From: a virus | Taxonomy: Duplodnaviria; Heunggongvirae; Uroviricota; Caudoviricetes | Virus record (IMG/VR): IMGVR_UViG_3300032322_002674 | Location: 1-45,457 of that record | Length of the DNA stretch: 45,457 nt | Direction: 5' to 3' (one strand) | Shown: positions 1-45,457 of the stretch, one piece after another | Numbering within the stretch: the stretch's first letter is position 1 | Layout of the letters: the number at the start of each line of letters is the position of its first letter | Notes under the pieces: generated by a model | The model's input: the letters and a program-made list of their open reading frames with translations, nothing else | What the model was told of the DNA's origin: nothing | Databases searched by the model: none | Program-made: the position numbers and the translations under genes

Positions 1-2435
1 ATTATGGTTTCTTCTTTTTCCTTATCAACACTTACAGTTAATATATCACCTTCTTCTAAAGAACCATCCAATAATTTATTTGCAATTGAATCTTCAATAT
101 ATTTTTGAATTGCCCTGTTTAAAGGTCTTGCCCCCATTTTAGAATCATATCCTTTTTCTATTAAAAATTCTTTCATTTCTGTTGAAATTTCTATACCATA
201 ACCCATATCATTTACACGTTTTGTCAAATCTTGTAGGGGTATATTAACAATTTTTAATAAAGATTCTTTATCCAAAGATTTAAAATAAACAACTTCATCC
301 AAACGATTTAAGAATTCAGGTGAAAATTTCTTTTTAAGTTCTTTTTCAAGAACATATTTTGTATCTTCATCTTCATTTCTGTTTGATGTTTTAAATCCAA
401 CACCACCACCAAAATCATTTAATGTTCTAACCCCAACATTTGAAGTCATAATAATTAAGGTGTTTTTGAAGTCTATTTTTCTTCCTGTTGAATCTGTTAA
501 ATGTCCTTCATCAAACATTGGTAAGAAAATATTATATATGTCTTGGTGTGCCTTTTCAATTTCATCCAAAAGAATTACTGAATAAGGTTTTCTTCTAACT
601 TTTTCGGTTAATTCACCACCCTCATTATAACCAACATATCCTGGAGGAGCACCAACCAAACGAGAAACATTAAATTTTTCTCCGTATTCACTCATATCCA
701 TTCTGATAACATTTTCATCTGAACCAAACATTTCTTTTGCAACTTGTTTTGCCAATTCAGTTTTACCCACTCCACTCGGTCCTACGAATAAAAATACTCC
801 TATTGGTCTGTTATGTTTACGAATACCTGATTTATTACGTTTAATTGCAGATACCACTTTTTTCACTGCCTCATCTTGACCGATTACATTAGACTGAATT
901 GTTTCATCTAATGTTAACAATTTTTTATTTTCATTTTCAGTCATTTTTTGTACAGGAATATTTGTTATTGAAGAAATAACTTCATAAACATTATCTTCGG
1001 TAACTTCAATACGAAGTTTGTCTAATCTTTCTTCATACTTTTTTTGTTCTAACTCAAGTGAATCTCTTAATTTTTTCTCCTTATCACGAATTTTTCCTGC
1101 ATCTTCATAATTTTGATTTTTCACTGCGGTTTGTTTCTCTTTAACCACTATTTCTATTTCTTTTTCTAAATTTTTAATTTTTTCAGGAGTTACTTGAGTC
1201 ATTTTTAATCTTGACCCAATTTCATCCATAATATCAAAAGATTTATCAGGTTGAAATCTATCAGTAATATATCTTGATGATAATTGAACAATTTTTTCAA
1301 CAACTTCTTCTGAATAAGTTACTTTATGGAAATTTTCATAAGTAAATTTTGCTTGATTAAGAATTTTTATAGTGTCCTCATGATTTGGTTCATTTAACTG
1401 TACCATTTGGAATCTACGTTTCAATGCCCCATCTTTTTCAATTGTACGGAATTCTTCTAAAGTTGTTGCCCCAATGATTTGTATATCACCATTTGCTAAT
1501 TTTGGTTTTAGAATATTGGCAGCATCTAAACTACCTGCTGCAGAACCAGCACCAACAATAGTATGTAATTCATCAATGAATAGAATAACATCAGAATTTT
1601 TTTCTAATTCATCAAGAATTGCCTTAATACGTTCTTCAAATTGTCCACGATATTTAGTACCTGCTATTAAAGAATTCAGGTCTAACATATAAAGTGTTTT
1701 ATTTAAAAGTGGTTTAGGCGCAGTTTTATTGACAATTTTCATACCAATCCCAAACACTAATTGAGTTTTACCTGTACCTGGTTCTCCAACGATTACTGGA
1801 TTATTTTTCTTTTTTCTACCTAAAATCTGACAAACTCTATCAATATCAACATCACGACCAATTACTGGGTCAACTTTACCTTCTTCAACCCTTTTATTAA
1901 TATTCACACCAAAAGAATCTAATACAGGTGTTTTAGATTTAGTATTTTTGGTTGGTCTTTCTTTTTTATCATCTTCTTCATCACCTTCTGTTGCACCACC
2001 CATTTGTGATACTACTGTTTTGTATTTGGTTTCGATTTCTGTGAAAGTTTCTTTTGTCATGTTGTGGTTTTTTAAAATTTTATAAATATTGTTGTTTTTA
2101 TGAATTAAAGATGCAAATAAAACATCAGTTGTTGTGTAAGTATCTTTTGACTTTTTATATTCATATTCAGATGCAATGTTGAAAATTTCATCTAATTCTT
2201 TAGATACTCTTAATTTTTTAGAATTATTATTTAAAGAAAAAGTTTTTTCTAAACTAACTAAAAGATTATCTAAAATACCTTTATCTTTTATATAATTTAC
2301 AAAAGAACAATCTTCATCATTTATAATCAAAGAATATAAAAAATGTTCAGGTTTAACTTCATAGTCACCCAATTCTAATGCCTTTTTATGTGATAAATTA
2401 AGAATTTTTGTAACTTTACTTGTAGGTTTTCTCAT
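1..2435 (-). CDS. clpC: ATP-dependent Clp protease ATPase subunit (ClpC/ClpB family); 3' end runs off the window
   Basis: Absent from the ORF track; read manually from ATG at 2435 (MRKPTSKVTKILNLSHKKALELGDYEVKPEHFL, Clp-N like). Contains LDPVIGRD, Walker A GEPGTGKT, FIDELH, a UVR-type coil (AVKNQNYEDAGKIRDKE), second Walker A GPSGVGKT, LVGAPPGYVGY, and a VGF ClpP-docking loop, which favours ClpC over ClpB. Confidence 0.93.
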   Translation of the reverse strand, partial: MRKPTSKVTKILNLSHKKALELGDYEVKPEHFLYSLIINDEDCSFVNYIKDKGILDNLLVSLEKTFSLNNNSKKLRVSKELDEIFNIASEYEYKKSKDTYTTTDVLFASLIHKNNNIYKILKNHNMTKETFTEIETKYKTVVSQMGGATEGDEEDDKKERPTKNTKSKTPVLDSFGVNINKRVEEGKVDPVIGRDVDIDRVCQILGRKKKNNPVIVGEPGTGKTQLVFGIGMKIVNKTAPKPLLNKTLYMLDLNSLIAGTKYRGQFEERIKAILDELEKNSDVILFIDELHTIVGAGSAAGSLDAANILKPKLANGDIQIIGATTLEEFRTIEKDGALKRRFQMVQLNEPNHEDTIKILNQAKFTYENFHKVTYSEEVVEKIVQLSSRYITDRFQPDKSFDIMDEIGSRLKMTQVTPEKIKNLEKEIEIVVKEKQTAVKNQNYEDAGKIRDKEKKLRDSLELEQKKYEERLDKLRIEVTEDNVYEVISSITNIPVQKMTENENKKLLTLDETIQSNVIGQDEAVKKVVSAIKRNKSGIRKHNRPIGVFLFVGPSGVGKTELAKQVAKEMFGSDENVIRMDMSEYGEKFNVSRLVGAPPGYVGYNEGGELTEKVRRKPYSVILLDEIEKAHQDIYNIFLPMFDEGHLTDSTGRKIDFKNTLIIMTSNVGVRTLNDFGGGVGFKTSNRNEDEDTKYVLEKELKKKFSPEFLNRLDEVVYFKSLDKESLLKIVNIPLQDLTKRVNDMGYGIEISTEMKEFLIEKGYDSKMGARPLNRAIQKYIEDSIANKLLDGSLEEGDILTVSVDKEKEETI

Positions 2436-2478
2436 AATGTAAATTTAATGATTTTTTTCAATTTTTTAAAATGCAAAT

Positions 2479-4242
2479 TTAATCAACTGTGGTTGTTAAA
2501 TTTTTATTGAAATTAATTGGGTATTGTCCAGTTCTTAAAAAAGTAATTTCTTTTTCAAAATTCAAATAATCTTCTTCTTTTAATATTATTGATTTTAAAA
2601 AGTCTGGACTAAAAGTTAATTCTAAAAATTCTTTAATATTGCAAGACTTTCTTGATGTTGTTATATAAGGGTCTTGGATTTGTAATACAGTTCCTTTTGA
2701 TTCTTCAAAAGTTTTTATTTTTAAGTAAGAAAGGTTGGTAGTACCTTGTTTTTTAGAATATGCAATATAATCATTATAGTTTTCATTTAAGAATTCTTTA
2801 GGATAACCAATTCGATTACCAACTAATAACATATTAACTATTTTAACAGAATCATTATCAACAGTTTCTTTATATTTATCAAGATTTTTTAATAAATCTT
2901 CTTTAATATTTAATTTTACTACATCTTCACCTAAAAATTTACCATCTATTTTTGATTCAGTTTTTTTAGTTTTATATTTATCACATTTAGTACAATTAAA
3001 ACCTTCTTCAAATGGTTTTAATTTACACTCGTTACACTTAAAACTACTTTTAAACTGTTCTAATGAATTAGGTTTATCACCAAATAAATGTTCATATTTA
3101 AACTTATCATCATGAAAATAAGTGTTATTACCCAATAAATTTATTATATCCTTAAATAAACCTATTGTATTAAAAACTTCACTTATTTGAATTACTTCTT
3201 CTTTGGTATGTGGTTTATGATAACCACAACTTGCATTTAACATTAAAACATTAACACCTTCCCTTTTTAGAGCAACAACATCAGTTTTACTACCAACAGT
3301 TGTTTTATATCCCCACTTTTGAAAAGTAGGTGTTAAAAGTAATTCTTGTTCATCATTAAATAATTCAGTATAATCACCATAACGAACAATATCTTCATTA
3401 CCTTTTCTGTCTGCTTGTAATATATAACCTACATTTGAAAAGAAGTCTTTTGTACAAGTATATGAACCTATTTGTCCAATTTCTTCGTTATGGAAAAGAG
3501 CAATTTTAACTTGTGGTAATTCCAATAATAATTGAAGTGCCACAAATATACCAACTTTATCATCACCACCAGTTCCATATTGTTCTATTTTAGAACCATC
3601 AATTGCAAATAATGTATCACCAATGTGATATACTTTATATTTTTCAATTATTTTATGAACAGTATCTTTATGTGCAACAATACAAGGATAAACTTTTGAT
3701 TTACCTTTTGTTATAAAGAAATTTTTATTACCATATTCATCTTTTTCTATGTAATAGGTTATTCCTTTTAACCCCCTTATGAAATCAGTAATATATTTAT
3801 CCATCATACCTTCTTCACCAGAATGATAGGATTGAATAGAAACAATTTTTTTCAAACGTTCTAATTGATTTCTATTTACTTTAACTTCTTTTGATTTTTT
3901 AACTGAACTAACCATTTTTTTATATTTATTTGAGAATTTTTCCATATCTTTATCAATAAAAGAAAATTCATAAGGATTAACTAAATTTTTCAATAATTTA
4001 TTAATCTTTAATGAACATCTTGATTTTGATTTCCATGAATCAGTATCATTTTTAATATTTTTTAAATGTATTAATGAAACTTCATCAGGATTTATACCAA
4101 AATCCAAATAATTACCGTGATTTTTTATAAAATCATAATTATGGGGATTATCTAATATGTCAATAATTTTTTTAGATATATTACAACCTTGTAAGGAAAG
4201 GGAGTAAATTACATTAAAAAAATCTTTTGTTTTTAAAATCAT
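2479..4242 (-). CDS. M20/M28-clan zinc peptidase with flanking accessory domains and a CxxC..CxxC zinc ribbon
   Basis: Metal-ligand motifs AHKDTVH, GGDDKVG, EEIG, QADR, YHKPHT; CNEC...CTKC after the catalytic domain. Confidence 0.8.
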   Translation of the reverse strand: MILKTKDFFNVIYSLSLQGCNISKKIIDILDNPHNYDFIKNHGNYLDFGINPDEVSLIHLKNIKNDTDSWKSKSRCSLKINKLLKNLVNPYEFSFIDKDMEKFSNKYKKMVSSVKKSKEVKVNRNQLERLKKIVSIQSYHSGEEGMMDKYITDFIRGLKGITYYIEKDEYGNKNFFITKGKSKVYPCIVAHKDTVHKIIEKYKVYHIGDTLFAIDGSKIEQYGTGGDDKVGIFVALQLLLELPQVKIALFHNEEIGQIGSYTCTKDFFSNVGYILQADRKGNEDIVRYGDYTELFNDEQELLLTPTFQKWGYKTTVGSKTDVVALKREGVNVLMLNASCGYHKPHTKEEVIQISEVFNTIGLFKDIINLLGNNTYFHDDKFKYEHLFGDKPNSLEQFKSSFKCNECKLKPFEEGFNCTKCDKYKTKKTESKIDGKFLGEDVVKLNIKEDLLKNLDKYKETVDNDSVKIVNMLLVGNRIGYPKEFLNENYNDYIAYSKKQGTTNLSYLKIKTFEESKGTVLQIQDPYITTSRKSCNIKEFLELTFSPDFLKSIILKEEDYLNFEKEITFLRTGQYPINFNKNLTTTVD

Positions 4243-4246
4243 ACTA

Positions 4247-4254
4247 CAAAAGTA
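4247..4254 (-). promoter_or_regulatory. Bacteroidota-type -7 promoter box (TACTTTTG), 4 nt upstream of the peptidase ATG
   Basis: Exact TAnnTTTG; TTG about 20 nt further upstream. Confidence 0.65.
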
Positions 4255-4284
4255 AATAAAAAATCCAAATAAAACAACTGCAAA

Positions 4285-4515
4285 TTAATCAAAACAACCT
4301 GGTGATATTTTTAATTTATTACCAAAATGATTTATTACAGTACCATAAGGAAAGAATTTCATAATTATAAATCCATCTTCTTTTAATTTGGTTTGAGATT
4401 CATTATATGTAATATCTTCAACTTTAATTTTTTCAGTTTTATATTTTTCTTGTTTAATAAAAAAACATATTCCCTTTTTATCTATTTTATTTTCCTCGTA
4501 AGTTAAATCTCTCAT
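4285..4515 (-). CDS. hypothetical protein
   Basis: 76-aa ORF tightly packed in a minus-strand operon. Confidence 0.6.
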   Translation of the reverse strand: MRDLTYEENKIDKKGICFFIKQEKYKTEKIKVEDITYNESQTKLKEDGFIIMKFFPYGTVINHFGNKLKISPGCFD

Positions 4516-4516
4516 A

Positions 4517-4939
4517 TTATTTAAATTTATAAAATAAAAAATCTTTAGATGATGAAAAATATTTTTCTAATATTCTACTTATTTTTTGAGTTGTTTCCAC
4601 CCAAAATTTATCTTTTATGTGTTTCTTATTTTTAACATAAAAAACCAATTCCAAAGAAAAATAAGTTTTTTTATCTTTTTTTAAACCTGATTCAGGAAAT
4701 TCAAAATTTAAGATAAAATTCTTATTAAAATTACTGTCTTTTTCAATACGTTTATAAATTCTTTTTTTTAGTTCACCCTCAAAGAATCTTATTTTTTTTC
4801 TACTTTCTAAAATATCTTCATAAATTGGTAAACCCCACCCGCAAATGGTGATGTAAAAACTTTCAGGATTATTTATAGTCGTAAATCCCCACTTAACTCT
4901 AAAGAAATTATTTTCGAGTTCGTATTCCTTTCCCTTCAT
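4517..4939 (-). CDS. hypothetical phage protein
   Basis: 140-aa ORF with typical composition, operonic. Confidence 0.7.
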   Translation of the reverse strand: MKGKEYELENNFFRVKWGFTTINNPESFYITICGWGLPIYEDILESRKKIRFFEGELKKRIYKRIEKDSNFNKNFILNFEFPESGLKKDKKTYFSLELVFYVKNKKHIKDKFWVETTQKISRILEKYFSSSKDFLFYKFK

Positions 4940-4982
4940 TTTATAGTTATTTTTTAAAATTTAACAAAATATTTTTAATAAA

Positions 4983-5294
4983 TCAAGTAAGTTCTTTTTT
5001 TATTAAATGCAAAATACTTATCCATTGTTTTTCGGTTTGTGGATTAAAATTTTCTTTTATATAAGGAAAAAATTTATTGTAATCATTAAAATTAATATAT
5101 TCAGAATTTATCAACCAATAATAATATTCTTCTATTAATTTTTTTTGGGTTTGTTTTGGTAGATTTTTTGGTTCTATGTAAGAATCTTTTGTGGATAAAA
5201 ATTTTGTAAAAGATTCATCAGATGTTTCTAAAAAAGAAATTCCGTATGCAAATGCAAAAATAAGTAATACTATTAATATAGGAAAAAAATCCAT
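4983..5294 (-). CDS. hypothetical protein with N-terminal membrane anchor
   Basis: Hydrophobic N-terminus (FFPILIVLLIFAFAYGISF); abuts the methylase stop codon. Confidence 0.65.
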   Translation of the reverse strand: MDFFPILIVLLIFAFAYGISFLETSDESFTKFLSTKDSYIEPKNLPKQTQKKLIEEYYYWLINSEYINFNDYNKFFPYIKENFNPQTEKQWISILHLIKKELT

Positions 5295-6104
5295 TTAATA
5301 ATTTTTTATCAATAGTTCTATTGATTTTGTTTGTTTTAGATTTTGTCTTGCCATACTTGGTTTAACAAACTCTTTATTTAAATAAATCCATTTATCAGGG
5401 TTATATATATTGTTAATACCTTCAAAATCATAGTAAGATACAGAAACTTTATTATTTAATGAATCCAAAACCTTACCCAATCTTAGATGGTCATCATAAT
5501 TAAAAGATTGATTTGAATAATAATCTTCCAATTTAAAATATGGTGCATCTATATAAAAATATGATTCAGGATATTTTTTTATTACTTCTTCAAAATCTAA
5601 ACATTCAATATTTGTTATTTTATCAATTTTATTAACCCATTCAGGTTTTATTAGTCTTTCTTTAAAAGTTAAAAATTTTGATTTATATTTACCTTTTAAA
5701 TCAACAAATTTACTTGTTTCAGGTTTAGTACCAGAAAAAACTTGTGTAACAACATATATATAATTTAATCCAATTTCAAAATCAGGTTTTTCGGGATTAT
5801 ATTTAAAATCACTATTAAAACAATTTTTCTGATAAAAATCAAATCTTTCCTTTTCTTGTGCAGGAATGTCTTTAATATGATTATAAAATTCTTCGTGATG
5901 TTTTATACATAAAAACAAATTTGCATTTAATGGATTAATATCATTATAAACAACTTCATTTAAATTATTCAATTGTTCGGTAGTTAAATTAAAATATACC
6001 CAAAATGCACCACCAAAAGGTTCACAATAAGAATTAATATCGTTTGGTATATATTCTTTAATCCATTTACCTATTCTACTTTTACCTCCAATCCAAGAAA
6101 ACAT
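5295..6104 (-). CDS. DNA adenine methyltransferase (Dam/D12-class N6)
   Basis: WIGGKS, EPFGGA (motif I), YNDIN, DFEEVI, catalytic motif variant DAPY, terminal ELLIKNY. Confidence 0.88.
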   Translation of the reverse strand: MFSWIGGKSRIGKWIKEYIPNDINSYCEPFGGAFWVYFNLTTEQLNNLNEVVYNDINPLNANLFLCIKHHEEFYNHIKDIPAQEKERFDFYQKNCFNSDFKYNPEKPDFEIGLNYIYVVTQVFSGTKPETSKFVDLKGKYKSKFLTFKERLIKPEWVNKIDKITNIECLDFEEVIKKYPESYFYIDAPYFKLEDYYSNQSFNYDDHLRLGKVLDSLNNKVSVSYYDFEGINNIYNPDKWIYLNKEFVKPSMARQNLKQTKSIELLIKNY

Positions 6105-6166
6105 ATTAAAATTTTCTTAGAAAGATAATGGATTTTATTTAAAAGTAAATTTAATCATAAATAATA

Positions 6167-6928
6167 TTACCAAATCGAATTATCTTCAAATAAAATTACA
6201 TGGTTTATTTGATTATTAAACGGTAATTCAACTGTACCATAAACTTCTACAAGAATATCAGAATAAATTCCAAAATTAGGGTCTATACCCAAATTTTCAA
6301 TCATTTCAACAGTATTTAAATTAACTATTCTGTCACCCTTCACAGAATAAAAAGTTCTTTCTTCATTGAAGTTTCTTACAGTTCCTATGTTTACTTGTTC
6401 ATGCAACATCCAAACAATAGATTTTTTAATCTTTGATTGAACTTCATTTTCATCATCCAACCTATTTAAGTTATCAATAAAGATATTTCTAAATTCAAAA
6501 CCTTCTTCAATACTTACAATATTATTAATTAAAATATTTTGATATTGATTTAAATCAATATTATCAATATTATAATCTTCAAGTATGTTTCTTCTTAAAC
6601 GTTCTGCAACCCCACCACCATACATTAAATTAACTGGTTGTTGTCTTTGAATTTCCTCAAAAATAATCATGTTATGTTCGTTCAAATGGGTTCTAATGGA
6701 TTTCAAAAGAAGTTTAACATTCTCTTCTGGAATATCCATTAATTTTATTGCCTTTTTGGAATTTTCATTTAATGTTATGGATAATTTATTTTCATTATTA
6801 ATTGTTGCATTAACAACAATATAATCATAATCATTAAACCCTAAATCCCCCAAATTGAATGTTTTAAATAAAACATCTTCATTATTTTCTCTTGGGAACG
6901 ATATATATCTTTTATCTTTAAAAATCAT
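6167..6928 (-). CDS. hypothetical protein
   Basis: 253-aa ORF, no recognised motif. Confidence 0.7.
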   Translation of the reverse strand: MIFKDKRYISFPRENNEDVLFKTFNLGDLGFNDYDYIVVNATINNENKLSITLNENSKKAIKLMDIPEENVKLLLKSIRTHLNEHNMIIFEEIQRQQPVNLMYGGGVAERLRRNILEDYNIDNIDLNQYQNILINNIVSIEEGFEFRNIFIDNLNRLDDENEVQSKIKKSIVWMLHEQVNIGTVRNFNEERTFYSVKGDRIVNLNTVEMIENLGIDPNFGIYSDILVEVYGTVELPFNNQINHVILFEDNSIW

Positions 6929-6934
6929 AATATT

Positions 6935-7261
6935 TTAAATTTTTGGTAAAAAATTATTTATTTGGTTATTAAAATGGTCAACAAACATATTTTTTAAATT
7001 TTCATATTCCTTTGGTGATAATTCAATACTATTAATGGATTGCAAGTTTTTTTGTGTCCAAACATCTATGTAAGGATAATAAAAACTTATGAAATGTTTT
7101 CTTAGGTCATGATTATACTCAACGAAAAGTTCAAAACTTTTTACATCATTATTTTCTTCGTAAATAAAAGTAAATGAAAAATTATTTTCATTTATTCTTA
7201 AATTGTGGATACTTGTTTTTGGTAAAAAATTGTGGAATAGTTGAATTAATTTTTCTTTCAT
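6935..7261 (-). CDS. hypothetical protein
   Basis: 108-aa operonic ORF. Confidence 0.65.
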   Translation of the reverse strand: MKEKLIQLFHNFLPKTSIHNLRINENNFSFTFIYEENNDVKSFELFVEYNHDLRKHFISFYYPYIDVWTQKNLQSINSIELSPKEYENLKNMFVDHFNNQINNFLPKI

Positions 7262-7271
7262 ATAGTTTATT

Positions 7272-8252
7272 TTAATTAGTTAATAAAATTTTAGATTTTT
7301 TGTGTGCCACTTGATTAAATAAATCATCTCGATTAAAAGTGTCTAAATAAGGATATTTTATATTATTAAGGTTATTGATTGTTGTTTTTAATTTCAAATA
7401 TTCAACAATTCTTGTACCATTCCAATATCTGTTTATGTAATGAAGTTTTACAATAAAACCATTTAAAAAACCAATCAAATACATTAATTTTTCGATTTCC
7501 TCATTTAAATAATAACATCTATCCATAAAAATTTGACCGTTATCTAATCTCCAAAGTAATGCTCGACCTTTTAATTTACCATTTTCAGTTACAATTAACA
7601 TATTAACTTTTTCATGATTATGTTCATACAATTTTGGTGAATAACCTTGTTTTGAATTTCTCATGCAAGATTTACCTAAAACTGTTTTGGGACCATCATA
7701 GAAAAAATTGTCTTTATGATAATTTTTTTCTGAATACCAAAAGGTTATTTCTTCACCTGAAACAACCTTAATATCATAATTAATCTTAGATATATTTAAA
7801 AGGTTTTTGAAATTCGTAATAAAATTCTGTATTAAAACATCATCCTTAACAAAACTACATAATTTAGATATTTTTATTTTATTCCATTTTGATTTGTCAC
7901 TATGACTACCAAAGATTTCATTATCTTCAATTTTGATATATTTAAAAACACCTAAATTTAATTTATTTAAATAATAATCATTAACAATTTTTTTACTTAC
8001 TTGACAGTTATTTGTAACAGATAAAAATGTCAAATATTTAAGTGTTTTATCACACAATGAAGTTTTATTATTTAAACCCAATTCTATTTGAGAATCTTTA
8101 AAAACACCTTTGAAAGAAAAATTATTTAAAAGATTATATAAATCTAAATTTAAATTAATTTTTTCAAAGGTTTCTTTAACTTCTTTTTTAAAAGAAAGTT
8201 TTTTAAAAGAAAATGGGAAAATAAAATCAGTAAATTGTACAAATAATGACAT
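7272..8252 (-). CDS. phage protein of the SCM/GRALLW/DRxY/PYLD family (possibly PcfJ/GNAT-like)
   Basis: Motifs KSCMR, KGRALLW, FMDRCY, YPYLDTF; paralogs at 9157-10062 and 44322-45164. Confidence 0.6.
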   Translation of the reverse strand: MSLFVQFTDFIFPFSFKKLSFKKEVKETFEKINLNLDLYNLLNNFSFKGVFKDSQIELGLNNKTSLCDKTLKYLTFLSVTNNCQVSKKIVNDYYLNKLNLGVFKYIKIEDNEIFGSHSDKSKWNKIKISKLCSFVKDDVLIQNFITNFKNLLNISKINYDIKVVSGEEITFWYSEKNYHKDNFFYDGPKTVLGKSCMRNSKQGYSPKLYEHNHEKVNMLIVTENGKLKGRALLWRLDNGQIFMDRCYYLNEEIEKLMYLIGFLNGFIVKLHYINRYWNGTRIVEYLKLKTTINNLNNIKYPYLDTFNRDDLFNQVAHKKSKILLTN

Positions 8253-8256
8253 TAAC

Positions 8257-8916
8257 TTATTTTTTAAGGATTAATCCATCAACTAAACCGTATTCTACTG
8301 CCTCTTGACCTGTAAACCACTTATCACCGTTATTACAATCTTCTGCGATTTGTTCATAAGATTTACCTGTATTAATAGATAAAATATCATAAAGTTCTTT
8401 ACGTAACTTTTTCATTTCTTCCATTTGGATTTCCATATCAGTTGCCTTTCCCTGAGTTCCACCTAAAGGTTGGTGTATCATTGTTCTACTGTGTTTTAAA
8501 GAGAATCTTTTACCTTTTTGTCCTGATGATAATAAAACTGCACCCATTGATGCAGACATACCAACATTAATTGTTTGTACATCTGGTGAAATCCAATTCA
8601 TTGTATCATATATTGCCAATCCTGCTTGAACAGAACCACCAGGAGAATTAATATACATTATTATATCTTTTTTATGGTCTAAATTTTCAAGAAATAATAA
8701 TTGAGCAATTATTACATTTGCTGCTGTATCTGTTACAGGACCTCCAAAGAAAATTGTTCTATCCATCATTAATCTGTCAAAAACAGACATGATTGCAAAT
8801 CTTTTTTCTCTTTCTTCAACAATGTGTGGTGTCATCATTGAAATTTCTGAATTAATTTCTTTTTCATTCAATCCCAAGTCTTTTGAGAATTTTGTGAATT
8901 CATTTGTAAAGTTCAT
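8257..8916 (-). CDS. clpP: ATP-dependent Clp protease proteolytic subunit
   Basis: IIAQLLFLE, YINSPGGSV, AGLAIYDTM, SASMG (catalytic Ser), MIHQP (His). Confidence 0.97.
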   Translation of the reverse strand: MNFTNEFTKFSKDLGLNEKEINSEISMMTPHIVEEREKRFAIMSVFDRLMMDRTIFFGGPVTDTAANVIIAQLLFLENLDHKKDIIMYINSPGGSVQAGLAIYDTMNWISPDVQTINVGMSASMGAVLLSSGQKGKRFSLKHSRTMIHQPLGGTQGKATDMEIQMEEMKKLRKELYDILSINTGKSYEQIAEDCNNGDKWFTGQEAVEYGLVDGLILKK

Positions 8917-8938
8917 ATTGTTTGTTTTTTTTATTTTA

Positions 8939-9109
8939 TTAAATTTTATTCCAACCCATTTCTATTAAAGAATTTGCTATACATGGATTTGTTTCATAAA
9001 CAAAATCATCTCCATGAGGTGATATTACCCTTACTGCTATTTGGATACAAATTACACCCCTATTTTGTTCTAATGCAAGATTAATATCTCTTTGTGTGTT
9101 TTGATTCAT
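8939..9109 (-). CDS. small hypothetical protein (56 aa)
   Basis: Manually read MNQNTQRDINLALEQNRGVICIQIAVRVISPHGDDFVYETNPCIANSLIEMGWNKI; its start region is identical over 20 bp to that of clpP. Confidence 0.6.
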   Translation of the reverse strand: MNQNTQRDINLALEQNRGVICIQIAVRVISPHGDDFVYETNPCIANSLIEMGWNKI

Positions 9110-9156
9110 ATTGTTTGTTTTTTTAAAAATTTAAAGAAAAAAAATTGGATAATCAA

Positions 9157-10062
9157 TTATTTTTTAATTTTGCTAATGTATTTATATGCTGAAGGTAAGT
9201 AGTTATTATTATTATAAGGATTCATAGTACAAATATAACCTTTTTCTTCATCAACAACTAAACTATCAACAGGTGGGAATTTTTTACAAAAATTAATTTT
9301 TAATACAAAACATCCTTCACTACTTTGAACAATACCTTCTGATTTGAAAAATTCTCTTATTTTTGCTTGTGCAACTGGTAAACCATAAACAGAATTAAAA
9401 AATTTAAAATAAGTTCCTTTTTTTATTTCTTTTTTTCCATATACTTTTGTATCAATTTCTTGATTACCATGAAAAAAATAACTTCTTCCTTGAATAACCC
9501 CTTTTTCATCTTTTACAACAACCAATTGAATTTTATCCAAATTATTATAATAAAATTCATACCAACTCACATCAGGTTTTTCCCAACCTGAATTTTTTAA
9601 GTTAAAATTGGCACAAGAATTAATCGCAATTGTATTTACATTATTTGTATAATTAAATGCCTCAAGTATTTCTTCTTTGTTAGAAGGAAAGTGTAATGTT
9701 AAATTATCTCCCATTTTTGCTAAAAGTTTATTGTTAAAATTAAAAAAATCCTTTTCTTTAAATCTTCCTTTGTGTTCAGATGAATTAATTATGTGTTGTA
9801 AAACTCCTTGAATGTTTGGTGTAAATATTTTATTTTTTTCAAATCCACCATTTTTTAATCTACTGTGTTGACAATAAATAAAATTACCATTTTCAAAACC
9901 TAAATAATCATAAGAATTATCCTGTTCAACAACCAAATGACCGTAATTAAAAATATCTTCTAAAGTGTTAGGTTTAAATAATTTATTTATTTCAAAACCT
10001 ATTTTAGTTTCTGACTTAGGAATTAAATTTTTAAATGATTCTTGTATTGTTAATATATACAT
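9157..10062 (-). CDS. divergent paralog of the SCM/GRALLW family
   Basis: NSCAN, IQGRSYFF, FFNSVYG, FPPVDSL align by eye with the motifs of 7272-8252. Confidence 0.55.
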   Translation of the reverse strand: MYILTIQESFKNLIPKSETKIGFEINKLFKPNTLEDIFNYGHLVVEQDNSYDYLGFENGNFIYCQHSRLKNGGFEKNKIFTPNIQGVLQHIINSSEHKGRFKEKDFFNFNNKLLAKMGDNLTLHFPSNKEEILEAFNYTNNVNTIAINSCANFNLKNSGWEKPDVSWYEFYYNNLDKIQLVVVKDEKGVIQGRSYFFHGNQEIDTKVYGKKEIKKGTYFKFFNSVYGLPVAQAKIREFFKSEGIVQSSEGCFVLKINFCKKFPPVDSLVVDEEKGYICTMNPYNNNNYLPSAYKYISKIKK

Positions 10063-10565
10063 GTAAATATTTTTTTAAAAATTAAATTAAAATCTAAAGA
10101 GTGGGTTTCGTTTTTTAACCATTCAAAGTTATATTTATAACCCATATTATTCAACCACTCAAATGTTTTGTCATAATTAACAACAGTATCATCAGTTGAT
10201 ATAAACAAAGTAACATCAGTTTTTTCTTTTAATTCTTTAGTTAATTCCTTATTTACCTTAAAAAAATCTTTATAAAACCATTTATAGGAAAGGGTTATTT
10301 CAGATATTGCAGGATTAAAAAGAATTGTTTTTTTACCCAATAATGTACCAACATGAAATGCCCAAAACCCACCCATTGAATTACCAATTATATAATCATA
10401 ATCTTTTGCGATTTCCATTATATATTTAATAAATTTAGGGTTATTTCTATTTAACTCATAATCCATTGATGGGTTAAAGAAATCAACTTTATAATTTTTT
10501 AAAATTTCCCTAACTTCTTCTTCGTGTGTTCCACCTAAACCGTGAAACCAAAATACTTTTTTCAT
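10050..10565 (-). CDS. YqiA/UPF0227-like alpha/beta-hydrolase (esterase)
   Basis: FHGLGG oxyanion motif, GNSMGG nucleophile elbow, FNPA, DDTVV, C-terminal His (ETHSL). Confidence 0.85.
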   Translation of the reverse strand: MKKVFWFHGLGGTHEEEVREILKNYKVDFFNPSMDYELNRNNPKFIKYIMEIAKDYDYIIGNSMGGFWAFHVGTLLGKKTILFNPAISEITLSYKWFYKDFFKVNKELTKELKEKTDVTLFISTDDTVVNYDKTFEWLNNMGYKYNFEWLKNETHSLDFNLIFKKIFTCIY

Positions 10566-10756
10566 TCTAATTCAATTTTTATTATGTTATTTAAATCAAC
10601 TAATTCATTTGTTTTTAATTCTGTTACATTTAATACAACACCCCTAATAATTTCACCATTTTTTAATGTAACAAGAACTTTTTGGAAACCCATTCCTGTT
10701 TCTGGTAATTCAAGAAGAACATTTTTCCAATGATTATTTAATGTTATTTTAAACAT
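10562..10756 (-). CDS. small hypothetical protein
   Basis: 64-aa ORF, ATGA overlap with the esterase gene. Confidence 0.65.
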   Translation of the reverse strand: MFKITLNNHWKNVLLELPETGMGFQKVLVTLKNGEIIRGVVLNVTELKTNELVDLNNIIKIELE

Positions 10757-10837
10757 ATTTTTTTATAAAAGAATTTAAGATTGTTCCAAAAACCATAAAT
10801 TAAATCTAAACAAAAAAAAATTAAAAAGTCAAATTCA

Positions 10838-10845
10838 ATATTTAT
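10838..10845 (+). promoter_or_regulatory. putative phage late-promoter motif ATATTTAT
   Basis: Same octamer lies 5-21 nt upstream of starts at 10859, 13929, 17253, 19698, 32551, 43883 (+) and 38746, 39936, 43818 (-). Confidence 0.55.
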
Positions 10846-10858
10846 AATTAAAAAACTA

Positions 10859-12646
10859 ATGTCATTTATAGATAATAAAACCAAGATTTTCACCCAAATT
10901 GAAACAAATAGAGCAATATCCCAAATTATTGCAAATAAAGAAAAAACAATTAAAGGTATTTCCAAAATTATACAACAATTTTCTTCAATAAAAGATATTG
11001 GTGAGGATATAATACCCTTTCTTTTGGATATGTTGAAATCTTTAGATGGTTATCAAAAAATAGAAGAAGTGTTTGATAAGATTTTATTGGAATTAACAAA
11101 CATTGAAAATAAGGTTAAAGAAATTATATTTTTTGAATTAAAAGAAAATTTTTTATGTAATTGGACTGGAAATGGTTTACCACTTTTTATGACACAAGGG
11201 TGGAGAATTAAAATAACATCACTTGATTTGACAGAATTACTTAAAATTAATCCAAATACACAATTAGGTAATTTTTACTATGACAATAATTTTAATAAAT
11301 TTCTTTATGATAATGTATTGCAAATTCCAGGAACAACATCTACATGGGGTGATTTTTTAGAAATTACTTATTTGCAAAATAGTGAAGAATTTGAATTTAA
11401 AGTAAAAAATGTTTCTACTGTTAATGAATTTTATACAAAATTTATAAATTCAATTAATATTTTTCCAAAAGAAAATATATATTCTAAATTTATGGATGAA
11501 ATATTTGGTAATATAAAAAATGAACTATCTTTATCTTCAAATAAAATTAATTATGATGAACAAGTTAATACAATTATTGATAAATTATTGAATTCTGGTG
11601 AATTAATTGAAATTGATAATTCTTTTTTTGAATTTACCGAAGAAGAAACTTTACTTAACAATACTAAAACTAATCAACTTTTATCTGGTTTTGCAAATCA
11701 AGTATTTTGTGATATTAATGAATTAAATTTACCAACATCATCTATTACACAATCTTTTTTATTAATTAAAAATTCACCAAAATACAATGAAATTAAAAAT
11801 CAAATAATACTTAATATAAATGAAGTGGTTACAGAAAATGATAATATTTCACAAATTAATAAACAAACATCAAAAAATTGGTTTATTGTTGAATTTATAA
11901 AAGGTTTACCAAAATTATTAATATCATTTTTAATAACACCAAAAATAAATTTTTTATTTATAACAGGAGCAAAGATAACAAATACATATCAAGACTACAA
12001 TTTAATTGACTTTATAAAAAGTAATAAAAAAGTATTTTATAGTCTAACTAAATCTATACTTAAAACCATAATTAATATATTATATCCAATTATACTAAAA
12101 CTCATAAGAAAATTAGTAAGTAGAATTATTGCAGAAAAAACAAAGGAAAAGGTAAGAAATCAAAAATTGGTTTATAGTTCATTAGTTGGATTAAATAATA
12201 TAAATAATATTATAAATAATATTACTGATAACATACCTGAATTACCAGATAATGAAGTTTCTGCTATAATATTACTGATAAGAACTTTATTAAATAAGTT
12301 AGAAGTACCAGATACCCCAGCACCACAAATACCTTCACCATTAATACTTGCATCTGCAAGAAAACCTGGTTTATCTGCAACAAAAATTACATCAAGAATT
12401 ATTGAACGTCAAAATGAAGCAGGAATACCAAGTGGTGCATTACCTGATGGTACAATTTCACCTGATGAAGTGATGGAAACTATTAGAGTAGAAGAAATTA
12501 TTAAGGGAATACTTGAGGATATGAAAATAACAGTTGTTATACAACCTGGTGTTCAGGTTACTGCAACAGGAACTTCACCATTAGGACCAGTACAAGTGGT
12601 TGGTACAACCATTTCTTTGGGTGAGGGTTATGCAATTACTCAATGA
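10859..12646 (+). CDS. putative virion structural protein
   Basis: 595-aa ORF preceded by the ATATTTAT motif; Pro/Gly/Thr-rich beta-like C-terminus; near the baseplate gene. Confidence 0.5.
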   Translation: MSFIDNKTKIFTQIETNRAISQIIANKEKTIKGISKIIQQFSSIKDIGEDIIPFLLDMLKSLDGYQKIEEVFDKILLELTNIENKVKEIIFFELKENFLCNWTGNGLPLFMTQGWRIKITSLDLTELLKINPNTQLGNFYYDNNFNKFLYDNVLQIPGTTSTWGDFLEITYLQNSEEFEFKVKNVSTVNEFYTKFINSINIFPKENIYSKFMDEIFGNIKNELSLSSNKINYDEQVNTIIDKLLNSGELIEIDNSFFEFTEEETLLNNTKTNQLLSGFANQVFCDINELNLPTSSITQSFLLIKNSPKYNEIKNQIILNINEVVTENDNISQINKQTSKNWFIVEFIKGLPKLLISFLITPKINFLFITGAKITNTYQDYNLIDFIKSNKKVFYSLTKSILKTIINILYPIILKLIRKLVSRIIAEKTKEKVRNQKLVYSSLVGLNNINNIINNITDNIPELPDNEVSAIILLIRTLLNKLEVPDTPAPQIPSPLILASARKPGLSATKITSRIIERQNEAGIPSGALPDGTISPDEVMETIRVEEIIKGILEDMKITVVIQPGVQVTATGTSPLGPVQVVGTTISLGEGYAITQ

Positions 12647-12648
12647 TA

Positions 12649-13875
12649 TTAAAAACAAACATTAAAAAATTCTTCTAATTCTTGTTTTGTTTTTATATTA
12701 ATTATTTTACCCTTATTTTTATTAAAAAATTCCATCCATGTTGATACCACTTTATTTACTTTCCAAGAATCAAAATAACTGATTACTATATCTTTAAATT
12801 CTTTTAAATCTATTACTTCACCGTTTTCAGTAGAATTATTAAACCAATTAAATAATCTATTTTTAAAACGTTCACAACCCTTATAACCTGAATCCTGCCA
12901 TTTACCACCTTCAAAATAATGATTAATAAACATCAAATACATTCTAAGAAGTTGTGGTTCATATTTATTTAAATCTACAACATTATTAAGTCTTTTACTC
13001 ATTTTATTACCATCTTCACCAAGAATCATACCTTGATGTACTACCTTCTTAAAAGGTTCATCAAAGTCAATATAACCAATATCATATAAAAATTTAGTTA
13101 TAAATCTTGAGTAAATAAGATGAGCACAAGCATGTTCATTTCCACCTACATATATATCAACTGGTTTAGTTTTATCATACATTATTGTATAAAAAGAAGA
13201 ATCAACAAATGTATCTAAAGTATCACTTTCACCTTCCATTGGTATTGGGCAACCCCAACTTCTTTGCCTTGATACACACCAATCTCTAAAATTATCTTCT
13301 CTTAACCAATAAAGTTGTTGTTTTTTAGTCTTTTCAGGGTAGTCAACTTTTTCTAAATCTTTAATAAGTCTTTCTCTATAATCTGTAATTTTAAAATACC
13401 ATTGTTCCATTTCTTTTTGTTCTATTATTGCACCACTTCTTTCACCCCTTCCTTCTATAATTTGTTCATTTGCAAGAACTGTTTTATCAATTGGGTCCCA
13501 ATTAACTAAACCCATTTTTTTATAAGCAAGTCCATGTTTATAAAGTTCTTTAAATAACCATTGTGTTTTTTCAATATAATAAGATTCAGATGTAATTAAT
13601 TTCTCTTCAAAAGAAGTATTCATTCTAACCATTTCCTTGCGGAAATTTTCTATATTCTCATAAGTTACTTCTTTAGGATTTCTACCAATTTTTTTTGCAT
13701 AATTTTCTGCTGGAAGTCCAAAAGAATCAAATCCAAATGGTTGAAAAACATTATATCCTTTAAATCTTTGTATTTTACAATAAGAATCTACAATTGAGTA
13801 GTTATACCAATGTCCACAATGTAATCCACTACCTGATGGATAAGGGAACATAACTGTAATAAATAAATTTTTCAT
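12649..13875 (-). CDS. leuS: minimal leucyl-tRNA synthetase (class Ia), ~408 aa, lacking the CP1 editing domain
   Basis: MFPYPSG-LHCGH (HIGH), GFDSFGLPAENYA, TVLANEQI, QWYFKITDY, RDWCVSRQRSWG, DTLDTFVDSS, YVGGNEHA, KMSKR. Start reassigned to ATG 13875, 4 nt after a TATATTTG box. Confidence 0.9.
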   Translation of the reverse strand: MKNLFITVMFPYPSGSGLHCGHWYNYSIVDSYCKIQRFKGYNVFQPFGFDSFGLPAENYAKKIGRNPKEVTYENIENFRKEMVRMNTSFEEKLITSESYYIEKTQWLFKELYKHGLAYKKMGLVNWDPIDKTVLANEQIIEGRGERSGAIIEQKEMEQWYFKITDYRERLIKDLEKVDYPEKTKKQQLYWLREDNFRDWCVSRQRSWGCPIPMEGESDTLDTFVDSSFYTIMYDKTKPVDIYVGGNEHACAHLIYSRFITKFLYDIGYIDFDEPFKKVVHQGMILGEDGNKMSKRLNNVVDLNKYEPQLLRMYLMFINHYFEGGKWQDSGYKGCERFKNRLFNWFNNSTENGEVIDLKEFKDIVISYFDSWKVNKVVSTWMEFFNKNKGKIINIKTKQELEEFFNVCF

Positions 13876-13879
13876 AATA

Positions 13880-13887
13880 CAAATATA
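13880..13887 (-). promoter_or_regulatory. Bacteroidota-type -7 box (TATATTTG) for leuS
   Basis: Exact TAnnTTTG 4 nt from the ATG; TTG about 20 nt upstream; back-to-back with an ATATTTAT motif on the + strand (13916-13923). Confidence 0.65.
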
Positions 13888-13928
13888 ATAAAAAAACAAT
13901 AAAAAGTCAATGCAAATATTTATTTTAT

Positions 13929-14132
13929 ATGGATATTTTATTAACAAATAAGGAATTGGTTGAAAAAATGGGTAAACTTTTTAAAGAACATGAGGATTTA
14001 AAAGTTAAAATTTATAATGATATGATTTTGTTGGAAGAAAAAGAAAAAGAATATATTGAATTATATGAAGAATTAAATAAAAGAACTGGTTTTAAATCAG
14101 AAACAAAGGTGGAGGAAAAAATAAATGAGTAA
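13929..14132 (+). CDS. small coiled-coil hypothetical protein
   Basis: 67-aa ORF after the ATATTTAT motif; overlaps the next gene start. Confidence 0.65.
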   Translation: MDILLTNKELVEKMGKLFKEHEDLKVKIYNDMILLEEKEKEYIELYEELNKRTGFKSETKVEEKINE

Positions 14133-14988
14133 TTTTTCTTTTAATAATATTAATTCAAAAATAAAAGAAAATAAAACTTTTATTTATTATGCAGAAGTGG
14201 TTGATAATAATGACCCTACTGAATCTTTTAGAATAAAGTGTAGAATACCTGATATAGATAAAATTACAACACCTTTATCAGAATTACCATTTGCAACACC
14301 ACTACTACCAAGACATCTCAATATTTTACCTAAAGTTGGGGAAACTGTAAAAGTTTTCTTAAATAGTGAAGATACAAGAAATAGGGAATGGATAGGACCA
14401 GTTATAACACAATTACAAAATGTAGATTATCAAAGTTATTTTGTAAATGCATTTAATGGTAAAACTTTTGAAAATGTATCATCAAATACGCCAATTTCAC
14501 AAATACCTGAAATGAATGATGTTTATCCAAATAAAAATACAATTGCATTAATTGGTAGGGGTTCAACAGATATACAATTACAAAATGACGCGATTTTAAT
14601 AAGAGCAGGGAAATATGATAATAATATTATTATTGATGAATTTGATAAATTAATCGCATTAAATAGAAAAAATCCTGCTCAAATTGAGTTAAAGTGGGAT
14701 GGTGAAACTTCTAATACAAATATTATTTCTGATACAATAAATTTAATATCCCACGAAGGAAACCCAAAAGTTAGTTTTAATGGGGTAGATTTGGATATTA
14801 ATAAACTTCACCCACTTCCTTATGGTGATGTTTTATTGGAATTTTTGGAATTAATTAAACAATTTGCACTTACACACATTCATTCAGGTTCCAGATTGGA
14901 GTCAAATATAGGTTCAGGTCAACTAGAAAAAATTAAAAATTTTGATTTAAGTAGGATTTTAGGTAATCAAAAAATTAGAATAAATTAA
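14125..14988 (+). CDS. baseplate hub/spike protein, gp5/VgrG N-terminal OB-fold type
   Basis: YAEVVDNNDP..RIKCRIP..LPKVGETVKVFL..WIG is the gp5-N pattern; HxH (THIH) near the C-terminus as in spike tips. Confidence 0.75.
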   Translation: MSNFSFNNINSKIKENKTFIYYAEVVDNNDPTESFRIKCRIPDIDKITTPLSELPFATPLLPRHLNILPKVGETVKVFLNSEDTRNREWIGPVITQLQNVDYQSYFVNAFNGKTFENVSSNTPISQIPEMNDVYPNKNTIALIGRGSTDIQLQNDAILIRAGKYDNNIIIDEFDKLIALNRKNPAQIELKWDGETSNTNIISDTINLISHEGNPKVSFNGVDLDINKLHPLPYGDVLLEFLELIKQFALTHIHSGSRLESNIGSGQLEKIKNFDLSRILGNQKIRIN

Positions 14989-15286
14989 GTAATAATTCAG
15001 TTTCTTCATCCATTATTAACTCAATTTCATCATTTTCTTTAACCTCATTATAAATATTTTTTATAGTTTTATTAAAAAAAATATTACAAAGATTTTTACT
15101 AAGGTTTGGTGATGTTTTAAACATCTTACCATTATCTTTATCGTTTTTTAAACTAATTTTTTTATTTTTATAATCAATTTCTATTTTTTTAATAGAAAAA
15201 TTAATATTATGGAATAAGGCAATATCTTTTAAAGTATCACCTTTATGAATTCTTTGAATCAATTCTAATTTTTCTTGGAAATTCAT
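14975..15286 (-). CDS. hypothetical protein
   Basis: 103-aa ORF, ATGA overlap with the upstream gene. Confidence 0.6.
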   Translation of the reverse strand: MNFQEKLELIQRIHKGDTLKDIALFHNINFSIKKIEIDYKNKKISLKNDKDNGKMFKTSPNLSKNLCNIFFNKTIKNIYNEVKENDEIELIMDEETELLLNLF

Positions 15287-16173
15287 TTTTTAATGTATTT
15301 TTGGATAACAAAATTAGTAATAAAATCAGTTAATTCTTTTTCACTTTTTGAATTAAAAATAGTGTAACCATCCTCTACAACATCAATTGACCAATCTTTA
15401 ACAATATCAATTTCCTTTTCATTATCCAAATATTTTATTTTTTTTACAATTGTTTCAATATTTGCAATAGGACTTAAAGTTAAAACCTCTTTCTTTTCAA
15501 AAGTAACTGGAATATTTTTTAAAAATAACTTAGAACCATCACTATAATTATAGTGTAAAAAAATATTGTATTTAATATCATCTATATTTGAATGATATTT
15601 TAAACTTTCAATTAATTTAGTTAAGGATTTTGATTTTCCAATTTTTAAGAAATTTAATCTATTAACAGAAATTTCAATATTATTAACATCACTAAGATTT
15701 GCAAAAAATCTAACTTTTCCTTTTAATTTTACTCCAGGAATATGTTCAATATAAAAAGTAACAGAAGAATAATCACTTGCACCTTTTCTTATGTAAACCC
15801 TATCAATTTTAAGAATTGAATCTTTTGGTATTGTTACCTCAAAATCACCTATTATTTCTTTATTTTCATTAGAAAATATATTAAAATAAAAATGTTTTTT
15901 TAATTCTTTTGGTAAACTGTCTTTTTCAGAATTTTTAATCAAAAAACTTTCATCATAATCTTCATTAATTTTTCTTTTTGTACCCCTTCTATTATAACCT
16001 TGACCTTCATAATAATATGTAGTATTATTTACCCTTCCGACCATATTATTAATAAATTCTTTTGGTAGAAAAAATTCAAATAATTTAGAATTTCTACTTT
16101 CTTTGACTGGAAGAAAAGACCAATCTTCCTCTAATTTGATTGAATCTCCGATTTCAGGGATATATAGTTTCAT
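15283..16173 (-). CDS. hypothetical phage protein
   Basis: 296-aa ORF (MKLYIPEIGD..LKIDRVYIRKG..SSVTF). Confidence 0.7.
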   Translation of the reverse strand: MKLYIPEIGDSIKLEEDWSFLPVKESRNSKLFEFFLPKEFINNMVGRVNNTTYYYEGQGYNRRGTKRKINEDYDESFLIKNSEKDSLPKELKKHFYFNIFSNENKEIIGDFEVTIPKDSILKIDRVYIRKGASDYSSVTFYIEHIPGVKLKGKVRFFANLSDVNNIEISVNRLNFLKIGKSKSLTKLIESLKYHSNIDDIKYNIFLHYNYSDGSKLFLKNIPVTFEKKEVLTLSPIANIETIVKKIKYLDNEKEIDIVKDWSIDVVEDGYTIFNSKSEKELTDFITNFVIQKYIKK

Positions 16174-16176
16174 GTT

Positions 16177-16677
16177 TTATAAATTTTCTTCTTTAAATTG
16201 AAAGTTTGGTGACATAAATTCAGGATGAATTCCTTCATCAAAAATATATGCATAAAAATGATTTTTTAATAAATTTAATATTCTGTTTCTTTCTTTAAAT
16301 AACATTCCCTGACCATAAGTAATGTGCAAACAATTTTTTAAATTAGGTTTTAATTCTTCTAATTTTTTTAAGTCAACAAAAAATTCTTCATATTTTTTAT
16401 TTTCTTTAATCATTTCTTGAAGATATTTTAAATCCTTTTCAAAATTCAAAATATAACATTCTTGATTAAAGAAAATATCACAAATTTTAACATCTTTAAT
16501 TAATCTACCTTTTAGAATGGTAAAAGTATCTAAAAAATCAGTAGTTATTGATAACTGTTCAAATTCCGAGTAATTATCAACATTAAAATTTAATTGATAA
16601 TTAATCAAATTACTAATAAATTCAATATTAAAATTTTCTTTATTTTTTGTTGGTACTATAAAACTTAAATTACCCAT
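16177..16677 (-). CDS. hypothetical protein
   Basis: 166-aa operonic ORF. Confidence 0.65.
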   Translation of the reverse strand: MGNLSFIVPTKNKENFNIEFISNLINYQLNFNVDNYSEFEQLSITTDFLDTFTILKGRLIKDVKICDIFFNQECYILNFEKDLKYLQEMIKENKKYEEFFVDLKKLEELKPNLKNCLHITYGQGMLFKERNRILNLLKNHFYAYIFDEGIHPEFMSPNFQFKEENL

Positions 16678-16680
16678 ATT

Positions 16681-17184
16681 TTAATCATTTTCACCCATAA
16701 TTAAAATTTTCTTTGGACAATTATCAATTACTGCTAAAGTACCATGTCCTTCAAAAGAACAACCATGTAAATCGTCATATTCAATGCGATTTGGTTTTTT
16801 TGATAAAATCACACTACATTCTAAACCATAACCATCTGCAATAACCCATTCAGGATGTTTACATTTAAAATCAAAAATTTTATTTTCGTTTCCAATTTCT
16901 AAAAATTCTATATCAGAAATATCCCAAACACCATAATCTAAACAACGTTCATCAAGTCCTTCTAAACTATCATATAAATTTTTTAAATCTAAAGAAATTT
17001 CACCACCCTTTACTAAATTGTGAAATTTATCAAATGATTCTTTATCAGAAGAAATAACTTCAATCAAACGATTATTATCAAAATCATAATTATATTTTTT
17101 ACACCATTTTTCTTTTTCTTCTATTTTAGAAATAATTTCAGATGACAAAATGTTTTTTTCTAAGATTTCTTGTTTTAATTTCAT
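16681..17184 (-). CDS. hypothetical protein
   Basis: Start reassigned to ATG 17184 (MKLKQEIL), downstream of a TACTTTTG box at 17199-17206. Confidence 0.65.
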   Translation of the reverse strand: MKLKQEILEKNILSSEIISKIEEKEKWCKKYNYDFDNNRLIEVISSDKESFDKFHNLVKGGEISLDLKNLYDSLEGLDERCLDYGVWDISDIEFLEIGNENKIFDFKCKHPEWVIADGYGLECSVILSKKPNRIEYDDLHGCSFEGHGTLAVIDNCPKKILIMGEND

Positions 17185-17252
17185 AATTGTTTTTTTTCCA
17201 AAAGTAGTCAAAAATCCCAAATAAAACAAATGCAATATTTATTAAATAAAAA

Positions 17253-18710
17253 ATGGGATTTTACAGAACATATTTTACAAAGAATAATACAATACTTAGA
17301 AATCGTTTGGTTAATACTGCAAAAAACCAAGTAACAGAATTATATTACGGTAAAGATGTTCCTATATTTTCAGGTAATACAAGTGGTTTTAGTGGAACAA
17401 CAGATTTTTCCAGATTCTTATTTCAGTTTGATGTAACTGAATTAAGGGAAAAATATATGGATAAAACCATCATATCTTCCACCACAATCACTCATAAACT
17501 AAAAATGACTAATACATCATCTTTTGATAGAAGTCTCTTAGGAAAACCGTTTAAAGACTATTTTAGAGCAACATCATTTGATTTAATTCTTTTTAGAATA
17601 CCAGAATCTTGGGATGAAGGTGTTGGATATGATTATAATAATAGAAATTCAATTAATTTCCAAACAAATGAAACTTTTTTATTGGGTCCATCAAATTTCA
17701 TAGAAAGGGGAACAAACCAAAATTGGACATTAACTGGTGCAGTTGGTGGTAATCCAACAATATTAAGGGAACAACATTTTGATAATGGTGATGAAAATCT
17801 TGAAATGGATATTACAGATATTGTAAATGATTTAATTACTGGAACAACCGAAAATTATGGTTTTGGTATTGCATTTAGAAGTGATTATGAAAGATTAGTT
17901 ACTGATGAAAAATATTATGTTGGATTTTTCACAAAATATACACAAACACTTTTTGAACCACATATAGAAACAGTTTGGGATGATACTGTACTTGATGATA
18001 GAAACAAATTTTATCAAAACAAATTAAATCGTCTTTATCTTTATGCAAATATTGGTGGAAATTATGAAAATATTGAAATAGGTCAGGTTAAAATATATGA
18101 TAATGAAGGTAATGTTTTTAGAACATTTTCATCCCAACAAATAAAACAATCAACCAAAGGTGTTTATTATGTTGAATTTAGTGTTTTAGATACTGATTCA
18201 GAATGTCAGGTTAATTTTATTGATGTATGGAAAGATATATACTATAATGGTGTAAAACAACCTGATGTGCAAATGTATTTTACAATACAACCAAATACAA
18301 AATTCTTTTATATAAATAATAATGATAAATTACCAACCAATTATTCAATATCATTAAATGGTATTAAAAAAGATGAAACAATTTTAAGGGGTGATATTAG
18401 AAGAATTACAGTTTTTGCAAAAAAAGATTTTGAAAAAAATAATGAAGTTATTGATGGATTAAAATGGAGAATATATTTAAAACAAGGTACAGAAGAAATA
18501 CCTATAACAAATTGGTTAGATGTTAATAGGGGTTATACTTATAATTGGTTTGAATTAGATACCAGTTTTTTATTACCAACGATTTATTATTTGGATATTA
18601 AATTAGAAACAGGAAATTATGTTAAAACCTATAATGAAACTTTAAAATTCTTTGTTGTTGGTGTTGATGATAAATTTAATTTATTAACTGCAAGGGATTA
18701 TCTTGGTTAA
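17253..18710 (+). CDS. putative virion structural protein (beta-rich, Ig/jelly-roll-like)
   Basis: 485-aa ORF after the ATATTTAT motif; SRFLFQFD, ESWDEGVG, MDITDIVN, NYGFGIAF pattern typical of phage tail/baseplate-associated proteins. Confidence 0.55.
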   Translation: MGFYRTYFTKNNTILRNRLVNTAKNQVTELYYGKDVPIFSGNTSGFSGTTDFSRFLFQFDVTELREKYMDKTIISSTTITHKLKMTNTSSFDRSLLGKPFKDYFRATSFDLILFRIPESWDEGVGYDYNNRNSINFQTNETFLLGPSNFIERGTNQNWTLTGAVGGNPTILREQHFDNGDENLEMDITDIVNDLITGTTENYGFGIAFRSDYERLVTDEKYYVGFFTKYTQTLFEPHIETVWDDTVLDDRNKFYQNKLNRLYLYANIGGNYENIEIGQVKIYDNEGNVFRTFSSQQIKQSTKGVYYVEFSVLDTDSECQVNFIDVWKDIYYNGVKQPDVQMYFTIQPNTKFFYINNNDKLPTNYSISLNGIKKDETILRGDIRRITVFAKKDFEKNNEVIDGLKWRIYLKQGTEEIPITNWLDVNRGYTYNWFELDTSFLLPTIYYLDIKLETGNYVKTYNETLKFFVVGVDDKFNLLTARDYLG

Positions 18711-19519
18711 ATTGGTAATTTAACTTTTGAAAGAATTTTATTTGAAATATGAGTATATATTTCGGTAGTTTTTACATTTGAATGTCCTGCGATATTAGAT
18801 ATTATTTTTAAATCTGTTCCTGTTTCTAAAAGAGTTGTAAAACATGAATGACGCAGATTATGAATTGATGTTTTATAATCAATATATTTTTTATATATTT
18901 GTTGACAAGATTTTATAGAATATTTTCCTGAATTTTGTCCATTAAATAAATAAACTTTTGGTTTGTATATTTTATAATAATCACGAAGAAGATTTAAAAT
19001 ATTTTCTGATAATGGTACAATTCTATCTTTTTTTCCTTTTGAGTTTAATATATTTATAATCATTCTTTTTGAATCAATATCTTCGATTTTTAAGTTTACT
19101 ATTTCTGAAACTCTTAAACCTACTGAAAAACATAAAGATAATATTGTTTTATGTTTTAAGTTTTTTATATTATTAATTTTTTTAATAATTGTTTCTGAAT
19201 CAATTACTTTAGGTAATTTCTTTTCTTTTAAAGGTCGAATAAAAGAAATTTTATCATATTTTTTATTTAGGACTTCTTTATATAAAAATTTTAGGGAACT
19301 GATTATTTGATTTTGTTGTGAAGATGAAGAATAATTGTAATTTGTAACGTATTCTTGGAAATCAGAAGAATTTAATCTTGTAAATGATTTATTCTGTTTT
19401 TTAAAAAATTCACAAATATAATGTAAATAAATATTTTTAGTATTTTCAGAAAAACCCTTTAATTTCAATTTTTGGACACAAATTTCGTAATAGTTAGTTT
19501 CTTTCATATTGAAAATCAA
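18707..19519 (-). CDS. tyrosine recombinase (integron-like integrase) with N-terminal SAM-like domain
   Basis: Complete catalytic set: GLRVSE (R), KGKKDR (K), HNLRH (HxxR), AGH, TTEIYTH (Y). Likely ATG start at 19507. Lacks the IntI-specific insertion before the YLF patch. Confidence 0.93.
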   Translation of the reverse strand: MIFNMKETNYYEICVQKLKLKGFSENTKNIYLHYICEFFKKQNKSFTRLNSSDFQEYVTNYNYSSSSQQNQIISSLKFLYKEVLNKKYDKISFIRPLKEKKLPKVIDSETIIKKINNIKNLKHKTILSLCFSVGLRVSEIVNLKIEDIDSKRMIINILNSKGKKDRIVPLSENILNLLRDYYKIYKPKVYLFNGQNSGKYSIKSCQQIYKKYIDYKTSIHNLRHSCFTTLLETGTDLKIISNIAGHSNVKTTEIYTHISNKILSKVKLPI

Positions 19520-19559
19520 TTAGTTATGGGTAGTTAGATATATACAATAGTTAGTTGCA
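19511..19559 (+). other. attI-like primary recombination site
   Basis: Immediately 5' of the recombinase; three TAGTTA direct repeats (19521, 19531, 19548). The last gives GTTAGTTGCA (19550-19559), which is 9/10 complementary to TACAACTAAC (20338-20347) at the end of cassette 1. No hairpin. Confidence 0.68.
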
Positions 19560-19596
19560 ATTGCTACATTTGTTTTTAAATTAAACATTTGTGTAA

Positions 19597-20295
19597 ACAT
19601 TTTTATTCTTTTTTTTGCCTACACACTACAAAAATATAAAAATTTTTAGTAAAAAACAATTTTTTAATATATTTATATAAAAATAAAACAATTTTATATG
19701 AGAACAACAAAAATTACTTTAAATGAATTACGTAGCTTAATAAAACAGATTATTAAGGAAGAAAGAATGCTGAATGAATCCCTAAATAAAGATATTAGGG
19801 AATTTGGTAAGGATTTAGGAAAATATTTAACAAATTCTGGTTTTAAAGTTAAATTTATGAGTGGTAGAATGTCTGATGAAGATATGAAGCAAATAAAAAC
19901 GAACACAAATCTTGTGGGTTTAGTGTTAGACCAAAATGATTCACAACAATCCTTGTACATGCACTTCAATCCAAAAGACTTAAACAATATAGAAAAAATA
20001 GTTGATAAATTTCAATTATCACCATATAGAGGTAAAGTTATGTCTAAAGGTTGGACAAATAAACAAGTTGTTGGTGCATTAAATCCTGGAGATATTTTTA
20101 AGTGGGATAGTCAAAAGGATAGTGGTCTATATCAATTTTTTAGACTAAAAAAGGTTGACAGTAAAGTTTCCAATGTGTAACCCCAACACACAAAATTAAT
20201 AAAAAAATTTGGAAAAAAAACAACAGCCAGTTAGTGAAAGTTTAAGATTAAGAAATTATTTTAAATAATCCACCACACAAAAAGAATAAAAATGT
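19597..20295. repeat. 17-bp perfect inverted repeat flanking the cassette 1 gene
   Basis: ACATTTTTATTCTTTTT (19597-19613) / AAAAAGAATAAAAATGT (20279-20295). Confidence 0.7.
19698..20180 (+). CDS. cassette 1 protein, putative capsid-internal protein
   Basis: 160-aa ORF with its own ATATTTAT motif (19669-19676); leader MRTTKITLNELRSLIKQIIKEERMLNES has several (I/L)xE sites. Confidence 0.7.
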   Translation: MRTTKITLNELRSLIKQIIKEERMLNESLNKDIREFGKDLGKYLTNSGFKVKFMSGRMSDEDMKQIKTNTNLVGLVLDQNDSQQSLYMHFNPKDLNNIEKIVDKFQLSPYRGKVMSKGWTNKQVVGALNPGDIFKWDSQKDSGLYQFFRLKKVDSKVSNV

Positions 20296-20340
20296 CTTAG
20301 TGCTTTGATTGGAGTTCCGTAGTAAATAATCCGCAACTAC

Positions 20341-20395
20341 AACTAACAGCGTGTATAAAACATTAAAACGATTTTATACACGCAAAACGTTATGC
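20341..20395 (+). other. attC-like site 1 (55 bp)
   Basis: AACTAAC-A-GCGTGTATAAAA-loop-TTTTATACACGC-AAAAC-GTTATGC; 12-bp perfect stem. Confidence 0.85.
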
Positions 20396-20414
20396 GAAAA
20401 TTTGCTTACCACCC

Positions 20415-20741
20415 TCAATACTCCGAATGAACTTTAGGATTGATTTTTTCAATTTCTGCATACGCTTCTTCAAACTCTTTTGTAATGTGTGGCTTTATTG
20501 GCATCTGTTTCGCTATGTAAGCCATACACGCATCTATTCCTTTCCAACTATATTTTTTGTAAATAGGTAGCACCCATTCCAAATCTTGTGCATCTATCAA
20601 TACCATATCTGCACACGCATAATTGAAAAAATCATTGGCGTTCATAGCTATTCCAAATGAGCCTTTAATCAGCCCACGCAAATCATCGCATAACAGCACA
20701 TTGGCGTTATTGCTTTCCGTTTTCAAATTATCATTTTCCAT
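20415..20741 (-). CDS. cassette 2 hypothetical protein (antisense, starts inside attC2)
   Basis: 108-aa ORF; visibly more GC/CpG-rich than the backbone; ATG at 20741 lies in the hairpin loop. Confidence 0.75.
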   Translation of the reverse strand: MENDNLKTESNNANVLLCDDLRGLIKGSFGIAMNANDFFNYACADMVLIDAQDLEWVLPIYKKYSWKGIDACMAYIAKQMPIKPHITKEFEEAYAEIEKINPKVHSEY

Positions 20742-20808
20742 ATTATTAAATTTAGTGTTTCAATTAAGCATCTTTGTGGCAACAACGCCAGTCTGCAAAA
20801 CGTTATGT
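20688..20808 (+). other. attC-like site 2 (~121 bp)
   Basis: GCATAAC-A-GCACATTGGCGTTATTGC ... GCAACAACGCCAGTCTGC-AAAAC-GTTATGT; 15/18 stem. Confidence 0.85.
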
Positions 20809-20812
20809 TTAA

Positions 20813-21059
20813 TTAAAAATTATTACGTGGGAAGTACTCCAACCCAGTTTCACTTATCATTATATTGTCAACAAATTTTATATCAACTTCTTCGTATTGT
20901 AACTCACCATTATAATACCTTGATATATGTAGTTTTTCACCTGTTCCATATCTACATTCAACTGATGAAGTATCATCGTCCCATGTAGGACACCAATCAG
21001 GTATTTTAATTTTACTGGCTTTCTGCTTCGTTTGAAAGTTTTTTGTTTAAATTATCCAT
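20813..21059 (-). pseudogene. cassette 3 gene disrupted by an internal deletion/frameshift
   Basis: Leader MDNLNKKLSNEAESQ* (21059-21012) is out of frame with a ~69-codon body KASKIKIPDWCPTWDDD...EYFPRNNF* ending at 20813. Confidence 0.65.
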
Positions 21060-21122
21060 TGTTTTTCGTATTAAGTTTTGAGGTATTAATCAGCCACCTC
21101 GTTTAGCTGCCAAACGTTATGA
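21016..21122 (+). other. attC-like site 3 (left arm mostly deleted)
   Basis: Right arm AGCCACCTCGTTTAGCTGC-CAAAC-GTTATGA is intact; only TGGCT (21016-21020) of the left arm remains. Confidence 0.65.
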
Positions 21123-21446
21123 AACATTCTTCATCCTTCTATTGATGTTCGCTAAAATCATATCATACTCGATAAATATGACATCACCTTCTCGTTCATC
21201 ACTTTCTTTATATCTACTCGGTTTGTAAAAATCTCTAACCATTTGTTTAGCTTCGACATATTTACCTTCGTTTAATAATGGTTCAATTTGTTCTGATATG
21301 ATTTTAGCTAATTTCTCACCCATAACATCAATATATCTATAATATTCCAATGAACGTTTCATAACATCAGATATATTCAAGTTTTCTGATTCGGTTAATT
21401 TAAACTTGTTAAATTTGTCAATGTGTTGTCTCATTTCTTTACTCAT
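21117..21446 (-). CDS. cassette 4 hypothetical protein (antisense, starts inside attC4)
   Basis: 109-aa ORF; ATG in the attC4 loop; its TAA stop is the TTA of the GTTA core at 21116-21119. Confidence 0.75.
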   Translation of the reverse strand: MSKEMRQHIDKFNKFKLTESENLNISDVMKRSLEYYRYIDVMGEKLAKIISEQIEPLLNEGKYVEAKQMVRDFYKPSRYKESDEREGDVIFIEYDMILANINRRMKNVS

Positions 21447-21493
21447 AATTTTCTTTTATAAGAAAAAACTACATATATCTGTGTCCGTTATGT
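21359..21493 (+). other. attC-like site 4 (~135 bp)
   Basis: TCATAAC-AT-CAGATATAT..AGTTTT ... AAAACT..ATATATCTG-TGTCC-GTTATGT. Confidence 0.75.
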
Positions 21494-21636
21494 TCAATTT
21501 TTAAAAAATTATGAGTTTCTATTATTAAATTCTTCTGAACTAATTCTATCGTGGTAGGTATGGACATCACCACAATTACTACCGCATAATACTCTTTTTT
21601 AAGTGCTTCGTATTTCATAGGTATAAATTAATTTTT

Positions 21637-21896
21637 ACTAAATATAACAACAAATACTATACCATTTTCATCCTCAAAAGAAATTTTTCTGAAACTTTTG
21701 TATTAAACCGTAAGTTTAAATCTAATTCTCTTGTAAAATTTCTTTTAATCCATCCTTTGAATCAAATAAATAATCTGTGATGAAATATTTTACAATAACT
21801 TCCACCAACATTCTTCTGTAACTTTTGTTTTCTAATTCTAACATAATTTTAAGTTTTAATTTGTAAATTTTGTTTAACTAAATATAACAACAAATA
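21637..21896. repeat. 20-bp perfect direct repeat, 240 bp apart (possible minus-strand promoters)
   Basis: ACTAAATATAACAACAAATA at 21637-21656 and 21877-21896; each copy precedes a short minus-strand ORF (ATG 21618, 21844). Confidence 0.65.
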
Positions 21897-21918
21897 TAAG
21901 AAATAAATTTTGATTTGT

Positions 21919-22656
21919 CTAATGCAAAATTTCATAATCCCTTTCTTCTATATATCCTGTTTTAAAATATTGATAAACATCCTTATAATATTTTAATGAA
22001 TCTCTTATTTGTTTGGTATTCAGTTCAGTCATAGTTCTGATATATTCAAATATTAAATTTTTATTATATTTATTATTTCTTAAAAAATATTCTTGTATTT
22101 GATACCAGTTATCAAAAATATCAACAAGTGCCAAACCAACTTTTAATTCTTCTTTTGTCATATTTTTTTCATTTTCCTCAATTTTATCAGAAATCACAAC
22201 AGATAAATTTTTAAAAACCTCAATAATTAATTCATTATAATTTAAATTTAAAGTTTCAGTTTGTAAATCCTTTCTATCATTTTCCATTGTTTCAATATTG
22301 GATGGTGAAATATCTTCATAAGATGCATTAGTTTTAGTATTTTTCTTTGATTTATTAATTTGTACAATTAAATGTCTTTTAATGATTGTTCCAAAATAAG
22401 AATATGATTTTTTATTTTTTTCAGGTTTAAATTTATCCATTTTTGTTACTAAAAAAGATAAAACATCATTATGAGTATCATCATAATTTAAATCTGGACG
22501 ATATAGTTTATATCTTCTTATTATTGAATCGGTCATTTTTTTAAGAGGATTTTTTAAATGTTTATTAAAAATACTATTTCTTTCCTCTTGTGAATTACTT
22601 TCTAAGTACCTTACTACTGCATCCTCTTGTTCTTTACCCCAATATCCTTTTGCCAT
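21919..22656 (-). CDS. phage sigma-factor-like protein (sigma70 region 2; T4 gp55-like)
   Basis: DVLSFLVTKMDKFKPEKNKKSYSYFGTIIKR resembles the region 2.2-2.4 pattern (F-D-P-E-K..F-A-Y-F-T). Confidence 0.6.
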   Translation of the reverse strand: MAKGYWGKEQEDAVVRYLESNSQEERNSIFNKHLKNPLKKMTDSIIRRYKLYRPDLNYDDTHNDVLSFLVTKMDKFKPEKNKKSYSYFGTIIKRHLIVQINKSKKNTKTNASYEDISPSNIETMENDRKDLQTETLNLNYNELIIEVFKNLSVVISDKIEENEKNMTKEELKVGLALVDIFDNWYQIQEYFLRNNKYNKNLIFEYIRTMTELNTKQIRDSLKYYKDVYQYFKTGYIEERDYEILH

Positions 22657-22667
22657 TTTTTAAAATA

Positions 22668-23447
22668 TTATTTTCTATCTTCTGCAAAATAATATTCTTT
22701 TTTTGATATTTCGTAATATTCTTTTGCATCATTAGGGGTTAATTGTTCATCTTTGTCATTTTTATAAGACCAAAATAAACTACCTTCTCTCATGTTTGTA
22801 TGTTTATAACCAATTTTAGGAATTGTCATTACTTTATAACCATTGTAAGTTACTCTTAATAGAAACTCATAATTAAAATAAAGTTTAATAGATTTTTTAA
22901 GACCACCAACTTTTTCAAACATTTCTTTGTTAATTATTGCACCACTTGGATTAAAATTTGGATAATCTTGTAAAATATTATTATCTAAATAACCCAATTC
23001 ATCAGAAAATTGCATTGCCCAAACAGGTTCGTTAGTAAAAGAAATCATTTTACCATCAGTATTTACATCAACAGTAATGGGTAAAAAAACTGAAACATCA
23101 CCATAGGATTTAATATATTTCTCCCCATTTTTAATCCATATTTTACTCATTTCATCATCTACTTCAAGATAAGAAAAATAAGGTGTTTTTACTTCTTTTA
23201 CACCAACATTTATTTGTGTACAAAAATCTTTACTTTCTTTATTTTCAACAATTCTAACATCTAAATCCCCATAATTAAAATTATCAACAAATTTAATTAC
23301 ATCTTTACACAAACATCTAACCACTAAAACTTCATGAGGTTTTACTTGTTGTTCTTGTAAACTTTTTATTGCAGTTTTAAAATATTCTTCTACATTACCT
23401 TTTAATATATGTATTGGTATAATTACTGTTATATTATTACTTTTCAT
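22668..23447 (-). CDS. glycosyltransferase family 2 (GT-A)
   Basis: ITVIIPIH, AIKSLQEQ, EVLVV, INVGVKEVKTPYFSYLEVDD (DxD-like), FEKVGG. Confidence 0.82.
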   Translation of the reverse strand: MKSNNITVIIPIHILKGNVEEYFKTAIKSLQEQQVKPHEVLVVRCLCKDVIKFVDNFNYGDLDVRIVENKESKDFCTQINVGVKEVKTPYFSYLEVDDEMSKIWIKNGEKYIKSYGDVSVFLPITVDVNTDGKMISFTNEPVWAMQFSDELGYLDNNILQDYPNFNPSGAIINKEMFEKVGGLKKSIKLYFNYEFLLRVTYNGYKVMTIPKIGYKHTNMREGSLFWSYKNDKDEQLTPNDAKEYYEISKKEYYFAEDRK

Positions 23448-24513
23448 TTAATTCTTCATTTATTTCTAATAATTCTTTATGAACTTCAATTAGTTCTTTA
23501 AGTCTTTTTTCAAATATTTTTTCATAAACTTCTTTTGTTTTATTTTTACTCATTTCAAAAGAATATTGATTTTTTAATTTTAACATTTCTTCTTTAATGG
23601 TTTGATTATCATCATCTTCTAACCAATCTTTTAAGAAACCTGCAACCATATCAGGTATTTCTAAAACATTATTAACCCAGTAACCATTATTTTCAGTCAT
23701 CCATTCTGGTGTTAAATTTGGTATTTTACCAATAACAGGTACACCAGATTTCATAGATTCAACAGGGAAAGTACCAAAAGATGATATTTCATCAATCCAA
23801 ACTGATAAACAAGATTCAGATAAATGATTTGCAAATGTTTTTCTATCTAAACCACTTAATGTTTTAAAGGTAATCCATTTAAATTGTGGATGTTTTAAAT
23901 AAAATGTTTTTATTAAACGCATAATATCTCTGGTATTTCTACCTACTATTGATACGATTGGTTTTTGTGGTTTTTCAGATTCTTTAAAAAATTCAGGAAT
24001 ACCAACAGGTATTGAATAATATTCAACATCTTTAATAATTGTTTTTAAGTATTCTGAAACTGTTTCAGAGTTAGTAATTACTTCTGAAATACCATATTTA
24101 CTATAAGAAGTAGATGGTGGTAGATAATCAAAAACATAATCATAGTTATTACACATTATAATTCTATGACATGGCATTTTTTCTGTTTGTTCAATTACAT
24201 TAAAAAATAATTCTGGTATTACTAAAAAATCTTTAGGTGATATTTTAAGTTTTTGAGACTCAACAGAAATATGTGGTAAAGAAGAATATTCTTCACCTAA
24301 CCATTCTGTTACAGGAATGTAGTCATTTTTTTCATGTAAAATCCATGAATTATAACCTAATTCATTTAAAAATTTTGCCTGTTGATATATGTTTGCAACA
24401 GAACCTAATGGATTACCTTTTGTATCCATTACAAAGAAATATATATTAAAACTTTTATTACTAAATGAATTAATACTTTCTTCTAATAATTTTATTCTTT
24501 CTTTTTTTGTCAT
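23437..24513 (-). CDS. GT-B (GT4-like) glycosyltransferase
   Basis: FGTFPVESMKSGVPVIG...ENNGYWV nucleotide-sugar binding signature. Confidence 0.75.
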   Translation of the reverse strand: MTKKERIKLLEESINSFSNKSFNIYFFVMDTKGNPLGSVANIYQQAKFLNELGYNSWILHEKNDYIPVTEWLGEEYSSLPHISVESQKLKISPKDFLVIPELFFNVIEQTEKMPCHRIIMCNNYDYVFDYLPPSTSYSKYGISEVITNSETVSEYLKTIIKDVEYYSIPVGIPEFFKESEKPQKPIVSIVGRNTRDIMRLIKTFYLKHPQFKWITFKTLSGLDRKTFANHLSESCLSVWIDEISSFGTFPVESMKSGVPVIGKIPNLTPEWMTENNGYWVNNVLEIPDMVAGFLKDWLEDDDNQTIKEEMLKLKNQYSFEMSKNKTKEVYEKIFEKRLKELIEVHKELLEINEELNEK

Positions 24514-24516
24514 ATT

Positions 24517-24909
24517 TTATGATTCTTTTATAATATCATTTTTTAAAAGGGTATTAAAACTTAATTTAAAACCATAACTCATTTCACGTTCAAAATCTAA
24601 TTTACCATCTTTATTTTCTGCATTTAAAACAGTATCAACCATCATTCTTATAAAATCTAATTTAACAGTATCTAATACATAAAGTGGTTCATTCATAAAT
24701 TCTTGAATTTCTTTTTCTGTTGGTTTTTCAACATTTTCCTTTTCAATAGTTTCACTTGTTTCTTCTTCATCATATTTCATTGATAAAACATAATCCATAA
24801 TTTCACTATCGTTTTCTTCTATTCTTATCATATCTGATATTGCATTAATATCAATATAATAATCATGACCATCTATTTCAAAATATTCTTTTTGATTTTT
24901 GTTTCTCAT
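24517..24909 (-). CDS. hypothetical acidic protein
   Basis: 130-aa operonic ORF. Confidence 0.65.
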   Translation of the reverse strand: MRNKNQKEYFEIDGHDYYIDINAISDMIRIEENDSEIMDYVLSMKYDEEETSETIEKENVEKPTEKEIQEFMNEPLYVLDTVKLDFIRMMVDTVLNAENKDGKLDFEREMSYGFKLSFNTLLKNDIIKES

Positions 24910-25427
24910 AGTTTTTCTTTTAATTCTTTTAATGAATTTATGTTTTCTTCACAAACCCAATTTTTATTATTTTCTGTATTAAATTTAATAAATTTTTTAT
25001 TTTCAGGTTTTAAATCATATATCATTTTATTATCTGAAACTATTATATCACACTCATTCCACAAATCTGAATAAGTTTCAGTAAAAACAATATTTGGTAC
25101 GGTAGATGAATATTTTGATAAAAAAAATAATGTACTAGGTATTGCCTTACCAAATTCTCTGGATATTAATTTAATCTTAAAACCTTCTAATTGCAGATTA
25201 TTTAAATAATTAATTATATTATTTTCTGATTCATGTGCATGACCAAATATTTCAAGAGAATGTTCTTGAAATAAGAAATTAATAATATTATTTTTAAGGA
25301 ATTTTAATTCTTTAGAAAAGTCATAAGTGGTTACTTTTTTCTTTCTATTATGGTATTTATTTAATACCATATTTAACTTAGTTAAAGTATCCCTTAAACA
25401 ACCATCTATTGTAATACCTACTACCAT
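24906..25427 (-). CDS. HAD-superfamily 5'(3')-nucleotidase-like protein
   Basis: VGITIDGCLRD (motif I variant), IKLISRE (motif II), CDIIVSD (motif IV), FNTENN; TATATTTG box at 25446-25453. Confidence 0.6.
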   Translation of the reverse strand: MVVGITIDGCLRDTLTKLNMVLNKYHNRKKKVTTYDFSKELKFLKNNIINFLFQEHSLEIFGHAHESENNIINYLNNLQLEGFKIKLISREFGKAIPSTLFFLSKYSSTVPNIVFTETYSDLWNECDIIVSDNKMIYDLKPENKKFIKFNTENNKNWVCEENINSLKELKEKL

Positions 25428-25484
25428 AATTTGCACTTAATAATGCAAATATATGATAAAAAAAACAAATGTAAAGTAAAAAAA

Positions 25485-25949
25485 TTAAAAAATGTATAAA
25501 TGGAATAAATTTTGTATCATAGGATATTCTAATTCCATATAATCTTTAATCGTAGGTCTTGAGTATTCTTTTATTTTTATTTTTATCCTTTTTGTTCTAA
25601 CTTCCCATTCTTTTGTTTCATCATTAAAAAATAAGGTTTCATTATGGATTTTTGGTAAATGATAATATTCAAATGAAATTATTTTTTCATTAAAATTATA
25701 TACATCCATTATTTCAATTTTAAAACGAGAAGAATTTAAATACCATAACATACCTAATAATTGTATTAATAATTCAAATTCTTTAAATTTATTACTAAGT
25801 GAAACTATTAATAATGAATCATAAGAAACTGTTACTTCTAAATAGTCTTTATTTTCACTAAAAGATAAATCTAATGAATTTGCATCACAAAAAAGTTCTA
25901 TTTTCTTATAAACCTTTAAAATAGTATCAGAACATTTATTAAGAAACAT
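25485..25949 (-). CDS. hypothetical protein
   Basis: 154-aa ORF in a run of six similar-sized genes. Confidence 0.6.
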   Translation of the reverse strand: MFLNKCSDTILKVYKKIELFCDANSLDLSFSENKDYLEVTVSYDSLLIVSLSNKFKEFELLIQLLGMLWYLNSSRFKIEIMDVYNFNEKIISFEYYHLPKIHNETLFFNDETKEWEVRTKRIKIKIKEYSRPTIKDYMELEYPMIQNLFHLYIF

Positions 25950-25950
25950 A

Positions 25951-26316
25951 TTACAATTTTTTTAAGTATTTTATTATATCTTTTTTTGTTACTTCATAAT
26001 ATAATGTATCTTTAGAATCACTAAATATAAAAGAAAAATCATTAGTTTGAGATGAAACATATCTACAATTAAACTCCTCACCTGCATTTATGGTATTATT
26101 TTGTCTAAATAAAATAACTGCAAGTTTAAATAAAACTTCCCAAAAATTAAGGTAATTAATACTTTTAATTTTTTTCTTAAAAACAATATGTTCTTCTGTA
26201 AATAAGGATGGTATTTTAAATATTATAAAAATATCACCCTTTTGCATCATGTAATTTAAATCAAAATCATTTGAATACAATTGGAATAATCTGTTTATTT
26301 CTTTTTCATTCACCAT
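25951..26316 (-). CDS. hypothetical protein
   Basis: 121-aa operonic ORF. Confidence 0.6.
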   Translation of the reverse strand: MVNEKEINRLFQLYSNDFDLNYMMQKGDIFIIFKIPSLFTEEHIVFKKKIKSINYLNFWEVLFKLAVILFRQNNTINAGEEFNCRYVSSQTNDFSFIFSDSKDTLYYEVTKKDIIKYLKKL

Positions 26317-26791
26317 AATTAAAGTTTTCAGTATAATATTTAACTTTATTTCTAAAAAATGATGTGTCCAATAAAAGTTTAATATCTTTATTTAATCCTA
26401 TTTTTCTATAAAATTTCATTGTTAATTTTCTTTTAAATACATAACTATTAAAATCTAAATATTCATCAGGAACACCCATTAATTTAATATATTCTTCTAT
26501 TGCAAGATAAAAACAAATTAATTTAAAATCTATTAATCTTTTATTATCTGTTTCAAAATAAAATTTTTCATCATCATTTATTGATACAGTAAATCTTATA
26601 AAATTACCATACATATTTTTTGCACTAATATTAACCTTATACTTAAAAATACCACATAATGTCATTAACATTTCATTTTTTGCCCAAAGATAAAAATTTG
26701 ACATTATTTCTTTTTCAATAATATCTATCTGCTGTCCAACATTTTTAGACAAGCGAATAATTTTAAGCGACTGTGTATATTTACTTTTCAT
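26306..26791 (-). CDS. hypothetical protein
   Basis: 161-aa operonic ORF. Confidence 0.6.
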   Translation of the reverse strand: MKSKYTQSLKIIRLSKNVGQQIDIIEKEIMSNFYLWAKNEMLMTLCGIFKYKVNISAKNMYGNFIRFTVSINDDEKFYFETDNKRLIDFKLICFYLAIEEYIKLMGVPDEYLDFNSYVFKRKLTMKFYRKIGLNKDIKLLLDTSFFRNKVKYYTENFNYGE

Positions 26792-26868
26792 AGACGTAAA
26801 TTGTTACTATTTTTATAAAACAATTTATTTTTTTTCTGTGGAAATTAATTTCCCTTTTTGATACACTT

Positions 26869-27225
26869 CTATCTGGTTAATATCCATTTTTTTATAATTA
26901 AACTTATTTGTTCTTGGTCATATATTAACATAATAACACCATTTCCATTTTCTATAAAACAATTATATTTATTATTTATTTTATTAACATAAATTCTTCT
27001 TAAAAGTGTTTGTAATTCACCATAACAATGCATAAACATTATAATAATTACCAATTCTTCAAATTCATTTTTAAAAATTAAGTCACATTTAAGTTTATTG
27101 TTATTTGTGATAGTATAAGATTGATTTTTATCCCCCCTAAAAATAACAAAATCTTTTTTATAATTCAACTTATTTTGAATACAAAAATTTGCAAAACTAA
27201 CTATAATTGAACTTGAGTTAATCAT
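26869..27225 (-). CDS. hypothetical protein
   Basis: 118-aa operonic ORF. Confidence 0.6.
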   Translation of the reverse strand: MINSSSIIVSFANFCIQNKLNYKKDFVIFRGDKNQSYTITNNNKLKCDLIFKNEFEELVIIIMFMHCYGELQTLLRRIYVNKINNKYNCFIENGNGVIMLIYDQEQISLIIKKWILTR

Positions 27226-27632
27226 TAGTGGTATAAATTAATTTCAGTTAAATCAATAATATCTTTTAAAGAAAGTATAATTTTTTCTTTATCAATAAAT
27301 TTAACTTTATTTGTTCTATTATCAACATAAGATGATGTTTTTGTTACCCTTAAATAATTTATTGAATAATCCATTGTAAAAAGATAATCAGATAATTCTT
27401 CATATAAAATAAGAAAATTACTATATAATATTAAACAAAGAAAATCTGCATCAATATCTTTAGTTTTATATTTTCTATCTGAAATACTTAAAAAAGTTTT
27501 ATTTGATTTTACTAAAGAAATTTTAATTAATTGTTCATGTGTTAAAAAATGTGAAGTTTTACTTATTGTAATTCCATATTCTTCTTTAAGAAGTCTTTCA
27601 ACAGTTCGTTTTATATCTTCAATTTTTATCAT
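27225..27632 (-). CDS. hypothetical protein
   Basis: 135-aa ORF, start/stop overlaps. Confidence 0.6.
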   Translation of the reverse strand: MIKIEDIKRTVERLLKEEYGITISKTSHFLTHEQLIKISLVKSNKTFLSISDRKYKTKDIDADFLCLILYSNFLILYEELSDYLFTMDYSINYLRVTKTSSYVDNRTNKVKFIDKEKIILSLKDIIDLTEINLYH

Positions 27633-28066
27633 AAAATGATTGGATAATTTTTTGCAATAATATCGTGATAAGTTTTTTTAATATCACCATAATTGTTTGC
27701 AATTGTTTTAAAAATTTCTTTATAATCTTCTAAATTATATATTTCAGTTGTATTATAATCTGTTACTATAAATTTTTTTGTTTTAAGTACATCTGGTTTT
27801 AATATTATATCATAATACTTATAATCCCCTTTACTGAAAAAATGATTTAAAAAATCTTCACTATTGGTTAAATTTTTTAATATAAAACTAACACCCAATA
27901 ATTCACCAAAACCCATTAAATTATGATTTTCAACCGTTAATGTGAAACCAAAAACATCATTACCAATATAAATTTTAACATACCCCTTTTCTTCTTCCTC
28001 ATAGATATAATAGTTTGGTACATTAATATATGTTAAAAATTTTTTTATATTATTATGTAAACTCAT
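27629..28066 (-). CDS. hypothetical protein
   Basis: 145-aa ORF, start/stop overlaps. Confidence 0.6.
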   Translation of the reverse strand: MSLHNNIKKFLTYINVPNYYIYEEEEKGYVKIYIGNDVFGFTLTVENHNLMGFGELLGVSFILKNLTNSEDFLNHFFSKGDYKYYDIILKPDVLKTKKFIVTDYNTTEIYNLEDYKEIFKTIANNYGDIKKTYHDIIAKNYPIIL

Positions 28067-28890
28067 TTAAAATTTTCCAATTCTTTTAGTTTTTTAAATA
28101 ATTCTTTTTCTTTATCGTTTACTTGTTTTGGATTTTTAAGTAAAAGTTTAATATATAAATCACCTGTTCTATAAATTGTTTTAAATCCTTTTCCACCTAC
28201 TCTCATAGTGGAAAAAGGTTCTGATAGTGGTTTAACCTTAACTTTAATTTTTGTTTTATCTAATAAAGTTATTTCATGTTCACAACCTAAAATAAAATCA
28301 GGATATGATAAAGTTAAATTATATCCAATATCGAAACTATTAATTCTTATTAAATTTGGGTGATGGATTTGATTAATAAAAATAAATAAATCACCTGGTA
28401 CTCCTTCACCTTCACAATCATTACCCATACCATTTAAAATCATTTGCGAATCAGTATCAAATCCTTCTGGAATAGTTATTTCTTTTGTAACTGTTTCAGT
28501 TTGAAATAAACCATCAACAAATTTTCTTCTTTTATATTCAACGGTTTTAATGCAACCACTATAAATTTCTTCTAAAGTTAAATATAAATCAATTTTAAGA
28601 TTTTGACCTCTTCTTTGTCTTTTAGTTCTAAAACCACCACCAAAAAATTGATTTATTATATCATCAAAATCAAAATTTCCACCACCCATATTAAATCCAC
28701 CTGAATCATATTGATTTCTTTTTTCATCATCAGAAAGTATTTCGTATGCCTGGGTAATTTCTTTATATTTTTCTTCTGATTCAGGATTTTTATCAGGGTG
28801 ATATTTTTTTGATAATTCCCTAAATTTCTTTTTTATTTCTTCTTTTGAAGAATCTTTTGTAACACCTAAAATTTCATAGGGATTTTTCAT
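28063..28890 (-). CDS. dnaJ: DnaJ-family co-chaperone (type II, no zinc finger)
   Basis: J domain (PYEILGV..KYHPDKNP..AYEILSD), G/F-rich linker, C-terminal domain (LTLEEIYSG, PGDLFI, GDLYI); no CxxCxGxG repeats. Confidence 0.92.
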   Translation of the reverse strand: MKNPYEILGVTKDSSKEEIKKKFRELSKKYHPDKNPESEEKYKEITQAYEILSDDEKRNQYDSGGFNMGGGNFDFDDIINQFFGGGFRTKRQRRGQNLKIDLYLTLEEIYSGCIKTVEYKRRKFVDGLFQTETVTKEITIPEGFDTDSQMILNGMGNDCEGEGVPGDLFIFINQIHHPNLIRINSFDIGYNLTLSYPDFILGCEHEITLLDKTKIKVKVKPLSEPFSTMRVGGKGFKTIYRTGDLYIKLLLKNPKQVNDKEKELFKKLKELENFK

Positions 28891-29348
28891 GGTAATAATA
28901 TAAAGTTTAAATCTTTAGAAAATGTTTTTTTATTTACATTATTTTCAACATGAACAAATTTTAATCTATAAGTAAAATCTTCAAATTGATTTGTATAACC
29001 TAAACCTAAACTTTTTGTTGTTGGTAAACTTTTATTGTTTGACCAAACAATTTGTAGAAAAATATTTTTTTTAGATAAAAATCTAAAAAACTTTATAATA
29101 AGATAATTTCTAATCCAAAGTTTATAATCTAAACTAAACAGAAATAATACAAAATTCAAAAGTAATGAAATATCTTTTGGTTTTGATTGATTTATTTTAC
29201 GGTTTTCCCAAAATTCTTTTCTTTCTTTTTCATAAAGAGAATGGTTATCCCCAATTGGAATTGAATCAAAACCTTCTTTAATTAATAAACTTTGTGGTGG
29301 AATTGATTTAATATAACTGTTTTTCTTTGTTTCAAAAAAACTTTTCAT
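28887..29348 (-). CDS. hypothetical protein
   Basis: 153-aa ORF; TAAATTTA box 4 nt upstream. Confidence 0.6.
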   Translation of the reverse strand: MKSFFETKKNSYIKSIPPQSLLIKEGFDSIPIGDNHSLYEKERKEFWENRKINQSKPKDISLLLNFVLFLFSLDYKLWIRNYLIIKFFRFLSKKNIFLQIVWSNNKSLPTTKSLGLGYTNQFEDFTYRLKFVHVENNVNKKTFSKDLNFILLP

Positions 29349-29375
29349 TTTGTAAATTTAATAAAAAAAAACCAA

Positions 29376-30212
29376 TTAATCAAATTTCTTTTTAAAATCT
29401 TCTTTTAAATCAAATGGGTTTTCATACTCTTTTGTGTATAATCTCATATACATTAAAGATTTATTAAATATTGGTTTCATAAAGTTTTCGTGAATAATTT
29501 TTAAATTATCTTCTGTAAGTTGTCCTAAAAAAACAACAGGTACTTTAGAATTATCATCCATTAATTTTTGTTTTAATACTGATATGAATCTTTCAGTATC
29601 AGATTCACATTTGGTAATTAAAAAAGAAATTCTATCATGATTATCTGTTATATATATTTTTGTTCTAAAATAAGATATGAATTTTGGTACATCATTATTT
29701 ATAATAAAATTTTCATATATACCAAGAAATGTTAATTCTTTTCTTTTTTTTGGTTCTTTATCTGAATAAATACTAAAAATTTCTTCTGTTCTCCAGGGTG
29801 ATGCATGTAAAATAACCCAATCAGGATGTGTTGATTGTAAAATAACTTCTCTACCTAAATTATCCCTAACACCATCAATTAACCATTTAGGTAAAGAATT
29901 TTGATTTAGATTTTTTCTTGATGTTGTTAAAATAACTTCTTCATTTTTTTTTATAACAACATCACATTTTGATGTTCCTTTAGTAATTTTGTATATAGAT
30001 GGGAAAAAAACATTGGATGATAATTCAATATATTTTTTATAATAACCTATTGCAGTCCATAATCTACCAATTCTTTTTGATGCAAAAGATTTATTACCAC
30101 TTTTTGTTTTACCTAAATTTGCAATTTTAAGTTTCTTTTTCCAATCGGTAATAAAAATTTTAAAATCAAATTCATAATAACTTTTATATGGTCTGTATCT
30201 TGATTTTTCCAT
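29376..30212 (-). CDS. hypothetical basic protein
   Basis: 278-aa ORF, no recognised motif. Confidence 0.65.
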   Translation of the reverse strand: MEKSRYRPYKSYYEFDFKIFITDWKKKLKIANLGKTKSGNKSFASKRIGRLWTAIGYYKKYIELSSNVFFPSIYKITKGTSKCDVVIKKNEEVILTTSRKNLNQNSLPKWLIDGVRDNLGREVILQSTHPDWVILHASPWRTEEIFSIYSDKEPKKRKELTFLGIYENFIINNDVPKFISYFRTKIYITDNHDRISFLITKCESDTERFISVLKQKLMDDNSKVPVVFLGQLTEDNLKIIHENFMKPIFNKSLMYMRLYTKEYENPFDLKEDFKKKFD

Positions 30213-30633
30213 TATCTAAAAACATCATTTTTTTTTTAATTTCCCATACCATATATATTCAGATTTACGTCTTTTAACATAATCAGATAATAAAAATGTC
30301 TTACCATTTATTTTATCCCTAACATTCTCCATCTACGATAAATCAAATATAATATCTTATCTAAAAAATAATTTATAAAACAATTCTTAAAGTTTTAACT
30401 ATATTCTTTTTCCCCATAAAATCAATAACTTCCACATCTTCTTTATTTTTGTCAATATAGACCCTTATTGGTTCATTATTTTTATAAAAATTGTAAAAAT
30501 GTTCTACATTTAAATTTTCATTATGTGGTATAATTTTATCATTAACAATCATAACATTTTCACACTCTTCTAAAATTGCACCAACTTGGTGACTAATAAA
30601 TAAACAGTTTTAATGTTTTATTCTTATTAATTT

Positions 30634-31020
30634 TTATAAAGTCAAAGTAAAATTATCACAAAAATTTTTAACAAATTCTGCTTCCACATCTCCTGTAAAT
30701 TCATTATTAATCCATACATCAGTATTTTGAATTTCTTCAAATTTAATTTTGAATGTTCTAATTATTTCAATCACATTATTATAAATAAATTGAATAGGTA
30801 AATCTTTTACATTATTACTAAATATTCTAACAATAACAGCAGGTATTATTATAGCAATATCACCTTTATATGTTTCAATGTTATCTAAAAAATGTAATTG
30901 GAATAACTCACATGCTAATGCAGTATTTCTTTTGTTTTTTGTTTTATTTAAAAAACCTATAATTTCCCATTTTCTAATTAATTCATTTGAATTTTGTTCT
31001 ATTTTTAATAGTTCTACCAT
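30634..31020 (-). CDS. hypothetical protein resembling the N-terminal segment of T4-like major capsid proteins
   Basis: LIRKWEIIGFL..KRNTALACELFQ..IIPAVIVRIFS. Confidence 0.45.
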   Translation of the reverse strand: MVELLKIEQNSNELIRKWEIIGFLNKTKNKRNTALACELFQLHFLDNIETYKGDIAIIIPAVIVRIFSNNVKDLPIQFIYNNVIEIIRTFKIKFEEIQNTDVWINNEFTGDVEAEFVKNFCDNFTLTL

Positions 31021-31044
31021 AATTTTATTTTTTTTAATTTTTTT

Positions 31045-31638
31045 TTAATTCCACAACCCAAGTTTACGCATTGCACCCAAAACAACACAATATGCATCAC
31101 TCATATCATAACATTCTTTAATTGGAATTGAATGTTTATTTAGGGGCCAAATTATTTGTGGTTCTTTTTCTGATACCAAATTCCATATAATAATTTTCTT
31201 ATCACAATCTTTTGGATAACCACCAAATAAAACTGATTTACCCAATTTATTTTTTTGCATTAAAACAGGAAATGCATATTTTCTTGCATCATAAGAAGAT
31301 ATATACATTGGTTTAATATTTAATAAATCCCATATACATTTAGAAATCATACCATTGAAACGTAATAATTTTGCAATTGTAAAAATATTATTACTTCTAA
31401 GTAATGGTTCTTCTATAAATACCTTTTCTATATTATTCCAGATGTCAGGTAATTCTTCTAATTGAATTTGAATAAACTCCTTAAAAACATCACATTTTTC
31501 AAATAAAATATCATCTTCCTTATTTTTAGTTTTAATTTTTGGTGTAACATATCTTAATTCTATCAATTTACCTTCAATAGAAAAAATTGATACACCAATT
31601 GTTTTTGATGATACATCTAATCCTAATACGTATTTCAT
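31045..31638 (-). CDS. RuvC-like Holliday junction resolvase
   Basis: VLGLDVSSKTIG, VFIEEP, DMSDAY acidic catalytic residues of the RNase H/RuvC fold. Confidence 0.85.
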   Translation of the reverse strand: MKYVLGLDVSSKTIGVSIFSIEGKLIELRYVTPKIKTKNKEDDILFEKCDVFKEFIQIQLEELPDIWNNIEKVFIEEPLLRSNNIFTIAKLLRFNGMISKCIWDLLNIKPMYISSYDARKYAFPVLMQKNKLGKSVLFGGYPKDCDKKIIIWNLVSEKEPQIIWPLNKHSIPIKECYDMSDAYCVVLGAMRKLGLWN

Positions 31639-31639
31639 A

Positions 31640-32212
31640 TTATCTAACTATATTACAATCTTTTGGGTTTATGATAACTCTAACAAATTCAGAATTTGAA
31701 AAATCTATCTCATATATTGATTCGCAAGAAATTACCCATCTATATAAATACTCTTTATTATCATAAACATCAATTACATAATCAAAATCTTTTAAATCTT
31801 TATATTCAATTAATTTTGGGGTACATTCTTTTTTAAAGTCAACTTTTAATACTTTCCATTTTAAATGAGTACCATTGATATAATGTGGTTCATTACATTC
31901 TAAAATTTCAGTTGGTTGAATTTCAATAAAAGTACATTTTTTTTCTAAAGAATTATCATATTCACTTTTTTTCCATATTCTTTCAGTATTCCGCATAGGT
32001 TGTTCACCTACTGATTCTTCATCCTGAATTGTTACAGTACCATCTGTAACAGTAAATATTGTCCTACCTTCTTGTGGTATTAGTGTACTATTTGTAATAC
32101 TTGTATTATATACAACTTCATTTTCTTCTAATGAATTTTCTTCTAAAGTTCTTCTTAGACTATTAATTTGTTCTAATTCTTCATCACTTATTCTATTTTC
32201 TCTAATTGGCAT
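31640..32212 (-). CDS. hypothetical protein
   Basis: 190-aa operonic ORF. Confidence 0.65.
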   Translation of the reverse strand: MPIRENRISDEELEQINSLRRTLEENSLEENEVVYNTSITNSTLIPQEGRTIFTVTDGTVTIQDEESVGEQPMRNTERIWKKSEYDNSLEKKCTFIEIQPTEILECNEPHYINGTHLKWKVLKVDFKKECTPKLIEYKDLKDFDYVIDVYDNKEYLYRWVISCESIYEIDFSNSEFVRVIINPKDCNIVR

Positions 32213-32217
32213 AATGT

Positions 32218-32481
32218 TTATTTATTATTTTCTAATAAGGTTAGTACTTCTTGTACTGCCTCTTCTAATGTTTCAAAATCTGAAACTGGTGTAAATCCTA
32301 TTTTTGTTTTAACCAAGAATTGTGGAACATGGTCATATTCCGAAAATTCTTTAAAAGTTTCCCATTCTTCTTCATTTTCATGAATATCTTTTTCTGAATA
32401 TTCAATTCCAGAAGAATTTAAAAGTTCCTTAATTTCCTTACAATAATCACAACCTTGCATTGTGAATAAAAATACCTTCAT
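32218..32481 (-). CDS. glutaredoxin/NrdH-like redoxin
   Basis: LFTMQGCDYC (CxxC), cis-Pro loop HVPQF. Confidence 0.9.
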   Translation of the reverse strand: MKVFLFTMQGCDYCKEIKELLNSSGIEYSEKDIHENEEEWETFKEFSEYDHVPQFLVKTKIGFTPVSDFETLEEAVQEVLTLLENNK

Positions 32482-32550
32482 ATATATATTTTTTTTAAAG
32501 TTAAACTATTGCAGAAAAAAGTAAAGAGATATTTATTAAAAAAAACATAA

Positions 32551-33987
32551 ATGTTAAAAATTTCTGACATATTAAATGAAATTGTTCAAGAAAATTTAAA
32601 TAAACTAAAAGAAGGTTTAAATCTAACATCTCGTGCTAAAAATAATTTAGAACAAAGGGAAGTATTTATAAAAGATAAATTAAATAAACCGATTGAAGAA
32701 TTAGATTTAAATGTTTTAGAATTAAATTTAAATAAAAATCAATTAGATATAATTGGTAAAAAAATAGTAGATAAATATCCATTTATAGAATATAAAGTTT
32801 TCCCATCCCATTTTCGTGAAAATTTAATAAGTTCAGAATATTATTTATTTCTTTATTTAAAAGAAGATAAAGATGTTTTTATTAGATTAGATTTATGGAT
32901 GGGTGATAAAAAAATAAGTGATGTTATTAATTATTTTAATAAAAAATTAGAAGAAAATAATTTAAATGAAAATACTGACCCAGCAGTTACAGATATTGCC
33001 AGAGCAAAAATATCTTTAAGTAAATCCAAAGATATTTTAAGGGATATGGGGGTTAATTTCGGTCAAGGAAAATGTTCTATACCAATTGGTTATAGTGGTG
33101 ATTTTTTTATGAATTCTTATGTTAGATTAATAAAATATAATGATATTAATAACCCAGTATTAACCCCAGGTAGTCAAAAATCACAAGATACATATAGATT
33201 ATTTGGTTCTGCATTAAATTTTTCTAATGTAAATGTTAATCAAAATCAACAACCCAATGGTGGTTCTCAAATAACATTATCTGGTGTTACTTTTGAATTT
33301 CAAGGTAATATGTGGGGAAAAATTAATAATAAAAAAGTTTGGTTAGATAACAAAGGAATCGAAGTTAATAATACAGTTTCAAATATATTGAATAGTATGT
33401 ATATAACAAATGAATCTAAAAATAAATTTTTAACATATAATAATATTGATTATGTAAAAACAAATATTGGTTGGGCAACATATAATAGAACAACTGGTAA
33501 AAGTGGTATGGTTATCACTAAAAAAAATAATGTACAACCAAATCAAACAACATTAAATAATGAATGGTTTAAAATTAATCCAATACCTAAAAATTATTCA
33601 TTAAAATATAATGGTTTTGATTATAAATTTGGTGAAGTTAAAAAAATTCAATCACCTTTAACTAAAAATTTAAATCAACAACTAACTAATGAATGGTTAA
33701 AACAAAATTCACAAAATCAAACCAATCAAATATCAAATGTAACTGTACTTGATGATATTTCAATAGAAAGTACAAAAGAAAAATTAGTTAATTGTGAAAT
33801 AGAATTTTATGAATTTGATTCTTCTTTTTTGAATAAACCTTTGCAAAAAGGATTTAGACCAAGAAAATTAACACCAGGTTCTTTTATAAAATGTAAAACA
33901 AATTATTATATAAAAATTTTAAAATCTTATCCCAAAATGAATAATTGTGAATGGGGTGTGATTTATATAACCCAATTAGAAATTTAA
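32551..33987 (+). CDS. putative virion protein carrying one copy of the EGLxLTSRA module
   Basis: ATATTTAT at 32529-32536; leader with ILNE/LKE; internal NNEW/TNEW repeats; directly upstream of the tape-measure-like gene. Confidence 0.6.
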   Translation: MLKISDILNEIVQENLNKLKEGLNLTSRAKNNLEQREVFIKDKLNKPIEELDLNVLELNLNKNQLDIIGKKIVDKYPFIEYKVFPSHFRENLISSEYYLFLYLKEDKDVFIRLDLWMGDKKISDVINYFNKKLEENNLNENTDPAVTDIARAKISLSKSKDILRDMGVNFGQGKCSIPIGYSGDFFMNSYVRLIKYNDINNPVLTPGSQKSQDTYRLFGSALNFSNVNVNQNQQPNGGSQITLSGVTFEFQGNMWGKINNKKVWLDNKGIEVNNTVSNILNSMYITNESKNKFLTYNNIDYVKTNIGWATYNRTTGKSGMVITKKNNVQPNQTTLNNEWFKINPIPKNYSLKYNGFDYKFGEVKKIQSPLTKNLNQQLTNEWLKQNSQNQTNQISNVTVLDDISIESTKEKLVNCEIEFYEFDSSFLNKPLQKGFRPRKLTPGSFIKCKTNYYIKILKSYPKMNNCEWGVIYITQLEI

Positions 33988-33989
33988 TT

Positions 33990-36479
33990 ATGGCAAATAA
34001 CCCTTTTAATAAACAAGACATTGAAAAAGAAATTGAAAGACTTAAAGAATTGGAAGAAATAACCAAATCTATTAATGGTAATTTAGGTCTTTGGGTTAAA
34101 TCTTATGGTCAAATTAATAAAATTCAAAAGGAATTAAATAAATCACAAGATACAATAAATAAATTAAAAGAAGAAGAATTAAATACTACTGACCAACAAA
34201 GAAAATTATTATTACAAGGTGTTATAAAAGAATTAGAAAATGAATATTCATTAGTTGAAGAAAAATTAAAATTAATAAAACAAGAACGTAATCTTCAAAG
34301 AGCAATACAAGGTGAAATAAAAAAAAGAACTAAAGAAACATTAGAAAGTGTTGGTGAAACCACAAAACAATATGTACAACAAAATTTTTCAGTATCATCA
34401 ATTTTATCTTATTTAACAGATATTGATTCACAAATAAGAAAAACCAATCTTGCAATAGGTGGTGGTGAGGAAGGATATAATAACATAAGAATTTCATTGG
34501 AAGAATCTGCAGGATTTTTAAGTAGAATTGGAGTTTCTTTGGCAGATGCGGCACAATTTCAAAGAATAATTACTGAACAAACTGGTAGGCAACAATTTTT
34601 AAATAGACAAAATGTTGAATCAATTGCATTAATGGTTCAAGGAACAGGTTTACAGGCAGAAATGATTGGTGAAATTGTTGCTGGAATGGAATTATTTGGC
34701 AGGGGTATTAATTCAACAAAAATGTTTATTGAGGAAACCCTTAACATGTCAAATGAAATGGGTTTAAATGGTATTGCTGTAACCAAAAAAATTGGTGAAA
34801 ATCTTAAAAAGGCACAAGGTTTCTTTTTTAAACAAGGTCAAGATAAAGGATTACGTAACATTGTTATGTTATCTGAAAAATATAGAATGAATATACAATC
34901 TGCATTAGGTTTTGCAGAAAAAGTACAAACTGTTGAGGGTGCAGTAGAAACTGCAGCACAATTACAAGTACTAGGTGGTTCTTTTGCTCGTTTAGGTAAT
35001 CCTTTTGAACTTTTATTTAAAAGTAGAAATGACATAGAAGGATTTGTTGAATCTTTGGTAAAAACTAATGACCAAATTGCAACTTTTGATAAAAAATCAA
35101 AAACATTTAAAATAAGTGCTCTTGAATTACAAAGATTAAAATCAATTGCAGAAGTTACTAGTATCCCTTTTGAGGAATTAACTGAATCTGCATTAAAATT
35201 TGCTCAACTATCTAAGGCATCATCTCAAATTAATTTTGGTACTAAAAAAGATAGGGAAATGATTGCCAATATGGCAAAATTAAATGAAAAAGGTGGGTTT
35301 GATGTTACATTTGAAAAGGGTGGAGAACAAGTTACAAGAGCAATTGAACAATTAACAAGTGCTGATTTGGGTTATTTAAAACAAACACAACAGTCTTTGA
35401 AAGAAAGAGCAGAACAAGCAATGGGTTTTGATGATACATTAAAATCTGTTACAGAAGAATTAAAAGCAACACTTTTACCACTTTTAAAAGGTATTAATGA
35501 AGCATTAATTTCCTTTAGAAGTTTTAGAGATTCACTTTTTGGTGAAGATGGTGATAGTTTTGCAAAAAAAATAATGATGGGTGGTTTACTTATTGCAGGG
35601 GTTGCTCCAGTATTATTATCTTTTGCATCAGTATTTTTAAGTGGAATTGGTAGATTAATGGCAGGTGGATTATTAAATAAGATGGGTTCTGCAAGTGCAA
35701 TGTCAACTGCAACTACTTTGGGTAAAGGTGGAATATTTTCATCACTTTTTGGTGGATTAAGTGTTGGTAAAGGTATTGCATTAATTGCTGGTGTAAGTGT
35801 TGCTATAATTGGATTATCTTATGCCTTTAAAAGTTTGGGTGATGTTAATTGGGGTAATATTGATATTGGTAAACTTGGGGGTCTTATGGCTGGTGTAGTT
35901 GCTCTTGGTTTTGCAGCTGCAAAACTTGGAGTTTTAATTAGTGCTTCTGGGGGTGGTGTTTTTGGAATAATTGCTGCAGGAATAGGAACATTAACCTTAT
36001 TATCACTTCCAATATTTACTTTCTCTTATGCATTAAATTCTTTAGGTGATTCTTTTAAAAATTTATCTATGGGAGTTAATTCTATTGATACAACCAAATT
36101 AAAAGATGTTTTATCTTCTATGGGTGATGTATTATCACAATCAACAAAATCTTTTGGTTCTGCAATTACTGAATCTTTATTTGGTAATAAAATAGAAGGT
36201 GTTGTTCAACCAATTGTGGAATTAAGTAAAATTGATAGTGAAAAACTTAAAGTAATTTCTAATCTATTTGCTCAATCAAAAGGAAAACCTTTAGTTGTTA
36301 AAGTAACTGATGATATTAATATCAAATTTGATGATTTAAAAATCAATATTAATGGTGAAACAAGTGTTGTAAATAATTCTAAATTAAGGGAAAATATTAA
36401 AGAACAAGTAATTCAATCACTAAATGATGCATTTTATACAAATAGAATATCTGTTCCTTCTTTAAATGGTAGAGGTTAA
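33990..36479 (+). CDS. tape-measure-like protein
   Basis: Long helical/coiled-coil N-terminus followed by Gly/Ala-rich hydrophobic segments; likely ATG at 33990 (MANNPFNK), just after the upstream stop. Confidence 0.65.
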   Translation: MANNPFNKQDIEKEIERLKELEEITKSINGNLGLWVKSYGQINKIQKELNKSQDTINKLKEEELNTTDQQRKLLLQGVIKELENEYSLVEEKLKLIKQERNLQRAIQGEIKKRTKETLESVGETTKQYVQQNFSVSSILSYLTDIDSQIRKTNLAIGGGEEGYNNIRISLEESAGFLSRIGVSLADAAQFQRIITEQTGRQQFLNRQNVESIALMVQGTGLQAEMIGEIVAGMELFGRGINSTKMFIEETLNMSNEMGLNGIAVTKKIGENLKKAQGFFFKQGQDKGLRNIVMLSEKYRMNIQSALGFAEKVQTVEGAVETAAQLQVLGGSFARLGNPFELLFKSRNDIEGFVESLVKTNDQIATFDKKSKTFKISALELQRLKSIAEVTSIPFEELTESALKFAQLSKASSQINFGTKKDREMIANMAKLNEKGGFDVTFEKGGEQVTRAIEQLTSADLGYLKQTQQSLKERAEQAMGFDDTLKSVTEELKATLLPLLKGINEALISFRSFRDSLFGEDGDSFAKKIMMGGLLIAGVAPVLLSFASVFLSGIGRLMAGGLLNKMGSASAMSTATTLGKGGIFSSLFGGLSVGKGIALIAGVSVAIIGLSYAFKSLGDVNWGNIDIGKLGGLMAGVVALGFAAAKLGVLISASGGGVFGIIAAGIGTLTLLSLPIFTFSYALNSLGDSFKNLSMGVNSIDTTKLKDVLSSMGDVLSQSTKSFGSAITESLFGNKIEGVVQPIVELSKIDSEKLKVISNLFAQSKGKPLVVKVTDDINIKFDDLKININGETSVVNNSKLRENIKEQVIQSLNDAFYTNRISVPSLNGRG

Positions 36480-36682
36480 AAATTTAATTTTATTTTATTG
36501 GTGTGAAATATAGGATAGACTACGTTATAAGGAATATAACCATCTTTAATTATTCTTATATCTTTATATGTTTCATTTTTTAAAAAATTATTTTTATTTA
36601 ATTCTTCATAAATTTCAAATGAAACTAATAAAAATTTAATTTTATTCTTATTTTTATCAATAAAATTATCTAATACATTCAT
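36476..36682 (-). CDS. small hypothetical protein
   Basis: 68-aa ORF downstream of the methylase. Confidence 0.55.
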   Translation of the reverse strand: MNVLDNFIDKNKNKIKFLLVSFEIYEELNKNNFLKNETYKDIRIIKDGYIPYNVVYPIFHTNKIKLNF

Positions 36683-36694
36683 TTATTTAACTTT

Positions 36695-37351
36695 TTATTC
36701 ATTAGTCCAAAAACATTCTACTGTTTGATGTTTTGAACCATTCATTGATTTCATTGGTTTGAATTCCATCCAATCTGCCTTACTATTTTCACAAACAATA
36801 ATTTGACCAATTCTAGATTTTGACCATTCAGAAAGTTTATTAAAATCTATAAGTTTATTACTCCATTTATATCTATGACCACCATATTGATATGGTGGGT
36901 CTATGAACCATGTTGCTTCTTCATTTTTAATTTCATCATAATTACCTAACTTTATTTCCCAATGTTTAATTTTATATAAATTAGATGATATTCTTTCTTT
37001 AGTTTTTTGTGGATTCATTCCTTGAAATGTTCCTGCTTTTTTTTGTGGGATTGATGCACCTTGCCCTGCAATAAAACCAAGTAATGTAATTTCTTCTTCT
37101 ATTAACCCATCTGTATTAAAATATTCACCTCTATTAAAATTTGGTAGTTTTAAAATATCTTTTTCAGAACAAGATTGTAAATATTTCCACAAATTATAAA
37201 TTTTTTCATATTTATCTACTAACAAAATATCATTTTCCCAATATTTTAAACTATATCTTGCACTTCCAGCAAATGGTTCAATTATTTTTGAATATTTAGG
37301 TGGTGGATAATATTTAACTATTTTACTTTTACTTCCGTAGTATGAAAACAT
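36695..37351 (-). CDS. DNA adenine methyltransferase (Dam-like)
   Basis: FSYYGSKS, IEPFAGSA, FIDPPY. Confidence 0.88.
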   Translation of the reverse strand: MFSYYGSKSKIVKYYPPPKYSKIIEPFAGSARYSLKYWENDILLVDKYEKIYNLWKYLQSCSEKDILKLPNFNRGEYFNTDGLIEEEITLLGFIAGQGASIPQKKAGTFQGMNPQKTKERISSNLYKIKHWEIKLGNYDEIKNEEATWFIDPPYQYGGHRYKWSNKLIDFNKLSEWSKSRIGQIIVCENSKADWMEFKPMKSMNGSKHQTVECFWTNE

Positions 37352-37354
37352 ATT

Positions 37355-38110
37355 TTATTTTACCTTTTTAATTGGTTTTAAACTACCTGAAAATATTGTA
37401 TTACCAATTTTAATATTAATATCTTCCTTAATTAATTTTTCCTCATAAACCTCATTTATTGTTTCATAAACAATTTCCTTAATTACACTTCTTAGTTCAT
37501 TAATATCAAAATTAAAATTTCTATTTTCTTTTAAAACTTCCCTATCCCTTAAATTTGTTGGTTTTTGAATATTACCTTTCTTAATATTACCTTGTGGTTT
37601 AATTTCATATTTTTCATCCAAACGATTTTGCAAATCCTTACTTTTATTTATAATATTCATAGGTACACCAATATTACCAGTTATTGCAGTTGCATCAATT
37701 TTTGGGATTGGAGTTTTTTCCATTATTTCCAATATATCTTTTGGTAGTTTCTTTTTAACTTCTTCCCTAATATTTCCACTTGGTTGTTCAGGAATATATT
37801 GTGGATGATATTGTGGAACAAATGTATTTTCTTCCATTAATCCATGTTGTTGTGGGTTAATTGTTGTTTGTAATAGATTTGGTGACATTTTCTCTATTTG
37901 GTCATACATTGAATCATAATCTTCTGAAACTTCGTTATAAGTCTTATAATCCTCATTTATGGGGTATCTTGATGGTTGTATTGGGTCTTTGGTTATATTT
38001 TTAATATCAACAGATTCAGATTTCTCCATAACCATTTTACTTCTATTTAATAATTGTGTTAATTTATTTGCTCTTTCTTGTGCCTCTTTTTGTGATACTT
38101 TAATGTCCAT
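37355..38110 (-). CDS. hypothetical phage protein
   Basis: 251-aa low-complexity ORF, probably late class. Confidence 0.65.
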   Translation of the reverse strand: MDIKVSQKEAQERANKLTQLLNRSKMVMEKSESVDIKNITKDPIQPSRYPINEDYKTYNEVSEDYDSMYDQIEKMSPNLLQTTINPQQHGLMEENTFVPQYHPQYIPEQPSGNIREEVKKKLPKDILEIMEKTPIPKIDATAITGNIGVPMNIINKSKDLQNRLDEKYEIKPQGNIKKGNIQKPTNLRDREVLKENRNFNFDINELRSVIKEIVYETINEVYEEKLIKEDINIKIGNTIFSGSLKPIKKVK

Positions 38111-38153
38111 GATTTTTTAATTATAAATATTTGCAGAAAAAAATAAAGTAAAA

Positions 38154-38300
38154 ATGCATATTTTTGTGAAAAAAAACAAAGAAAGATATAAAATTAGTTA
38201 TCATATTAAAAAACTAAAATATCAAAATCCTGAATATTTCTTTGTTTTTAAAAAACATAAAGATGGATATAATATTTGGAGAATTGATACAAAACTTTAA
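38154..38300 (+). CDS. small basic hypothetical protein (48 aa)
   Basis: Manually read MHIFVKKNKERYKISYHIKKLKYQNPEYFFVFKKHKDGYNIWRIDTKL; fills an intergenic gap. Confidence 0.4.
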   Translation: MHIFVKKNKERYKISYHIKKLKYQNPEYFFVFKKHKDGYNIWRIDTKL

Positions 38301-38314
38301 AATAATTATTAATT

Positions 38315-38746
38315 TTAAAATGCACCGCCAAAATCATCAGTTAATTCATTATTATTTCTTGGTGGAACATCATTAAAATTTGCAATTGCCTCAACTCTAT
38401 TCATTGATTCATCACCATTTGGATTAAATCCTGGTCTAACTTCATCAAATCTTTGATTTCTAAGTACTTGCCATTGAATTATTCTATCAGTTCTGAATAA
38501 TCTCCAACCTGGAACTTCATTTGGGTGGTCAGATACTCCATCCCTTTGCCATGCCCTAATTACAGGGTTATTTGCCTTAGATAAACCAAATGCAACAGGT
38601 TCAACTGTTCTATAACCTCTAACATTAACTGTATCACCTATATAATAAAATCTAATAACCTTTCTATTAGTTATTGCATCAAGTACTCTGTATCTTGCAA
38701 CACTTTCAGAAATAATTTCCTTAAATAGATTATATATTGATTTCAT
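38315..38746 (-). CDS. stand-alone WYL-domain protein
   Basis: AITNRKVIRFYY, RTVEPVAFG, IRAWQ, WRLFRTDRI; no HTH; ATATTTAT at 38752-38759. Confidence 0.8.
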   Translation of the reverse strand: MKSIYNLFKEIISESVARYRVLDAITNRKVIRFYYIGDTVNVRGYRTVEPVAFGLSKANNPVIRAWQRDGVSDHPNEVPGWRLFRTDRIIQWQVLRNQRFDEVRPGFNPNGDESMNRVEAIANFNDVPPRNNNELTDDFGGAF

Positions 38747-38762
38747 TATTTATAAATATCAA

Positions 38763-39683
38763 TTATTTTATAATAGGTGAATTTAAAGGATGCAAAAATC
38801 TATCAAATTCAAAAATAGGTTGTTCAGATATTTCAGAATAAAAAGTTTCATTTAGATTTTTTCCAAACATCTCATAATTCAATAAGTTAATTTTTTTGTA
38901 CAATTTCTTTTCGTAATTGTTTATTTTTGATTTAATCATTCCTGACCAATAAGAAATAAAGTGTTCTGTATTTCTTGTTCTATCACCTTTTAATTCCTTA
39001 AATTTATTTATATATTCATCAATATTGTTAACATTTTTTAAATGTTTCTTAAAATCAAAATTTTTATATTGATTTAGATATTTAAATTCTTCTGAATTAA
39101 AAAATATATCCCAACTTTGTTTTGTGTTATTTGGATTACTATTTTTTATATGATGTAGTATAGAATTTATTCTAGCAGATTCCTCTGAATTTAAAAAATA
39201 GTAAAGTGTGTTAATGAAATAATTCCATATATCATCTTCATTATAAAGTTTTTGATATATTTTTGTATTTTCAATGTCTTTATTAATTCTATTGTTATTA
39301 AATGTTTTTATTAACTGATAAAGATGTAATAATTCATGTGATAAAATATATTCTATATTTTCTTCATTATTAATATTTAATGTAATTCCTATCTTTGCAT
39401 CATATACATCAAAATCACCGTAAAAATCAAATCTATTGGAACACCAACCATGATTTATGGTATAATCATTTTTGATTATAATCAATTCTATTAATAGTCC
39501 ATTTATATTATATTCTTTTAATTTAATATTTTCTTTTAAATTAATTTTTATTTCATTTTGTGATGTTAAATTCCATTTTTTATTGTTATATTTATTTAAG
39601 ATAATATTATAAAGATATTCTAAAGTCGGTTTCATTTCTTTTAAATACCCACTTTCAAGTAATAATTCCAATAAATACCTCAT
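38763..39683 (-). CDS. HEXXH zincin-like protein
   Basis: ILSHELLHLYQ with downstream SEESAR; likely start 39683 (MRYLLELLLES), since the longer ORF overlaps the upstream gene. Confidence 0.6.
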   Translation of the reverse strand: MRYLLELLLESGYLKEMKPTLEYLYNIILNKYNNKKWNLTSQNEIKINLKENIKLKEYNINGLLIELIIIKNDYTINHGWCSNRFDFYGDFDVYDAKIGITLNINNEENIEYILSHELLHLYQLIKTFNNNRINKDIENTKIYQKLYNEDDIWNYFINTLYYFLNSEESARINSILHHIKNSNPNNTKQSWDIFFNSEEFKYLNQYKNFDFKKHLKNVNNIDEYINKFKELKGDRTRNTEHFISYWSGMIKSKINNYEKKLYKKINLLNYEMFGKNLNETFYSEISEQPIFEFDRFLHPLNSPIIK

Positions 39684-39690
39684 AAATAAA

Positions 39691-39936
39691 TTAAATAAAA
39701 TCTGGATAAGTGTAAGAAGAATTAAAACGATTTCTTGATGTTGCATTACCTCTTTCCAAAATATCCAAAGAAGAACCAATTGAACCATTTAATTCACCTT
39801 TACCCTTAATATCTCCAGTAGATAATGCATTTGGGTGATTTGTGTCATATAATGAACCTGGTTGTTCGTTATATATATTTCTTGCCTTATTATCAGGTCT
39901 TTGTACATTTCCTATTAATTCTAATGGTGATGGCAT
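39691..39936 (-). CDS. small putative virion protein
   Basis: 81-aa ORF (HPNALSTGDIKGKG); ATATTTAT at 39954-39961. Confidence 0.65.
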   Translation of the reverse strand: MPSPLELIGNVQRPDNKARNIYNEQPGSLYDTNHPNALSTGDIKGKGELNGSIGSSLDILERGNATSRNRFNSSYTYPDFI

Positions 39937-39963
39937 AATATTTAGTTTTTTATATAAATATAT

Positions 39964-40461
39964 CTAAAAATATTTTATTGAATAGACAATTCTTTTTAAT
40001 TGTTCTTTTCTAAAATCATTTCTAATAATTCCTTTCATTTTATTTTTTCTTTTATGTGGGTATTTTACATAATTAAATGCATCATTATAATTCATTTCAG
40101 TATTCTCAACTATTTTTTTTATTCTTTCTTCACCTGCATTAGATTTTTCTTTTTTAACCATTAAAACATATTCTTTTATTTTATCAGAAAAAATATCATA
40201 ACCGTTAAAAAGAGTTTGTAACCTATCTATAAAAAATTCATTAAAATAAACTTTTTTGTTTCCATCAGTTTGTGGTGAAAAATTTATTGTATCAGGATTA
40301 ATATTCTTTATGAAATCATTAATTATTTTATATGCAGTTGCAGTTGAACGAACCGTATAAAACTATATAATAAAATATAGTAATTTCCTAATTCTTTCAT
40401 TCACATAATGATTTAAAAATTTATCTTCACTAATAATATTTTTAATAAATTCTATTGTCAT
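39964..40461 (-). pseudogene. ORF interrupted by a single in-frame TAG
   Basis: ATG 40461 overlaps the upstream TGA; the frame is continuous with ORF 39964-40161 except for TAG at 40363-40365. Confidence 0.55.
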
Positions 40462-43196
40462 AGATTATTTTTTATTCCTCTTGATGTTGTTGGAACTTTG
40501 TCAATACCTAATGATGGTTTAACCATTTTATTTTTATCTTTTGTATGTGTTTTTTTAAACTGATTATCCAAACCTATATCATATAGGGTTTCTTTCTTTT
40601 TATGTATTTGACCTCTGTATTGATTTAAAATATTTTCAATCCAACTTTTCATTTCCAATCCACCTGCAAGATAAAAATCAATTCCATCATTATTTTTGTC
40701 AAAAAAGTTTTTTAACCTTTTAATTTCATAATAAGAAATAGTATTTTGATTTAAAAGGTAGTTTGAACGTTTTGATGACATTCCATATTCTTTTTGGTAT
40801 TTTTTTATTTCTTCTTTAACAAAACCAGGTATTACAAATTCTTTTCCTTCTAATTCAGAATTTGTTTCATTAAGTTTACCAAAACTATCATATTTTGAAT
40901 TATCATTTTCTTCATATTCTTTCATTTTTTCTAATGCATCACCTAATTTATTAAATCCATGAAATGTTGGTAAATTTGGGTGTACTAAAAGTATATCGAA
41001 ATGACTAAATCCAATAAATAAATTTTTCAAATAATCAGAATATATTATTATACTTATTCTATCAAATGTTATAGGGAAATTAATTTTTTTATTTAGTTCC
41101 CTTTCAAATTTTTCTTTTAATTTTTTTAAATTAGTATGATACAACGTAAAAAACCCCAAATCAGATGTTGTAAATTCTTCAATTGGTTTTTTTAAAATCT
41201 GATTTATATATTCTTCCCTTTGTTTTTCTTGTTGTGATGCACGAGATTTTATTTTATCACCTAAACCCTCTTTTATAAAATCATCTTCAATGTTACCACC
41301 AGTCAATATTTTTTCAATATTTTCTAAAGAATCTTTATCTAAATCAAAAGTATCATTATATATATTATAATGTCCTATAATATCCATATCATCATAATAA
41401 AAATATCCATAATACAGAACCCCAACATTAATCCAATCATCATCTTCAAGTGAAGGATTTAATTCTAAATTATCACTTAATAAACCCCTTCTATTTAATA
41501 TTTCTTTTAATTCGTTTTCATAATATTTTATTCTTTTATACCAATATTTAATTTGTTCAGATAATTTAGTTATTTCTTTTCTTTTTTCTTCATTAACAGA
41601 ATCAAATACTTCTTTTATTGGATTATATTCGTCATCCAAAACCATTCCCCAATTACTTTTATTTACTTGGGTTTTATTTATATATTCAATTTTTTGTTTT
41701 AGATTTTGGTTTGCACGAGAAGTTAATTTTAATCCTTCTTTTATTTCCTTTTGTTTAAAAATTCCTTTAAAAGTTTCTTTTTCTCTTTCAATAATTTCTT
41801 TTCCTTTTTGTATTAATTCTTTTATTGTATTTGCACTACCAAAAACTCTAACTGGTTGATTATAAGAAACCCCATTAGATAATGTTCTTCTTTCTATTGT
41901 AGAATAAGAATAAGTTAAATCAGGCAAATTACATCTAAAATTAACATCTTTAAGTTCAAATGTAACTGAATTAATAAATTTACCTTTTAATCCTTGTCTT
42001 TCTTCTATTTCATAATCATAATCACCCATTTCTTTAATTATGAAATCACTTATTTTGTAAGTATATTTTGGGTGGGTATCTAATAAAAAATTATATTCAG
42101 GATTTGATAAATTTTCTAAACCTTTTTTTAATATTTGATTTATATATTCCTCCCTTTGTCTTTCCTGGTCTCCAGCACGAGATTTTAAATTTAATCCCTC
42201 ACTTATATTTTCTTTTTTTAAAAAATCCAATAATTCACCAACAGTTTTAAATTCCTTATATAAAGTTATTTTTAAATTTTCTAATTCAGTTTTAATTAAA
42301 AGAATGAAATCATCCCAAAATTCAATTCTATAATAACCACTATCATCTAATGAAAAAGTAATTTTTGTTATATCATCTCTAAAATCCTTTTCAATTTCAT
42401 GATATGGTTCTTGTTGTAATTTTTGAAGTTTATCAATTATCTTAACATAAATTGGTTTTGCATTATCATCACCAATAAATCTAATTTCTTCTGGTGTTAC
42501 ATCATTAATATTTTTGGATAATATATTTCTAATATATTCTTCCCTTTGTTTTTCTTGTTGTGATGCACGAGAAGTTAGTTTTAAACCTTCATTTATTTTT
42601 TCACTCTCATATTTTATCTCTAATTTTTTTATTTCTTCATAAACCTTCGGTAAATAAAAATTACCTATAAAATCAAAAATTTCTTTGTTTGTTAAATTAT
42701 AATTATATATAATACTATCAATTATTCTATTATATGTTTCAGGTATGTGTATTATACTTTGGAACTCTGTGTCAATGTTTTTTTGTTTATCATAACTTAA
42801 ATGTATTGGAATAACAGGATAATTATCCCAAAAAGGTGTGGCATAAAACAAATATTTGTCATTTTCCCAACTTACAACACCTTCCAAACTATTTTTATAA
42901 ATTTCATAACCTTTATATTGACTTGGTATATTATTATTTATATTACCAGCAAATTCATTATAAAATGATTCTTTTTCTTTTTCATTTAAATCCAAATAAT
43001 CAAGTTCATTATAATATATTACTTGTCCATTATCAAATTTATGTCTAACATATTTTCGTTTTATATCATCTGGTAAAAATATAAAAACTTTTACTGGTAA
43101 ATTAAATTTTTCCTTATTTTTAATTTTATTTGAATAAAATTCTATTGCCTTTAGTTCTTGTTGATTGGCTCTAGAAGTTAGTTTTAAATTACCCAT
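40458..43196 (-). CDS. 912-aa modular putative virion (head-internal) protein with five repeat-delimited modules
   Basis: Recurrent (I)xE-GL(K/N)L(T/K)SRAxQQExQREEYI motif. Confidence 0.7.
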   Translation of the reverse strand: MGNLKLTSRANQQELKAIEFYSNKIKNKEKFNLPVKVFIFLPDDIKRKYVRHKFDNGQVIYYNELDYLDLNEKEKESFYNEFAGNINNNIPSQYKGYEIYKNSLEGVVSWENDKYLFYATPFWDNYPVIPIHLSYDKQKNIDTEFQSIIHIPETYNRIIDSIIYNYNLTNKEIFDFIGNFYLPKVYEEIKKLEIKYESEKINEGLKLTSRASQQEKQREEYIRNILSKNINDVTPEEIRFIGDDNAKPIYVKIIDKLQKLQQEPYHEIEKDFRDDITKITFSLDDSGYYRIEFWDDFILLIKTELENLKITLYKEFKTVGELLDFLKKENISEGLNLKSRAGDQERQREEYINQILKKGLENLSNPEYNFLLDTHPKYTYKISDFIIKEMGDYDYEIEERQGLKGKFINSVTFELKDVNFRCNLPDLTYSYSTIERRTLSNGVSYNQPVRVFGSANTIKELIQKGKEIIEREKETFKGIFKQKEIKEGLKLTSRANQNLKQKIEYINKTQVNKSNWGMVLDDEYNPIKEVFDSVNEEKRKEITKLSEQIKYWYKRIKYYENELKEILNRRGLLSDNLELNPSLEDDDWINVGVLYYGYFYYDDMDIIGHYNIYNDTFDLDKDSLENIEKILTGGNIEDDFIKEGLGDKIKSRASQQEKQREEYINQILKKPIEEFTTSDLGFFTLYHTNLKKLKEKFERELNKKINFPITFDRISIIIYSDYLKNLFIGFSHFDILLVHPNLPTFHGFNKLGDALEKMKEYEENDNSKYDSFGKLNETNSELEGKEFVIPGFVKEEIKKYQKEYGMSSKRSNYLLNQNTISYYEIKRLKNFFDKNNDGIDFYLAGGLEMKSWIENILNQYRGQIHKKKETLYDIGLDNQFKKTHTKDKNKMVKPSLGIDKVPTTSRGIKNNL
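41206..42572. repeat. 41-bp perfect intragenic direct repeat
   Basis: ATATATTCTTCCCTTTGTTTTTCTTGTTGTGATGCACGAGA at 41206-41246 and 42532-42572; degenerate copies near 41700, 42150, 43160 and on the + strand near 32620. Confidence 0.85.
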
Positions 43197-43818
43197 TTAT
43201 TAAATTTGTTAATATTTGTTTTTGTTCAGGATTTATTGTTGAAAAATCAAAAGTTTTTAATAAATTATAAAATCCAGCATATAATACATCACCAGATACA
43301 ACATCCATATTACCCATATCAATCATATATTTAAGAGTTCTATGAAAAATTGGTGATTGGTAAATTATATCATTTAATTTTGGTTCTAAACCAATCGTAT
43401 TTTCTTCTTGTTCTTTTAAAATTTCAATAAATTTTTGTTTCTTTATTTCATCCAATTGTTTTTTCTCAAGATTTTGGATTAATTTTTCTAATTCTTTTTT
43501 TCTATTTAAGGATTTTTCAGATGTAGATTTTATTTTATTCAAGAAATTTAATTCAGATTTATAAATTTTTAGGTCAGTTTCTTCACTTTTATTTAAAGAT
43601 TCAGAAATACCCATTGCAGAAATACCAAATAATCCACCCCATGCATACCCACCTTGAAGTGATGGGTCTTGTCTGGATGTTTTTACAAAATCATCTGTGG
43701 TTGATTGAGAACCAGTTTGATTTTGAAATTGATTTGGTTTATCATCCCCATCAATTATTGCTCCATCTTTATCAATCAATTCTTCCAATTCTCTTTTCTT
43801 AAATATTCTTTTTTTCAT
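43189..43818 (-). CDS. hypothetical late protein
   Basis: 209-aa ORF; ATATTTAT at 43834-43841. Confidence 0.65.
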   Translation of the reverse strand: MKKRIFKKRELEELIDKDGAIIDGDDKPNQFQNQTGSQSTTDDFVKTSRQDPSLQGGYAWGGLFGISAMGISESLNKSEETDLKIYKSELNFLNKIKSTSEKSLNRKKELEKLIQNLEKKQLDEIKKQKFIEILKEQEENTIGLEPKLNDIIYQSPIFHRTLKYMIDMGNMDVVSGDVLYAGFYNLLKTFDFSTINPEQKQILTNLING

Positions 43819-43882
43819 TTCTAATGTTTTTTAATAAATATTAAAATTTTTTGTTTTTTTATAATATTTATTTTAAAAAGGT

Positions 43883-43942
43883 ATGAAAACACAAAAATGT
43901 GGTTGTGGTGGAGTTAAAAAACCTATTAAACCTAAAAAATAA
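43883..43942 (+). CDS. 19-aa Cys/Lys-rich micropeptide MKTQKCGCGGVKKPIKPKK
   Basis: Preceded by ATATTTAT (43864-43871); ends 3 nt before the next ATG. Confidence 0.45.
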   Translation: MKTQKCGCGGVKKPIKPKK

Positions 43943-43945
43943 TTT

Positions 43946-44266
43946 ATGAATTTTGTTTTATTAATTTTATTTTTCGCAATTGGACAAGGATTATTTAATT
44001 ATTTTCTTGATTTTTGTTTTAATGAAGGAAATATATTTGATTGGTATTATGAATTTATTCAAGAAAAATTTTATGATAATCATCCAAAAATATTTAAGGT
44101 ATTAGGTGGTTGTATTTATTGTTTTTCTTTTTGGGTAAATTTATTTTTCTATATTCCTTTTATTATAATTTTTTCAATTCCTTTACCAATATCTTTAATT
44201 CTTTTCCCTTTTTATGTTGGCATTTCTCAATTGGTAATCAGACTTAACCAACATTTTTTTAATTAA
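43946..44266 (+). CDS. small membrane protein with CxxC (DUF1360-like)
   Basis: Three hydrophobic segments; LGGCIYCFSFWV motif. Confidence 0.55.
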   Translation: MNFVLLILFFAIGQGLFNYFLDFCFNEGNIFDWYYEFIQEKFYDNHPKIFKVLGGCIYCFSFWVNLFFYIPFIIIFSIPLPISLILFPFYVGISQLVIRLNQHFFN

Positions 44267-44321
44267 CTTTGCATTTGTTTTAATTAAATTTTTTAGTTAG
44301 GTTTTAACAAAATTAATTAAA

Positions 44322-45164
44322 ATGAAATGTTTAAATGGTTTAACCGATATTCAAAAAAAGAAAATTTTAAAAACAAAATTACCAATTAATATTACTTTTG
44401 GTGATTTAAATTCTGAATTATTTTTTAAATGGTGGTATTTAACCTATAAATGTAATAAACTTTATTTTTCTAAATTAGAAAATAAAAAATTAACAATAAA
44501 AGATGGGTTATTTTTTTTAGATAACAATAAAAATGGTTTAAAACCATATAATGTTTTTAATAATTCAAATAATATTGAATATGAATCTTTTTCATTAACT
44601 AAACTGGATTGTTCTTGGGATATTTTATCTGGTAAAGATATTTTGCAGGGTTATGATTCAACTAAATCTAATGTTAAATCTTGCATGACATTTAATGGTA
44701 AAAACCCTAATACGTCAAAAGGAATAATAAATGAATTAAATTTTTATTGTAAGAATAAAAATGTTTCATTATTAGTGATTAAAGAAAAAGAAAAAATTGT
44801 TGCAAGAACTTTATTATGGAAAAATGGTAAAAAAAAGTTTTTTGATAATATCTATTCACACAATCCTTTATGGAGATTCTACATTGAAATGATTTCAGAA
44901 ATAAATAATTTCATGGATTGTGAAGATAATTATTTTTCTATTTCATTAAATTATATTCCAACTTTCCAAATTGTTTATAATCAAAAAAACTACCATATAG
45001 TTGATTATAGTAATATACCTTATTTAGATAATTTAATATACTATGATAAAAAAACCAAAAAATTAACTAATAATTGTAGTTTTAATACTATTGATTTAAC
45101 TGAAACTGATGATTCAGAATATTTAATAAAGGAACTTTTAGAAGAACATTCTTTAAATTCCTAA
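44322..45164 (+). CDS. paralog of the SCM/ARxLLW family
   Basis: KSCMT, VARTLLW, FFDNIY, IPYLDNL. Confidence 0.6.
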   Translation: MKCLNGLTDIQKKKILKTKLPINITFGDLNSELFFKWWYLTYKCNKLYFSKLENKKLTIKDGLFFLDNNKNGLKPYNVFNNSNNIEYESFSLTKLDCSWDILSGKDILQGYDSTKSNVKSCMTFNGKNPNTSKGIINELNFYCKNKNVSLLVIKEKEKIVARTLLWKNGKKKFFDNIYSHNPLWRFYIEMISEINNFMDCEDNYFSISLNYIPTFQIVYNQKNYHIVDYSNIPYLDNLIYYDKKTKKLTNNCSFNTIDLTETDDSEYLIKELLEEHSLNS

Positions 45165-45457
45165 TTCTTCCTCAAATTCTTTTATGATTTCAGAAGTAGT
45201 TGATTCTAATTTACCATCTACTGTCATTTCAATTACTTCTTTTTTCTTTTCAAGAATTTTATAAACTATTGTATCAATTGTTGAATCGAAAAGTGGATAA
45301 TAAATAACCACGTTTCTGTTTTGACCAATTCTCATTACTCTATCTTCTGCCTGACGCATATTTGCAGGTGTCCAATCTAAATCATTAAAAATAACAATTC
45401 TACTACTTGTTAAAGTAATTCCAACTCCAGCGGCAATAATATTACCAACAAAAACTT
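45153..45457 (-). CDS. SNF2/SWI2-family helicase, C-terminal part (gene extends beyond the window)
   Basis: Manual translation VFVGNIIAAGVGITLTSSRIVIFNDLDWTPANMRQAEDRVMRIGQ = motifs V-VI. Confidence 0.9.
   Translation of the reverse strand, partial: VFVGNIIAAGVGITLTSSRIVIFNDLDWTPANMRQAEDRVMRIGQNRNVVIYYPLFDSTIDTIVYKILEKKKEVIEMTVDGKLESTTSEIIKEFEEELGI

Follow-up and report, generated by a model that had tools for sequence, protein, structure and literature searches.

The minus-strand ORF at positions 12,649–13,875 of the window (the whole 45,457-nucleotide stretch of viral DNA analyzed here) encodes a real, conserved, and phage-specific minimal leucyl-tRNA synthetase (LeuRS), hereafter mini-LeuRS. 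That its product is a bacterial-type LeuRS core, in identity as well as in anatomy, is near certain. The ORF consists of 408 codons and a stop codon, in agreement with the ∼408 amino acids given in the initial annotation; bacterial LeuRS is indeed roughly twice as large, with 860 amino acids in Escherichia coli.

The viral record, of which the window makes up the first 45 kb, spans 173,457 bp and has a G+C content of 24%; its completeness is estimated at 82% and the full genome size at about 210 kb. The mini-LeuRS gene stands alone on the minus strand between plus-strand genes, and a neighbor shows weak resemblance to a baseplate hub (phrog_430, E = 1e-5). Because the N termini of family members align at that position, the ATG at 13,875 is likely the start codon; an alternative TTG at 13,947, 72 nt upstream, would extend the protein by only 24 amino acids. 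The promoter-like match listed in Table 1 stops 6 nt short of the ATG, and no Shine–Dalgarno sequence is found in between. The 173-kb record was also searched for other aminoacyl-tRNA synthetases (aaRSs) with families covering Ile/Leu/Met/Val, Arg, and the class IIa and IIb core: PF00133 and PF00750 found the mini-LeuRS ORF alone, and PF00152 and PF00587 gave no match.

The 408-residue protein matches the bacterial LeuRS model TIGR00396 (NCBIfam leuS_bact; E = 1e-103, 347.9 bits), PF00133 (E = 4e-38), and LeuRS chains in the PDB (E = 1e-78 to 1e-66). Its TIGR00396 score lies below the curated cut-off of 548.4 bits because domains are missing and not because of divergence; the match is broken into three pieces (model positions 30–221, 411–428, and 484–707 of 843). 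Over the aligned parts, sequence identity amounts to ∼40% with E. coli LeuRS and 45–53% with the nearest bacterial LeuRS.

We aligned the phage protein with E. coli LeuRS (860 amino acids, leuS from NC_000913.3), relative to which 452 residues are absent, spread over eight places. The N-terminal residues 2–32 (31 amino acids) are missing. The CP1 editing domain (residues 225–416) is replaced by the four residues REDN, so that the lack of an editing domain, the central claim of the initial annotation, holds both in the alignment and in the HMM match. The insert that follows CP1 (residues 435–483), which corresponds to Zn2 in the structure paper on Neisseria gonorrhoeae LeuRS (PMC9424281), is deleted as well. 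This second zinc region had been described together with CP2 as cut; the loss of the ZN2 insert stands, but the helical CP2 ahead of CP1 (about residues 190–224) is kept, and "Zn/CP2" should therefore read ZN2. Between residues 504 and 522, 15 residues are gone. The leucine-specific insert before KMSKR is absent, as had been proposed, with residues 571–617 reduced to GEDG; this is the exact extent of the leucine-specific domain of E. coli LeuRS, Ala-571 to Met-617 (PMC3643597).

The anticodon-binding and C-terminal region is truncated, again as first described. Small gaps within residues 698–746 remove 23 residues in all from the helical bundle, and the phage protein ends opposite residue 765, leaving residues 766–860 without a counterpart. 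The C-terminal domain of E. coli LeuRS (Asp-791 to Gly-860) contacts the elbow and the long variable arm of the tRNA (PMC4005665). The phage protein possesses neither this tRNA-binding domain nor the distal bundle helices. It retains the Rossmann-fold synthetic site, the ZN1 hairpin, CP2, the stem-contact fold, and four helices of the bundle. All sequence strings quoted in the initial annotation are present in the translation, at the residues given in Table 1.

Table 1. Positions of the mini-LeuRS gene and of its sequence features in the window
Feature	Residues	Sequence	Positions	Strand	Basis
Mini-LeuRS gene, complete with stop codon			12649..13875	−	ORF and translation, HMM, structure matches, AlphaFold2
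HIGH signature	19–22	HCGH	13810..13821	−	family consensus LH(I/C/V)GH
Cysteine-free ZN1 ("CP1 hairpin") knuckle	124–152	VNWDPIDKTVLANEQIIEGRGERSGAIIE	13420..13506	−	alignment
CP1 junction	186–205	QQLYWLREDNFRDWCVSRQR	13261..13320	−	alignment blocks; HMM positions 222–410 unmatched
ZN2 deletion junction	210–223	PIPMEGESDTLDTF	13207..13248	−	alignment with E. coli LeuRS
Loop GEDG + N + KMSKR	286–295	GEDGNKMSKR	12991..13020	−	alignment
Remnant of the anticodon-binding helical bundle	327–408		12652..12897	−	alignment, model helices, omega 0.095
Promoter-like element		TTGACT-17-TATATT	13882..13910	−	consensus match only; shuffles of the region match as often

The two class I signatures are in place. 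Besides the HCGH form of HIGH noted at the outset, the KMSKS signature reads KMSKR (residues 291–295), and KMSK is conserved across the family. The ZN1 knuckle does lack cysteines, as had been observed; in the family alignment, cysteines are missing from 10 of 123 sequences, with four or five present in the other 113. The cysteine-free knuckle is thus a minority variant within the family and no family trait. The knuckle keeps Glu-137 and Arg-146; across 132 LeuRS sequences, the arginine is invariant and the glutamate nearly so. In N. gonorrhoeae LeuRS, the equivalent Glu and Arg of the hairpin close on ATP, as do the Trp that ends CP2, the GIEHA loop, and the Tyr of the L550 helix (PMC9424281). 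The phage equivalents of all these residues are conserved (Glu-137, Arg-146, Trp-190, Gly-245 to Ala-249, and Tyr-255).

The same is true for the leucine/adenylate pocket of the Thermus thermophilus and E. coli structures (Met-40, Tyr-43, Asp-80, Phe-493, Tyr-499, His-533, and His-537 in E. coli): Met-9, Tyr-12, Asp-50, Phe-223, Tyr-229, His-248, and His-252 of the phage protein do not vary when five sequences are aligned, and their conservation among the 132 LeuRS sequences is at least 90%. Pro-11, the GNEHA loop, and KMSK are further conserved elements. More generally, 124 aligned columns show a conservation of at least 85% among 81 canonical LeuRS, and the phage family has the same residue in 90 of these. 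Two observations count against the reading preferred below: the class Ia motif YGAD is changed to Y-x-P-Q, and Arg-418, Tyr-427, Trp-498, and Arg-502 of E. coli LeuRS are not retained. Taken as a whole, the conserved residues show that the adenylation site is intact. A non-catalytic protein, such as a leucine- or tRNA-Leu-binding regulator or a decoy that sequesters uncharged tRNA-Leu or senses leucine, would have no need for invariant HIGH, KMSK, priming loop, and ATP-contacting hairpin residues. Halobacterial LeuRS2 and Sulfolobus LeuRS-I, which bind tRNA with little or no charging, offer precedents for such a role (PMC9437257), yet we regard it as highly improbable for the phage protein.

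An AlphaFold2 model built from a 132-sequence alignment has a mean pLDDT of 95.4 and a pTM of 0.92 and contains no disordered segments. The four C-terminal helices (residues 328–346, 358–369, 374–387, and 394–407) reach a pLDDT of about 98. In a Foldseek search, the model matched best to the CP1-less LeuRS of Mycoplasma mobile (PDB code 3ZIU, TM score 0.91 on the query); other bacterial LeuRS came next, and MetRS after them. The 408-residue protein is thus confidently predicted to adopt the LeuRS-core fold.

M. mobile LeuRS, the smallest characterized LeuRS, resembles the phage protein in being of the bacterial type, in carrying a short linker in place of CP1, and in placing G-x-D-G before KMSKS (GKDG-QKMSKS in M. 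mobile versus GEDG-NKMSKR in the phage protein). Unlike the phage protein, it has a complete anticodon-binding bundle as well as the C-terminal domain. At the position of ZN2, the 637-residue chain from M. mobile carries about 70 residues that have no counterpart in the phage protein, and it extends for about 170 more past the aligned C terminus; overall, the phage protein is about 230 residues shorter. Furthermore, the M. mobile enzyme is the only LeuRS of its cell, whereas the phage protein is the product of an accessory gene. Canonical LeuRS (E. coli, T. thermophilus, and N. gonorrhoeae) shares the synthetic site, ZN1, CP2, the stem-contact fold, and the first bundle helices with the phage protein and differs from it by the presence of the editing site, the C-terminal domain, and YGAD.

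In M. mobile LeuRS, the nonapeptide KEEIDGKIT takes the place of CP1, and GKDG that of the leucine-specific domain; the enzyme charges tRNA with a kcat/Km of 0.24–0.26 per s per μM and mischarges isoleucine (PMC3643597). In E. coli LeuRS without the leucine-specific domain, GKDG restores 55% of the activity and AAAA 0.55% (PMC3643597). For the deletions of CP1 and of the leucine-specific domain in the phage protein, there is thus a direct experimental precedent. The obstacle lies at the C terminus: when the C-terminal domain is removed, the LeuRS of E. coli and that of T. thermophilus no longer aminoacylate or edit (PMC3561953). Because this deletion kills charging in the two model enzymes, we can only infer that the phage protein charges tRNA.

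The preferred reading is that of a functional mini-LeuRS by which leucine is activated and then loaded onto host tRNA-Leu with no editing step, to which we give somewhat better than an even chance. Its first step, conversion of leucine to Leu-AMP by the mini-LeuRS, is well supported by the conserved residues described above. In the second step, leucine from Leu-AMP would be transferred to host tRNA-Leu in the absence of proofreading. Such charging would provide additional Leu-tRNA capacity while the phage, with about 9% leucine in its proteins and TTA as the main leucine codon, infects its host. The mini-LeuRS gene itself, which has few leucine codons and those of an unusual kind, may sustain synthesis of the enzyme when the main Leu-tRNA is scarce.

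The mini-LeuRS belongs to a family that we define by a length of 396–441 amino acids, the junctions W-L-x(3-6)-D-W-C-V-S-R-Q-R and P-I-P-x-E-G-E-x-D-T-L-D-T, the motif F-I-N-H-Y-F-x-G-G-x-W, and a position in one clade of the LeuRS tree; the window protein falls within this family by size, junctions, and clade. Some family members are annotated by JGI as plain leucyl-tRNA synthetase. At least 120 of the 5.8 billion proteins searched were matches, and among those listed, identity to the window protein is 59–90%. Of these, 113 are 396–441 amino acids long, and the remaining seven (520–533 amino acids) contain the LeuRS editing-domain family PF13603. In a set of 115 short members, conservation reaches at least 95% at 34% of the positions. 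The conserved set includes MFPYPSG, LH.GH, QPFG.D.FGLP.ENYA, DWCVSRQR.WG.PIP, DT.DTFVDSS.Y, VD.YVGG.EHA..HLIY.RFI, HQGMI, KMSK, and LMFI.HYF.GG.W. The family consensus at the leucine-specific site is G-x-D-G, followed by x-KMSK.

The gene is intact in all 19 viral loci analyzed (IMG/VR and one NCBI assembly). For 34 close pairs with a dS of 0.3–1.0, dN/dS ranges from 0.03 to 0.10 (Nei–Gojobori), with regional values of 0.077 for residues 1–195, 0.037 for residues 196–326, and 0.095 for residues 327–408, the helical remnant. Purifying selection is therefore strong along the entire length of the mini-LeuRS. A decaying remnant of a captured host leuS might be expected from the half size of the protein and its score below the family cut-off. 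This explanation, to which we assign a negligible probability, is refuted by the selection and conservation data: omega is 0.03–0.10, more than 110 homologues have the same size, all 19 loci are intact, and the pLDDT is 95. Neither relaxed selection nor degeneration, which the initial annotation had named as grounds for giving up its proposal, was found. The proposal itself, that of a near-minimal synthetase occurring in nature, has good support from the intact gene, the confident model, the conserved motifs, the low omega values, and the phage homologues of the same size.

Of the 80 loci retained in a survey of 185,579 prokaryotic species, each represented by one genome, two are family members, both on 2–5-kb contigs from lake metagenome bins, and the rest are leuS genes of ordinary full length. 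Judged from this distribution, the family is essentially virus-only. The viral records that carry it vary widely in size. One of 63 kb is estimated to be 86% complete and contains no tRNA; further ones are fragments of 100–180 kb (estimated at 13–60% of a genome), and another is the 634,780-bp LR745206.1.

In a maximum-likelihood tree, which is unrooted and was built by a quick method, the short forms and the forms of 520–533 amino acids make up one clade with 100% SH-aLRT support and a stem length of 1.0. The longer phage LeuRS (e.g. P0071) are 62–72% identical to the window protein in the best local alignment and share with it the ZN2, leucine-specific, and C-terminal deletions as well as the C terminus. 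They differ by a reduced CP1 of about 120 amino acids, with the editing motifs TTKPET and GTG..VP.DD.RD, where the window protein has REDN. Because these CP1-bearing forms are nested at no fewer than three places among CP1-less members, the simplest reading is that the last remnant of editing was lost repeatedly within the family. The nearest labeled cellular LeuRS come from Ignavibacteriota, Bacteroidota, and some Alphaproteobacteria. Since the immediate sisters of the family are unlabeled metagenomic proteins, we claim no donor or host.

If the missing parts were supplied in trans, tRNA binding and perhaps editing would reside in a separate phage or host protein, and the parts that the phage protein lacks are exactly the tRNA-binding ones. 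The split LeuRS of Aquifex aeolicus and helpers of the Arc1p/Trbp111 type are precedents for such help. However, TIGR00396 matches nothing else across the 173-kb record, and in LR745206.1 it yields only weaker class Ia-like matches that never cover the C-terminal-domain positions. The tRNA_bind domain (PF01588) was searched for and is absent, and in an all-against-all clustering of the ORFs at the 19 loci, LeuRS is the only gene common to all. Synteny around the gene is limited to one sub-clade of these loci. A two-part enzyme, which the initial annotation had raised as a second subunit gene, is therefore quite improbable, although the window record is estimated to be just 82% complete; no further LeuRS-derived segment is found in this record or in LR745206.1.

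The initial annotation had further suggested that the enzyme charges phage tRNAs. For the window phage, this lacks support, as the only tRNA in the 173-kb record is a Lys(UUU) at position 152,588. No tRNA-Leu was found in the window, in the 173-kb record, in the 10-kb flanks of 18 related loci, or in 15 partial viral records. The lone Lys(UUU) tRNA, together with the tRNA-less record of a relative, estimated to be 86% complete, makes host tRNA-Leu the likelier substrate.

The leucine codons of the mini-LeuRS genes deviate from those of their surroundings. In one group of loci (L009, L011–L016, and L024–L027), TTG accounts for 19–26 of the 26–27 leucine codons, compared with 5–22% in neighboring ORFs. 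When 137 ORFs from the TTG-clade loci are ranked by TTG fraction, eight mini-LeuRS genes take the eight highest places (0.74–0.96), ahead of a next value of 0.31 and a median of 0.06. Codons for amino acids other than leucine show no deviation in these genes. Moreover, conserved leucine sites keep TTG at 76–100%, and other conserved residues keep their codon at 54–72% in the same pairs. The window gene uses CTT for 11 of 25 leucine codons, against a background of 14% (binomial 3e-4), which ranks first of 106 ORFs; with 6.1% leucine, it also takes second place from the bottom among the 106. The skew of this gene is modest (p about 0.0025 for leucine, one of 18 tests), and TTA still accounts for 13 of the 25. 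According to the theory of selective charging put forward by Elf, Ehrenberg, and colleagues, genes needed during charging limitation should use codons of low-demand isoacceptors, which would predict a leucine-codon pattern of the mini-LeuRS type. The leucine-specific skew ties expression of the mini-LeuRS to Leu-tRNA and favors a tRNA-linked role.

Some aaRS-like paralogues pass the amino acid to another acceptor or make Ap4A-type nucleotides. An enzyme of this kind would form Leu-AMP without charging tRNA and hand leucine to a small molecule, protein, or carrier, or produce such nucleotides. The altered YGAD motif would agree with this, as would the missing C-terminal domain, without which model LeuRSs fail to aminoacylate (PMC3561953), and Sulfolobus LeuRS-I indeed forms Leu-AMP and binds tRNA without aminoacylation (PMC9437257). 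Such a role, which the initial annotation had also raised, is the main rival of the preferred reading; we nevertheless consider it rather unlikely. The 19 loci have no conserved neighbor that could serve as acceptor or pathway partner, the GxDG linker required for charging in M. mobile LeuRS is conserved, and the codon skew links expression to Leu-tRNA. In addition, the constraint on the tRNA-side helical remnant matches that on the catalytic half; as this remnant is not obviously needed for adenylation alone, its constraint argues for a tRNA-linked role. The selected helical remnant, the conserved charging-critical linker, and the skew of leucine codons together favor a role linked to tRNA.

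The related record LR745206.1 adds a possible variant of the charging mini-LeuRS. All 18 leucines of its mini-LeuRS are encoded by TTG, and leucine makes up just 4.3% of the protein. The record contains 61 tRNA matches, with an array (Pro, Asp, and Gln) that begins about 0.9 kb downstream of the mini-LeuRS gene. Five tRNAs have leucine anticodons, each with an A at the discriminator position (typed by ARAGORN only and in one genome). Three of these (UAA, UAG, and CAA) are 74–76 nt long and combine A73 with short variable loops. Normal bacterial tRNA-Leu, by comparison, has a long variable arm that is contacted by the C-terminal domain (PMC4005665). We tentatively suggest, as a possibility well short of an even chance, that the family represents phage-specific recognition of tRNA-Leu, in which a ∼400-residue LeuRS would charge without C-terminal domain, variable-arm contacts, or editing, possibly in semi-private pairs with short-loop tRNA-Leu. 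Some phages would then possess such a pair of mini-LeuRS and phage-encoded short-variable-loop tRNA-Leu, and TTG-only coding would make synthesis of the enzyme dependent on, or buffered by, one isoacceptor. The window enzyme would be a tRNA-less version working on host tRNA-Leu.

Extra LeuRS-derived proteins are known from cells. Sulfolobus LeuRS-I and halobacterial LeuRS2 likewise exist beside a full LeuRS (in the phage case, that of the host) and have an impaired or absent editing domain. They are, however, archaeal or chimeric proteins of full length that include C-terminal domains, whereas the phage protein is a bacterial-type core with clean deletions. A review of aaRS duplications describes no LeuRS-like paralogue of the truncated phage kind (PMC9437257). 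The aaRSs of huge phages have been proposed to aid translation during takeover (Al-Shayeb et al. 2020, PMC7162821); that paper mentions no LeuRS or truncation (0 occurrences of "leucyl"). One mini-LeuRS member is found in LR745206.1, whereas the record of the window gene would be about 210 kb when complete and has one tRNA. We found no description of a truncated phage LeuRS in the full-text literature, a body to which subscription journals mostly do not belong.

If active, the mini-LeuRS would be the smallest natural LeuRS by far, compared with the 637-residue chain of M. mobile and about 860 amino acids in E. coli. The family would then be a natural experiment that reveals the modules of a class Ia enzyme that charging can do without, including a C-terminal domain that is deemed essential in model bacteria, and it might provide a compact scaffold for the engineering of orthogonal leucine pairs. 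The leucine-only skew would represent a rare and clean case of codon choice linked to the function of a gene's own product. For the phages themselves, an active enzyme would mean that they tolerate, and repeatedly select, the loss of proofreading.

Ten residues of the 408-aa window protein distinguish the mini-LeuRS family. Cys-33, Cys-200, Cys-209, Asn-318 to Phe-321, Trp-344, Trp-371, and Trp-380 are 95–100% conserved across its members, and the equivalent residues are rare at the matching columns of canonical LeuRS. One possibility is that the three cysteines make up a new metal or disulfide site; the three tryptophans may re-pack the shortened helical bundle.

One clade of the family shows a pronounced leucine codon skew. 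TTG accounts for 19–26 of the 26–27 leucine codons in its mini-LeuRS genes, and for 5–22% only in the adjoining genes. The skew is confined to leucine, and the TTG codons are kept despite synonymous divergence. In the mini-LeuRS gene of the 634,780-bp phage LR745206.1, all 18 leucine codons are TTG.

LR745206.1 also encodes five tRNAs bearing leucine anticodons. All five carry A73, and three are just 74–76 nt long with short, type I-like variable loops. An array of Pro, Asp, and Gln tRNAs begins ∼0.9 kb downstream of the mini-LeuRS gene. Three additional class Ia synthetase-like frames of this phage (474, 483, and 739 aa), which the LeuRS model matches weakly (40–83 bits), may represent other shortened synthetases.

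Further RNAs were found in other records. tRNA-like matches of 105–108 nt at four viral loci have 20–43 nt inserted in or near the anticodon loop; these insertions are possibly introns, and ARAGORN made no call for the matches. The sole tRNA of the 173-kb record that contains the window is a tRNA-Lys(UUU), located outside the window; this isoacceptor is a known anticodon nuclease target. The record behind locus L013 (L121; 132 kb, estimated 60% complete, classed as provirus by IMG/VR) bears both a mini-LeuRS and a full-length GOLLD RNA, which adjoins tRNA-Met genes. At the window edge, an open reading frame with two AAA+ modules looks like a phage-carried Clp/Lon-type ATPase gene.

Features in the window and in related records (L, viral loci; P, protein homologues)
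Feature	Location	Strand	Remark
ORF, at least 811 aa	window 3-2435	-	open at window edge; phrog_4871 'ATP-dependent protease', E 2e-244
tRNA-Lys(UUU)	G000:C1:152588-152661		
GOLLD RNA	L121:2643-3049		RF02032, 324 bits, E 7e-93
tRNA-like matches	L123:1501-1608; L120:1501-1605; L162; L173		
TTG-rich mini-LeuRS genes	L009, L011-L016, L024-L027		near locus position 10000-11250
Further locus of the TTG skew	L127:2983-4257		
Leucine-anticodon tRNAs, LR745206.1	L145:1581-1662, 2433-2508, 2601-2692, 2700-2775; L153:1174-1247		
Class Ia-like frames, LR745206.1	32264-33601; 34735-35700; 382125-384215	-; -; +	
520-533-aa family members	P0071, P0028, P0035, P0041, P0050, P0069, P0076; L019-L021		

Short LeuRS-like metagenome proteins also occur outside the family: P0187 (419 aa), P0126 (569 aa), and P0172 (580 aa). 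The branch leading to P0187 is very long; like the family, this protein has no CP1, ZN2, or C terminus, but an insert precedes its KMSKS motif. In P0126, CP1 and the leucine-specific domain are missing but the C-terminal domain is retained.

Within the family, the 520–533-aa members retain a reduced CP1 of ∼120 aa that carries the threonine-rich and GTG..DD.RD editing motifs. Because these forms are dispersed among CP1-less members in the family tree, their distribution suggests that editing was lost recently and repeatedly within the mini-LeuRS family.

Follow-up and report, generated by a model that had tools for sequence, protein, structure and literature searches.

A likely phage-encoded gene-capture platform with integron-like hairpin cassettes beside a Xer-like recombinase

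Introduction

Integron pieces and CALINs have been reported in 21 phages (Qi et al. 2023, PMC9892861), where the sites were read as canonical attC of bacterial integrons and no cognate enzyme was named. One of these sites, P12002L_attC1 from a Polaribacter phage, was the sole tested site without verified recombination with IntI1. The IntI-specific domain is regarded as required for recombination of folded attC sites. Xer enzymes are also able to use a folded single-stranded phage site, as in CTX phage, and mobile gene modules, such as the pdif modules of Acinetobacter, are flanked by dif-like sites (PMC7399989). The promoter-stem-loop (PeSL) cassettes of T4-type phages likewise place small accessory genes between repeated stem-loops in hyperplastic regions; they are reported to have been proposed to shuffle by homologous recombination, and are not known to have a recombinase of their own, an attI or a crossover fixed to four bases.

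Here, we describe a cassette locus in a 45,457-nucleotide stretch (the window) of a Caudoviricetes genome (IMG/VR record IMGVR_UViG_3300032322_002674). A preliminary description had proposed an active or recently active cassette platform; sequence footprints and cassette movement between relatives support this, and there is no direct evidence of activity. We infer, from sequence alone, that the locus is likely a phage-encoded gene-capture platform, integron-like in its working. Such a platform would let a large phage hold small accessory genes as swappable, hairpin-bounded cassettes beside its own short recombinase. No description of the complete system was found in the literature searched, and one site of the family, P12002L_attC1, is already known as a phage attC in a CALIN.

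Results

A Xer-like recombinase without the IntI-specific insertion

The recombinase matched the Pfam families Phage_integrase (2e-31) and Phage_int_SAM_4 (4e-11), and its catalytic motifs (R, HxxR, H and Y) were intact in an alignment with IntI4 (VchIntIA, PDB 2a3v) from the sedentary chromosomal integron of Vibrio cholerae. It did not reach the score of a curated IntI model, with 148 bits against a cut-off of 265 for NCBIfam integrase_gron (TIGR02249), in two pieces broken at model positions 207 and 255, and 86 bits against 435 for PRK15417. It was also below every Xer equivalog cut-off (NCBIfam XerA_Arch, 165 bits versus 220; XerD, 135 versus 330; XerC, 131 versus 335). The best structural-sequence match was archaeal XerA (PDB 4a8e), aligned over the full length with 135 bits. 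In the IntI4 alignment, recombinase residues 184–213 (29 aa) lay opposite IntI residues 183–260 (77 aa); the enzyme thus lacks the ~48-residue IntI-specific insertion (I2 helix region) and is Xer-like. A Xer dimer resolvase would reach an equivalog score and act at a single dif-type duplex of 28–30 bp. Neither holds here: the phage-encoded enzyme is linked to arrays of direct-orientation hairpins of 44–155 nt with a separate attI, unlike 28-bp dif-like duplexes.

No close homologue was found in cultured phages (best, 40% identity), and Bacteroidota chromosomal homologues were only ~40% identical and without arrays. The recombinase belongs to a large clade whose longest contigs, at 100–350 kb, are viral.

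An attI-like site and six cassettes adjoin the recombinase gene

The preliminary description had reported a recombinase gene, a non-hairpin GTTA at 19550 and four hairpin sites, the latter of the general form TAAC-N1-2-stem/stem-N5-GTTA. Direct reading and a script rescan confirmed the gene, the GTTA and the hairpin form; the count of four held in part. The crossover G was confirmed at 20389, 20802 and 21487, the one at 21116 belongs to only half a site, and two decayed sites near 21710 and 21877 had not been described (Table 1).

Table 1. Features of the cassette locus, numbered from the first nucleotide of the window
Feature	Position	Strand	Description
Tyrosine recombinase gene	18707–19510	minus	266 aa plus stop; probable start codon ATG at 19510
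attI-like insertion site	19537–19553		conserved GATATATACAATA then GTTA, no hairpin; putative crossover within GTTA (19550–19553)
Cassette 1	19551–20389	plus (ORF; rare orientation)	839 bp; 160-aa ORF 19698–20180; bounded by attI GTTA and attC1 G
attC-like site 1	20336–20400	minus	44–45-nt class; R'' 20336–20347, loop CATTAAAACGA, spacer AAAAC, R' 20389–20400
Cassette 2	20390–20802	minus	413 bp; 108-aa ORF 20415–20741, start codon within attC2 loop
attC-like site 2	20683–20813	minus	111-nt span; R'' TCATCGCATAAC, long imperfect stem, spacer AAAAC, R' GTTATGTTTAAT
Cassette 3	20803–21116	minus	314 bp; attC truncated
Cassette 4	21117–21487	minus	371 bp; 109-aa ORF 21117–21446
attC-like site 4	21354–21498	minus	125-nt span; R'' ACGTTTCATAAC, 9-bp stem, spacer TGTCC, R' GTTATGTTCAAT
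Decayed cassette 5	21488–21713	minus	degenerate site: R'' ACTAAATATAAC at 21637–21648, weak stem, core GTAA (21710–21713) replacing GTTA
Decayed cassette 6	21714–21915	minus	ends in truncated 75-nt-class site; R'' ACTAAATATAAC (21877–21888) and proximal arm left

Site 1 has its TAAC at 20344 and a perfect 12-bp stem (20349–20360 with 20372–20383), and its DNA folded at -11.5 kcal/mol (z = -3.9); its conserved loop, CATTAAAACGA, recurs in about 55 other sites, combined with a wide range of compensating stems. Site 2, picked up by a tolerant detector (TAAC at 20691; imperfect stem 20696–20713 with 20779–20796), folded better on the minus strand (-13.7 kcal/mol) than on the plus strand (-9.7 kcal/mol). 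Site 4 has its TAAC at 21362 and pairs 21368–21376 with 21473–21481; near relatives with an identical leader are present in three other contigs (L026, L049 and L067). Site 3 keeps its distal arm, the spacer CAAAC, the G at 21116 and GTTAT, and has lost the proximal arm and TAAC: the arm expected to complement GCAGCTAAACGAGGTGGCTG is absent past ..GCCA, only 4–5 bp of stem remain, and the fold was no better than that of shuffled sequences.

The claim that unit ends are self-complementary held as given (9/10, 9/9 and 10/10 positions for units 1, 2 and 4). Over the longer boxes of cassette 1, R' GTTAGTTGCAAT is complementary to R'' ACTACAACTAAC at 10/12 positions; its ORF had no match in Pfam or NCBIfam. 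Cassette 2 has a GC content of 0.36–0.39, versus ~0.20 in its flanks. In cassette 3 the ORF is disrupted, a short leader being followed by a body without ATG in a different frame. The cassette 4 ORF has its start codon and leader MSKEMRQHIDKFNKFKLTESENLNISDV within attC4, and it ends in a TAA stop supplied by the TTA of the GTTA core (21117–21119). The cassette 5 site was located by an R'' motif scan and direct reading. Cassette 6 forms the distal end of the array, adjoining a 245-aa gene at 21919–22656, and across 58 nt its site has 88% identity with an intact 75-nt-class site from the genome's second array. Three of the six window sites are truncated or decayed.

The sites belong to a family with conserved structure and orientation

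Hairpin sites were present in about 60 of 80 relatives, associated with the clade of the window recombinase, and the recombinase-array linkage recurred in about 60 otherwise unrelated genomic contexts. Family sites were found 332 times in one orientation and 11 times on the other strand, with 329 of the 332 on the 5' side of the recombinase gene; these counts exclude chance as the origin of the window sites. The sites therefore lie in direct orientation, and not inverted as in a shufflon or other invertible segment. They range from 44 to 155 nt, with classes that include 44–45, 75, 84 and 120 nt, and arrays reach 12 or more sites.

As the preliminary description had claimed, site structure is conserved and sequence is not: 295 sites had 155 distinct stem arms, Watson-Crick pairing reached 93–99% for the majority of stem positions, most positions showing all four pair types. 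The logo, size classes and covariation fit the definition of attC, an imperfect palindrome R''-L''...L'-R' with an AAC/GTT core, a correspondence inferred from the sequences. Mismatches were strand-biased, with 213 that are plus-strand A.C and minus-strand G.T versus 30 of the reverse kind, and C:A was found at position -7 of the R box in 72% of sites. Strand choice appears to be marked by position-specific G.T wobbles and a 2/5-nt spacer, and not by bulges as in integrons; our detector takes only ungapped stems, which limits the view of extrahelical bases.

The five variable bases of R'' paired with the starting R' of the same cassette at a mean of 3.90/5 positions, perfectly in 54% of 167 pairs, compared with 1.92/5 (perfect in 1.2%) for the R' adjacent in situ and 1.74 after shuffling. 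Pairing within the cassette, and not in situ, is the footprint of cassettes inserted as circles. By inference from sequence, the family shares with integrons the complementary cassette ends that point to a circular intermediate.

Arrays diverge at the attI-like site

The attI-like GTTA lies 40 nt upstream of the recombinase ATG, and the consensus TATATA..ATAGTTA was found upstream of the recombinase start codon at 72 of 81 loci. Of 19 pairs of loci sharing at least 95% identity as far as this GTTA, 9 fell to 50% identity or less past it and 9 remained at 90% or more; near-identical backbones differed from the first base past it. From these comparisons we infer that, as in integrons, an attI beside the recombinase 5' end serves as the main insertion point.

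A fixed gene order in relatives, which would have refuted the cassette reading, was not seen: 265 cassettes fell into 231 nucleotide clusters, positions changed, and a relative with an 83% identical recombinase carried six cassettes, all different from those of the window. Recombination was also sought in relatives by sequence comparison, which showed cassette movement. A 956-bp cassette (cassette A) is first in the arrays of L016 and L017 and seventh in that of L032; four cassettes present in L016 are missing from L017; and L057 and L080 have one cassette in common at 97.6% identity, with recombinase genes 72% identical in nucleotides. Moved cassettes ended within 4 nt of GTTA, the distal hairpin moving together with the gene, and cassettes of differing site class (44, 84 and 120 nt) were joined at the same four bases. 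The comparisons are based on metagenome assemblies, in which repeated 44-nt sites might give mis-joins; a possible example is the duplication of cassette A where the L016 contig ends.

Cassette genes are oriented toward the recombinase

In integrons, promoterless cassettes are read away from intI from a Pc promoter on the attI side. This does not apply here: the longest ORF lay on the recombinase's strand, reading toward it, in 236 of 259 cassettes, and no promoter was established. Also unlike in integrons, long-class sites contain a start codon, in the loop, and a leader peptide, and the GTTA core provides a TAA stop in 16% of cassettes. Hairpins are positioned at ORF 5' ends on the sense strand; none had a T-tail (0 terminator-like sites), and so they are not intrinsic terminators.

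The cargo consists mainly of small proteins without recognisable identity. The few exceptions are orphan DNA methylases, a Tad6 Thoeris inhibitor, an ADP-ribosyltransferase, an RNA ligase and nucleases, from which one may infer, as a possibility, a reserve of accessory genes that includes counter-defence functions.

Discussion

The locus resembles integrons in that the recombinase gene is transcribed away from a neighbouring attI; single-gene cassettes each carry a distal imperfect palindrome with an AAC/GTT core and crossover in GTT(A); R'' complements the cassette's own R'; sites differ in sequence and length but keep their structure; variation is greatest at the first cassette; and one strand is preferred for folding. 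The integron analogy of the preliminary description nevertheless needs correction. A Xer-like enzyme without the IntI insertion, genes facing the recombinase and sites holding start codons mean that the system is integron-like in working and not a canonical integron, and its host is a phage.

In the proposed mechanism, the adjacent Xer-type recombinase would recombine the non-hairpin attI (TATATA..ATA|GTTA) with attC-like hairpin sites. Each site has an R box, in which ACTnnnnMTAAC pairs with GTTAKnnnnAAT, a spacer that is asymmetric (1–2 nt against 5 nt) and a stem of 9–19 bp with free sequence; short loops are conserved, and long ones are coding. A cassette is a single tightly packed gene with a hairpin at its distal end; the sequence footprints show that it leaves as a circle and re-enters, chiefly at attI, by crossover inside the invariant GTTA. 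We lean slightly, by inference, towards the folded minus strand as the substrate, like the integron bottom strand. It is only on this strand that stem mismatches take the form of G.T wobbles. The folded strand is the sense strand of the cassette genes, and the wobble asymmetry might therefore reflect RNA hairpins. Also against the platform reading are the absence from the enzyme of the domain regarded as necessary for folded attC recombination and the truncation or decay of half of the window sites.

A rival that remains possible keeps the platform and has ordinary double-stranded core sites recombine, the distal arm, 5-nt spacer and R' forming a Xer/dif-like inverted repeat and the hairpin potential being a by-product or serving the mRNA. 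In its favour, the enzyme is Xer-like without an I2 region, the 44-nt-class stem arm ATGATAAACAAC matches the R' box at 9/12 positions, and a G.U wobble bias is selectable at the RNA level because hairpins stand at ORF 5' ends on the sense strand. Against it, the 155 arms vary freely and yet stay paired, which duplex binding would not demand, and R'' pairs its own R' over non-conserved bases, which matters only if the ends pair in one folded strand. Regulation of expression alone, with hairpins as terminators, processing sites or translational operators, accounts for their place at ORF 5' ends and for the start codon within the long-class loop. It is all but excluded by the absence of T-tails and of terminator-like sites, and it leaves GTTA breakpoints, end complementarity and cassette exchange unexplained. 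Terminator-only hairpins unconnected with the recombinase clade, a would-be refutation of the cassette reading, are likewise not supported, although a regulatory role in addition to recombination is possible.

Homologous recombination between repeated regulatory stem-loops, with an unrelated recombinase (for lysogeny or dimer resolution, for example), could draw on the many same-class sites of a single array whose identity exceeds 90% across ~60 nt, sufficient for exchange, and on hairpins standing before genes. We consider it very unlikely: attI, which has only GTTA and a few bases in common with the hairpins, is the most frequent breakpoint, different site classes join at the same four bases, own-cassette R''/R' pairing is not predicted, and recombinase and array remain linked across unrelated contexts. 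Acquisition of a host integron fragment gains some support from the integron parts known in phages and from P12002L_attC1, which is in the same site family. This origin is close to ruled out, as there is no IntI, the ~40% identical Bacteroidota homologues are array-free, the 44-nt-class pattern was not found in five Flavobacteriia genomes, and the longest contigs of the large recombinase clade are viral.

Returning to the cassette platform, a bolder reading makes it a second kind of integron, native to large phages of Bacteroidota and dependent on an ordinary Xer-type recombinase with no I2 domain; it would either have evolved independently or keep a pre-IntI state. The sites would double as expression modules (start codon, N-terminal leader and, via the core, stop codon), one enzyme would work several arrays in trans, and the cassettes would be a common pool of counter-defence genes traded among phages. 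Taken jointly, these claims seem slightly more likely to prove right than wrong.

A second array and the genome setting

A scan of the whole 173-kb genome placed sites mostly in the window array and in a second array (165173–167996), which has a copied attI and no adjacent recombinase. A CALIN comprises two or more attC-type sites without a nearby integrase; the second array fits this definition and in its lack of an adjacent recombinase resembles the published phage CALINs, whereas the window array, which its recombinase adjoins, does not fit. Unlike the published sites, those of the present family are accompanied by a dedicated recombinase and an attI, and a single array can hold 12 of them or more. 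P12002L_attC1 (about 29995–30056 in NC_028924) belongs to the 44-nt class, shares the CATTAAAACGA loop and has one bulged A; the methylase genes around it are on the minus strand and have R'-type boxes at their boundaries. The GC content of the window array is 0.295, compared with 0.240 for the genome.

Recombinase and cassette array of the phage

The preliminary description had read 18707-21493 as an integron-like cassette platform, having seen a tyrosine recombinase gene, a GTTA site and hairpin sites. The observation was confirmed, but the site with its G at 21116 is truncated (Table). The reading was supported, with two features failing: the phage enzyme lacks the IntI domain, and cassette orientation departs from the integron definition. 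The likeness to an integron lies in a recombinase at the head of a cassette array and in every sequence footprint of integron-type capture. From sequence alone, we infer that the system likely works like an integron; the two features in which it fails are defining ones.

Table. Positions of the recombinase gene, recombination sites and related features (window positions unless another record is named; R'', box with TAAC; R', box with GTTA)
Feature	Position	Orientation	Details
Tyrosine recombinase ORF	18707-19519	minus	likely start ATG 19510, giving 266 aa
attI-like site, GATATATACAATA-GTTA	G at 19550		40 nt upstream of ATG 19510; no hairpin
Site 1	TAAC 20344, G 20389		12-bp stem, z = -3.9
Site 2	TAAC 20691, G 20802		long imperfect stem
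Site 3	G 21116		distal arm, spacer and GTTA left; proximal arm and TAAC lost; ORF split
Site 4	TAAC 21362, G 21487		9-bp stem
Degenerate site	R'' at 21637, core GTAA at 21710		decayed unit outside 18707-21493
Truncated site	21877-21915		decayed unit outside 18707-21493; 88% identical to intact same-genome site
Second cassette array	G000:C1:165173-168099 (whole-genome coordinates; L163:2674-5600)	opposite	outside the window; five sites at 165173-167683
P12002L_attC1	about 29995-30056 of NC_028924		surrounded by methylase genes with R'-type boxes at their borders

The recombinase matched Pfam Phage_integrase (2e-31) and Phage_int_SAM_4, and the R, HxxR, H and Y motifs were all found in it. The best model scores were 165 bits for XerA_Arch, 148 bits (split in two) for integrase_gron, 135 for XerD and 131 for XerC, each under the curated cut-off. 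In a PDB comparison, Pyrococcus XerA (4a8e) aligned end to end with the recombinase, and in the alignment with VchIntIA (2a3v) 29 of its residues stood opposite 77 of IntI; the IntI-specific insertion is therefore missing. The clade is common in metagenomes: the best 120 database hits showed 64-83% identity, and their lengths were 263-284 aa, nearly always 266-268. Their source names, where shown, were XerD, and many were unnamed, so that the system is widespread but hidden in current annotation. A protein search of cultured phages gave no close carrier, the best being Cellulophaga phage Ingeline at 40% identity. Among bacterial genome collections, arrays were present only on viral-looking MAG contigs (L089), chromosomal homologues of about 40% identity were without arrays, and the pattern of the 44-nt site class was not found in five Flavobacteriia genomes, a small sample covering one site class.

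Read on the plus strand, the hairpin sites beyond attI follow one plan: TAAC, 1-2 nt, stem ... stem, 5 nt and GTTA. The GC content of the array was 0.295 (peak 0.39) versus 0.24 for the genome. The region 19400-22100 matched no Rfam family, and Sigma-70-like promoters were not enriched (18 versus 17.3 expected; Bacteroidota-type promoters lie outside the model). A nucleotide search of cultured phages returned a single match, a 77-nt non-coding stretch in cassette 1 (20213-20289); it shares 85.7% identity with the intergenic region that separates immuto26A_188 from _189 in Flavobacterium phage vB_FspM_immuto.

At the head of the second array of the same genome stands a 114-nt copy, 89% identical, of attI together with the beginning of the recombinase gene; the copy stops exactly at GTTA. 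This array has no recombinase gene, and the whole genome has only one, which would need to act in trans on it. Among ten large window proteins searched against PHROGs, nine were without a match and the tenth matched a peptidase (2479-4242). The phage type therefore rests on relatives, with a T4-type portal in an 83%-identical relative and a sheath in a 76% relative. Reference sets cover this phage lineage very poorly.

The site family in related contigs

We scanned IMG/VR with the recombinase and recovered 80 loci with identities of 52-67%, many of them from viral contigs of 100-360 kb, and employed two site detectors, one strict (up to 10 sites per locus) and one tolerant. The tolerant detector found 332 attC-like hairpin sites in the window's orientation versus 11 on the opposite strand, with 329 of the 332 on the recombinase's 5' side, and the arrangement is therefore a family trait rather than chance. 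The logo of 238 sites showed that both boxes are 12 nt long, R'' being A-C-T-nnnn-M-TAAC and R' being (C)GTTA-K-nnnn-A-A-T, and site spans clustered at 44, about 75, about 84 and about 120 nt. The attI site was conserved as TATATA..ATAGTTA. Neighbours on either side of the recombinase-array unit were not conserved among loci, which limits locus-to-locus comparison to a few close sets.

In three loci (L031, L033, L050), all with their 6-kb flank complete, the recombinase was accompanied by an attI-like sequence but by zero detected hairpin sites; these may be empty platforms, or users of variant sites missed by the detector. Many cassettes (L002, L003, L022, L024, L045, L050, L057 and L163:about 5130) start with GTTATAAAACAT(A/T)AAAA, which is similar to half of the hairpin and loop seen in the 44-nt class. 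A near-empty unit of about 25 nt lies between attI and the first site in L022 and L024.

Insertion footprints and cassette turnover

The five variable bases before TAAC were compared with three partners in 167 consecutive site pairs. Against the R' of their own cassette, the mean match was 3.90/5 and pairing was perfect in 54%, versus a mean of 1.92 and 1.2% perfect against the now-adjacent R', and 1.74 for shuffled pairs. Such own-cassette pairing of R'' and R' is the integron signature, from which we infer that the cassettes were once circles with one complete site.

At the attI breakpoint, 19 locus pairs that were at least 95% identical through GTTA were compared over the next 60 nt; nine dropped to 50% identity or less, and nine remained at 90% or more. 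In three loci with backbones 97-99.9% identical, a 956-bp cassette was first after attI in L016 and L017 and seventh in L032, and four L016 cassettes were missing from L017. One cassette was common to L057 and L080 at 97.6%, their recombinase genes being 72% identical, and another to L013 and L039 at 83%. In every case, the shared block ran from GTTA to the next GTTA within 4 nt and included the distal hairpin; a cassette thus has the integron layout, TTA ... gene ... hairpin ... G. Cassette content was hypervariable, 265 cassettes falling into 231 clusters, and the closest relative (recombinase 83% identical) held six unrelated cassettes. The attI divergence, cassette movement and content variation were observed in metagenome assemblies, where repeated sites could have led to some mis-joins.

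Form of the putative recombination site

The stems covaried freely: the 295 sites had 155 different arms, most stem positions were 93-99% Watson-Crick paired, and every one of the four pair types occurred at most of them. The 44-nt class kept the fixed loop CATTAAAACGA across many different stems. A C:A at position -7 of the R box was conserved in 72% of sites. Stem mismatches were strongly one-sided, with 213 cases of plus-strand A.C, equivalent to minus-strand G.T, versus 30 of the reverse, which indicates that the minus strand is the strand selected to fold.

That the hairpins behave only as terminators was checked, with a count of 0 terminator-like sites. A fixed gene order in relatives was likewise looked for and not seen; cassette content and order differ. 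An RNA-level cause of the minus-strand folding bias cannot be ruled out, because this strand doubles as the cassette genes' sense strand. As to the reaction, we lean, by inference, towards recombination of the folded single strand; its rival, a double-stranded Xer-type reaction at the sites, is less likely but possible.

Folded-attC integron recombination is held to depend on the IntI-specific domain. With a short Xer-like enzyme heading arrays that bear the integron-type footprints, the origin of integrons from Xer recombinases becomes directly testable, as does the actual need for that domain. The system would further provide large phages with a dedicated route to acquire and reshuffle accessory genes.

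Relation to published phage integron elements

Canonical integron pieces and CALINs have been reported in 21 phages (Qi et al. 2023, PMC9892861). The primer sequence of P12002L_attC1 in that study belongs to the 44-nt class and has that class's loop, and it was the sole tested site without verified IntI1 recombination. The published CALIN of Polaribacter phage P12002L (NC_028924, about 29237-32070 and 38879-38944) consists of methylase genes between R'-type boxes of this family, and holds attC1 and a degenerate site whose core reads GTTG. The NC_028924 record annotates no recombinase. In the incomplete full-text literature searched, the recombinase, attI, arrays and distribution were not described, which is absence of evidence only.

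Cassette anatomy and cargo

The median cassette length was 391 bp (265 cassettes), 236 of 259 cassettes had their longest ORF on the same strand as the recombinase, and no cassette ORF ran across the proximal boundary. The core TTA doubles as a TAA stop codon in 36/220 cassettes (16%) of related loci, and in the window at 21117-21119. Family matches were rare among 150 cassette proteins, and comprised four DNA methyltransferases, the Thoeris inhibitor Tad6 (4.6e-41), an ART/Arr-type ADP-ribosyltransferase, an RNA ligase, a GNAT acetyltransferase, exonucleases, a phosphatase and an HNH endonuclease. A counter-defence role is possible, inferred from a handful of recognisable proteins (methylases and the Thoeris inhibitor); such putative cargo mirrors the defence genes that bacterial chromosomal integrons are reported to store (bioRxiv 2024.07.02.601686).

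Sites of the about 120-nt class carry in the loop an ATG and a leader ending ..L(N/H/G)ISDV-x-x-S, an ending for which the proximal arm and R'' together code. In the window, the two intact genes on the minus strand start in this manner. Leader families such as MKDLKHIKRFNESEENLNISDV and MSKEMRQHIDKFNKFKLTESENLNISDV were present in long attC-like sites of the window (21354-21446, 20683-20741) and of many loci, and these N-terminal leaders are common to unrelated cassette proteins.

Follow-up and report, generated by a model that had tools for sequence, protein, structure and literature searches.

An integron-like array of hairpin-bearing cassettes in a large tailed phage, and the insertion-less tyrosine recombinase that probably serves it

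The locus described here lies within a 45,457-nt stretch of viral DNA (the whole of the stretch analysed, referred to as the window) and comprises a tyrosine recombinase gene, an attI-like region upstream of that gene, and a row of cassettes with their associated hairpin sites (Table 1). The recombinase open reading frame extends over positions 18707-19519 of the minus strand if read from a TTG codon, which gives a product of 270 aa; the likely start codon is the ATG at position 19507, and the resulting protein of 266 aa is identical to database protein P0001. The 18707-19507 product contains the SAM_4 and Phage_integrase domains in a simple two-domain architecture with the full R-K-H-R-H-Y catalytic set (R136, K161, H220, R223, H246 and Y255 in the numbering of the 270-aa form). 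All six residues are invariant in a 35-sequence alignment, in agreement with the initial annotation, which had described an enzyme of ~266-270 aa with an intact R-K-HxxR-H-Y signature. With regard to the origin of the DNA, a giant eukaryotic virus was considered and rejected, as a phage large terminase is present; the lack of an NCLDV capsid match is weak evidence when taken alone, the controls having been silent too. A search for T4-type phage markers returned no Gp23 or Portal_T4 Pfam matches, and is uninformative because its controls were also silent.

Table 1 Coordinates of the recombinase gene, the attI-like region, the cassettes and their sites (positions refer to the window)
Feature	Position	Strand	Remarks
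Tyrosine recombinase gene	18707..19507	-	266 aa from ATG at 19507; 270 aa if TTG at 19519
attI-like region (inferred role)	19508..19553	-	core TAAC on minus strand = GTTA 19550-19553 on plus strand; then TATTGTATATAT toward gene
Cassette 1	19551..20389		GC 0.26; ends 9/11 complementary
Site 1 (attC1)	20344..20392	-	short 48-49-nt class; perfect 12-bp stem
Cassette 2	20390..20802		GC 0.36; ends 11/13 complementary
Site 2	20691..20805	-	115 nt; 18-bp stem
Cassette 3	20803..21116		GC 0.32; truncated site, no intact ORF
Site 3 remnant	21091..21119	-	core, bulge and one arm kept
Cassette 4	21117..21487		GC 0.28; ends 10/13 complementary
Site 4	21362..21490	-	129 nt; encodes first 28 aa of cassette 4 ORF

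The attI-like core is situated 42 nt upstream of the recombinase gene. In attC1 the two arms of the stem occupy positions 20349-20360 and 20372-20383, so that the stem is separated from TAAC by 1 nt and from GTTA by 5 nt; these coordinates confirm both the perfect 12-bp stem and the 1-nt versus 5-nt asymmetry beside the core that had been noticed at the outset. The attC1 loop (TCGTTTTAATG on the minus strand) is that of most sites of the 48-nt class in other phages. Sites 2 and 4 share the attC1 architecture, and the minus strand of site 2 is predicted to fold at -13.7 kcal/mol versus -9.7 kcal/mol for the opposite strand. Site 3 is devoid of a partner arm and of a second core, and for neither of its strands does the predicted hairpin fold beat those of shuffled sequences. 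A search of the complete window for perfect stems was passed by sites of the array only, and the motif CGTTATG is present in four copies in the array (0.94 being expected for the whole window).

The cassette 2 ORF (20415-20741, minus strand, 108 aa) belongs to no known family and starts within the loop of its own site, as does that of cassette 4 (21117-21446, minus strand, 109 aa), the stop codon of which is the TAA of the next core. The leader specified by site 4 is 100% identical in a related viral locus (L027), where it is placed ahead of a different gene. No significant match was obtained for the window cassette proteins with either Pfam or PADLOC, and no homologues of these proteins were found in related arrays apart from the 28-aa leader of site 4. 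The GC content of the window cassettes (0.26-0.36) exceeds that of the backbone (0.24), and judged by this comparison the cassettes are of foreign composition. Two particulars of the window's own array, namely the broken site 3 and the cassette 1 ORF (19698-20180), which is located on the plus strand and thus in the rare orientation, run counter to the interpretation of the array as a gene-capture platform.

The same anatomy recurs beside related genes, as observed in a sample of 80 viral contigs or loci whose enzymes are 52-67% identical. Across these 80 loci, 351 sites were detected in 332 kb upstream of the recombinase gene versus a single site in 429 kb downstream, all of the relatives' sites having one orientation and one asymmetry (5 nt versus 1-2 nt). 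Where at least 1 kb of upstream sequence is available (65 loci), at least two sites are present in 56 loci, and in 63 the array lies next to the gene with an unchanged relative orientation; arrays reach 14 or more sites within 6 kb upstream of the gene. The initial annotation would have been refuted had close homologues never been adjacent to such arrays, and this is not the case. Read along the recombinase-sense strand, a site consists of TAAC, G, a 4-nt bulge, the stem-loop, T and GTTA; single extrahelical bases are absent from these sites, the 4-nt bulge beside the core being found in their place. In 65 of 76 loci, a conserved TAAC-TAT.ATATA motif precedes the ATG by 36-64 nt. The attI-like region around it is variable on the core-distal side and conserved on the core-proximal side, its core has the same sequence as the cassette cores, and an attI-type role of this conserved upstream core is inferred from its sequence. 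No synteny was found between the phage genes flanking the locus in the window and those of the 80 related loci, and the platform therefore sits in varied phage backbones. The same site search yielded zero sites around true IntI genes and around the integrase genes of phages Ingeline and Freya; as the site finder is specific to the present architecture, the null result around IntI genes says nothing about canonical attC sites.

Considering the folding of the sites, compensatory changes were observed in 18 of the 25 consensus pairs of the site stems, and G·U pairs are conserved both as the pair closing the core (80 of 82 sites) and at one position of the stem (79 of 82). Non-Watson-Crick cells on the recombinase-sense strand comprise 374 G·T versus 26 A·C, even though the site finder penalised both equally, and in 290 of 318 sites this strand is the more stable one (mean advantage 1.85 kcal/mol). 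The core of a site pairs with a partner core located 48-200 nt away. The stem covariation and the asymmetry between G·T and A·C suggest that the sites fold as a single strand, and catalysis on single-stranded DNA is no more than inferred from this. The covariation and the G·U pairs would fit an RNA structure equally well, because the strand that folds has the same sense as the mRNA of the cassette genes.

The boundaries of the cassettes were apparent from their ends. The flanks outside GTTA pair with those outside the next TAAC, that is, across the ORF, with 85-89% Watson-Crick pairs at positions 1-4 and 79% at position 5 (27-51% expected) and with mutual information of up to 1.16 bits. Pairing between the outer flanks of one and the same hairpin was considered as well and rejected (mutual information 0.01-0.06), the pairing spanning the ORF instead. 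Two of the loci, L027 and L066, have a cassette in common which is >99% identical, is bounded exactly at the TAAC cores and has unrelated neighbours on either side, and homology breaks within a few bases of the 4-bp core. With homologous gene bodies it is the upstream site that was retained, in 5 cases versus 0 for the downstream site (the test being limited to five informative pairs), and 13 alignments begin at the GTTA core. Since some bodies occur behind different site classes and some sites before different bodies, exchange is not confined to the TAAC core. These comparisons support a movement of cassettes as discrete units with a putative crossover in the core, the circles themselves not having been observed. 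In total, 248 distinct cassettes were distinguished (median 375 nt), and 183 cassette proteins were grouped in 148 clusters, with ~90% lacking a Pfam match; the matched cargo includes three DNA methyltransferases and the Thoeris inhibitor Tad6. The ORF points toward the integrase in 203 cases and away from it in 5, and 79 of the 203 start inside a site. With this orientation, and with start codons that frequently fall within the gene's own site, expression of the cassette genes from a promoter at the integrase end is ruled out.

The insertion that contains the I2 helix of IntI is held to be a defining and essential feature of integron integrases and is required by the tools used for their detection. 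Alignment of VchIntIA (PDB 2a3v) with the window recombinase falls into two blocks (residues 14-183 corresponding to 19-184, and 260-315 to 213-268), so that about 48 VchIntIA residues remain unmatched; the position of VchIntIA Trp157 is occupied by Leu, and the alignment with XerA (PDB 4a8e) is colinear. In a 140-sequence alignment, segment 176-216 of the window recombinase measures 41 aa, versus 87-90 aa in 12 IntIs (IntI2, IntI3, a plasmid integron integrase, two phage IntIs and seven further IntIs) and 50-54 aa in E. coli XerC/XerD. An AlphaFold model of the window recombinase (pLDDT 87.5), structure prediction being among the checks that had been proposed, displays only a 16-residue loop at the place of the IntI insertion, and the claim that this insertion is absent is thus borne out. 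The top fold matches are VchIntIA 2a3v (E 6e-15, TM 0.81) and also XerA. The profile search proposed alongside did not return the score of a normal IntI: TIGR02249 reached 148.4 bits (cut-off 265), split over two pieces, and NF011946 86.1 (cut-off 435). The top NCBIfam match, slightly above the IntI score, is XerA_Arch (164.9, cut-off 220), and the XerD and XerC profiles gave 135 (cut-off 330) and 131 (cut-off 335), respectively.

In the phylogenetic tree, all twelve insertion-bearing IntIs form one clade on a long stem (SH-aLRT 100), and the window recombinase family forms, with its sister integrases from Cellulophaga and Polaribacter phages, a separate clade (99), which upholds the earlier proposal of a separate recombinase lineage. 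Both clades are placed inside a larger, mostly Bacteroidota recombinase group (99), XerC/XerD being the outgroup, and the 80-odd Bacteroidota and phage enzymes without the insertion all fall outside the IntI clade. The sister integrases, of Cellulophaga phage Ingeline and Polaribacter phage Freya (SH-aLRT 99), have the same length and are likewise without the insertion; unlike in the window family, there are no TAAC...GTTA hairpin sites around their genes, and they are presumed to be lysogeny integrases.

The locus resembles classical integrons (IntI1 with attI1 and attC, VchIntIA with VCR) in having a recombinase gene beside attI and a one-way array of small cassettes, with one site per cassette in the form of an imperfect inverted repeat with AAC...GTT cores. 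In both, folding favours the integrase-sense ('bottom') strand (for the phage sites a prediction), the crossover (putative here) is at the integrase-distal core, the cassette ends are complementary, as expected of circular intermediates, and the cargo is very varied and for the most part without known function; VchIntIA is moreover the best fold match. Unlike IntI, the phage enzyme is without the 47-aa insertion, has Leu for Trp157 and scores below the IntI profile cut-offs; unlike classical attC, the phage sites contain no single extrahelical bases, in place of which there are a 4-nt bulge and fixed G·T wobbles; and, unlike in classical integrons, the cassette genes of the phage array are directed toward the integrase, with start codons frequently within the gene's own site, and the host is a phage. 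The enzyme is similar to XerA and XerC/XerD (PDB 4a8e, 5hxy and 1a0p) in size, two-domain layout and absence of an arm-binding domain, and to XerA also in its colinear alignment and its top NCBIfam match. It differs from the Xer proteins in remaining below the XerA cut-off and outside XerC/XerD in the tree, and enzymes of the window type are accompanied by arrays instead of a single dif-like site.

Integrase-less attC clusters (CALINs) have been described from phages, Polaribacter phage P12002L being a prominent case; the sites were found by attC detectors, no cognate integrase was found, and the sites were treated as ordinary attC (Qi et al. 2023, PMC9892861). P12002L_attC1, as listed in the primer table of that paper, has the TAACG...TGTTA frame and the loop TCGTTTTAATG of window site 1, and is surrounded by DNA methyltransferase genes. 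It was the only one of six tested sites for which no recombination by IntI1 was obtained (Qi et al. 2023, PMC9892861). Unlike the P12002L cluster, the window has a predicted cognate enzyme and an attI-like site. The initial annotation had proposed that the lineage reads hairpin sites by different rules; the behaviour of P12002L_attC1 and the anatomy of the sites and enzyme (bulge, wobbles, Leu for Trp157) speak in favour of this, and the mechanism itself remains an inference.

In our assessment, the product of the gene is probably the site-specific recombinase by which an integron-like platform captures genes in a large tailed phage, the host of which is probably a member of the Bacteroidota. 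The components of the platform would be the recombinase gene, the attI-type site located 42 nt ahead of that gene, and mobile cassettes arranged in a row, each of which would contain, on the recombinase-sense strand, a hairpin site followed by one small gene pointing toward the recombinase. Most likely the enzyme would act as IntI does, by binding the folded recombinase-sense ('bottom') strand of a site, cleaving it in the TAAC core beside the bulge (the exact position being inferred), and exchanging the cleaved strand with attI or with another site, so that cassettes may be excised as circles and inserted at attI. As an inferred substitute for the I2 helix, the choice of strand and site may come from the 4-nt core-side bulge, the G·T pair closing the core and the fixed G·T wobbles of the stem, which would become A·C mismatches on the opposite strand. 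No experiment shows recombination of these sites or the use of single-stranded DNA by the enzyme, and both are inferred.

It might instead be that the enzyme recombines its sites around the TAAC core as an ordinary duplex, much as Xer does at dif, and that the hairpins are RNA stem-loops upstream of genes which would control termination, processing or the start of translation. Such an arrangement, which we judge improbable, would suit an enzyme without the segment by which IntI reads folded DNA; for 203 of the 208 cassette genes with an assigned orientation, the wobble-bearing strand is also the sense strand, and the 79 of 203 ORFs that begin within a site fit it too. However, the pairing of cassette ends across the ORF makes sense only if these ends come together next to a single site, as they would in an excised circle that needs its core region to fold or pair; each core pairs with a partner 48-200 nt away, with the closing G·T kept in 80 of 82 sites, and direct reading of the alignments revealed no second inverted binding arm at Xer-like spacing by the TAAC core when the site is considered as a duplex. 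A role in RNA and a role as a DNA site are not mutually exclusive. An explanation with very little in its favour holds that the recombinase is merely a phage lysogeny integrase or dimer resolvase, the array having arisen by another route, e.g. homologous recombination between repeated regulatory stem-loops; such recombination was reportedly proposed by Arbiol et al. in 2010 for promoter/stem-loop cassettes of T4-type phages. The nearest named relatives are indeed annotated integrases of the Ingeline and Freya groups (35-40% identity), around whose genes no such sites were found. Against this stand the adjacency of gene and array in the same orientation at 63 of 65 loci in spite of unconserved flanking phage genes, the presence of an attI-like core, with the sequence of the cassette cores, at a set distance from the start codon, and the location of the homology breaks only a few bases from a 4-bp core, a pattern that would not result from homologous recombination.

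A further question is whether the family is a secondarily reduced IntI, the insertion having been lost after the sites had changed and not being primitively absent. This we regard as unlikely, though it finds some backing in VchIntIA being the best structural match, in the strongly supported group that unites the family with IntI to the exclusion of XerC/XerD, and in a report that the insertion is 'not fully conserved' within the integron-like subgroup (Smyshlyaev et al. 2021, PMC8138268). It is disfavoured by the single clade of the twelve insertion-bearing IntIs, inside which no insertion-less enzyme is nested, by a segment that is shorter than that of XerC/XerD and retains no remnant of an insertion, and by an NCBIfam score that is slightly higher for archaeal XerA than for IntI. 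Because the tree contains a polytomy at the key node and has E. coli XerC/XerD as its only outgroup, it does not distinguish a primitive absence of the insertion from a later loss.

Returning to the gene-capture platform, no published description of this system was found in a literature search, to which most subscription journals were out of reach. IntegronFinder 2.0 recovered one complete integron in Bacteroidetes proper and a few more in Chlorobi and Ignavibacteriae (PMC9024848). The requirement of detection tools for the insertion would explain this near-absence of integrons in Bacteroidota and their phages. Since an insertion-less enzyme and dozens of relatives are located beside integron-style arrays, integron-type capture may not need this segment. 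A broader proposal, which we consider evenly balanced between right and wrong, is that large phages of Bacteroidota run their own integron-type capture with a minimal enzyme that never had the insertion and that recombines folded single-stranded sites by bulge and G·T marks of the strand, with sites that serve in addition as promoter, start-codon and leader modules, and with arrays that act as exchangeable banks of counter-defence genes. If true, the I2 helix would not be needed for hairpin recombination, and the lineage would show integrons as they were before, or beside, IntI. A widespread insertion-less enzyme linked to arrays of hairpin-bounded cassettes would make the origin of strand-selective hairpin recombination directly testable. 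It would also reveal a large unannotated pool of mobile phage genes, including orphan methyltransferases and a Thoeris inhibitor, and offer a small recombinase with a compact and differently coded single-strand site. Recent work regards the chromosomal integrons of bacteria as stores of anti-phage defence genes, a view of which the phage arrays would be the mirror image.

The tyrosine recombinase adjoining the cassette array is not an IntI (integron integrase) on any criterion tested. Translation from the ATG at position 19507, the likely start within an ORF carrying Phage_integrase and SAM_4 domains, yields a protein of 266 aa with an identical entry in the protein database. Comparison with NCBIfam profiles returned 165 bits for XerA_Arch, 148 bits in two stretches for TIGR02249 (integron integrase), 135 bits for XerD and 131 bits for XerC, all under the respective cut-offs, so that the enzyme does not score as a normal IntI. 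The initial annotation had described an array-associated enzyme lacking the IntI insertion, and this observation is correct: segment 176-216 comprises 41 aa in a 140-sequence alignment, as compared to 87-90 aa in IntI2, IntI3, a plasmid integron integrase, two phage IntIs and seven genome IntIs, and 50-54 aa in E. coli XerC/XerD. The alignment with Pyrococcus XerA (4a8e) is colinear, and that with VchIntIA of Vibrio cholerae (2a3v) falls into two blocks, leaving ~48 IntI residues without a match. The R-K-HxxR-H-Y set, which had been read as intact, corresponds to R136, K161, H220, R223, H246 and Y255 and is invariant across the recombinase family. The AlphaFold model (pLDDT 87.5) contains a 16-residue loop rather than an I2 region, its top fold matches being VchIntIA (E 6e-15, TM 0.81) and XerA. 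Leu158 of the recombinase aligns to Trp157 of VchIntIA, which reportedly stacks on an extrahelical base.

All insertion-bearing IntIs are placed in one clade of the phylogenetic tree (SH-aLRT 100), and the viral recombinase family forms, together with four MAG contigs, a separate clade (SH-aLRT 95), the sister of which consists of the Ingeline and Freya integrases (SH-aLRT 99). Both the IntI and the viral clade lie within a group (99) made up mainly of Bacteroidota recombinases, within which the branching order is unresolved. This sequence-based tree supports a family separate from IntI, in agreement with the separate lineage proposed by the initial annotation; considering that its rows were picked by similarity to the query and that its outgroup was thin (E. 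coli XerC/XerD only), it shows no direction of evolution.

Genes for a phage large terminase and for an RNA ligase/kinase, in addition to those for a ClpB-like ATPase and a tRNA-synthetase-like protein in the window, identify the source of the element as a large tailed phage; the window covers the initial 45 kb of its 173-kb IMG/VR record, which has a GC content of 24%. The cellular relatives of the recombinase are nearly all from Bacteroidota, and their taxonomy, on which this assignment rests, suggests that phylum as the putative host. Elsewhere in the window, a conserved linker (roughly 70-100 nt) recurs several times within a 912-aa ORF, and an inverted relative of it is located within another ORF.

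Coordinates of features in the window
Feature	Position	Strand	Remark
ClpB/ClpC-type ATPase	3-2435	-	full; phage-encoded
Class I tRNA-synthetase-like protein	12649-13875	-	408 aa, far shorter than cellular enzymes; phage-encoded
Tyrosine recombinase ORF	18707-19519	-	
Putative attI	19550-19553		our reading
Cassette 1	19551-20389		
Cassette 2	20390-20802		
Cassette 3	20803-21116		
Cassette 4	21117-21487		
Site 1	20344-20392	-	
Site 2	20691-20805	-	
Site 3	21091-21119	-	remnant
Site 4	21362-21490	-	
CGTTATG	20388, 20801, 21115, 21486		
AT-rich stretch	21488-21918		431 nt
19-nt direct repeat	21638-21656, 21878-21896		240 nt apart
ORF with inverted linker copy	32551-33987	+	
Inverted linker copy	32602-32702		
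912-aa ORF	40458-43196	-	

Relatives of the recombinase were present in at least 123 IMG/VR contigs, 80 of which, with enzymes 52-67% identical, were kept. Across these 80 contigs, a site finder whose only requirement was a TAAC and a GTTA core connected by a stem without gaps detected 351 sites upstream of the recombinase gene (332 kb searched) and a single site downstream of it (429 kb). Where the upstream sequence spanned at least 1 kb (65 loci), 56 loci had two or more sites and two had none, which rules out that close homologs are never adjacent to such arrays. Comparison of the flanking phage genes among related loci revealed no conservation. Chromosomal Bacteroidota relatives of ~375 aa, with an extension of roughly 100 aa, were observed in Aquimarina, Maribacter and an uncultured bacterium (L113, L095 and L104); their hairpin sites have other spacings or lie on the opposite side of the gene, and hosts probably carry related systems with other site geometry.

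Read in gene direction, the unpaired stretches measure 5 + 2 nt in 163 and 5 + 1 nt in 79 of 318 distinct sites, with length classes near 48, 79, 88, 125 and 200 nt. RNAalifold, run on 82 sites of 85-92 nt, produced a consensus of 25 pairs, with compensatory changes in 18, and placed a 4-nt bulge in the 5' arm, between core and stem; the G after TAAC and the T before GTTA pair as G·U in 80/82 sites, and a second fixed wobble (G·U) occupies another stem position in 79/82. With G·T and A·C penalised equally by the site finder, the recombinase-sense strand contained 374 G·T vs 26 A·C among 4863 stem cells, and it was the more stable strand in 290/318 sites (DNA parameters; mean 1.85 kcal/mol, p = 3e-45). 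The folding strand is the bottom strand in integron terms. Since the mRNA of the cassette genes has the same sense, an RNA role is not excluded.

Within a single hairpin, the bases that flank TAAC and GTTA on their outer sides showed no covariation (mutual information 0.01-0.06). Across the ORF, the bases after GTTA pair with those before the next TAAC (226 distinct cassettes), positions 1-4 being Watson-Crick paired in 85-89% of cases and position 5 in 79%, versus 27-51% expected. Mutual information peaked at 1.16 bits, position 7 is a fixed T·G, and the pairing extends as far as position 11; the corresponding values in the window are 9/11 (cassette 1), 11/13 (cassette 2) and 10/13 (cassette 4). 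Such pairing is expected if excision as a circle brought the two ends together next to one site. The crossover is assigned to the TAAC core, since alignment starts cluster there (219 vs 21 at GTTA), homologous gene bodies in differing contexts retain the upstream and not the downstream site (5 to 0), and a cassette common to loci L027 and L066 (>99% identity) starts with ATAAC and ends with CATAACGGTTG, with unrelated sequence on either side. Exchange is not confined to this core: one gene start can follow sites of different classes in two phages, 88 nt long in one and 48 nt in the other (e.g. L007:409-513 vs L039:4565-4676), the leader of cassette 4 recurs ahead of another body, and 13 alignments begin at GTTA. 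Some of it therefore takes place at GTTA or through homologous recombination inside the sites, an aspect that is not fully explained. Beside the recombinase gene, 65 of 76 loci carry a TAAC core followed by a conserved TAT.ATATA, without a hairpin and 36-64 nt before the ATG, which we read as a putative attI (the platform site beside an integrase gene).

The window cassettes are GC-richer (0.26-0.36) than the backbone (0.24). Sites 1, 2 and 4 have, on the plus strand, the order TAAC, 1-2 nt, stem, loop, stem, 5 nt, GTTA, and site 3 consists of the GTTA-side arm only. The minus-strand ORFs of cassettes 2 and 4 begin within the loop of their own site; that of cassette 4 takes its stop codon from the TAA of the following core, and the first 28 aa of its product are encoded within site 4. 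Considering that another phage has this 28-aa leader, unchanged, in front of an unrelated gene body (L027:1774-1912), and that similar leaders with a QLNISDV-like motif at their end are encoded by many of the 125-nt sites, the sites may represent exchangeable N-terminal modules. The AT-rich stretch that separates the last site from the first backbone gene ends in a cassette-type flank, ATTGAACA, ahead of the TAAC of site 4, and may be a terminal cassette body without its own site. The exact direct repeat CTAAATATAACAACAAATA, just past the array (0.02 expected), may be a phage promoter or operator for minus-strand genes.

No description of an insertion-less integrase/cassette system was found in the literature searched. 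The insertion is not fully conserved within the integron-like subgroup of Smyshlyaev et al. 2021 (PMC8138268), IntegronFinder 2.0 (PMC9024848) reported one complete integron in Bacteroidetes proper, besides Chlorobi and Ignavibacteriae, and attC clusters in phages were described by Qi et al. 2023 (PMC9892861), in whose work P12002L_attC1 was the sole site among six tested without IntI1 recombination. This site shares its frame and loop with the short site of the recombinase's site family. The isolated virulent Polaribacter phage P12002L (L178), the annotation of which includes no recombinase of the insertion-less family, contains two further sites of TAACG-bulge-stem-TGTTA architecture (32491-32695 and 38879-38936), which adjoin DNA methyltransferase genes.

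The recombinase heads an element with integron logic, which differs from integrons in the structural marks of its sites and in cassette genes that face the opposite way; the earlier suggestion that hairpin sites are read by different rules holds as regards these marks, the recombination mechanism being only inferred. Among 248 distinct cassettes (median length 375 nt), the main ORF points toward the recombinase in 203, with 79 of these starting inside the site and 43 ending at the TAA of the core that follows, and away from it in 5. The 183 distinct cassette proteins form 148 clusters; ~90% of 149 representatives have no Pfam family, and the matches obtained, in cassettes of related viral loci, comprise three different DNA methyltransferases, the Thoeris inhibitor Tad6, an acetyltransferase, an exoribonuclease, an RNA ligase and a phosphatase. 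The methyltransferases are orphan enzymes of three kinds, and a counter-defence role is inferred for the cassette bank.

Follow-up and report, generated by a model that had tools for sequence, protein, structure and literature searches.

The internal proteins of phage T4 are diverse and have only a capsid targeting sequence (CTS) in common, and the T4 protease gp21 cleaves after Glu (PMC3012670, PMC5694885, PMC9026906). The jumbo phages phiKZ, 201phi2-1 and SPN3US load many proteins into their heads, and the N-terminal propeptides, whose sequences paralogues share, are cut after Glu by a gp21-related protease (PMC5694885, PMC7411985). Integron cassettes and their attC sites, including the integron parts reported in phage genomes (PMC4889954, PMC9892861), combine a tyrosine recombinase with an array of short single-gene units. 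In the PeSL mobile regulatory cassettes of T4-type phages (PMC2839356, PMC4122927), conserved promoter/stem-loop blocks lie by small variable ORFs, with shuffling of genes.

We analyzed a 45,457-nt stretch of DNA (the window) from a 173-kb viral contig that is 82% complete. The part described here is where an integron-like array of gene cassettes, bounded by hairpins, ends next to its recombinase (cassettes c1 to c4). The array belongs to a large AT-rich phage, whose terminase is of the T4 type and whose host is probably a member of the Bacteroidota. The recombinase, the terminal core and the hairpin sites lie as follows:

18707..19519, minus strand: Xer/IntI-like tyrosine recombinase of the array, 270 aa from a TTG, with an ATG at 19507
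19523..19529, no strand assigned: last, recombinase-proximal core of the array, seen in the sequence itself as GTTATGG (plus strand) and TAAC (minus strand) and the same as the core of the array sites
20344..20392, minus strand: hairpin site 1, 49 nt, with TAAC, a 12-bp stem and GTTA (folding z -4.3)
20691..20805, minus strand: hairpin site 2, 115 nt, with the core AACGTTATG at 20799-20807
21362..21490, minus strand: hairpin site 4, 129 nt, enclosing the c4 start and leader; codons 24-28 are read from its 3´ arm and GTTA core

The recombinase matched the Pfam family Phage_integrase (2e-31) together with Phage_int_SAM_4, and reached 165 bits against XerA of NCBIfam, under the cut-off of that model. 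Scores against the integron-integrase model TIGR02249 (148 bits for a cut-off of 265, with model positions 7-207 of 315 matched) and against PRK15417 (86 for a cut-off of 435) were likewise too low. Given these sub-cut-off scores and a length of only 270 aa, the enzyme does not pass as an integron integrase of the kind that has the IntI-specific extra helix. We found 123 relatives of the recombinase, with hairpin-site arrays upstream, on viral contigs that reach 362 kb in length. Together with the phage's own promoter-like motif in front of c1, these relatives support cassettes that circulate among phages and not in arrays of the host, in line with the original prediction that they are phage-adapted rather than passively acquired from a host. 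The homologues of c2 and c4 came from metagenome or viral contigs.

Across 80 loci, 338 TAAC...GTTA hairpin sites were detected, with constant spacers (4-5 nt and 1-2 nt) and discrete lengths. Like integron-type sites, they are imperfect palindromes with paired inner and outer boxes and conserved AAC/GTT cores, located between single genes. The AACGTTATG core was observed three times in the window compared to 0.15 copies expected; a core at 21113-21121 has no partner arm. Sites 2-4 gave no significant structure when folded as 76-87-nt pieces and were recovered by a wider scan at lengths of 115-129 nt. A start codon that reads through the site is present in 60-65% of the long hairpins, and the 3´ stem arm and GTTA core fix the final 5-9 residues of leaders embedded in hairpins, which vary with the stem class. 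Since blocks common to several loci begin and stop at the TAAC core, a hairpin pairs with the gene on its downstream side. The usual integron reading, an ORF followed by its hairpin with crossover at the GTTA side, was rejected for the same break at TAAC. All told, 257 cassettes fell into 209 families, orphan DNA methylases included, and the array genes read towards the recombinase. Because the hairpin precedes the gene, the genes face the recombinase and some cassettes have their own promoter motif, these units are not integron cassettes in the strict sense of a promoterless ORF plus attC read from a platform promoter pointing away from the integrase. Searches of Pfam, PHROGs and NCBIfam with c1-c4 returned no match above noise.

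The unit closest to the recombinase is made up of the following parts:

19669..19676, plus strand: ATATTTAT promoter-like motif, 22 nt upstream of the c1 ATG
19698..20180, plus strand: c1 ORF, ATG at 19698
19698..19778, plus strand: c1 leader, 27 codons, ending Met-Leu-Asn-Glu
19779..20180, plus strand: c1 body, a 133-residue alpha/beta domain with a pI of 9.6 (69 relatives; pLDDT ~90)
20222..20300, plus strand: conserved 3´ DNA element found after c1-type genes, containing GTTA and ending in one arm of a 17-bp inverted repeat with its partner at 19597-19613

The c1 ORF opens with the N-terminus quoted in the original prediction. Its leader is predicted to form a detached helix (residues 8-23, pLDDT 48-62) before the confidently modeled body, and recurs at ~70% identity on ~10 other proteins with several different bodies, with a pN of 0.08-0.14 compared to a pS of 0.24-0.58. 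Among the 29 homologues of the c1 family, Glu27 is invariant and the residue three before it is always L, V, I or M, while the sequence upstream varies and is 8 to ~250 residues long. The body domain occurs at varying positions within proteins of 147-706 aa; the c1 model had no fold match in PDB or BFVD (TM ~0.3). Used as a query among the viral contigs, c1 found no related locus, and tblastn of c1-c3 and of the neighbouring backbone genes gave no match in the 80 related loci. The ATATTTAT motif is also upstream of c1-type genes in three other loci (L088, L090 and L091), and the 3´ element follows genes in L088-L091, where it is read in different frames and is therefore conserved as DNA, not protein. 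The orientation of c1 is inverted relative to all other cassettes. This inversion and the 3´ element of its own suggest that c1 may be a module that was inserted, and not a cassette proper.

The remaining cassettes comprise:

20415..20741, minus strand: c2, 108 aa, its first 18 codons within hairpin site 2; cassette GC is 36%, compared to 24% for the window
20813..21046, minus strand: c3, a 77-codon frame with no start codon (a broken cassette), preceded by a 15-codon ORF in another frame
21117..21446, minus strand: c4 ORF, 109 aa, its first 28 codons inside the 129-nt hairpin site (21490->21362)
21390..21446, minus strand: c4 leader proper, codons 1-19, leader family A, ending Leu-Thr-Glu (alignment A4)
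21117..21389, minus strand: hairpin-encoded extension (codons 20-28) and the helical c4 body of 81 residues, which has its own Met29 and a TAA stop inside the next core

The c2 leader is polar, with no hydrophobic-(N/T)-Glu end and no promoter motif, and c2 and c3 are outside the leader-tagged kind. The closest c2 homologue is on a 266-kb contig, 1.2 kb upstream of the recombinase. For c4, the quoted leader is indeed encoded within hairpin site 4. The 28-residue N-terminus recurs at 96-100% identity on ~30 other protein clusters, the leader DNA being near-identical across many cassettes, and residues 3-17 are predicted as a detached helix (pLDDT 54-61) before a confident body. Conversely, the c4 body is found with at least nine different leaders, and in P0103 the c4 leader is joined to a ParB/Srx-like body. 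In c4 the leader is fused to nine hairpin-encoded residues, and the promoter motif seen at the same place of site 4 in relatives has been lost. As there is no promoter motif and the body starts with a Met of its own right behind the hairpin, the c4 body may be produced without the leader.

The N-terminal 27 residues of c1 and the first 19 of c4 are thus members of leader families that, judged by alignment, recur on many unrelated small proteins. Families A and B are also present on further unrelated cassette proteins in related arrays. The leaders are 17-27-residue N-terminal helices (predicted) ending in hydrophobic-hydrophobic-(N/T)-Glu, and a shared N-terminal peptide on otherwise unrelated proteins of one phage lineage is also what T4-type capsid targeting would show. 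The final Glu is invariant in both alignments (A4 and A5). With a hydrophobic residue three before it, this Glu resembles a T4-type protease site at the level of sequence, by a rule that is short. The pN/pS ratios were 0.19 for family A, 0.16 for family B and ~0.2-0.3 for family C; in all three, pS is near saturation (0.75-0.84), and Arg and Ser codons switch codon families with the peptide kept. An end of hydrophobic-hydrophobic-(N/T)-Glu within residues 5-35 was found for 12% of the 209 cassette families, compared to 3.4% of backbone ORFs and 2.7% of internal positions (p ~0.001), and is absent from the other ~88%; most cassettes are thus plain small genes. The tagged families collapse to about three leader families, and hence the leaders have few independent origins. 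Internal proteins of T4 are basic, and the same was expected of the tagged bodies, which instead are mostly acidic (median pI 5.2). In one family-B cassette (L005:4281-4793), an ART-PolyVal ADP-ribosyltransferase domain starts directly after the leader.

It had been argued that the shorter pattern (I/L)xE marks the leaders, and that the late genes of the backbone carry similar ones. The frequency of [IL]xE equals that of controls, whether counted over residues 1-30 (38% of the 239 ORFs of the genome, 37% for an internal control stretch) or over residues 5-35 (39% of backbone ORFs, 46% of cassette ORFs). The leader motif in that form is thus at chance, and a three-residue cleavage rule is weak evidence. 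Three of the four backbone tetrapeptides cited in its favor are present (at 32551, at 38746 and after an internal Met of the ORF 38763-39788), while no ORF of at least 40 aa starts at 40461. Profile models of the three leader families, run against the whole 173-kb contig, matched only the c1 and c4 ORFs and no backbone ORF, and so did not confirm the proposed likeness to backbone late genes. In two complete relatives, leader genes were in or near the array and away from the head genes.

The original prediction also held that c1 shares ATATTTAT with structural genes. The motif is indeed present at 19669-19676, and it also precedes the terminase gene; the "late" or "structural" genes of the window matched no structural family in PHROGs or Pfam. 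With 26 copies in the window compared to 24 expected from shuffled sequence, the count of ATATTTAT alone is uninformative. Its placement is non-random, since 39 of the 109 genome copies, the one at the terminase gene included, sit 5-33 nt upstream of a same-strand ATG. Within related arrays, the motif was found in the 40 nt upstream of 18 of the 25 leader-bearing cassette families, compared to 3/184 others (p 1e-17). The motif also stands before the gp21-type protease gene of relatives (3/3), before their terminase gene (2/2) and before one of three scaffold-like genes. Tagged genes would be expressed late, on the basis only of this motif shared with head genes.

We examined the head machinery in five complete relatives of 287-362 kb that carry the same recombinase. 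Four of the five encode a T4-type prohead protease (Peptidase_S77, E 1e-8 to 1e-27, every match above the cut-off of the family) and a gp23 capsid protein (Gp23, E 1e-63), and the terminases of the relatives are 43-52% identical to that of the contig. In L176 the gp21 homologue is an ORF of 230 aa. The protease N-termini in the relatives carry Leu-Ile-Glu, as does the N-terminus of T4 gp21 (PMC9026906), and we infer a gp23 maturation site in these phages. On the contig, gp20, gp21 and gp23 were not detected with the Pfam models Peptidase_S77, Gp23, Portal_T4, Phage_capsid and Peptidase_S78, and when head genes from Flavobacterium phage immuto and from four relatives served as tblastn queries, the terminase alone was found. 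One near-complete relative is also without gp20, gp21 and gp23.

We tentatively propose that the leaders of a subclass of cassettes are capsid targeting sequences that load the bodies into the head, a reading that we consider plausible and not quite probable. What makes it plausible is the combination of portable leaders, selection on the peptide, the T4-type Glu end, the coupling to a motif of the head-gene type and the T4-type prohead protease in relatives. Cassettes of the subclass would carry an expression-and-address module consisting of the head-gene-type promoter motif, a start codon and a 17-27-residue leader, of which c1 (19698-20180) would be a complete example. The leader would bind the core of the assembling head, as does the T4 capsid targeting sequence, a T4-type prohead protease would then cut it off after Glu, and the freed body would be carried in the head and reach the host along with the DNA. 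For the tagged proteins we infer late timing, packaging, cleavage, injection and any role against host defences. The idea of capsid-targeting leaders on cassettes narrows accordingly: it is plausible, from sequence comparison, for the subclass, and does not extend to c2 and c3, which are untagged, nor easily to c4, which has no promoter motif, on a contig with no detected gp21 or gp23. More speculatively, T4-related jumbo phages of Bacteroidota may run their own integron-like platform of Xer-like recombinase and hairpin sites, with part of the cassette pool being ready-to-load head cargo, such that one recombination event would add an injected effector (an ADP-ribosyltransferase, a ParB/Srx-like nuclease or inhibitors).

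Several observations count against capsid loading. No gp20, gp21 or gp23 was detected on the contig, backbone ORFs have no leaders and the tagged genes are far from head genes. In addition, the tag is limited to 12% of cassette families, with acidic bodies and few independent origins; c4 has lost the motif and has its own Met, and c1 is inverted and has the 3´ element.

Somewhat unlikely, in our view, is that the leaders are functional peptides that do not serve head loading. The tagged products would then be late cytoplasmic proteins sharing a helix for oligomerisation, stability, docking on another part of the virion or recognition by ClpC-like/ClpP, or their N-termini would be tuned for translation start in a host that does not use Shine-Dalgarno sequences. 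Peptide selection and portability suit any shared peptide role, the phage encodes a ClpB/ClpC-type ATPase and ClpP, and one tagged protein has a sub-threshold MecA-like match; the acidic bodies and the distance between head genes and tagged genes fit as well. The invariant Glu and the hydrophobic residue three before it, following variable upstream sequence, are nevertheless best explained by a T4-type protease site, which also accords best with the coupling to the motif of the protease and terminase genes. A translation aid alone would not require a conserved 17-27-residue helix.

We judge it improbable that the promoter and leader chiefly form a DNA module that serves expression and is shuffled by homologous recombination, as in PeSLs, with the peptide a tolerated by-product that is dictated by the recombination site where it lies inside hairpins. 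This would account for the last 5-9 residues of hairpin-embedded leaders following the 3´ stem arm and GTTA core, for the near-identical DNA of the c4 leader in many cassettes, for the conservation of the c1-type 3´ element as DNA and for the start codons reading through 60-65% of long hairpins, and there is the PeSL precedent (PMC2839356, PMC4122927). Families A, B and C, however, hold the peptide despite a pS of 0.75-0.84, and 24 of the 25 family A and B leaders are outside hairpins. A leader that is a mere by-product of the recombination site was rejected by pN/pS for these three families and kept for the last residues of hairpin-embedded leaders. Under chance alone, (I/L)xE would be common near N-termini because the AT-rich proteome has much I, L, E, K and N, and c1 to c4 would be ordinary small phage genes. 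Chance would match the control-level (I/L)xE frequency and the shuffled-level ATATTTAT count, and is very improbable given recurrent leaders on unrelated bodies, peptide selection and the motif coupling of 18/25 compared to 3/184.

If the leaders are capsid-address tags, the array would be an exchangeable stock of proteins that reach the host together with the DNA, before phage gene expression, a timing ideal for disarming host defences. The principle of the T4 internal proteins would extend to uncultured jumbo phages of Bacteroidota and be tied there to a site-specific recombination platform, which would explain the fast change of cargo sets. The leaders would also flag injected effectors among thousands of uncharacterized small phage proteins and could be used as packaging tags for engineering phages of the array group. 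Even if the address reading fails, selected portable leaders on unrelated cassette genes need explaining.

Among known systems, the tagged cassettes resemble T4 IPI, IPII, IPIII and Alt, where a short N-terminal peptide is common to otherwise unrelated small proteins (PMC9026906, PMC3012670, PMC5694885). In both cases the peptide ends in hydrophobic-x-Glu and the gene set varies among related phages. Relatives of the array phage have a protease, capsid protein and terminase of T4 type, and one tagged cargo is an ADP-ribosyltransferase, as is Alt. The leaders differ from the T4 CTS in having 17-27 rather than 10 residues and in forming three new sequence families; moreover, the bodies are mostly acidic, the genes lie in a recombinase-associated hairpin array far from head genes and the protease gene was not found on the contig. 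The ejection proteins of the giant phages follow a different rule (A/S/G-x-Glu) and are encoded by fixed backbone genes, not cassettes, and their processing has been measured by mass spectrometry. PeSLs have early promoter-terminator motifs, presumed homologous recombination, no dedicated recombinase and no shared peptide. The array units are not PeSLs: their conserved block takes in a leader that is translated and selected as a peptide, and their motif goes with head genes. As in integrons, a tyrosine recombinase sits beside units split by imperfect palindromes with AAC/GTT cores, shared blocks break at the core and the cargo is highly diverse. Unlike in integrons, the 270-aa recombinase falls short of the integron-integrase cut-offs, with a match to just the first two thirds of that model, the hairpin is 5´ of its gene, the genes face the recombinase, and some hairpins hold a promoter motif, start codon and leader. 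The array system is native to the phage lineage, not borrowed from the host.

The array examined here follows a gene for an Xer/IntI-like tyrosine recombinase of 270 aa and consists of four small units (cassettes c1 to c4), three of whose genes are on the recombinase strand. Read on the minus strand, the repeat unit comprises TAAC, 4-5 nt, stem, loop, stem, 1-2 nt and GTTA.

Recombinase and hairpin sites in the window
18707-19519, minus strand, recombinase gene, followed by the four small units
20392 to 20344, minus strand, hairpin site 1, 49 nt
20805 to 20691, minus strand, hairpin site 2, 115 nt
21490 to 21362, minus strand, hairpin site 4, 129 nt

No partner arm is left for the core at 21113-21121. 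Relatives of the recombinase (123, 52-67% identical) are carried on viral contigs up to 362 kb long, and 338 sites of the same build were detected in 80 fetched loci, nearly all ≤6 kb upstream of the recombinase and with discrete lengths (48, ~79, 88, 115, 125 and 195 nt). Blocks shared between loci (≥88% identity) start at a TAAC core in 32 of 78 cases and finish 3-6 nt into the next core in 20 of 78. Because these blocks break at TAAC cores and almost never at the GTTA side, the mobile unit, as read from the block boundaries, is a hairpin with its downstream gene; the stop codon of the cassette gene is often within the next core. From the 80 loci, 257 bounded cassettes (median 391 nt) were obtained, which fall into 209 protein families. 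This platform is integron-like without being a canonical integron. The recombinase-proximal stretch 19489-19556 contains an 11-nt direct repeat (19489 and 19546) and, beside the last core, a sequence similar to the hairpin-site stem box, which together recall an attI and its accessory binding sites. The closest c2 homologue is carried by a 266-kb contig on which genes for TnpB/OrfB_IS605 and an RtcB RNA ligase are located just upstream of the array (L172:3281-5875).

Some cassette proteins begin with portable leaders, short N-terminal peptides that recur on otherwise different proteins. Residues 1-28 of c4 were found at 96-100% identity on ~30 other protein clusters, the remainder of each being different, and the c4 body was found with at least nine different leaders. 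Residues 1-27 of c1 recur at ~70% identity on ~ten proteins with several different bodies, including one tandem pair. Two further leader families in related arrays, one aligning with c4 residues 1-19 (alignment A4) and one collected in alignment A5, precede unrelated bodies. The c1, c4, A4 and A5 leaders share the ending hydrophobic-hydrophobic-(Asn/Thr)-Glu, a pattern that 12% of cassette families have within residues 5-35, compared with 3.4% of backbone ORFs; at internal positions of those cassette proteins the figure is 2.7%. About 88% of cassette families are untagged, and the tagged bodies are mostly acidic. AlphaFold2 modelled the c1 and c4 leaders as separate helices, at low confidence (pLDDT 48-62), ahead of confident bodies.

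The original prediction had likened cassette leaders to short amphipathic leaders of backbone late genes that end in (I/L)xE, and had seen in cassette 1 a motif shared with the phage structural genes. The quoted sequences are present in the window. The (I/L)xE reasoning was rejected, as 38% of all genome ORFs have the pattern within their first 30 residues and the rate in an internal control stretch is 37%, and the argument from likeness to backbone genes fails because the leader profile models match only the two cassette genes in the contig. The number of ATATTTAT copies is likewise no sign by itself (26 versus 24 in shuffled sequence). The position of the motif is more informative. ATATTTAT or TATTTATA stands no more than 40 nt ahead of the start in 18 of the 25 families with a leader versus 3 of 184 other cassette families (Fisher p = 1e-17) and at 0.2% of control positions, indicating that leaders are tightly coupled to this promoter-like motif at the sequence level. 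It precedes c1 as well as c1-type genes on three independent short contigs, and is missing from c4 through a small deletion relative to the counterparts in three related loci (L026, L049 and L067). Genome-wide, 39 of 109 copies are followed 5-33 nt downstream by a start codon, that of the terminase gene among them, and among relatives the motif stands ahead of the prohead-protease gene (3/3), the terminase gene (2/2) and a scaffold-like gene (1/3). Adjoining the array, a 245-aa protein (21919-22656, minus strand) has weak sigma-70/ECF-like matches (TIGR02937 2.7e-5, under the cut-off), which makes it a candidate for a phage sigma factor potentially able to recognise ATATTTAT.

For leader families A and B, pooled pS was 0.75-0.84 versus a pN of 0.12-0.16, with similar ratios for the c1 leader family, and Arg and Ser codons in the leaders swap between codon families. 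These substitution patterns point to purifying selection at the peptide level. We tentatively read the leaders as capsid-address peptides, with a confidence somewhat short of even. That the conserved peptide has another function is a less likely reading. Given the codon swapping, a leader block acting mainly as a DNA-level module appears improbable. Chance, set against 18 of 25 families with the motif, is very improbable.

The head proteins gp20, gp21 and gp23 were not found by profile and sequence searches on this contig (173,457 bp, viral, 24% G+C, estimated 82% complete; the window is its first 45 kb). The large terminase is of T4 gp17 type (88723-90393 of the contig) and 28-30% identical to those of Flavobacterium phage immuto, T4-like cyanophages and Aeromonas phages. 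Of five complete relatives (287-362 kb), four had Peptidase_S77 and Gp23 above Pfam cut-offs, close to terminases 43-52% identical to that of the contig. The relatives' capsid proteins have hydrophobic-hydrophobic-(N/T)-Glu plus a small residue ~ten residues before the first block aligning with mature T4 gp23, which we tentatively take, partly by comparison with the T4 propeptide, to be the maturation site. Leu-Ile-Glu lies within the protease N-termini of relatives, as in that of T4 gp21 (PMC9026906). In two complete relatives, the tagged genes are in or near the array, away from the head genes. A 140-aa ORF in the window (4517-4939, minus strand) is homologous (28% identity) to a small gene that immediately adjoins the gene for the gp21-type protease in two related loci (L175 and L176); here no protease gene adjoins the ORF. 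In relatives G001 and G003 (L189, L190, L192), the terminase was matched piecewise within single ~1000-residue open frames, which suggests an intein-like insertion in their large terminase.

The original observation was partly confirmed. The idea that the cassettes encode head cargo is partly supported for c1, more weakly for c4, whose leader is of the same kind but whose promoter motif is lost, and fails for c2 and c3. The c1 body is a basic alpha/beta domain of 133 residues, without a match in a fold search, that is also found inside longer multi-domain proteins; whatever lies upstream, the domain always follows an invariant Glu, and the residue three positions before that Glu is hydrophobic. 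As c1 is oriented opposite to all other cassettes and has a 3´ DNA element of its own, it may be an independent module inserted beside the recombinase. A conserved DNA element 3´ of c1-type genes (20222-20300) recurs in L088-L091 with differing reading frames. The far end of this element and 19597-19613, upstream of c1, make up a perfect inverted repeat of 17 bp, as would fit a separate insert. The polar leader of c2 is dictated by its hairpin, the cassette has 36% G+C, and the promoter motif is absent upstream. c3 is broken.

Only ~ten of 150 cassette representatives (loci L001-L080, 6 kb upstream of the recombinase) gave Pfam matches and ~93% of those scanned had no Pfam family. The matches include three orphan DNA methylases, the Thoeris inhibitor Tad6, an ART-PolyVal ADP-ribosyltransferase, an Rv2179c-type exonuclease, an RNA ligase and ExoX. 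With Tad6, methylases, ADP-ribosyltransferase, exonuclease and RNA ligase, the pool appears to have an anti-defence flavour. The ADP-ribosyltransferase cassette bears a family-B leader directly after which the catalytic domain begins, and one protein consists of the c4 leader fused to a ParB/Srx-like body.

The host is probably from the Bacteroidota, since the nearest cellular relatives of the recombinase are in that phylum. Most remaining genes matched no family in family searches. A ClpB/ClpC-type double AAA+ ATPase (3-2435, minus strand; AAA_2 5e-64, ClpB_D2-small) and a full ClpP (8257-8916, minus strand; CLP_protease 3.5e-71) look like a phage-borne unfoldase-protease pair, not a head protease, and a truncated class I tRNA synthetase is encoded at 12649-13947 (minus strand). 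A 912-aa protein (40458-43196, minus strand) has a ~25-residue linker repeated five times, each copy starting directly past hydrophobic-x-Glu (Gly-Leu-Lys-Leu-Thr-Ser-Arg-Ala type), and itself begins at that linker. A 478-aa protein (32551-33987, plus strand) carries a single copy, and contig ORFs 158503-159024, 72012-72977 and 85086-88688 contain short stretches resembling it.

Among known systems, the T4 internal-protein/Alt set comes nearest, diverse proteins with only a 10-residue capsid targeting sequence in common, after whose Glu gp21 cuts (PMC9026906, PMC3012670, PMC5694885). The present case is alike on five sequence-level counts; virion presence and leader removal would be the decisive features. 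Leader sequence and length differ from those of T4 internal proteins, as does body charge. Integron parts in phages have been described as borrowed bacterial elements without leaders of the present kind (PMC9892861). PeSL cassettes, which shuffle genes in T4-type phages, encode no shared peptide (PMC2839356). Above all, unlike the T4 set, the leaders described here ride on recombinase-associated hairpin cassettes.

Follow-up and report, generated by a model that had tools for sequence, protein, structure and literature searches.

Cassettes of an integron-like array in a large phage carry probable hairpin recombination sites that appear to encode the start of their genes

The locus described here raises the question of whether a hairpin recombination site can supply the start codon and the N-terminal leader of the gene that it mobilizes, and to which of its two neighboring genes such a hairpin belongs. 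The window, i.e. the whole stretch of DNA that was analyzed (45,457 nucleotides), corresponds to the first 45 kb of a single contig of 173,457 bp with 24% G+C. Among ten large proteins of this contig compared with PHROGs, only the large terminase subunit could be named; the nine others had no functionally annotated match, and no T4-type core genes were found in this set. The terminase gene and the general lack of annotated PHROG matches point to a large, divergent tailed phage. Its host is probably a member of the Bacteroidota, as hinted by the sequence relatives of the recombinase, the nearest cultured ones being the integrases of Cellulophaga and Polaribacter phages (35-40% identity). No tRNA genes were found, Rfam gave zero matches in the window at gathering thresholds, and the cassette proteins have no Pfam or NCBIfam matches. 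The explanation that we consider likely is that the array of the window is part of an integron-like cassette system of a large phage, that it is served by a recombinase devoid of the IntI insert, and that its genes start in the hairpin loops.

The recombinase is a Xer/IntI-like tyrosine recombinase of 270 aa encoded on the minus strand at 18707..19519 (Pfam Phage_integrase, 2e-31). Its ORF runs from a TTG at 19519, the ATG at 19507 being the likely start. The protein remains below the NCBIfam cut-offs for XerA, IntI, XerC, and XerD; it reaches 148 bits with the integron integrase model TIGR02249 (cut-off 265), which is matched in two stretches. The best matches are XerA (archaeal-type), the IntI4/integron-integrase model, and XerD; among solved structures, XerA (4a8e) is the best relative. 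The alignments include the conserved RHS...GHS...IYTH region and place the recombinase in the Xer/IntI clade. Compared to the solved VchIntIA (2a3v), it aligns in two pieces, with 28 residues against 76 in IntI, indicating that the IntI-specific insert (I2 helix) is absent.

The array ends on the recombinase side at a junction on the minus strand (19538..19553) composed of TAAC followed by TATTGTATATAT, about 45 nt upstream of the recombinase ATG and conserved upstream of its relatives. Almost all of the 45 upstream regions inspected, out of 64 non-redundant ones, have the motif TAAC + TAT(T/C/A)(A/G)TATAT in this position, and the relatives' arrays end in the conserved junction TAAC|TATTATATAT, located about 45-100 nt before the recombinase start codon. 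The junction sequence occurs once in the 173-kb genome, and a role of TATTATATAT as a general promoter of the phage was ruled out, with no enrichment before genes. Owing to its position, we refer to this junction as an attI-like insertion site; its attI function is inferred, with no assay.

The array itself (19551-21487) adjoins the recombinase gene and consists of four cassettes and a decayed fifth, with four hairpin elements between 20339 and 21492. On the plus strand, the hairpins are organized as CATAAC, 1-2 nt, stem, loop, stem, an AAAAC-type spacer, and GTTATG. H2 (20689-20807, 119 nt) and H4 (21360-21492, 133 nt) are intact and contain a leader. In H2, CATAAC (20689-20694) and GTTATG (20802-20807) enclose stems at 20696-20713 and 20779-20796 separated by a 65-nt loop; in H4, CATAAC (21360-21365) and GTTATG (21487-21492) enclose stems at about 21368-21385 and 21464-21481. 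H1 (20339-20394, 56 nt) is a short, leaderless form, and H3 has lost its left arm, leaving the right arm (21091-21111) and the core (21116-21121) in a stretch for which no hairpin is predicted (z = +0.25). H1, H2, and H4 are computed to fold as single-stranded DNA, on both strands in the case of H1 (z = -3.6 and -3.8), with a better folding energy for the minus than for the plus strand in H2 (-13.7 vs -9.7 kcal/mol) and H4 (-14.3 vs -11.7 kcal/mol). The other CGTTATG/CATAACG occurrences in the genome (3378/3486, 89.8 kb, 91.1 kb, and 163.2 kb) lie in hairpin-free, ordinary sequence and were discarded.

Cassette 1 (19551..20389, plus strand), which contains H1 and a 160-aa ORF (19698..20180), is the exception to the usual orientation, and its ends are complementary (TTAGTTG/CAACTAA). 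Cassettes 2 to 5 are on the minus strand. Cassette 2 (20390..20802) is formed by a body and H2, and its ORF (20415..20741) starts in the loop at 20741; the 18-aa leader ends with ...NNANVLLC, followed by DD..., the codons CTG TTA TGC spanning the core. Cassette 4 (21117..21487) is similarly made of a body and H4, with an ORF (21117..21446) starting in the loop and a 28-aa leader that ends with ...ENLNISDV and continues as MKR through the core. Its stop codon is the TTA at 21117-21119, which forms the last three bases of the cassette directly after the G of the neighboring core; both ORFs finish at or just before the next core. In the decayed cassette 3 (20803..21116), of which only the right arm of the hairpin is left, three-frame translation places a frameshift in an A-run after the loop ATG (21059), and the body is open down to a stop at 20813-20815. 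The remnant of cassette 5 (21488..~21846, translation ...KLIIF*), at the distal end of the array, has lost its hairpin and represents a decayed version of a cassette whose intact form is present in the related array L001 (5658-5933; blastn alignment of positions 1475-1639 of WIN, the window's own locus, with L001 5911-6085).

The preliminary description of this DNA had placed the ATG of three minus-strand ORFs inside the site loops (20741, 21059, and 21446), had the frame read through the stem arm and the TAAC core in cassettes 2 and 4, had assigned the stop codon of cassette 4 to the TTA of the opposite core, and had given each body its own inverted ends. The three ATGs are all in the sequence, the one of cassette 3 being followed by the frameshift, and translation bears out both the frame and the stop codon. 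The inverted ends are also present, with 15 of 17 positions paired between 20389-20405 and 20678-20694, and 10 of 10 between 21116-21125 and 21355-21364. The AlphaFold model of ORF 2 is confident (pLDDT 87) with no PDB match in Foldseek at E <= 0.001, and the predicted structure of ORF 4 is all-helical and uninformative.

A scan of viral contigs yielded 123 recombinase relatives with upstream arrays, from which 80 loci were kept, with the recombinase set on the plus strand. In these 80 loci, a home-made hairpin finder (AAC, spacer, 12-bp stem ... stem, spacer, GTT) detected 233 sites compared to 23 in shuffled sequence, with the consensus ATAAC-G...T-GTTAT. On the recombinase strand, 142 of the 233 sites have 5 nt between AAC and the stem but only 1-2 nt between the stem and GTT, the inverse polarity being almost absent. 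Although more downstream sequence was available, 177 sites are upstream of the recombinase and only 4 downstream. The orientation of the genes is just as uniform: in 37 non-redundant arrays, 233 ORFs of at least 60 aa are on the recombinase strand, pointing toward the recombinase, versus 5 on the opposite one. In the orientation of the window, where the recombinase is to the left of the array and on the minus strand, these genes are antisense in classical integron terms, in line with what had first been proposed for cassettes 2 to 4. In each site, the crossover is inferred at the G|TTA farther from the recombinase, read on the plus strand of the window, the genes being on the other strand. Stem mismatches on the recombinase strand are G.T in 444 cases and A.C in 65, which suggests that the gene-sense strand is the one selected to fold. 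Hairpin families are 90-97% alike between unrelated cassettes, and the ends of each cassette are complementary, as would be expected if they closed the stem of an excised unit. One contig has a second array 6-14 kb from the recombinase.

Since the core boxes are palindromic, the window alone cannot assign a hairpin to a gene. Unit boundaries were therefore derived from an all-against-all blastn comparison of the arrays, which provided about 40 informative blocks. Blocks shared by non-syntenic arrays extend from the (A/C)TAAC of a hairpin, through the following gene, to the next TAAC(G), and their right ends are found 17 times at the TAAC side and never at the GTT side. The clearest unit codes for the 80-aa protein P0077. 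Its copies in L001 and L002 share 99.7% identity over 314 nt, and their flanks are unrelated. L001 has the unit inside the array, while in both L002 and L003 it directly adjoins the TAAC|TAT.. junction beside the recombinase gene. The block boundaries and the positions of P0077 identify the mobile unit as a hairpin together with the gene that starts in or after it, and the ends of the shared blocks locate the swap point within the TAAC of the gene strand (G|TTA on the plus strand of the window). Clean one-cassette indels between syntenic arrays were limited to one event and are uninformative.

The same comparison bears on a classical polarity, according to which the cassettes would be sense units with their own downstream hairpin, and the loop-coded leader would come from the upstream neighbor and be fused across the junction (permuted cassettes). 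The gene-strand order of stop, TAAC, hairpin, GTTA, and next gene indeed resembles ORF-attC-ORF, the arm following the stop contains the bulge, at the place where extrahelical bases were initially expected, and WIN and L001 have hairpin B and 34 nt of the upstream cassette in common with different downstream bodies. However, no non-syntenic block carries a downstream hairpin with its body (0 vs 17), several blocks are delimited exactly by the TAAC of the upstream hairpin and the following one, and in L002 and L003 the P0077 hairpin and gene are in immediate contact with the attI-like junction. We thus regard a classical polarity as highly improbable, and the corresponding reading of the minus strand as the classical top strand, with a leader from the upstream neighbor as suggested by the bulge side and by the core ATG of cassette 4, was dropped after the boundary analysis. 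The boundary statistics are limited by the number of informative blastn blocks (about 40) and by the use of a home-made hairpin finder. Within these limits, the comparison of arrays establishes the mobility of one unit, the unit boundaries at TAAC, and the fixed polarity of the sites next to the recombinase and the attI-like junction, and it supports a joint movement of the hairpin and the gene that starts in it.

When the leader-encoding arms were counted without selection by protein search, the arm of the cassette 4 leader (24 nt) was found in 45 unique complete copies attached to 40 unrelated body clusters, and all 45 have an in-frame loop ATG. The frame of the leader is open for at least 40 codons in 42 of these copies, compared to 1 and 0 for the other two frames. 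The arm of the cassette 2 leader is found in 30 unique complete copies in front of 20 body families, again always with an in-frame loop ATG, and is open for at least 40 codons in 29 copies in the leader frame versus 0 and 2 in the others. More generally, in sites of 101-135 nt, the loop ATG is open to the core in the frame of the body in 44 of 52 cases, versus 37 of 104 control frames (p = 4e-9), while in the class of 70-100-nt sites it almost never is.

Protein searches reveal the same modularity. The 28-aa leader of cassette 4 is near-identical on more than 30 proteins, which diverge right after the Val of the core GTT, and the homologues of body 4 have different leaders. In the homologues of body 2, conservation starts at DDL, the first residues past the core, and the leaders are variable, some homologues keeping the leader of the window on a body only 65-72% identical. 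The same leader type is found on an unrelated protein in L001, and three different leaders precede one N6/N4 methyltransferase body, to which they are joined at GTGTTAG. Homology breaks exactly at GTTA, as in the alignment of WIN 1541-1639 with L003 (97% identical). Two checks proposed in the preliminary description were thereby met: the similarity of homologues begins at the core, both at DDL in body 2 and by the divergence after the core Val in leader 4, and the same body is found with different leaders (three for the methyltransferase), just as the same leaders are found on 40 and 20 unrelated bodies. A leader swap by enzymatic crossover at the second core is not demonstrated, the evidence being restricted to the sharp homology break at GTTA.

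These observations do not imply by themselves that the leaders are translated. The loop ATGs and leaders could remain untranslated, the open frames being a by-product of AT-rich hairpins and the real starts being located at the core or beyond it. The ATG within the core GTTATG of cassette 4 shares the frame of the ORF, and the corresponding Met29 is invariant in 23 homologues, so that it could be an alternative or second start, and 9 of the 45 leader-bearing ORFs have a Met directly at the core. Moreover, the leaders are hydrophilic and poorly modeled, with pLDDT values below 50 for residues 1-10 of ORF 2. Untranslated leaders nevertheless appear very unlikely given the retention of the frame into the body (42/45 and 29/30 copies, as opposed to 0-2 in the other frames) and the scarcity of other starts, most bodies having no Met for 7-43 residues after the core or no Met at all. 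In ORF 2, the conserved domain begins at the core with no ATG before it. The variation is also of the coding type: in 34 variants of a 22-aa leader, the loop-coded F, N, and E codons vary at position 3 but not at positions 1-2, and the mean entropy is lowest at codon position 2, which indicates coding selection on the leader peptide. Eight copies have even retained the leader despite the loss of the left arm. Both the in-frame rule and the coding selection on the leader are established by these data. The initial claim that the site supplies the start codon and a leader is accordingly supported by frame retention, scarce Met residues, and conservation from the core onward, the use of the start itself being inferred.

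The hairpins, with their conserved AT-rich boxes located 20-45 nt before the loop ATG, can be compared to the PeSL of T4-type phages, which are described as composite promoter-terminator stem-loops that mediate modular shuffling (PMC2839356, PMC4122927). In both cases, repeated stem-loop/expression-signal modules flank small variable phage genes and accompany their shuffling. Assessed against the PeSL features, the present hairpins do have promoter-like boxes in their loops, but their boundaries are at a 4-base core. PeSLs act by homologous recombination, and neither a conserved AAC/GTT core nor a dedicated recombinase nor a coding role is known for them. By analogy, the hairpins could be mainly RNA-level promoter/terminator modules, the genes being shuffled by homologous recombination and the recombinase having another job. 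The bias toward G.T mismatches is on the transcribed strand, so that RNA folding instead of folding of single-stranded DNA could account for it, and the conserved boxes, the similarity of hairpin families between unrelated cassettes, and the second array distant from the recombinase are also compatible with RNA modules. This possibility seems quite unlikely to us, as the boundaries fall within a 4-base box and not at variable points in the repeats, the site polarity and the position relative to the recombinase are strict over 80 loci, the arrays end at a conserved junction beside the recombinase gene, and the cassette ends are complementary, as expected for an excised unit closing its stem.

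In the integron-like system that we favor, each cassette would be a 'back-to-front' integron cassette, with the following order on the gene strand: TAA|C, a G and a 4-nt bulge, an imperfect hairpin, the GTTA box, the body, and the next ...TAA. In the long sites (about 112-135 nt), the loop would hold a conserved AT-rich box and the ATG, so that a ribosome starting in the loop would proceed through the 3' stem arm and the GTTA box into the body, and the recombination site would encode the first 16-28 residues of the protein. Such units would be cassettes 2 and 4, with cassette 3 as a decayed one. The recombinase is inferred to excise and insert the units by cutting the folded gene-sense strand at TAA|C, the target of insertion being the junction that adjoins the recombinase gene. 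Translation is inferred to begin at the loop ATG, perhaps because the loop is an unpaired, AT-rich part of the transcript in a type of host that makes little use of Shine-Dalgarno pairing. The AT-rich boxes before the ATG are likewise inferred to be cassette-borne expression signals, and they would account for an orientation of genes toward the recombinase in the absence of a shared promoter. Finally, hairpin 'heads' may occasionally become linked to other bodies at GTTA, and the presence of one leader on many bodies would have its explanation there. The break at GTTA fits either a rare recombination at the second box or the birth of cassettes by site capture, and we do not choose between the two. 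Observations that go against the model are the position of the bulge on the arm adjoining the inferred cut, the opposite orientation of the gene of cassette 1, the in-frame core ATG of cassette 4 as a possible real start, and the location of the G.T bias on the transcribed strand. The crossover point, the strand used, and the start site were all deduced from sequence, without experiment.

The system shares many features with classical integrons, especially the sedentary chromosomal ones with uniform attC families. A Xer/IntI recombinase is encoded beside a junction and an array of single-gene units, the sites are folded imperfect palindromes closed by AAC/GTT boxes around a variable loop, and site families are common to unrelated genes. 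The mobile units are discrete, bounded at the core, and have complementary ends, and the array is on the junction side of the recombinase with a fixed polarity. Cleavage of attC bottom strands has been reported within ...AA|C (PMC7439510). The cut inferred here, ...AA|C, is at the same position, with a crossover at the recombinase-distal end of the site. In contrast to integrons, the recombinase has no I2 insert, the host of the system is a phage, and a common Pc promoter plays no part. Whereas integron genes are read in the sense orientation from Pc away from the integrase, 233 of 238 ORFs are here on the folding strand and directed toward the recombinase. The two extrahelical bases of attC are replaced by a spacer asymmetry (5 nt vs 1-2 nt) on the arm adjoining the inferred cut, whereas in the VchIntIA-VCR structure the classical extrahelical bases are reportedly on the arm opposite the cut. 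A further difference is the presence of a start codon and a leader inside the site. In its mode of operation the system resembles an integron, yet it lacks two of the defining features, namely the IntI insert and genes in sense orientation under Pc.

Clusters of attC sites (CALINs) with methyltransferase cargo have been described in virulent phages, including marine phages of Bacteroidota (Qi et al. 2023, PMC9892861). These clusters are integrase-less and recognized by the bacterial IntI1, and the report contains no dedicated phage recombinase, reversed gene orientation, or in-site gene starts (PMC9892861). The definition of a CALIN (at least 2 attC sites with no integrase nearby) is not met in the window, as a conserved recombinase directly adjoins the array, although a tool scoring only IntI would call it a CALIN. 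The leaders are also comparable to ORF-11, ORF-17, and ORF-18 of the class 1 attI1 site, which are translation aids for cassettes without initiation signals and which similarly place a short ORF with initiation signals in the site, across the crossover point (PMC8876359). However, ORF-11 is located in attI, stops in the cassette core, and acts by translational coupling (PMC8876359), while each phage leader is part of the attC-like site of its own cassette and is fused in frame. No paper describing the present system was found; searches for integron-like phage systems returned only the study of Qi et al. 2023 and the PeSL papers, with incomplete coverage of the literature.

A coding role for the recombination site would be a departure from what is known. 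In integrons, attC sites count as 3' tags without coding function, attached to promoterless genes, whereas their equivalent here appears to head the gene and to encode its start and N-terminus. The designers of synthetic attC sites had to engineer sites embedded in coding sequence, and the phage sites would be a natural example relevant to that work. Similarly, the I2 helix is considered the decisive novelty of the integron integrases, needed for hairpin recombination, whereas the present system, widespread in large uncultured phages, has a recombinase without the domain thought necessary. A conserved site in frame with dozens of unrelated genes also offers a natural system for the question of cassette birth. 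In addition, the arrays point to a dedicated phage route for swapping small genes such as methyltransferases.

A broader proposal, which we find doubtful although possible, is that the long hairpins are portable 'heads' that provide any captured body with a site for recombination, with signals for its expression, and with a functional peptide at the N-terminus, GTTA being a second in-frame swap point and the recombinase processing folded sites despite its missing I2 helix. The leader would then perhaps be a cleavable signal for capsid targeting or processing. That suggestion comes from the loop-coded ...I-K-x-F-N-E motif of the leader, which is under purifying selection. The motif resembles the phi-x-E motifs that precede the repeated modules of a 912-aa protein encoded in the same genome.

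A conserved attI-like junction, at which TAAC is followed by TATTGTATATAT, lies on the minus strand at window 19538-19553, about 45 nt before the ATG of the Xer/IntI-like tyrosine recombinase gene. The same motif forms the array end in nearly all of the related loci that were inspected, and it occurs only once in this phage genome.

Within the array, the ORF of cassette 1 (window 19698-20180, plus strand) is the sole cassette gene of opposite orientation. The N-terminus of its product contains LNELRSLIKQIIKEE, which is similar to the N-termini of many cargo proteins encoded by cassettes of related arrays, as exemplified by FIATTIREYLNE at positions 8207 and 10905 of the related locus L001; the two cargo proteins concerned have ART-PolyVal hits. 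Cassette 3 (window 20803-21121) is decayed and probably immobile, since its hairpin has lost both the left arm and the left core, and its frame is shifted past the loop ATG. The distal end of the array (window 21488-21900) is a cassette in decayed form, of which L001 (5658-5933) has an intact copy. This region also holds a pair of 33-nt direct repeats, at 21624-21656 and 21864-21896, each followed by a small minus-strand ORF.

In the related locus L002 (3303-3458), the array-adjacent recombinase gene is truncated after 20 codons, and the array may therefore be frozen. Arrays are not always found next to the recombinase, as evidenced by comparing the related loci L004 (contig IMGVR_UViG_3300042879_005260, 114-122 kb) and L031, which reveals a second long array on the same contig, 6-14 kb downstream of the recombinase. 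An intergenic stretch within the small-gene region of L001 (2104-2262) has a tRNA-like appearance, judged by eye only.

Elsewhere in the window, a 912-aa protein (40458-43196, minus strand) carries a module in four internal repeats and a related N-terminus. I-x-E precedes every repeat, each repeat starts with GL(K/N)L(T/K)SRA...REEYI, and the REEYI...ILKK helix is similar to the cargo N-termini. Taken together with the conserved F-N-E motif of the leaders encoded by the hairpin sites, these repeat features hint at targeting peptides cut by a protease. A 432-aa protein (12649-13947, minus strand) matches class I aminoacyl-tRNA synthetases (Pfam tRNA-synt_1, 5e-38) in their catalytic core alone and is far shorter than the normal enzyme.
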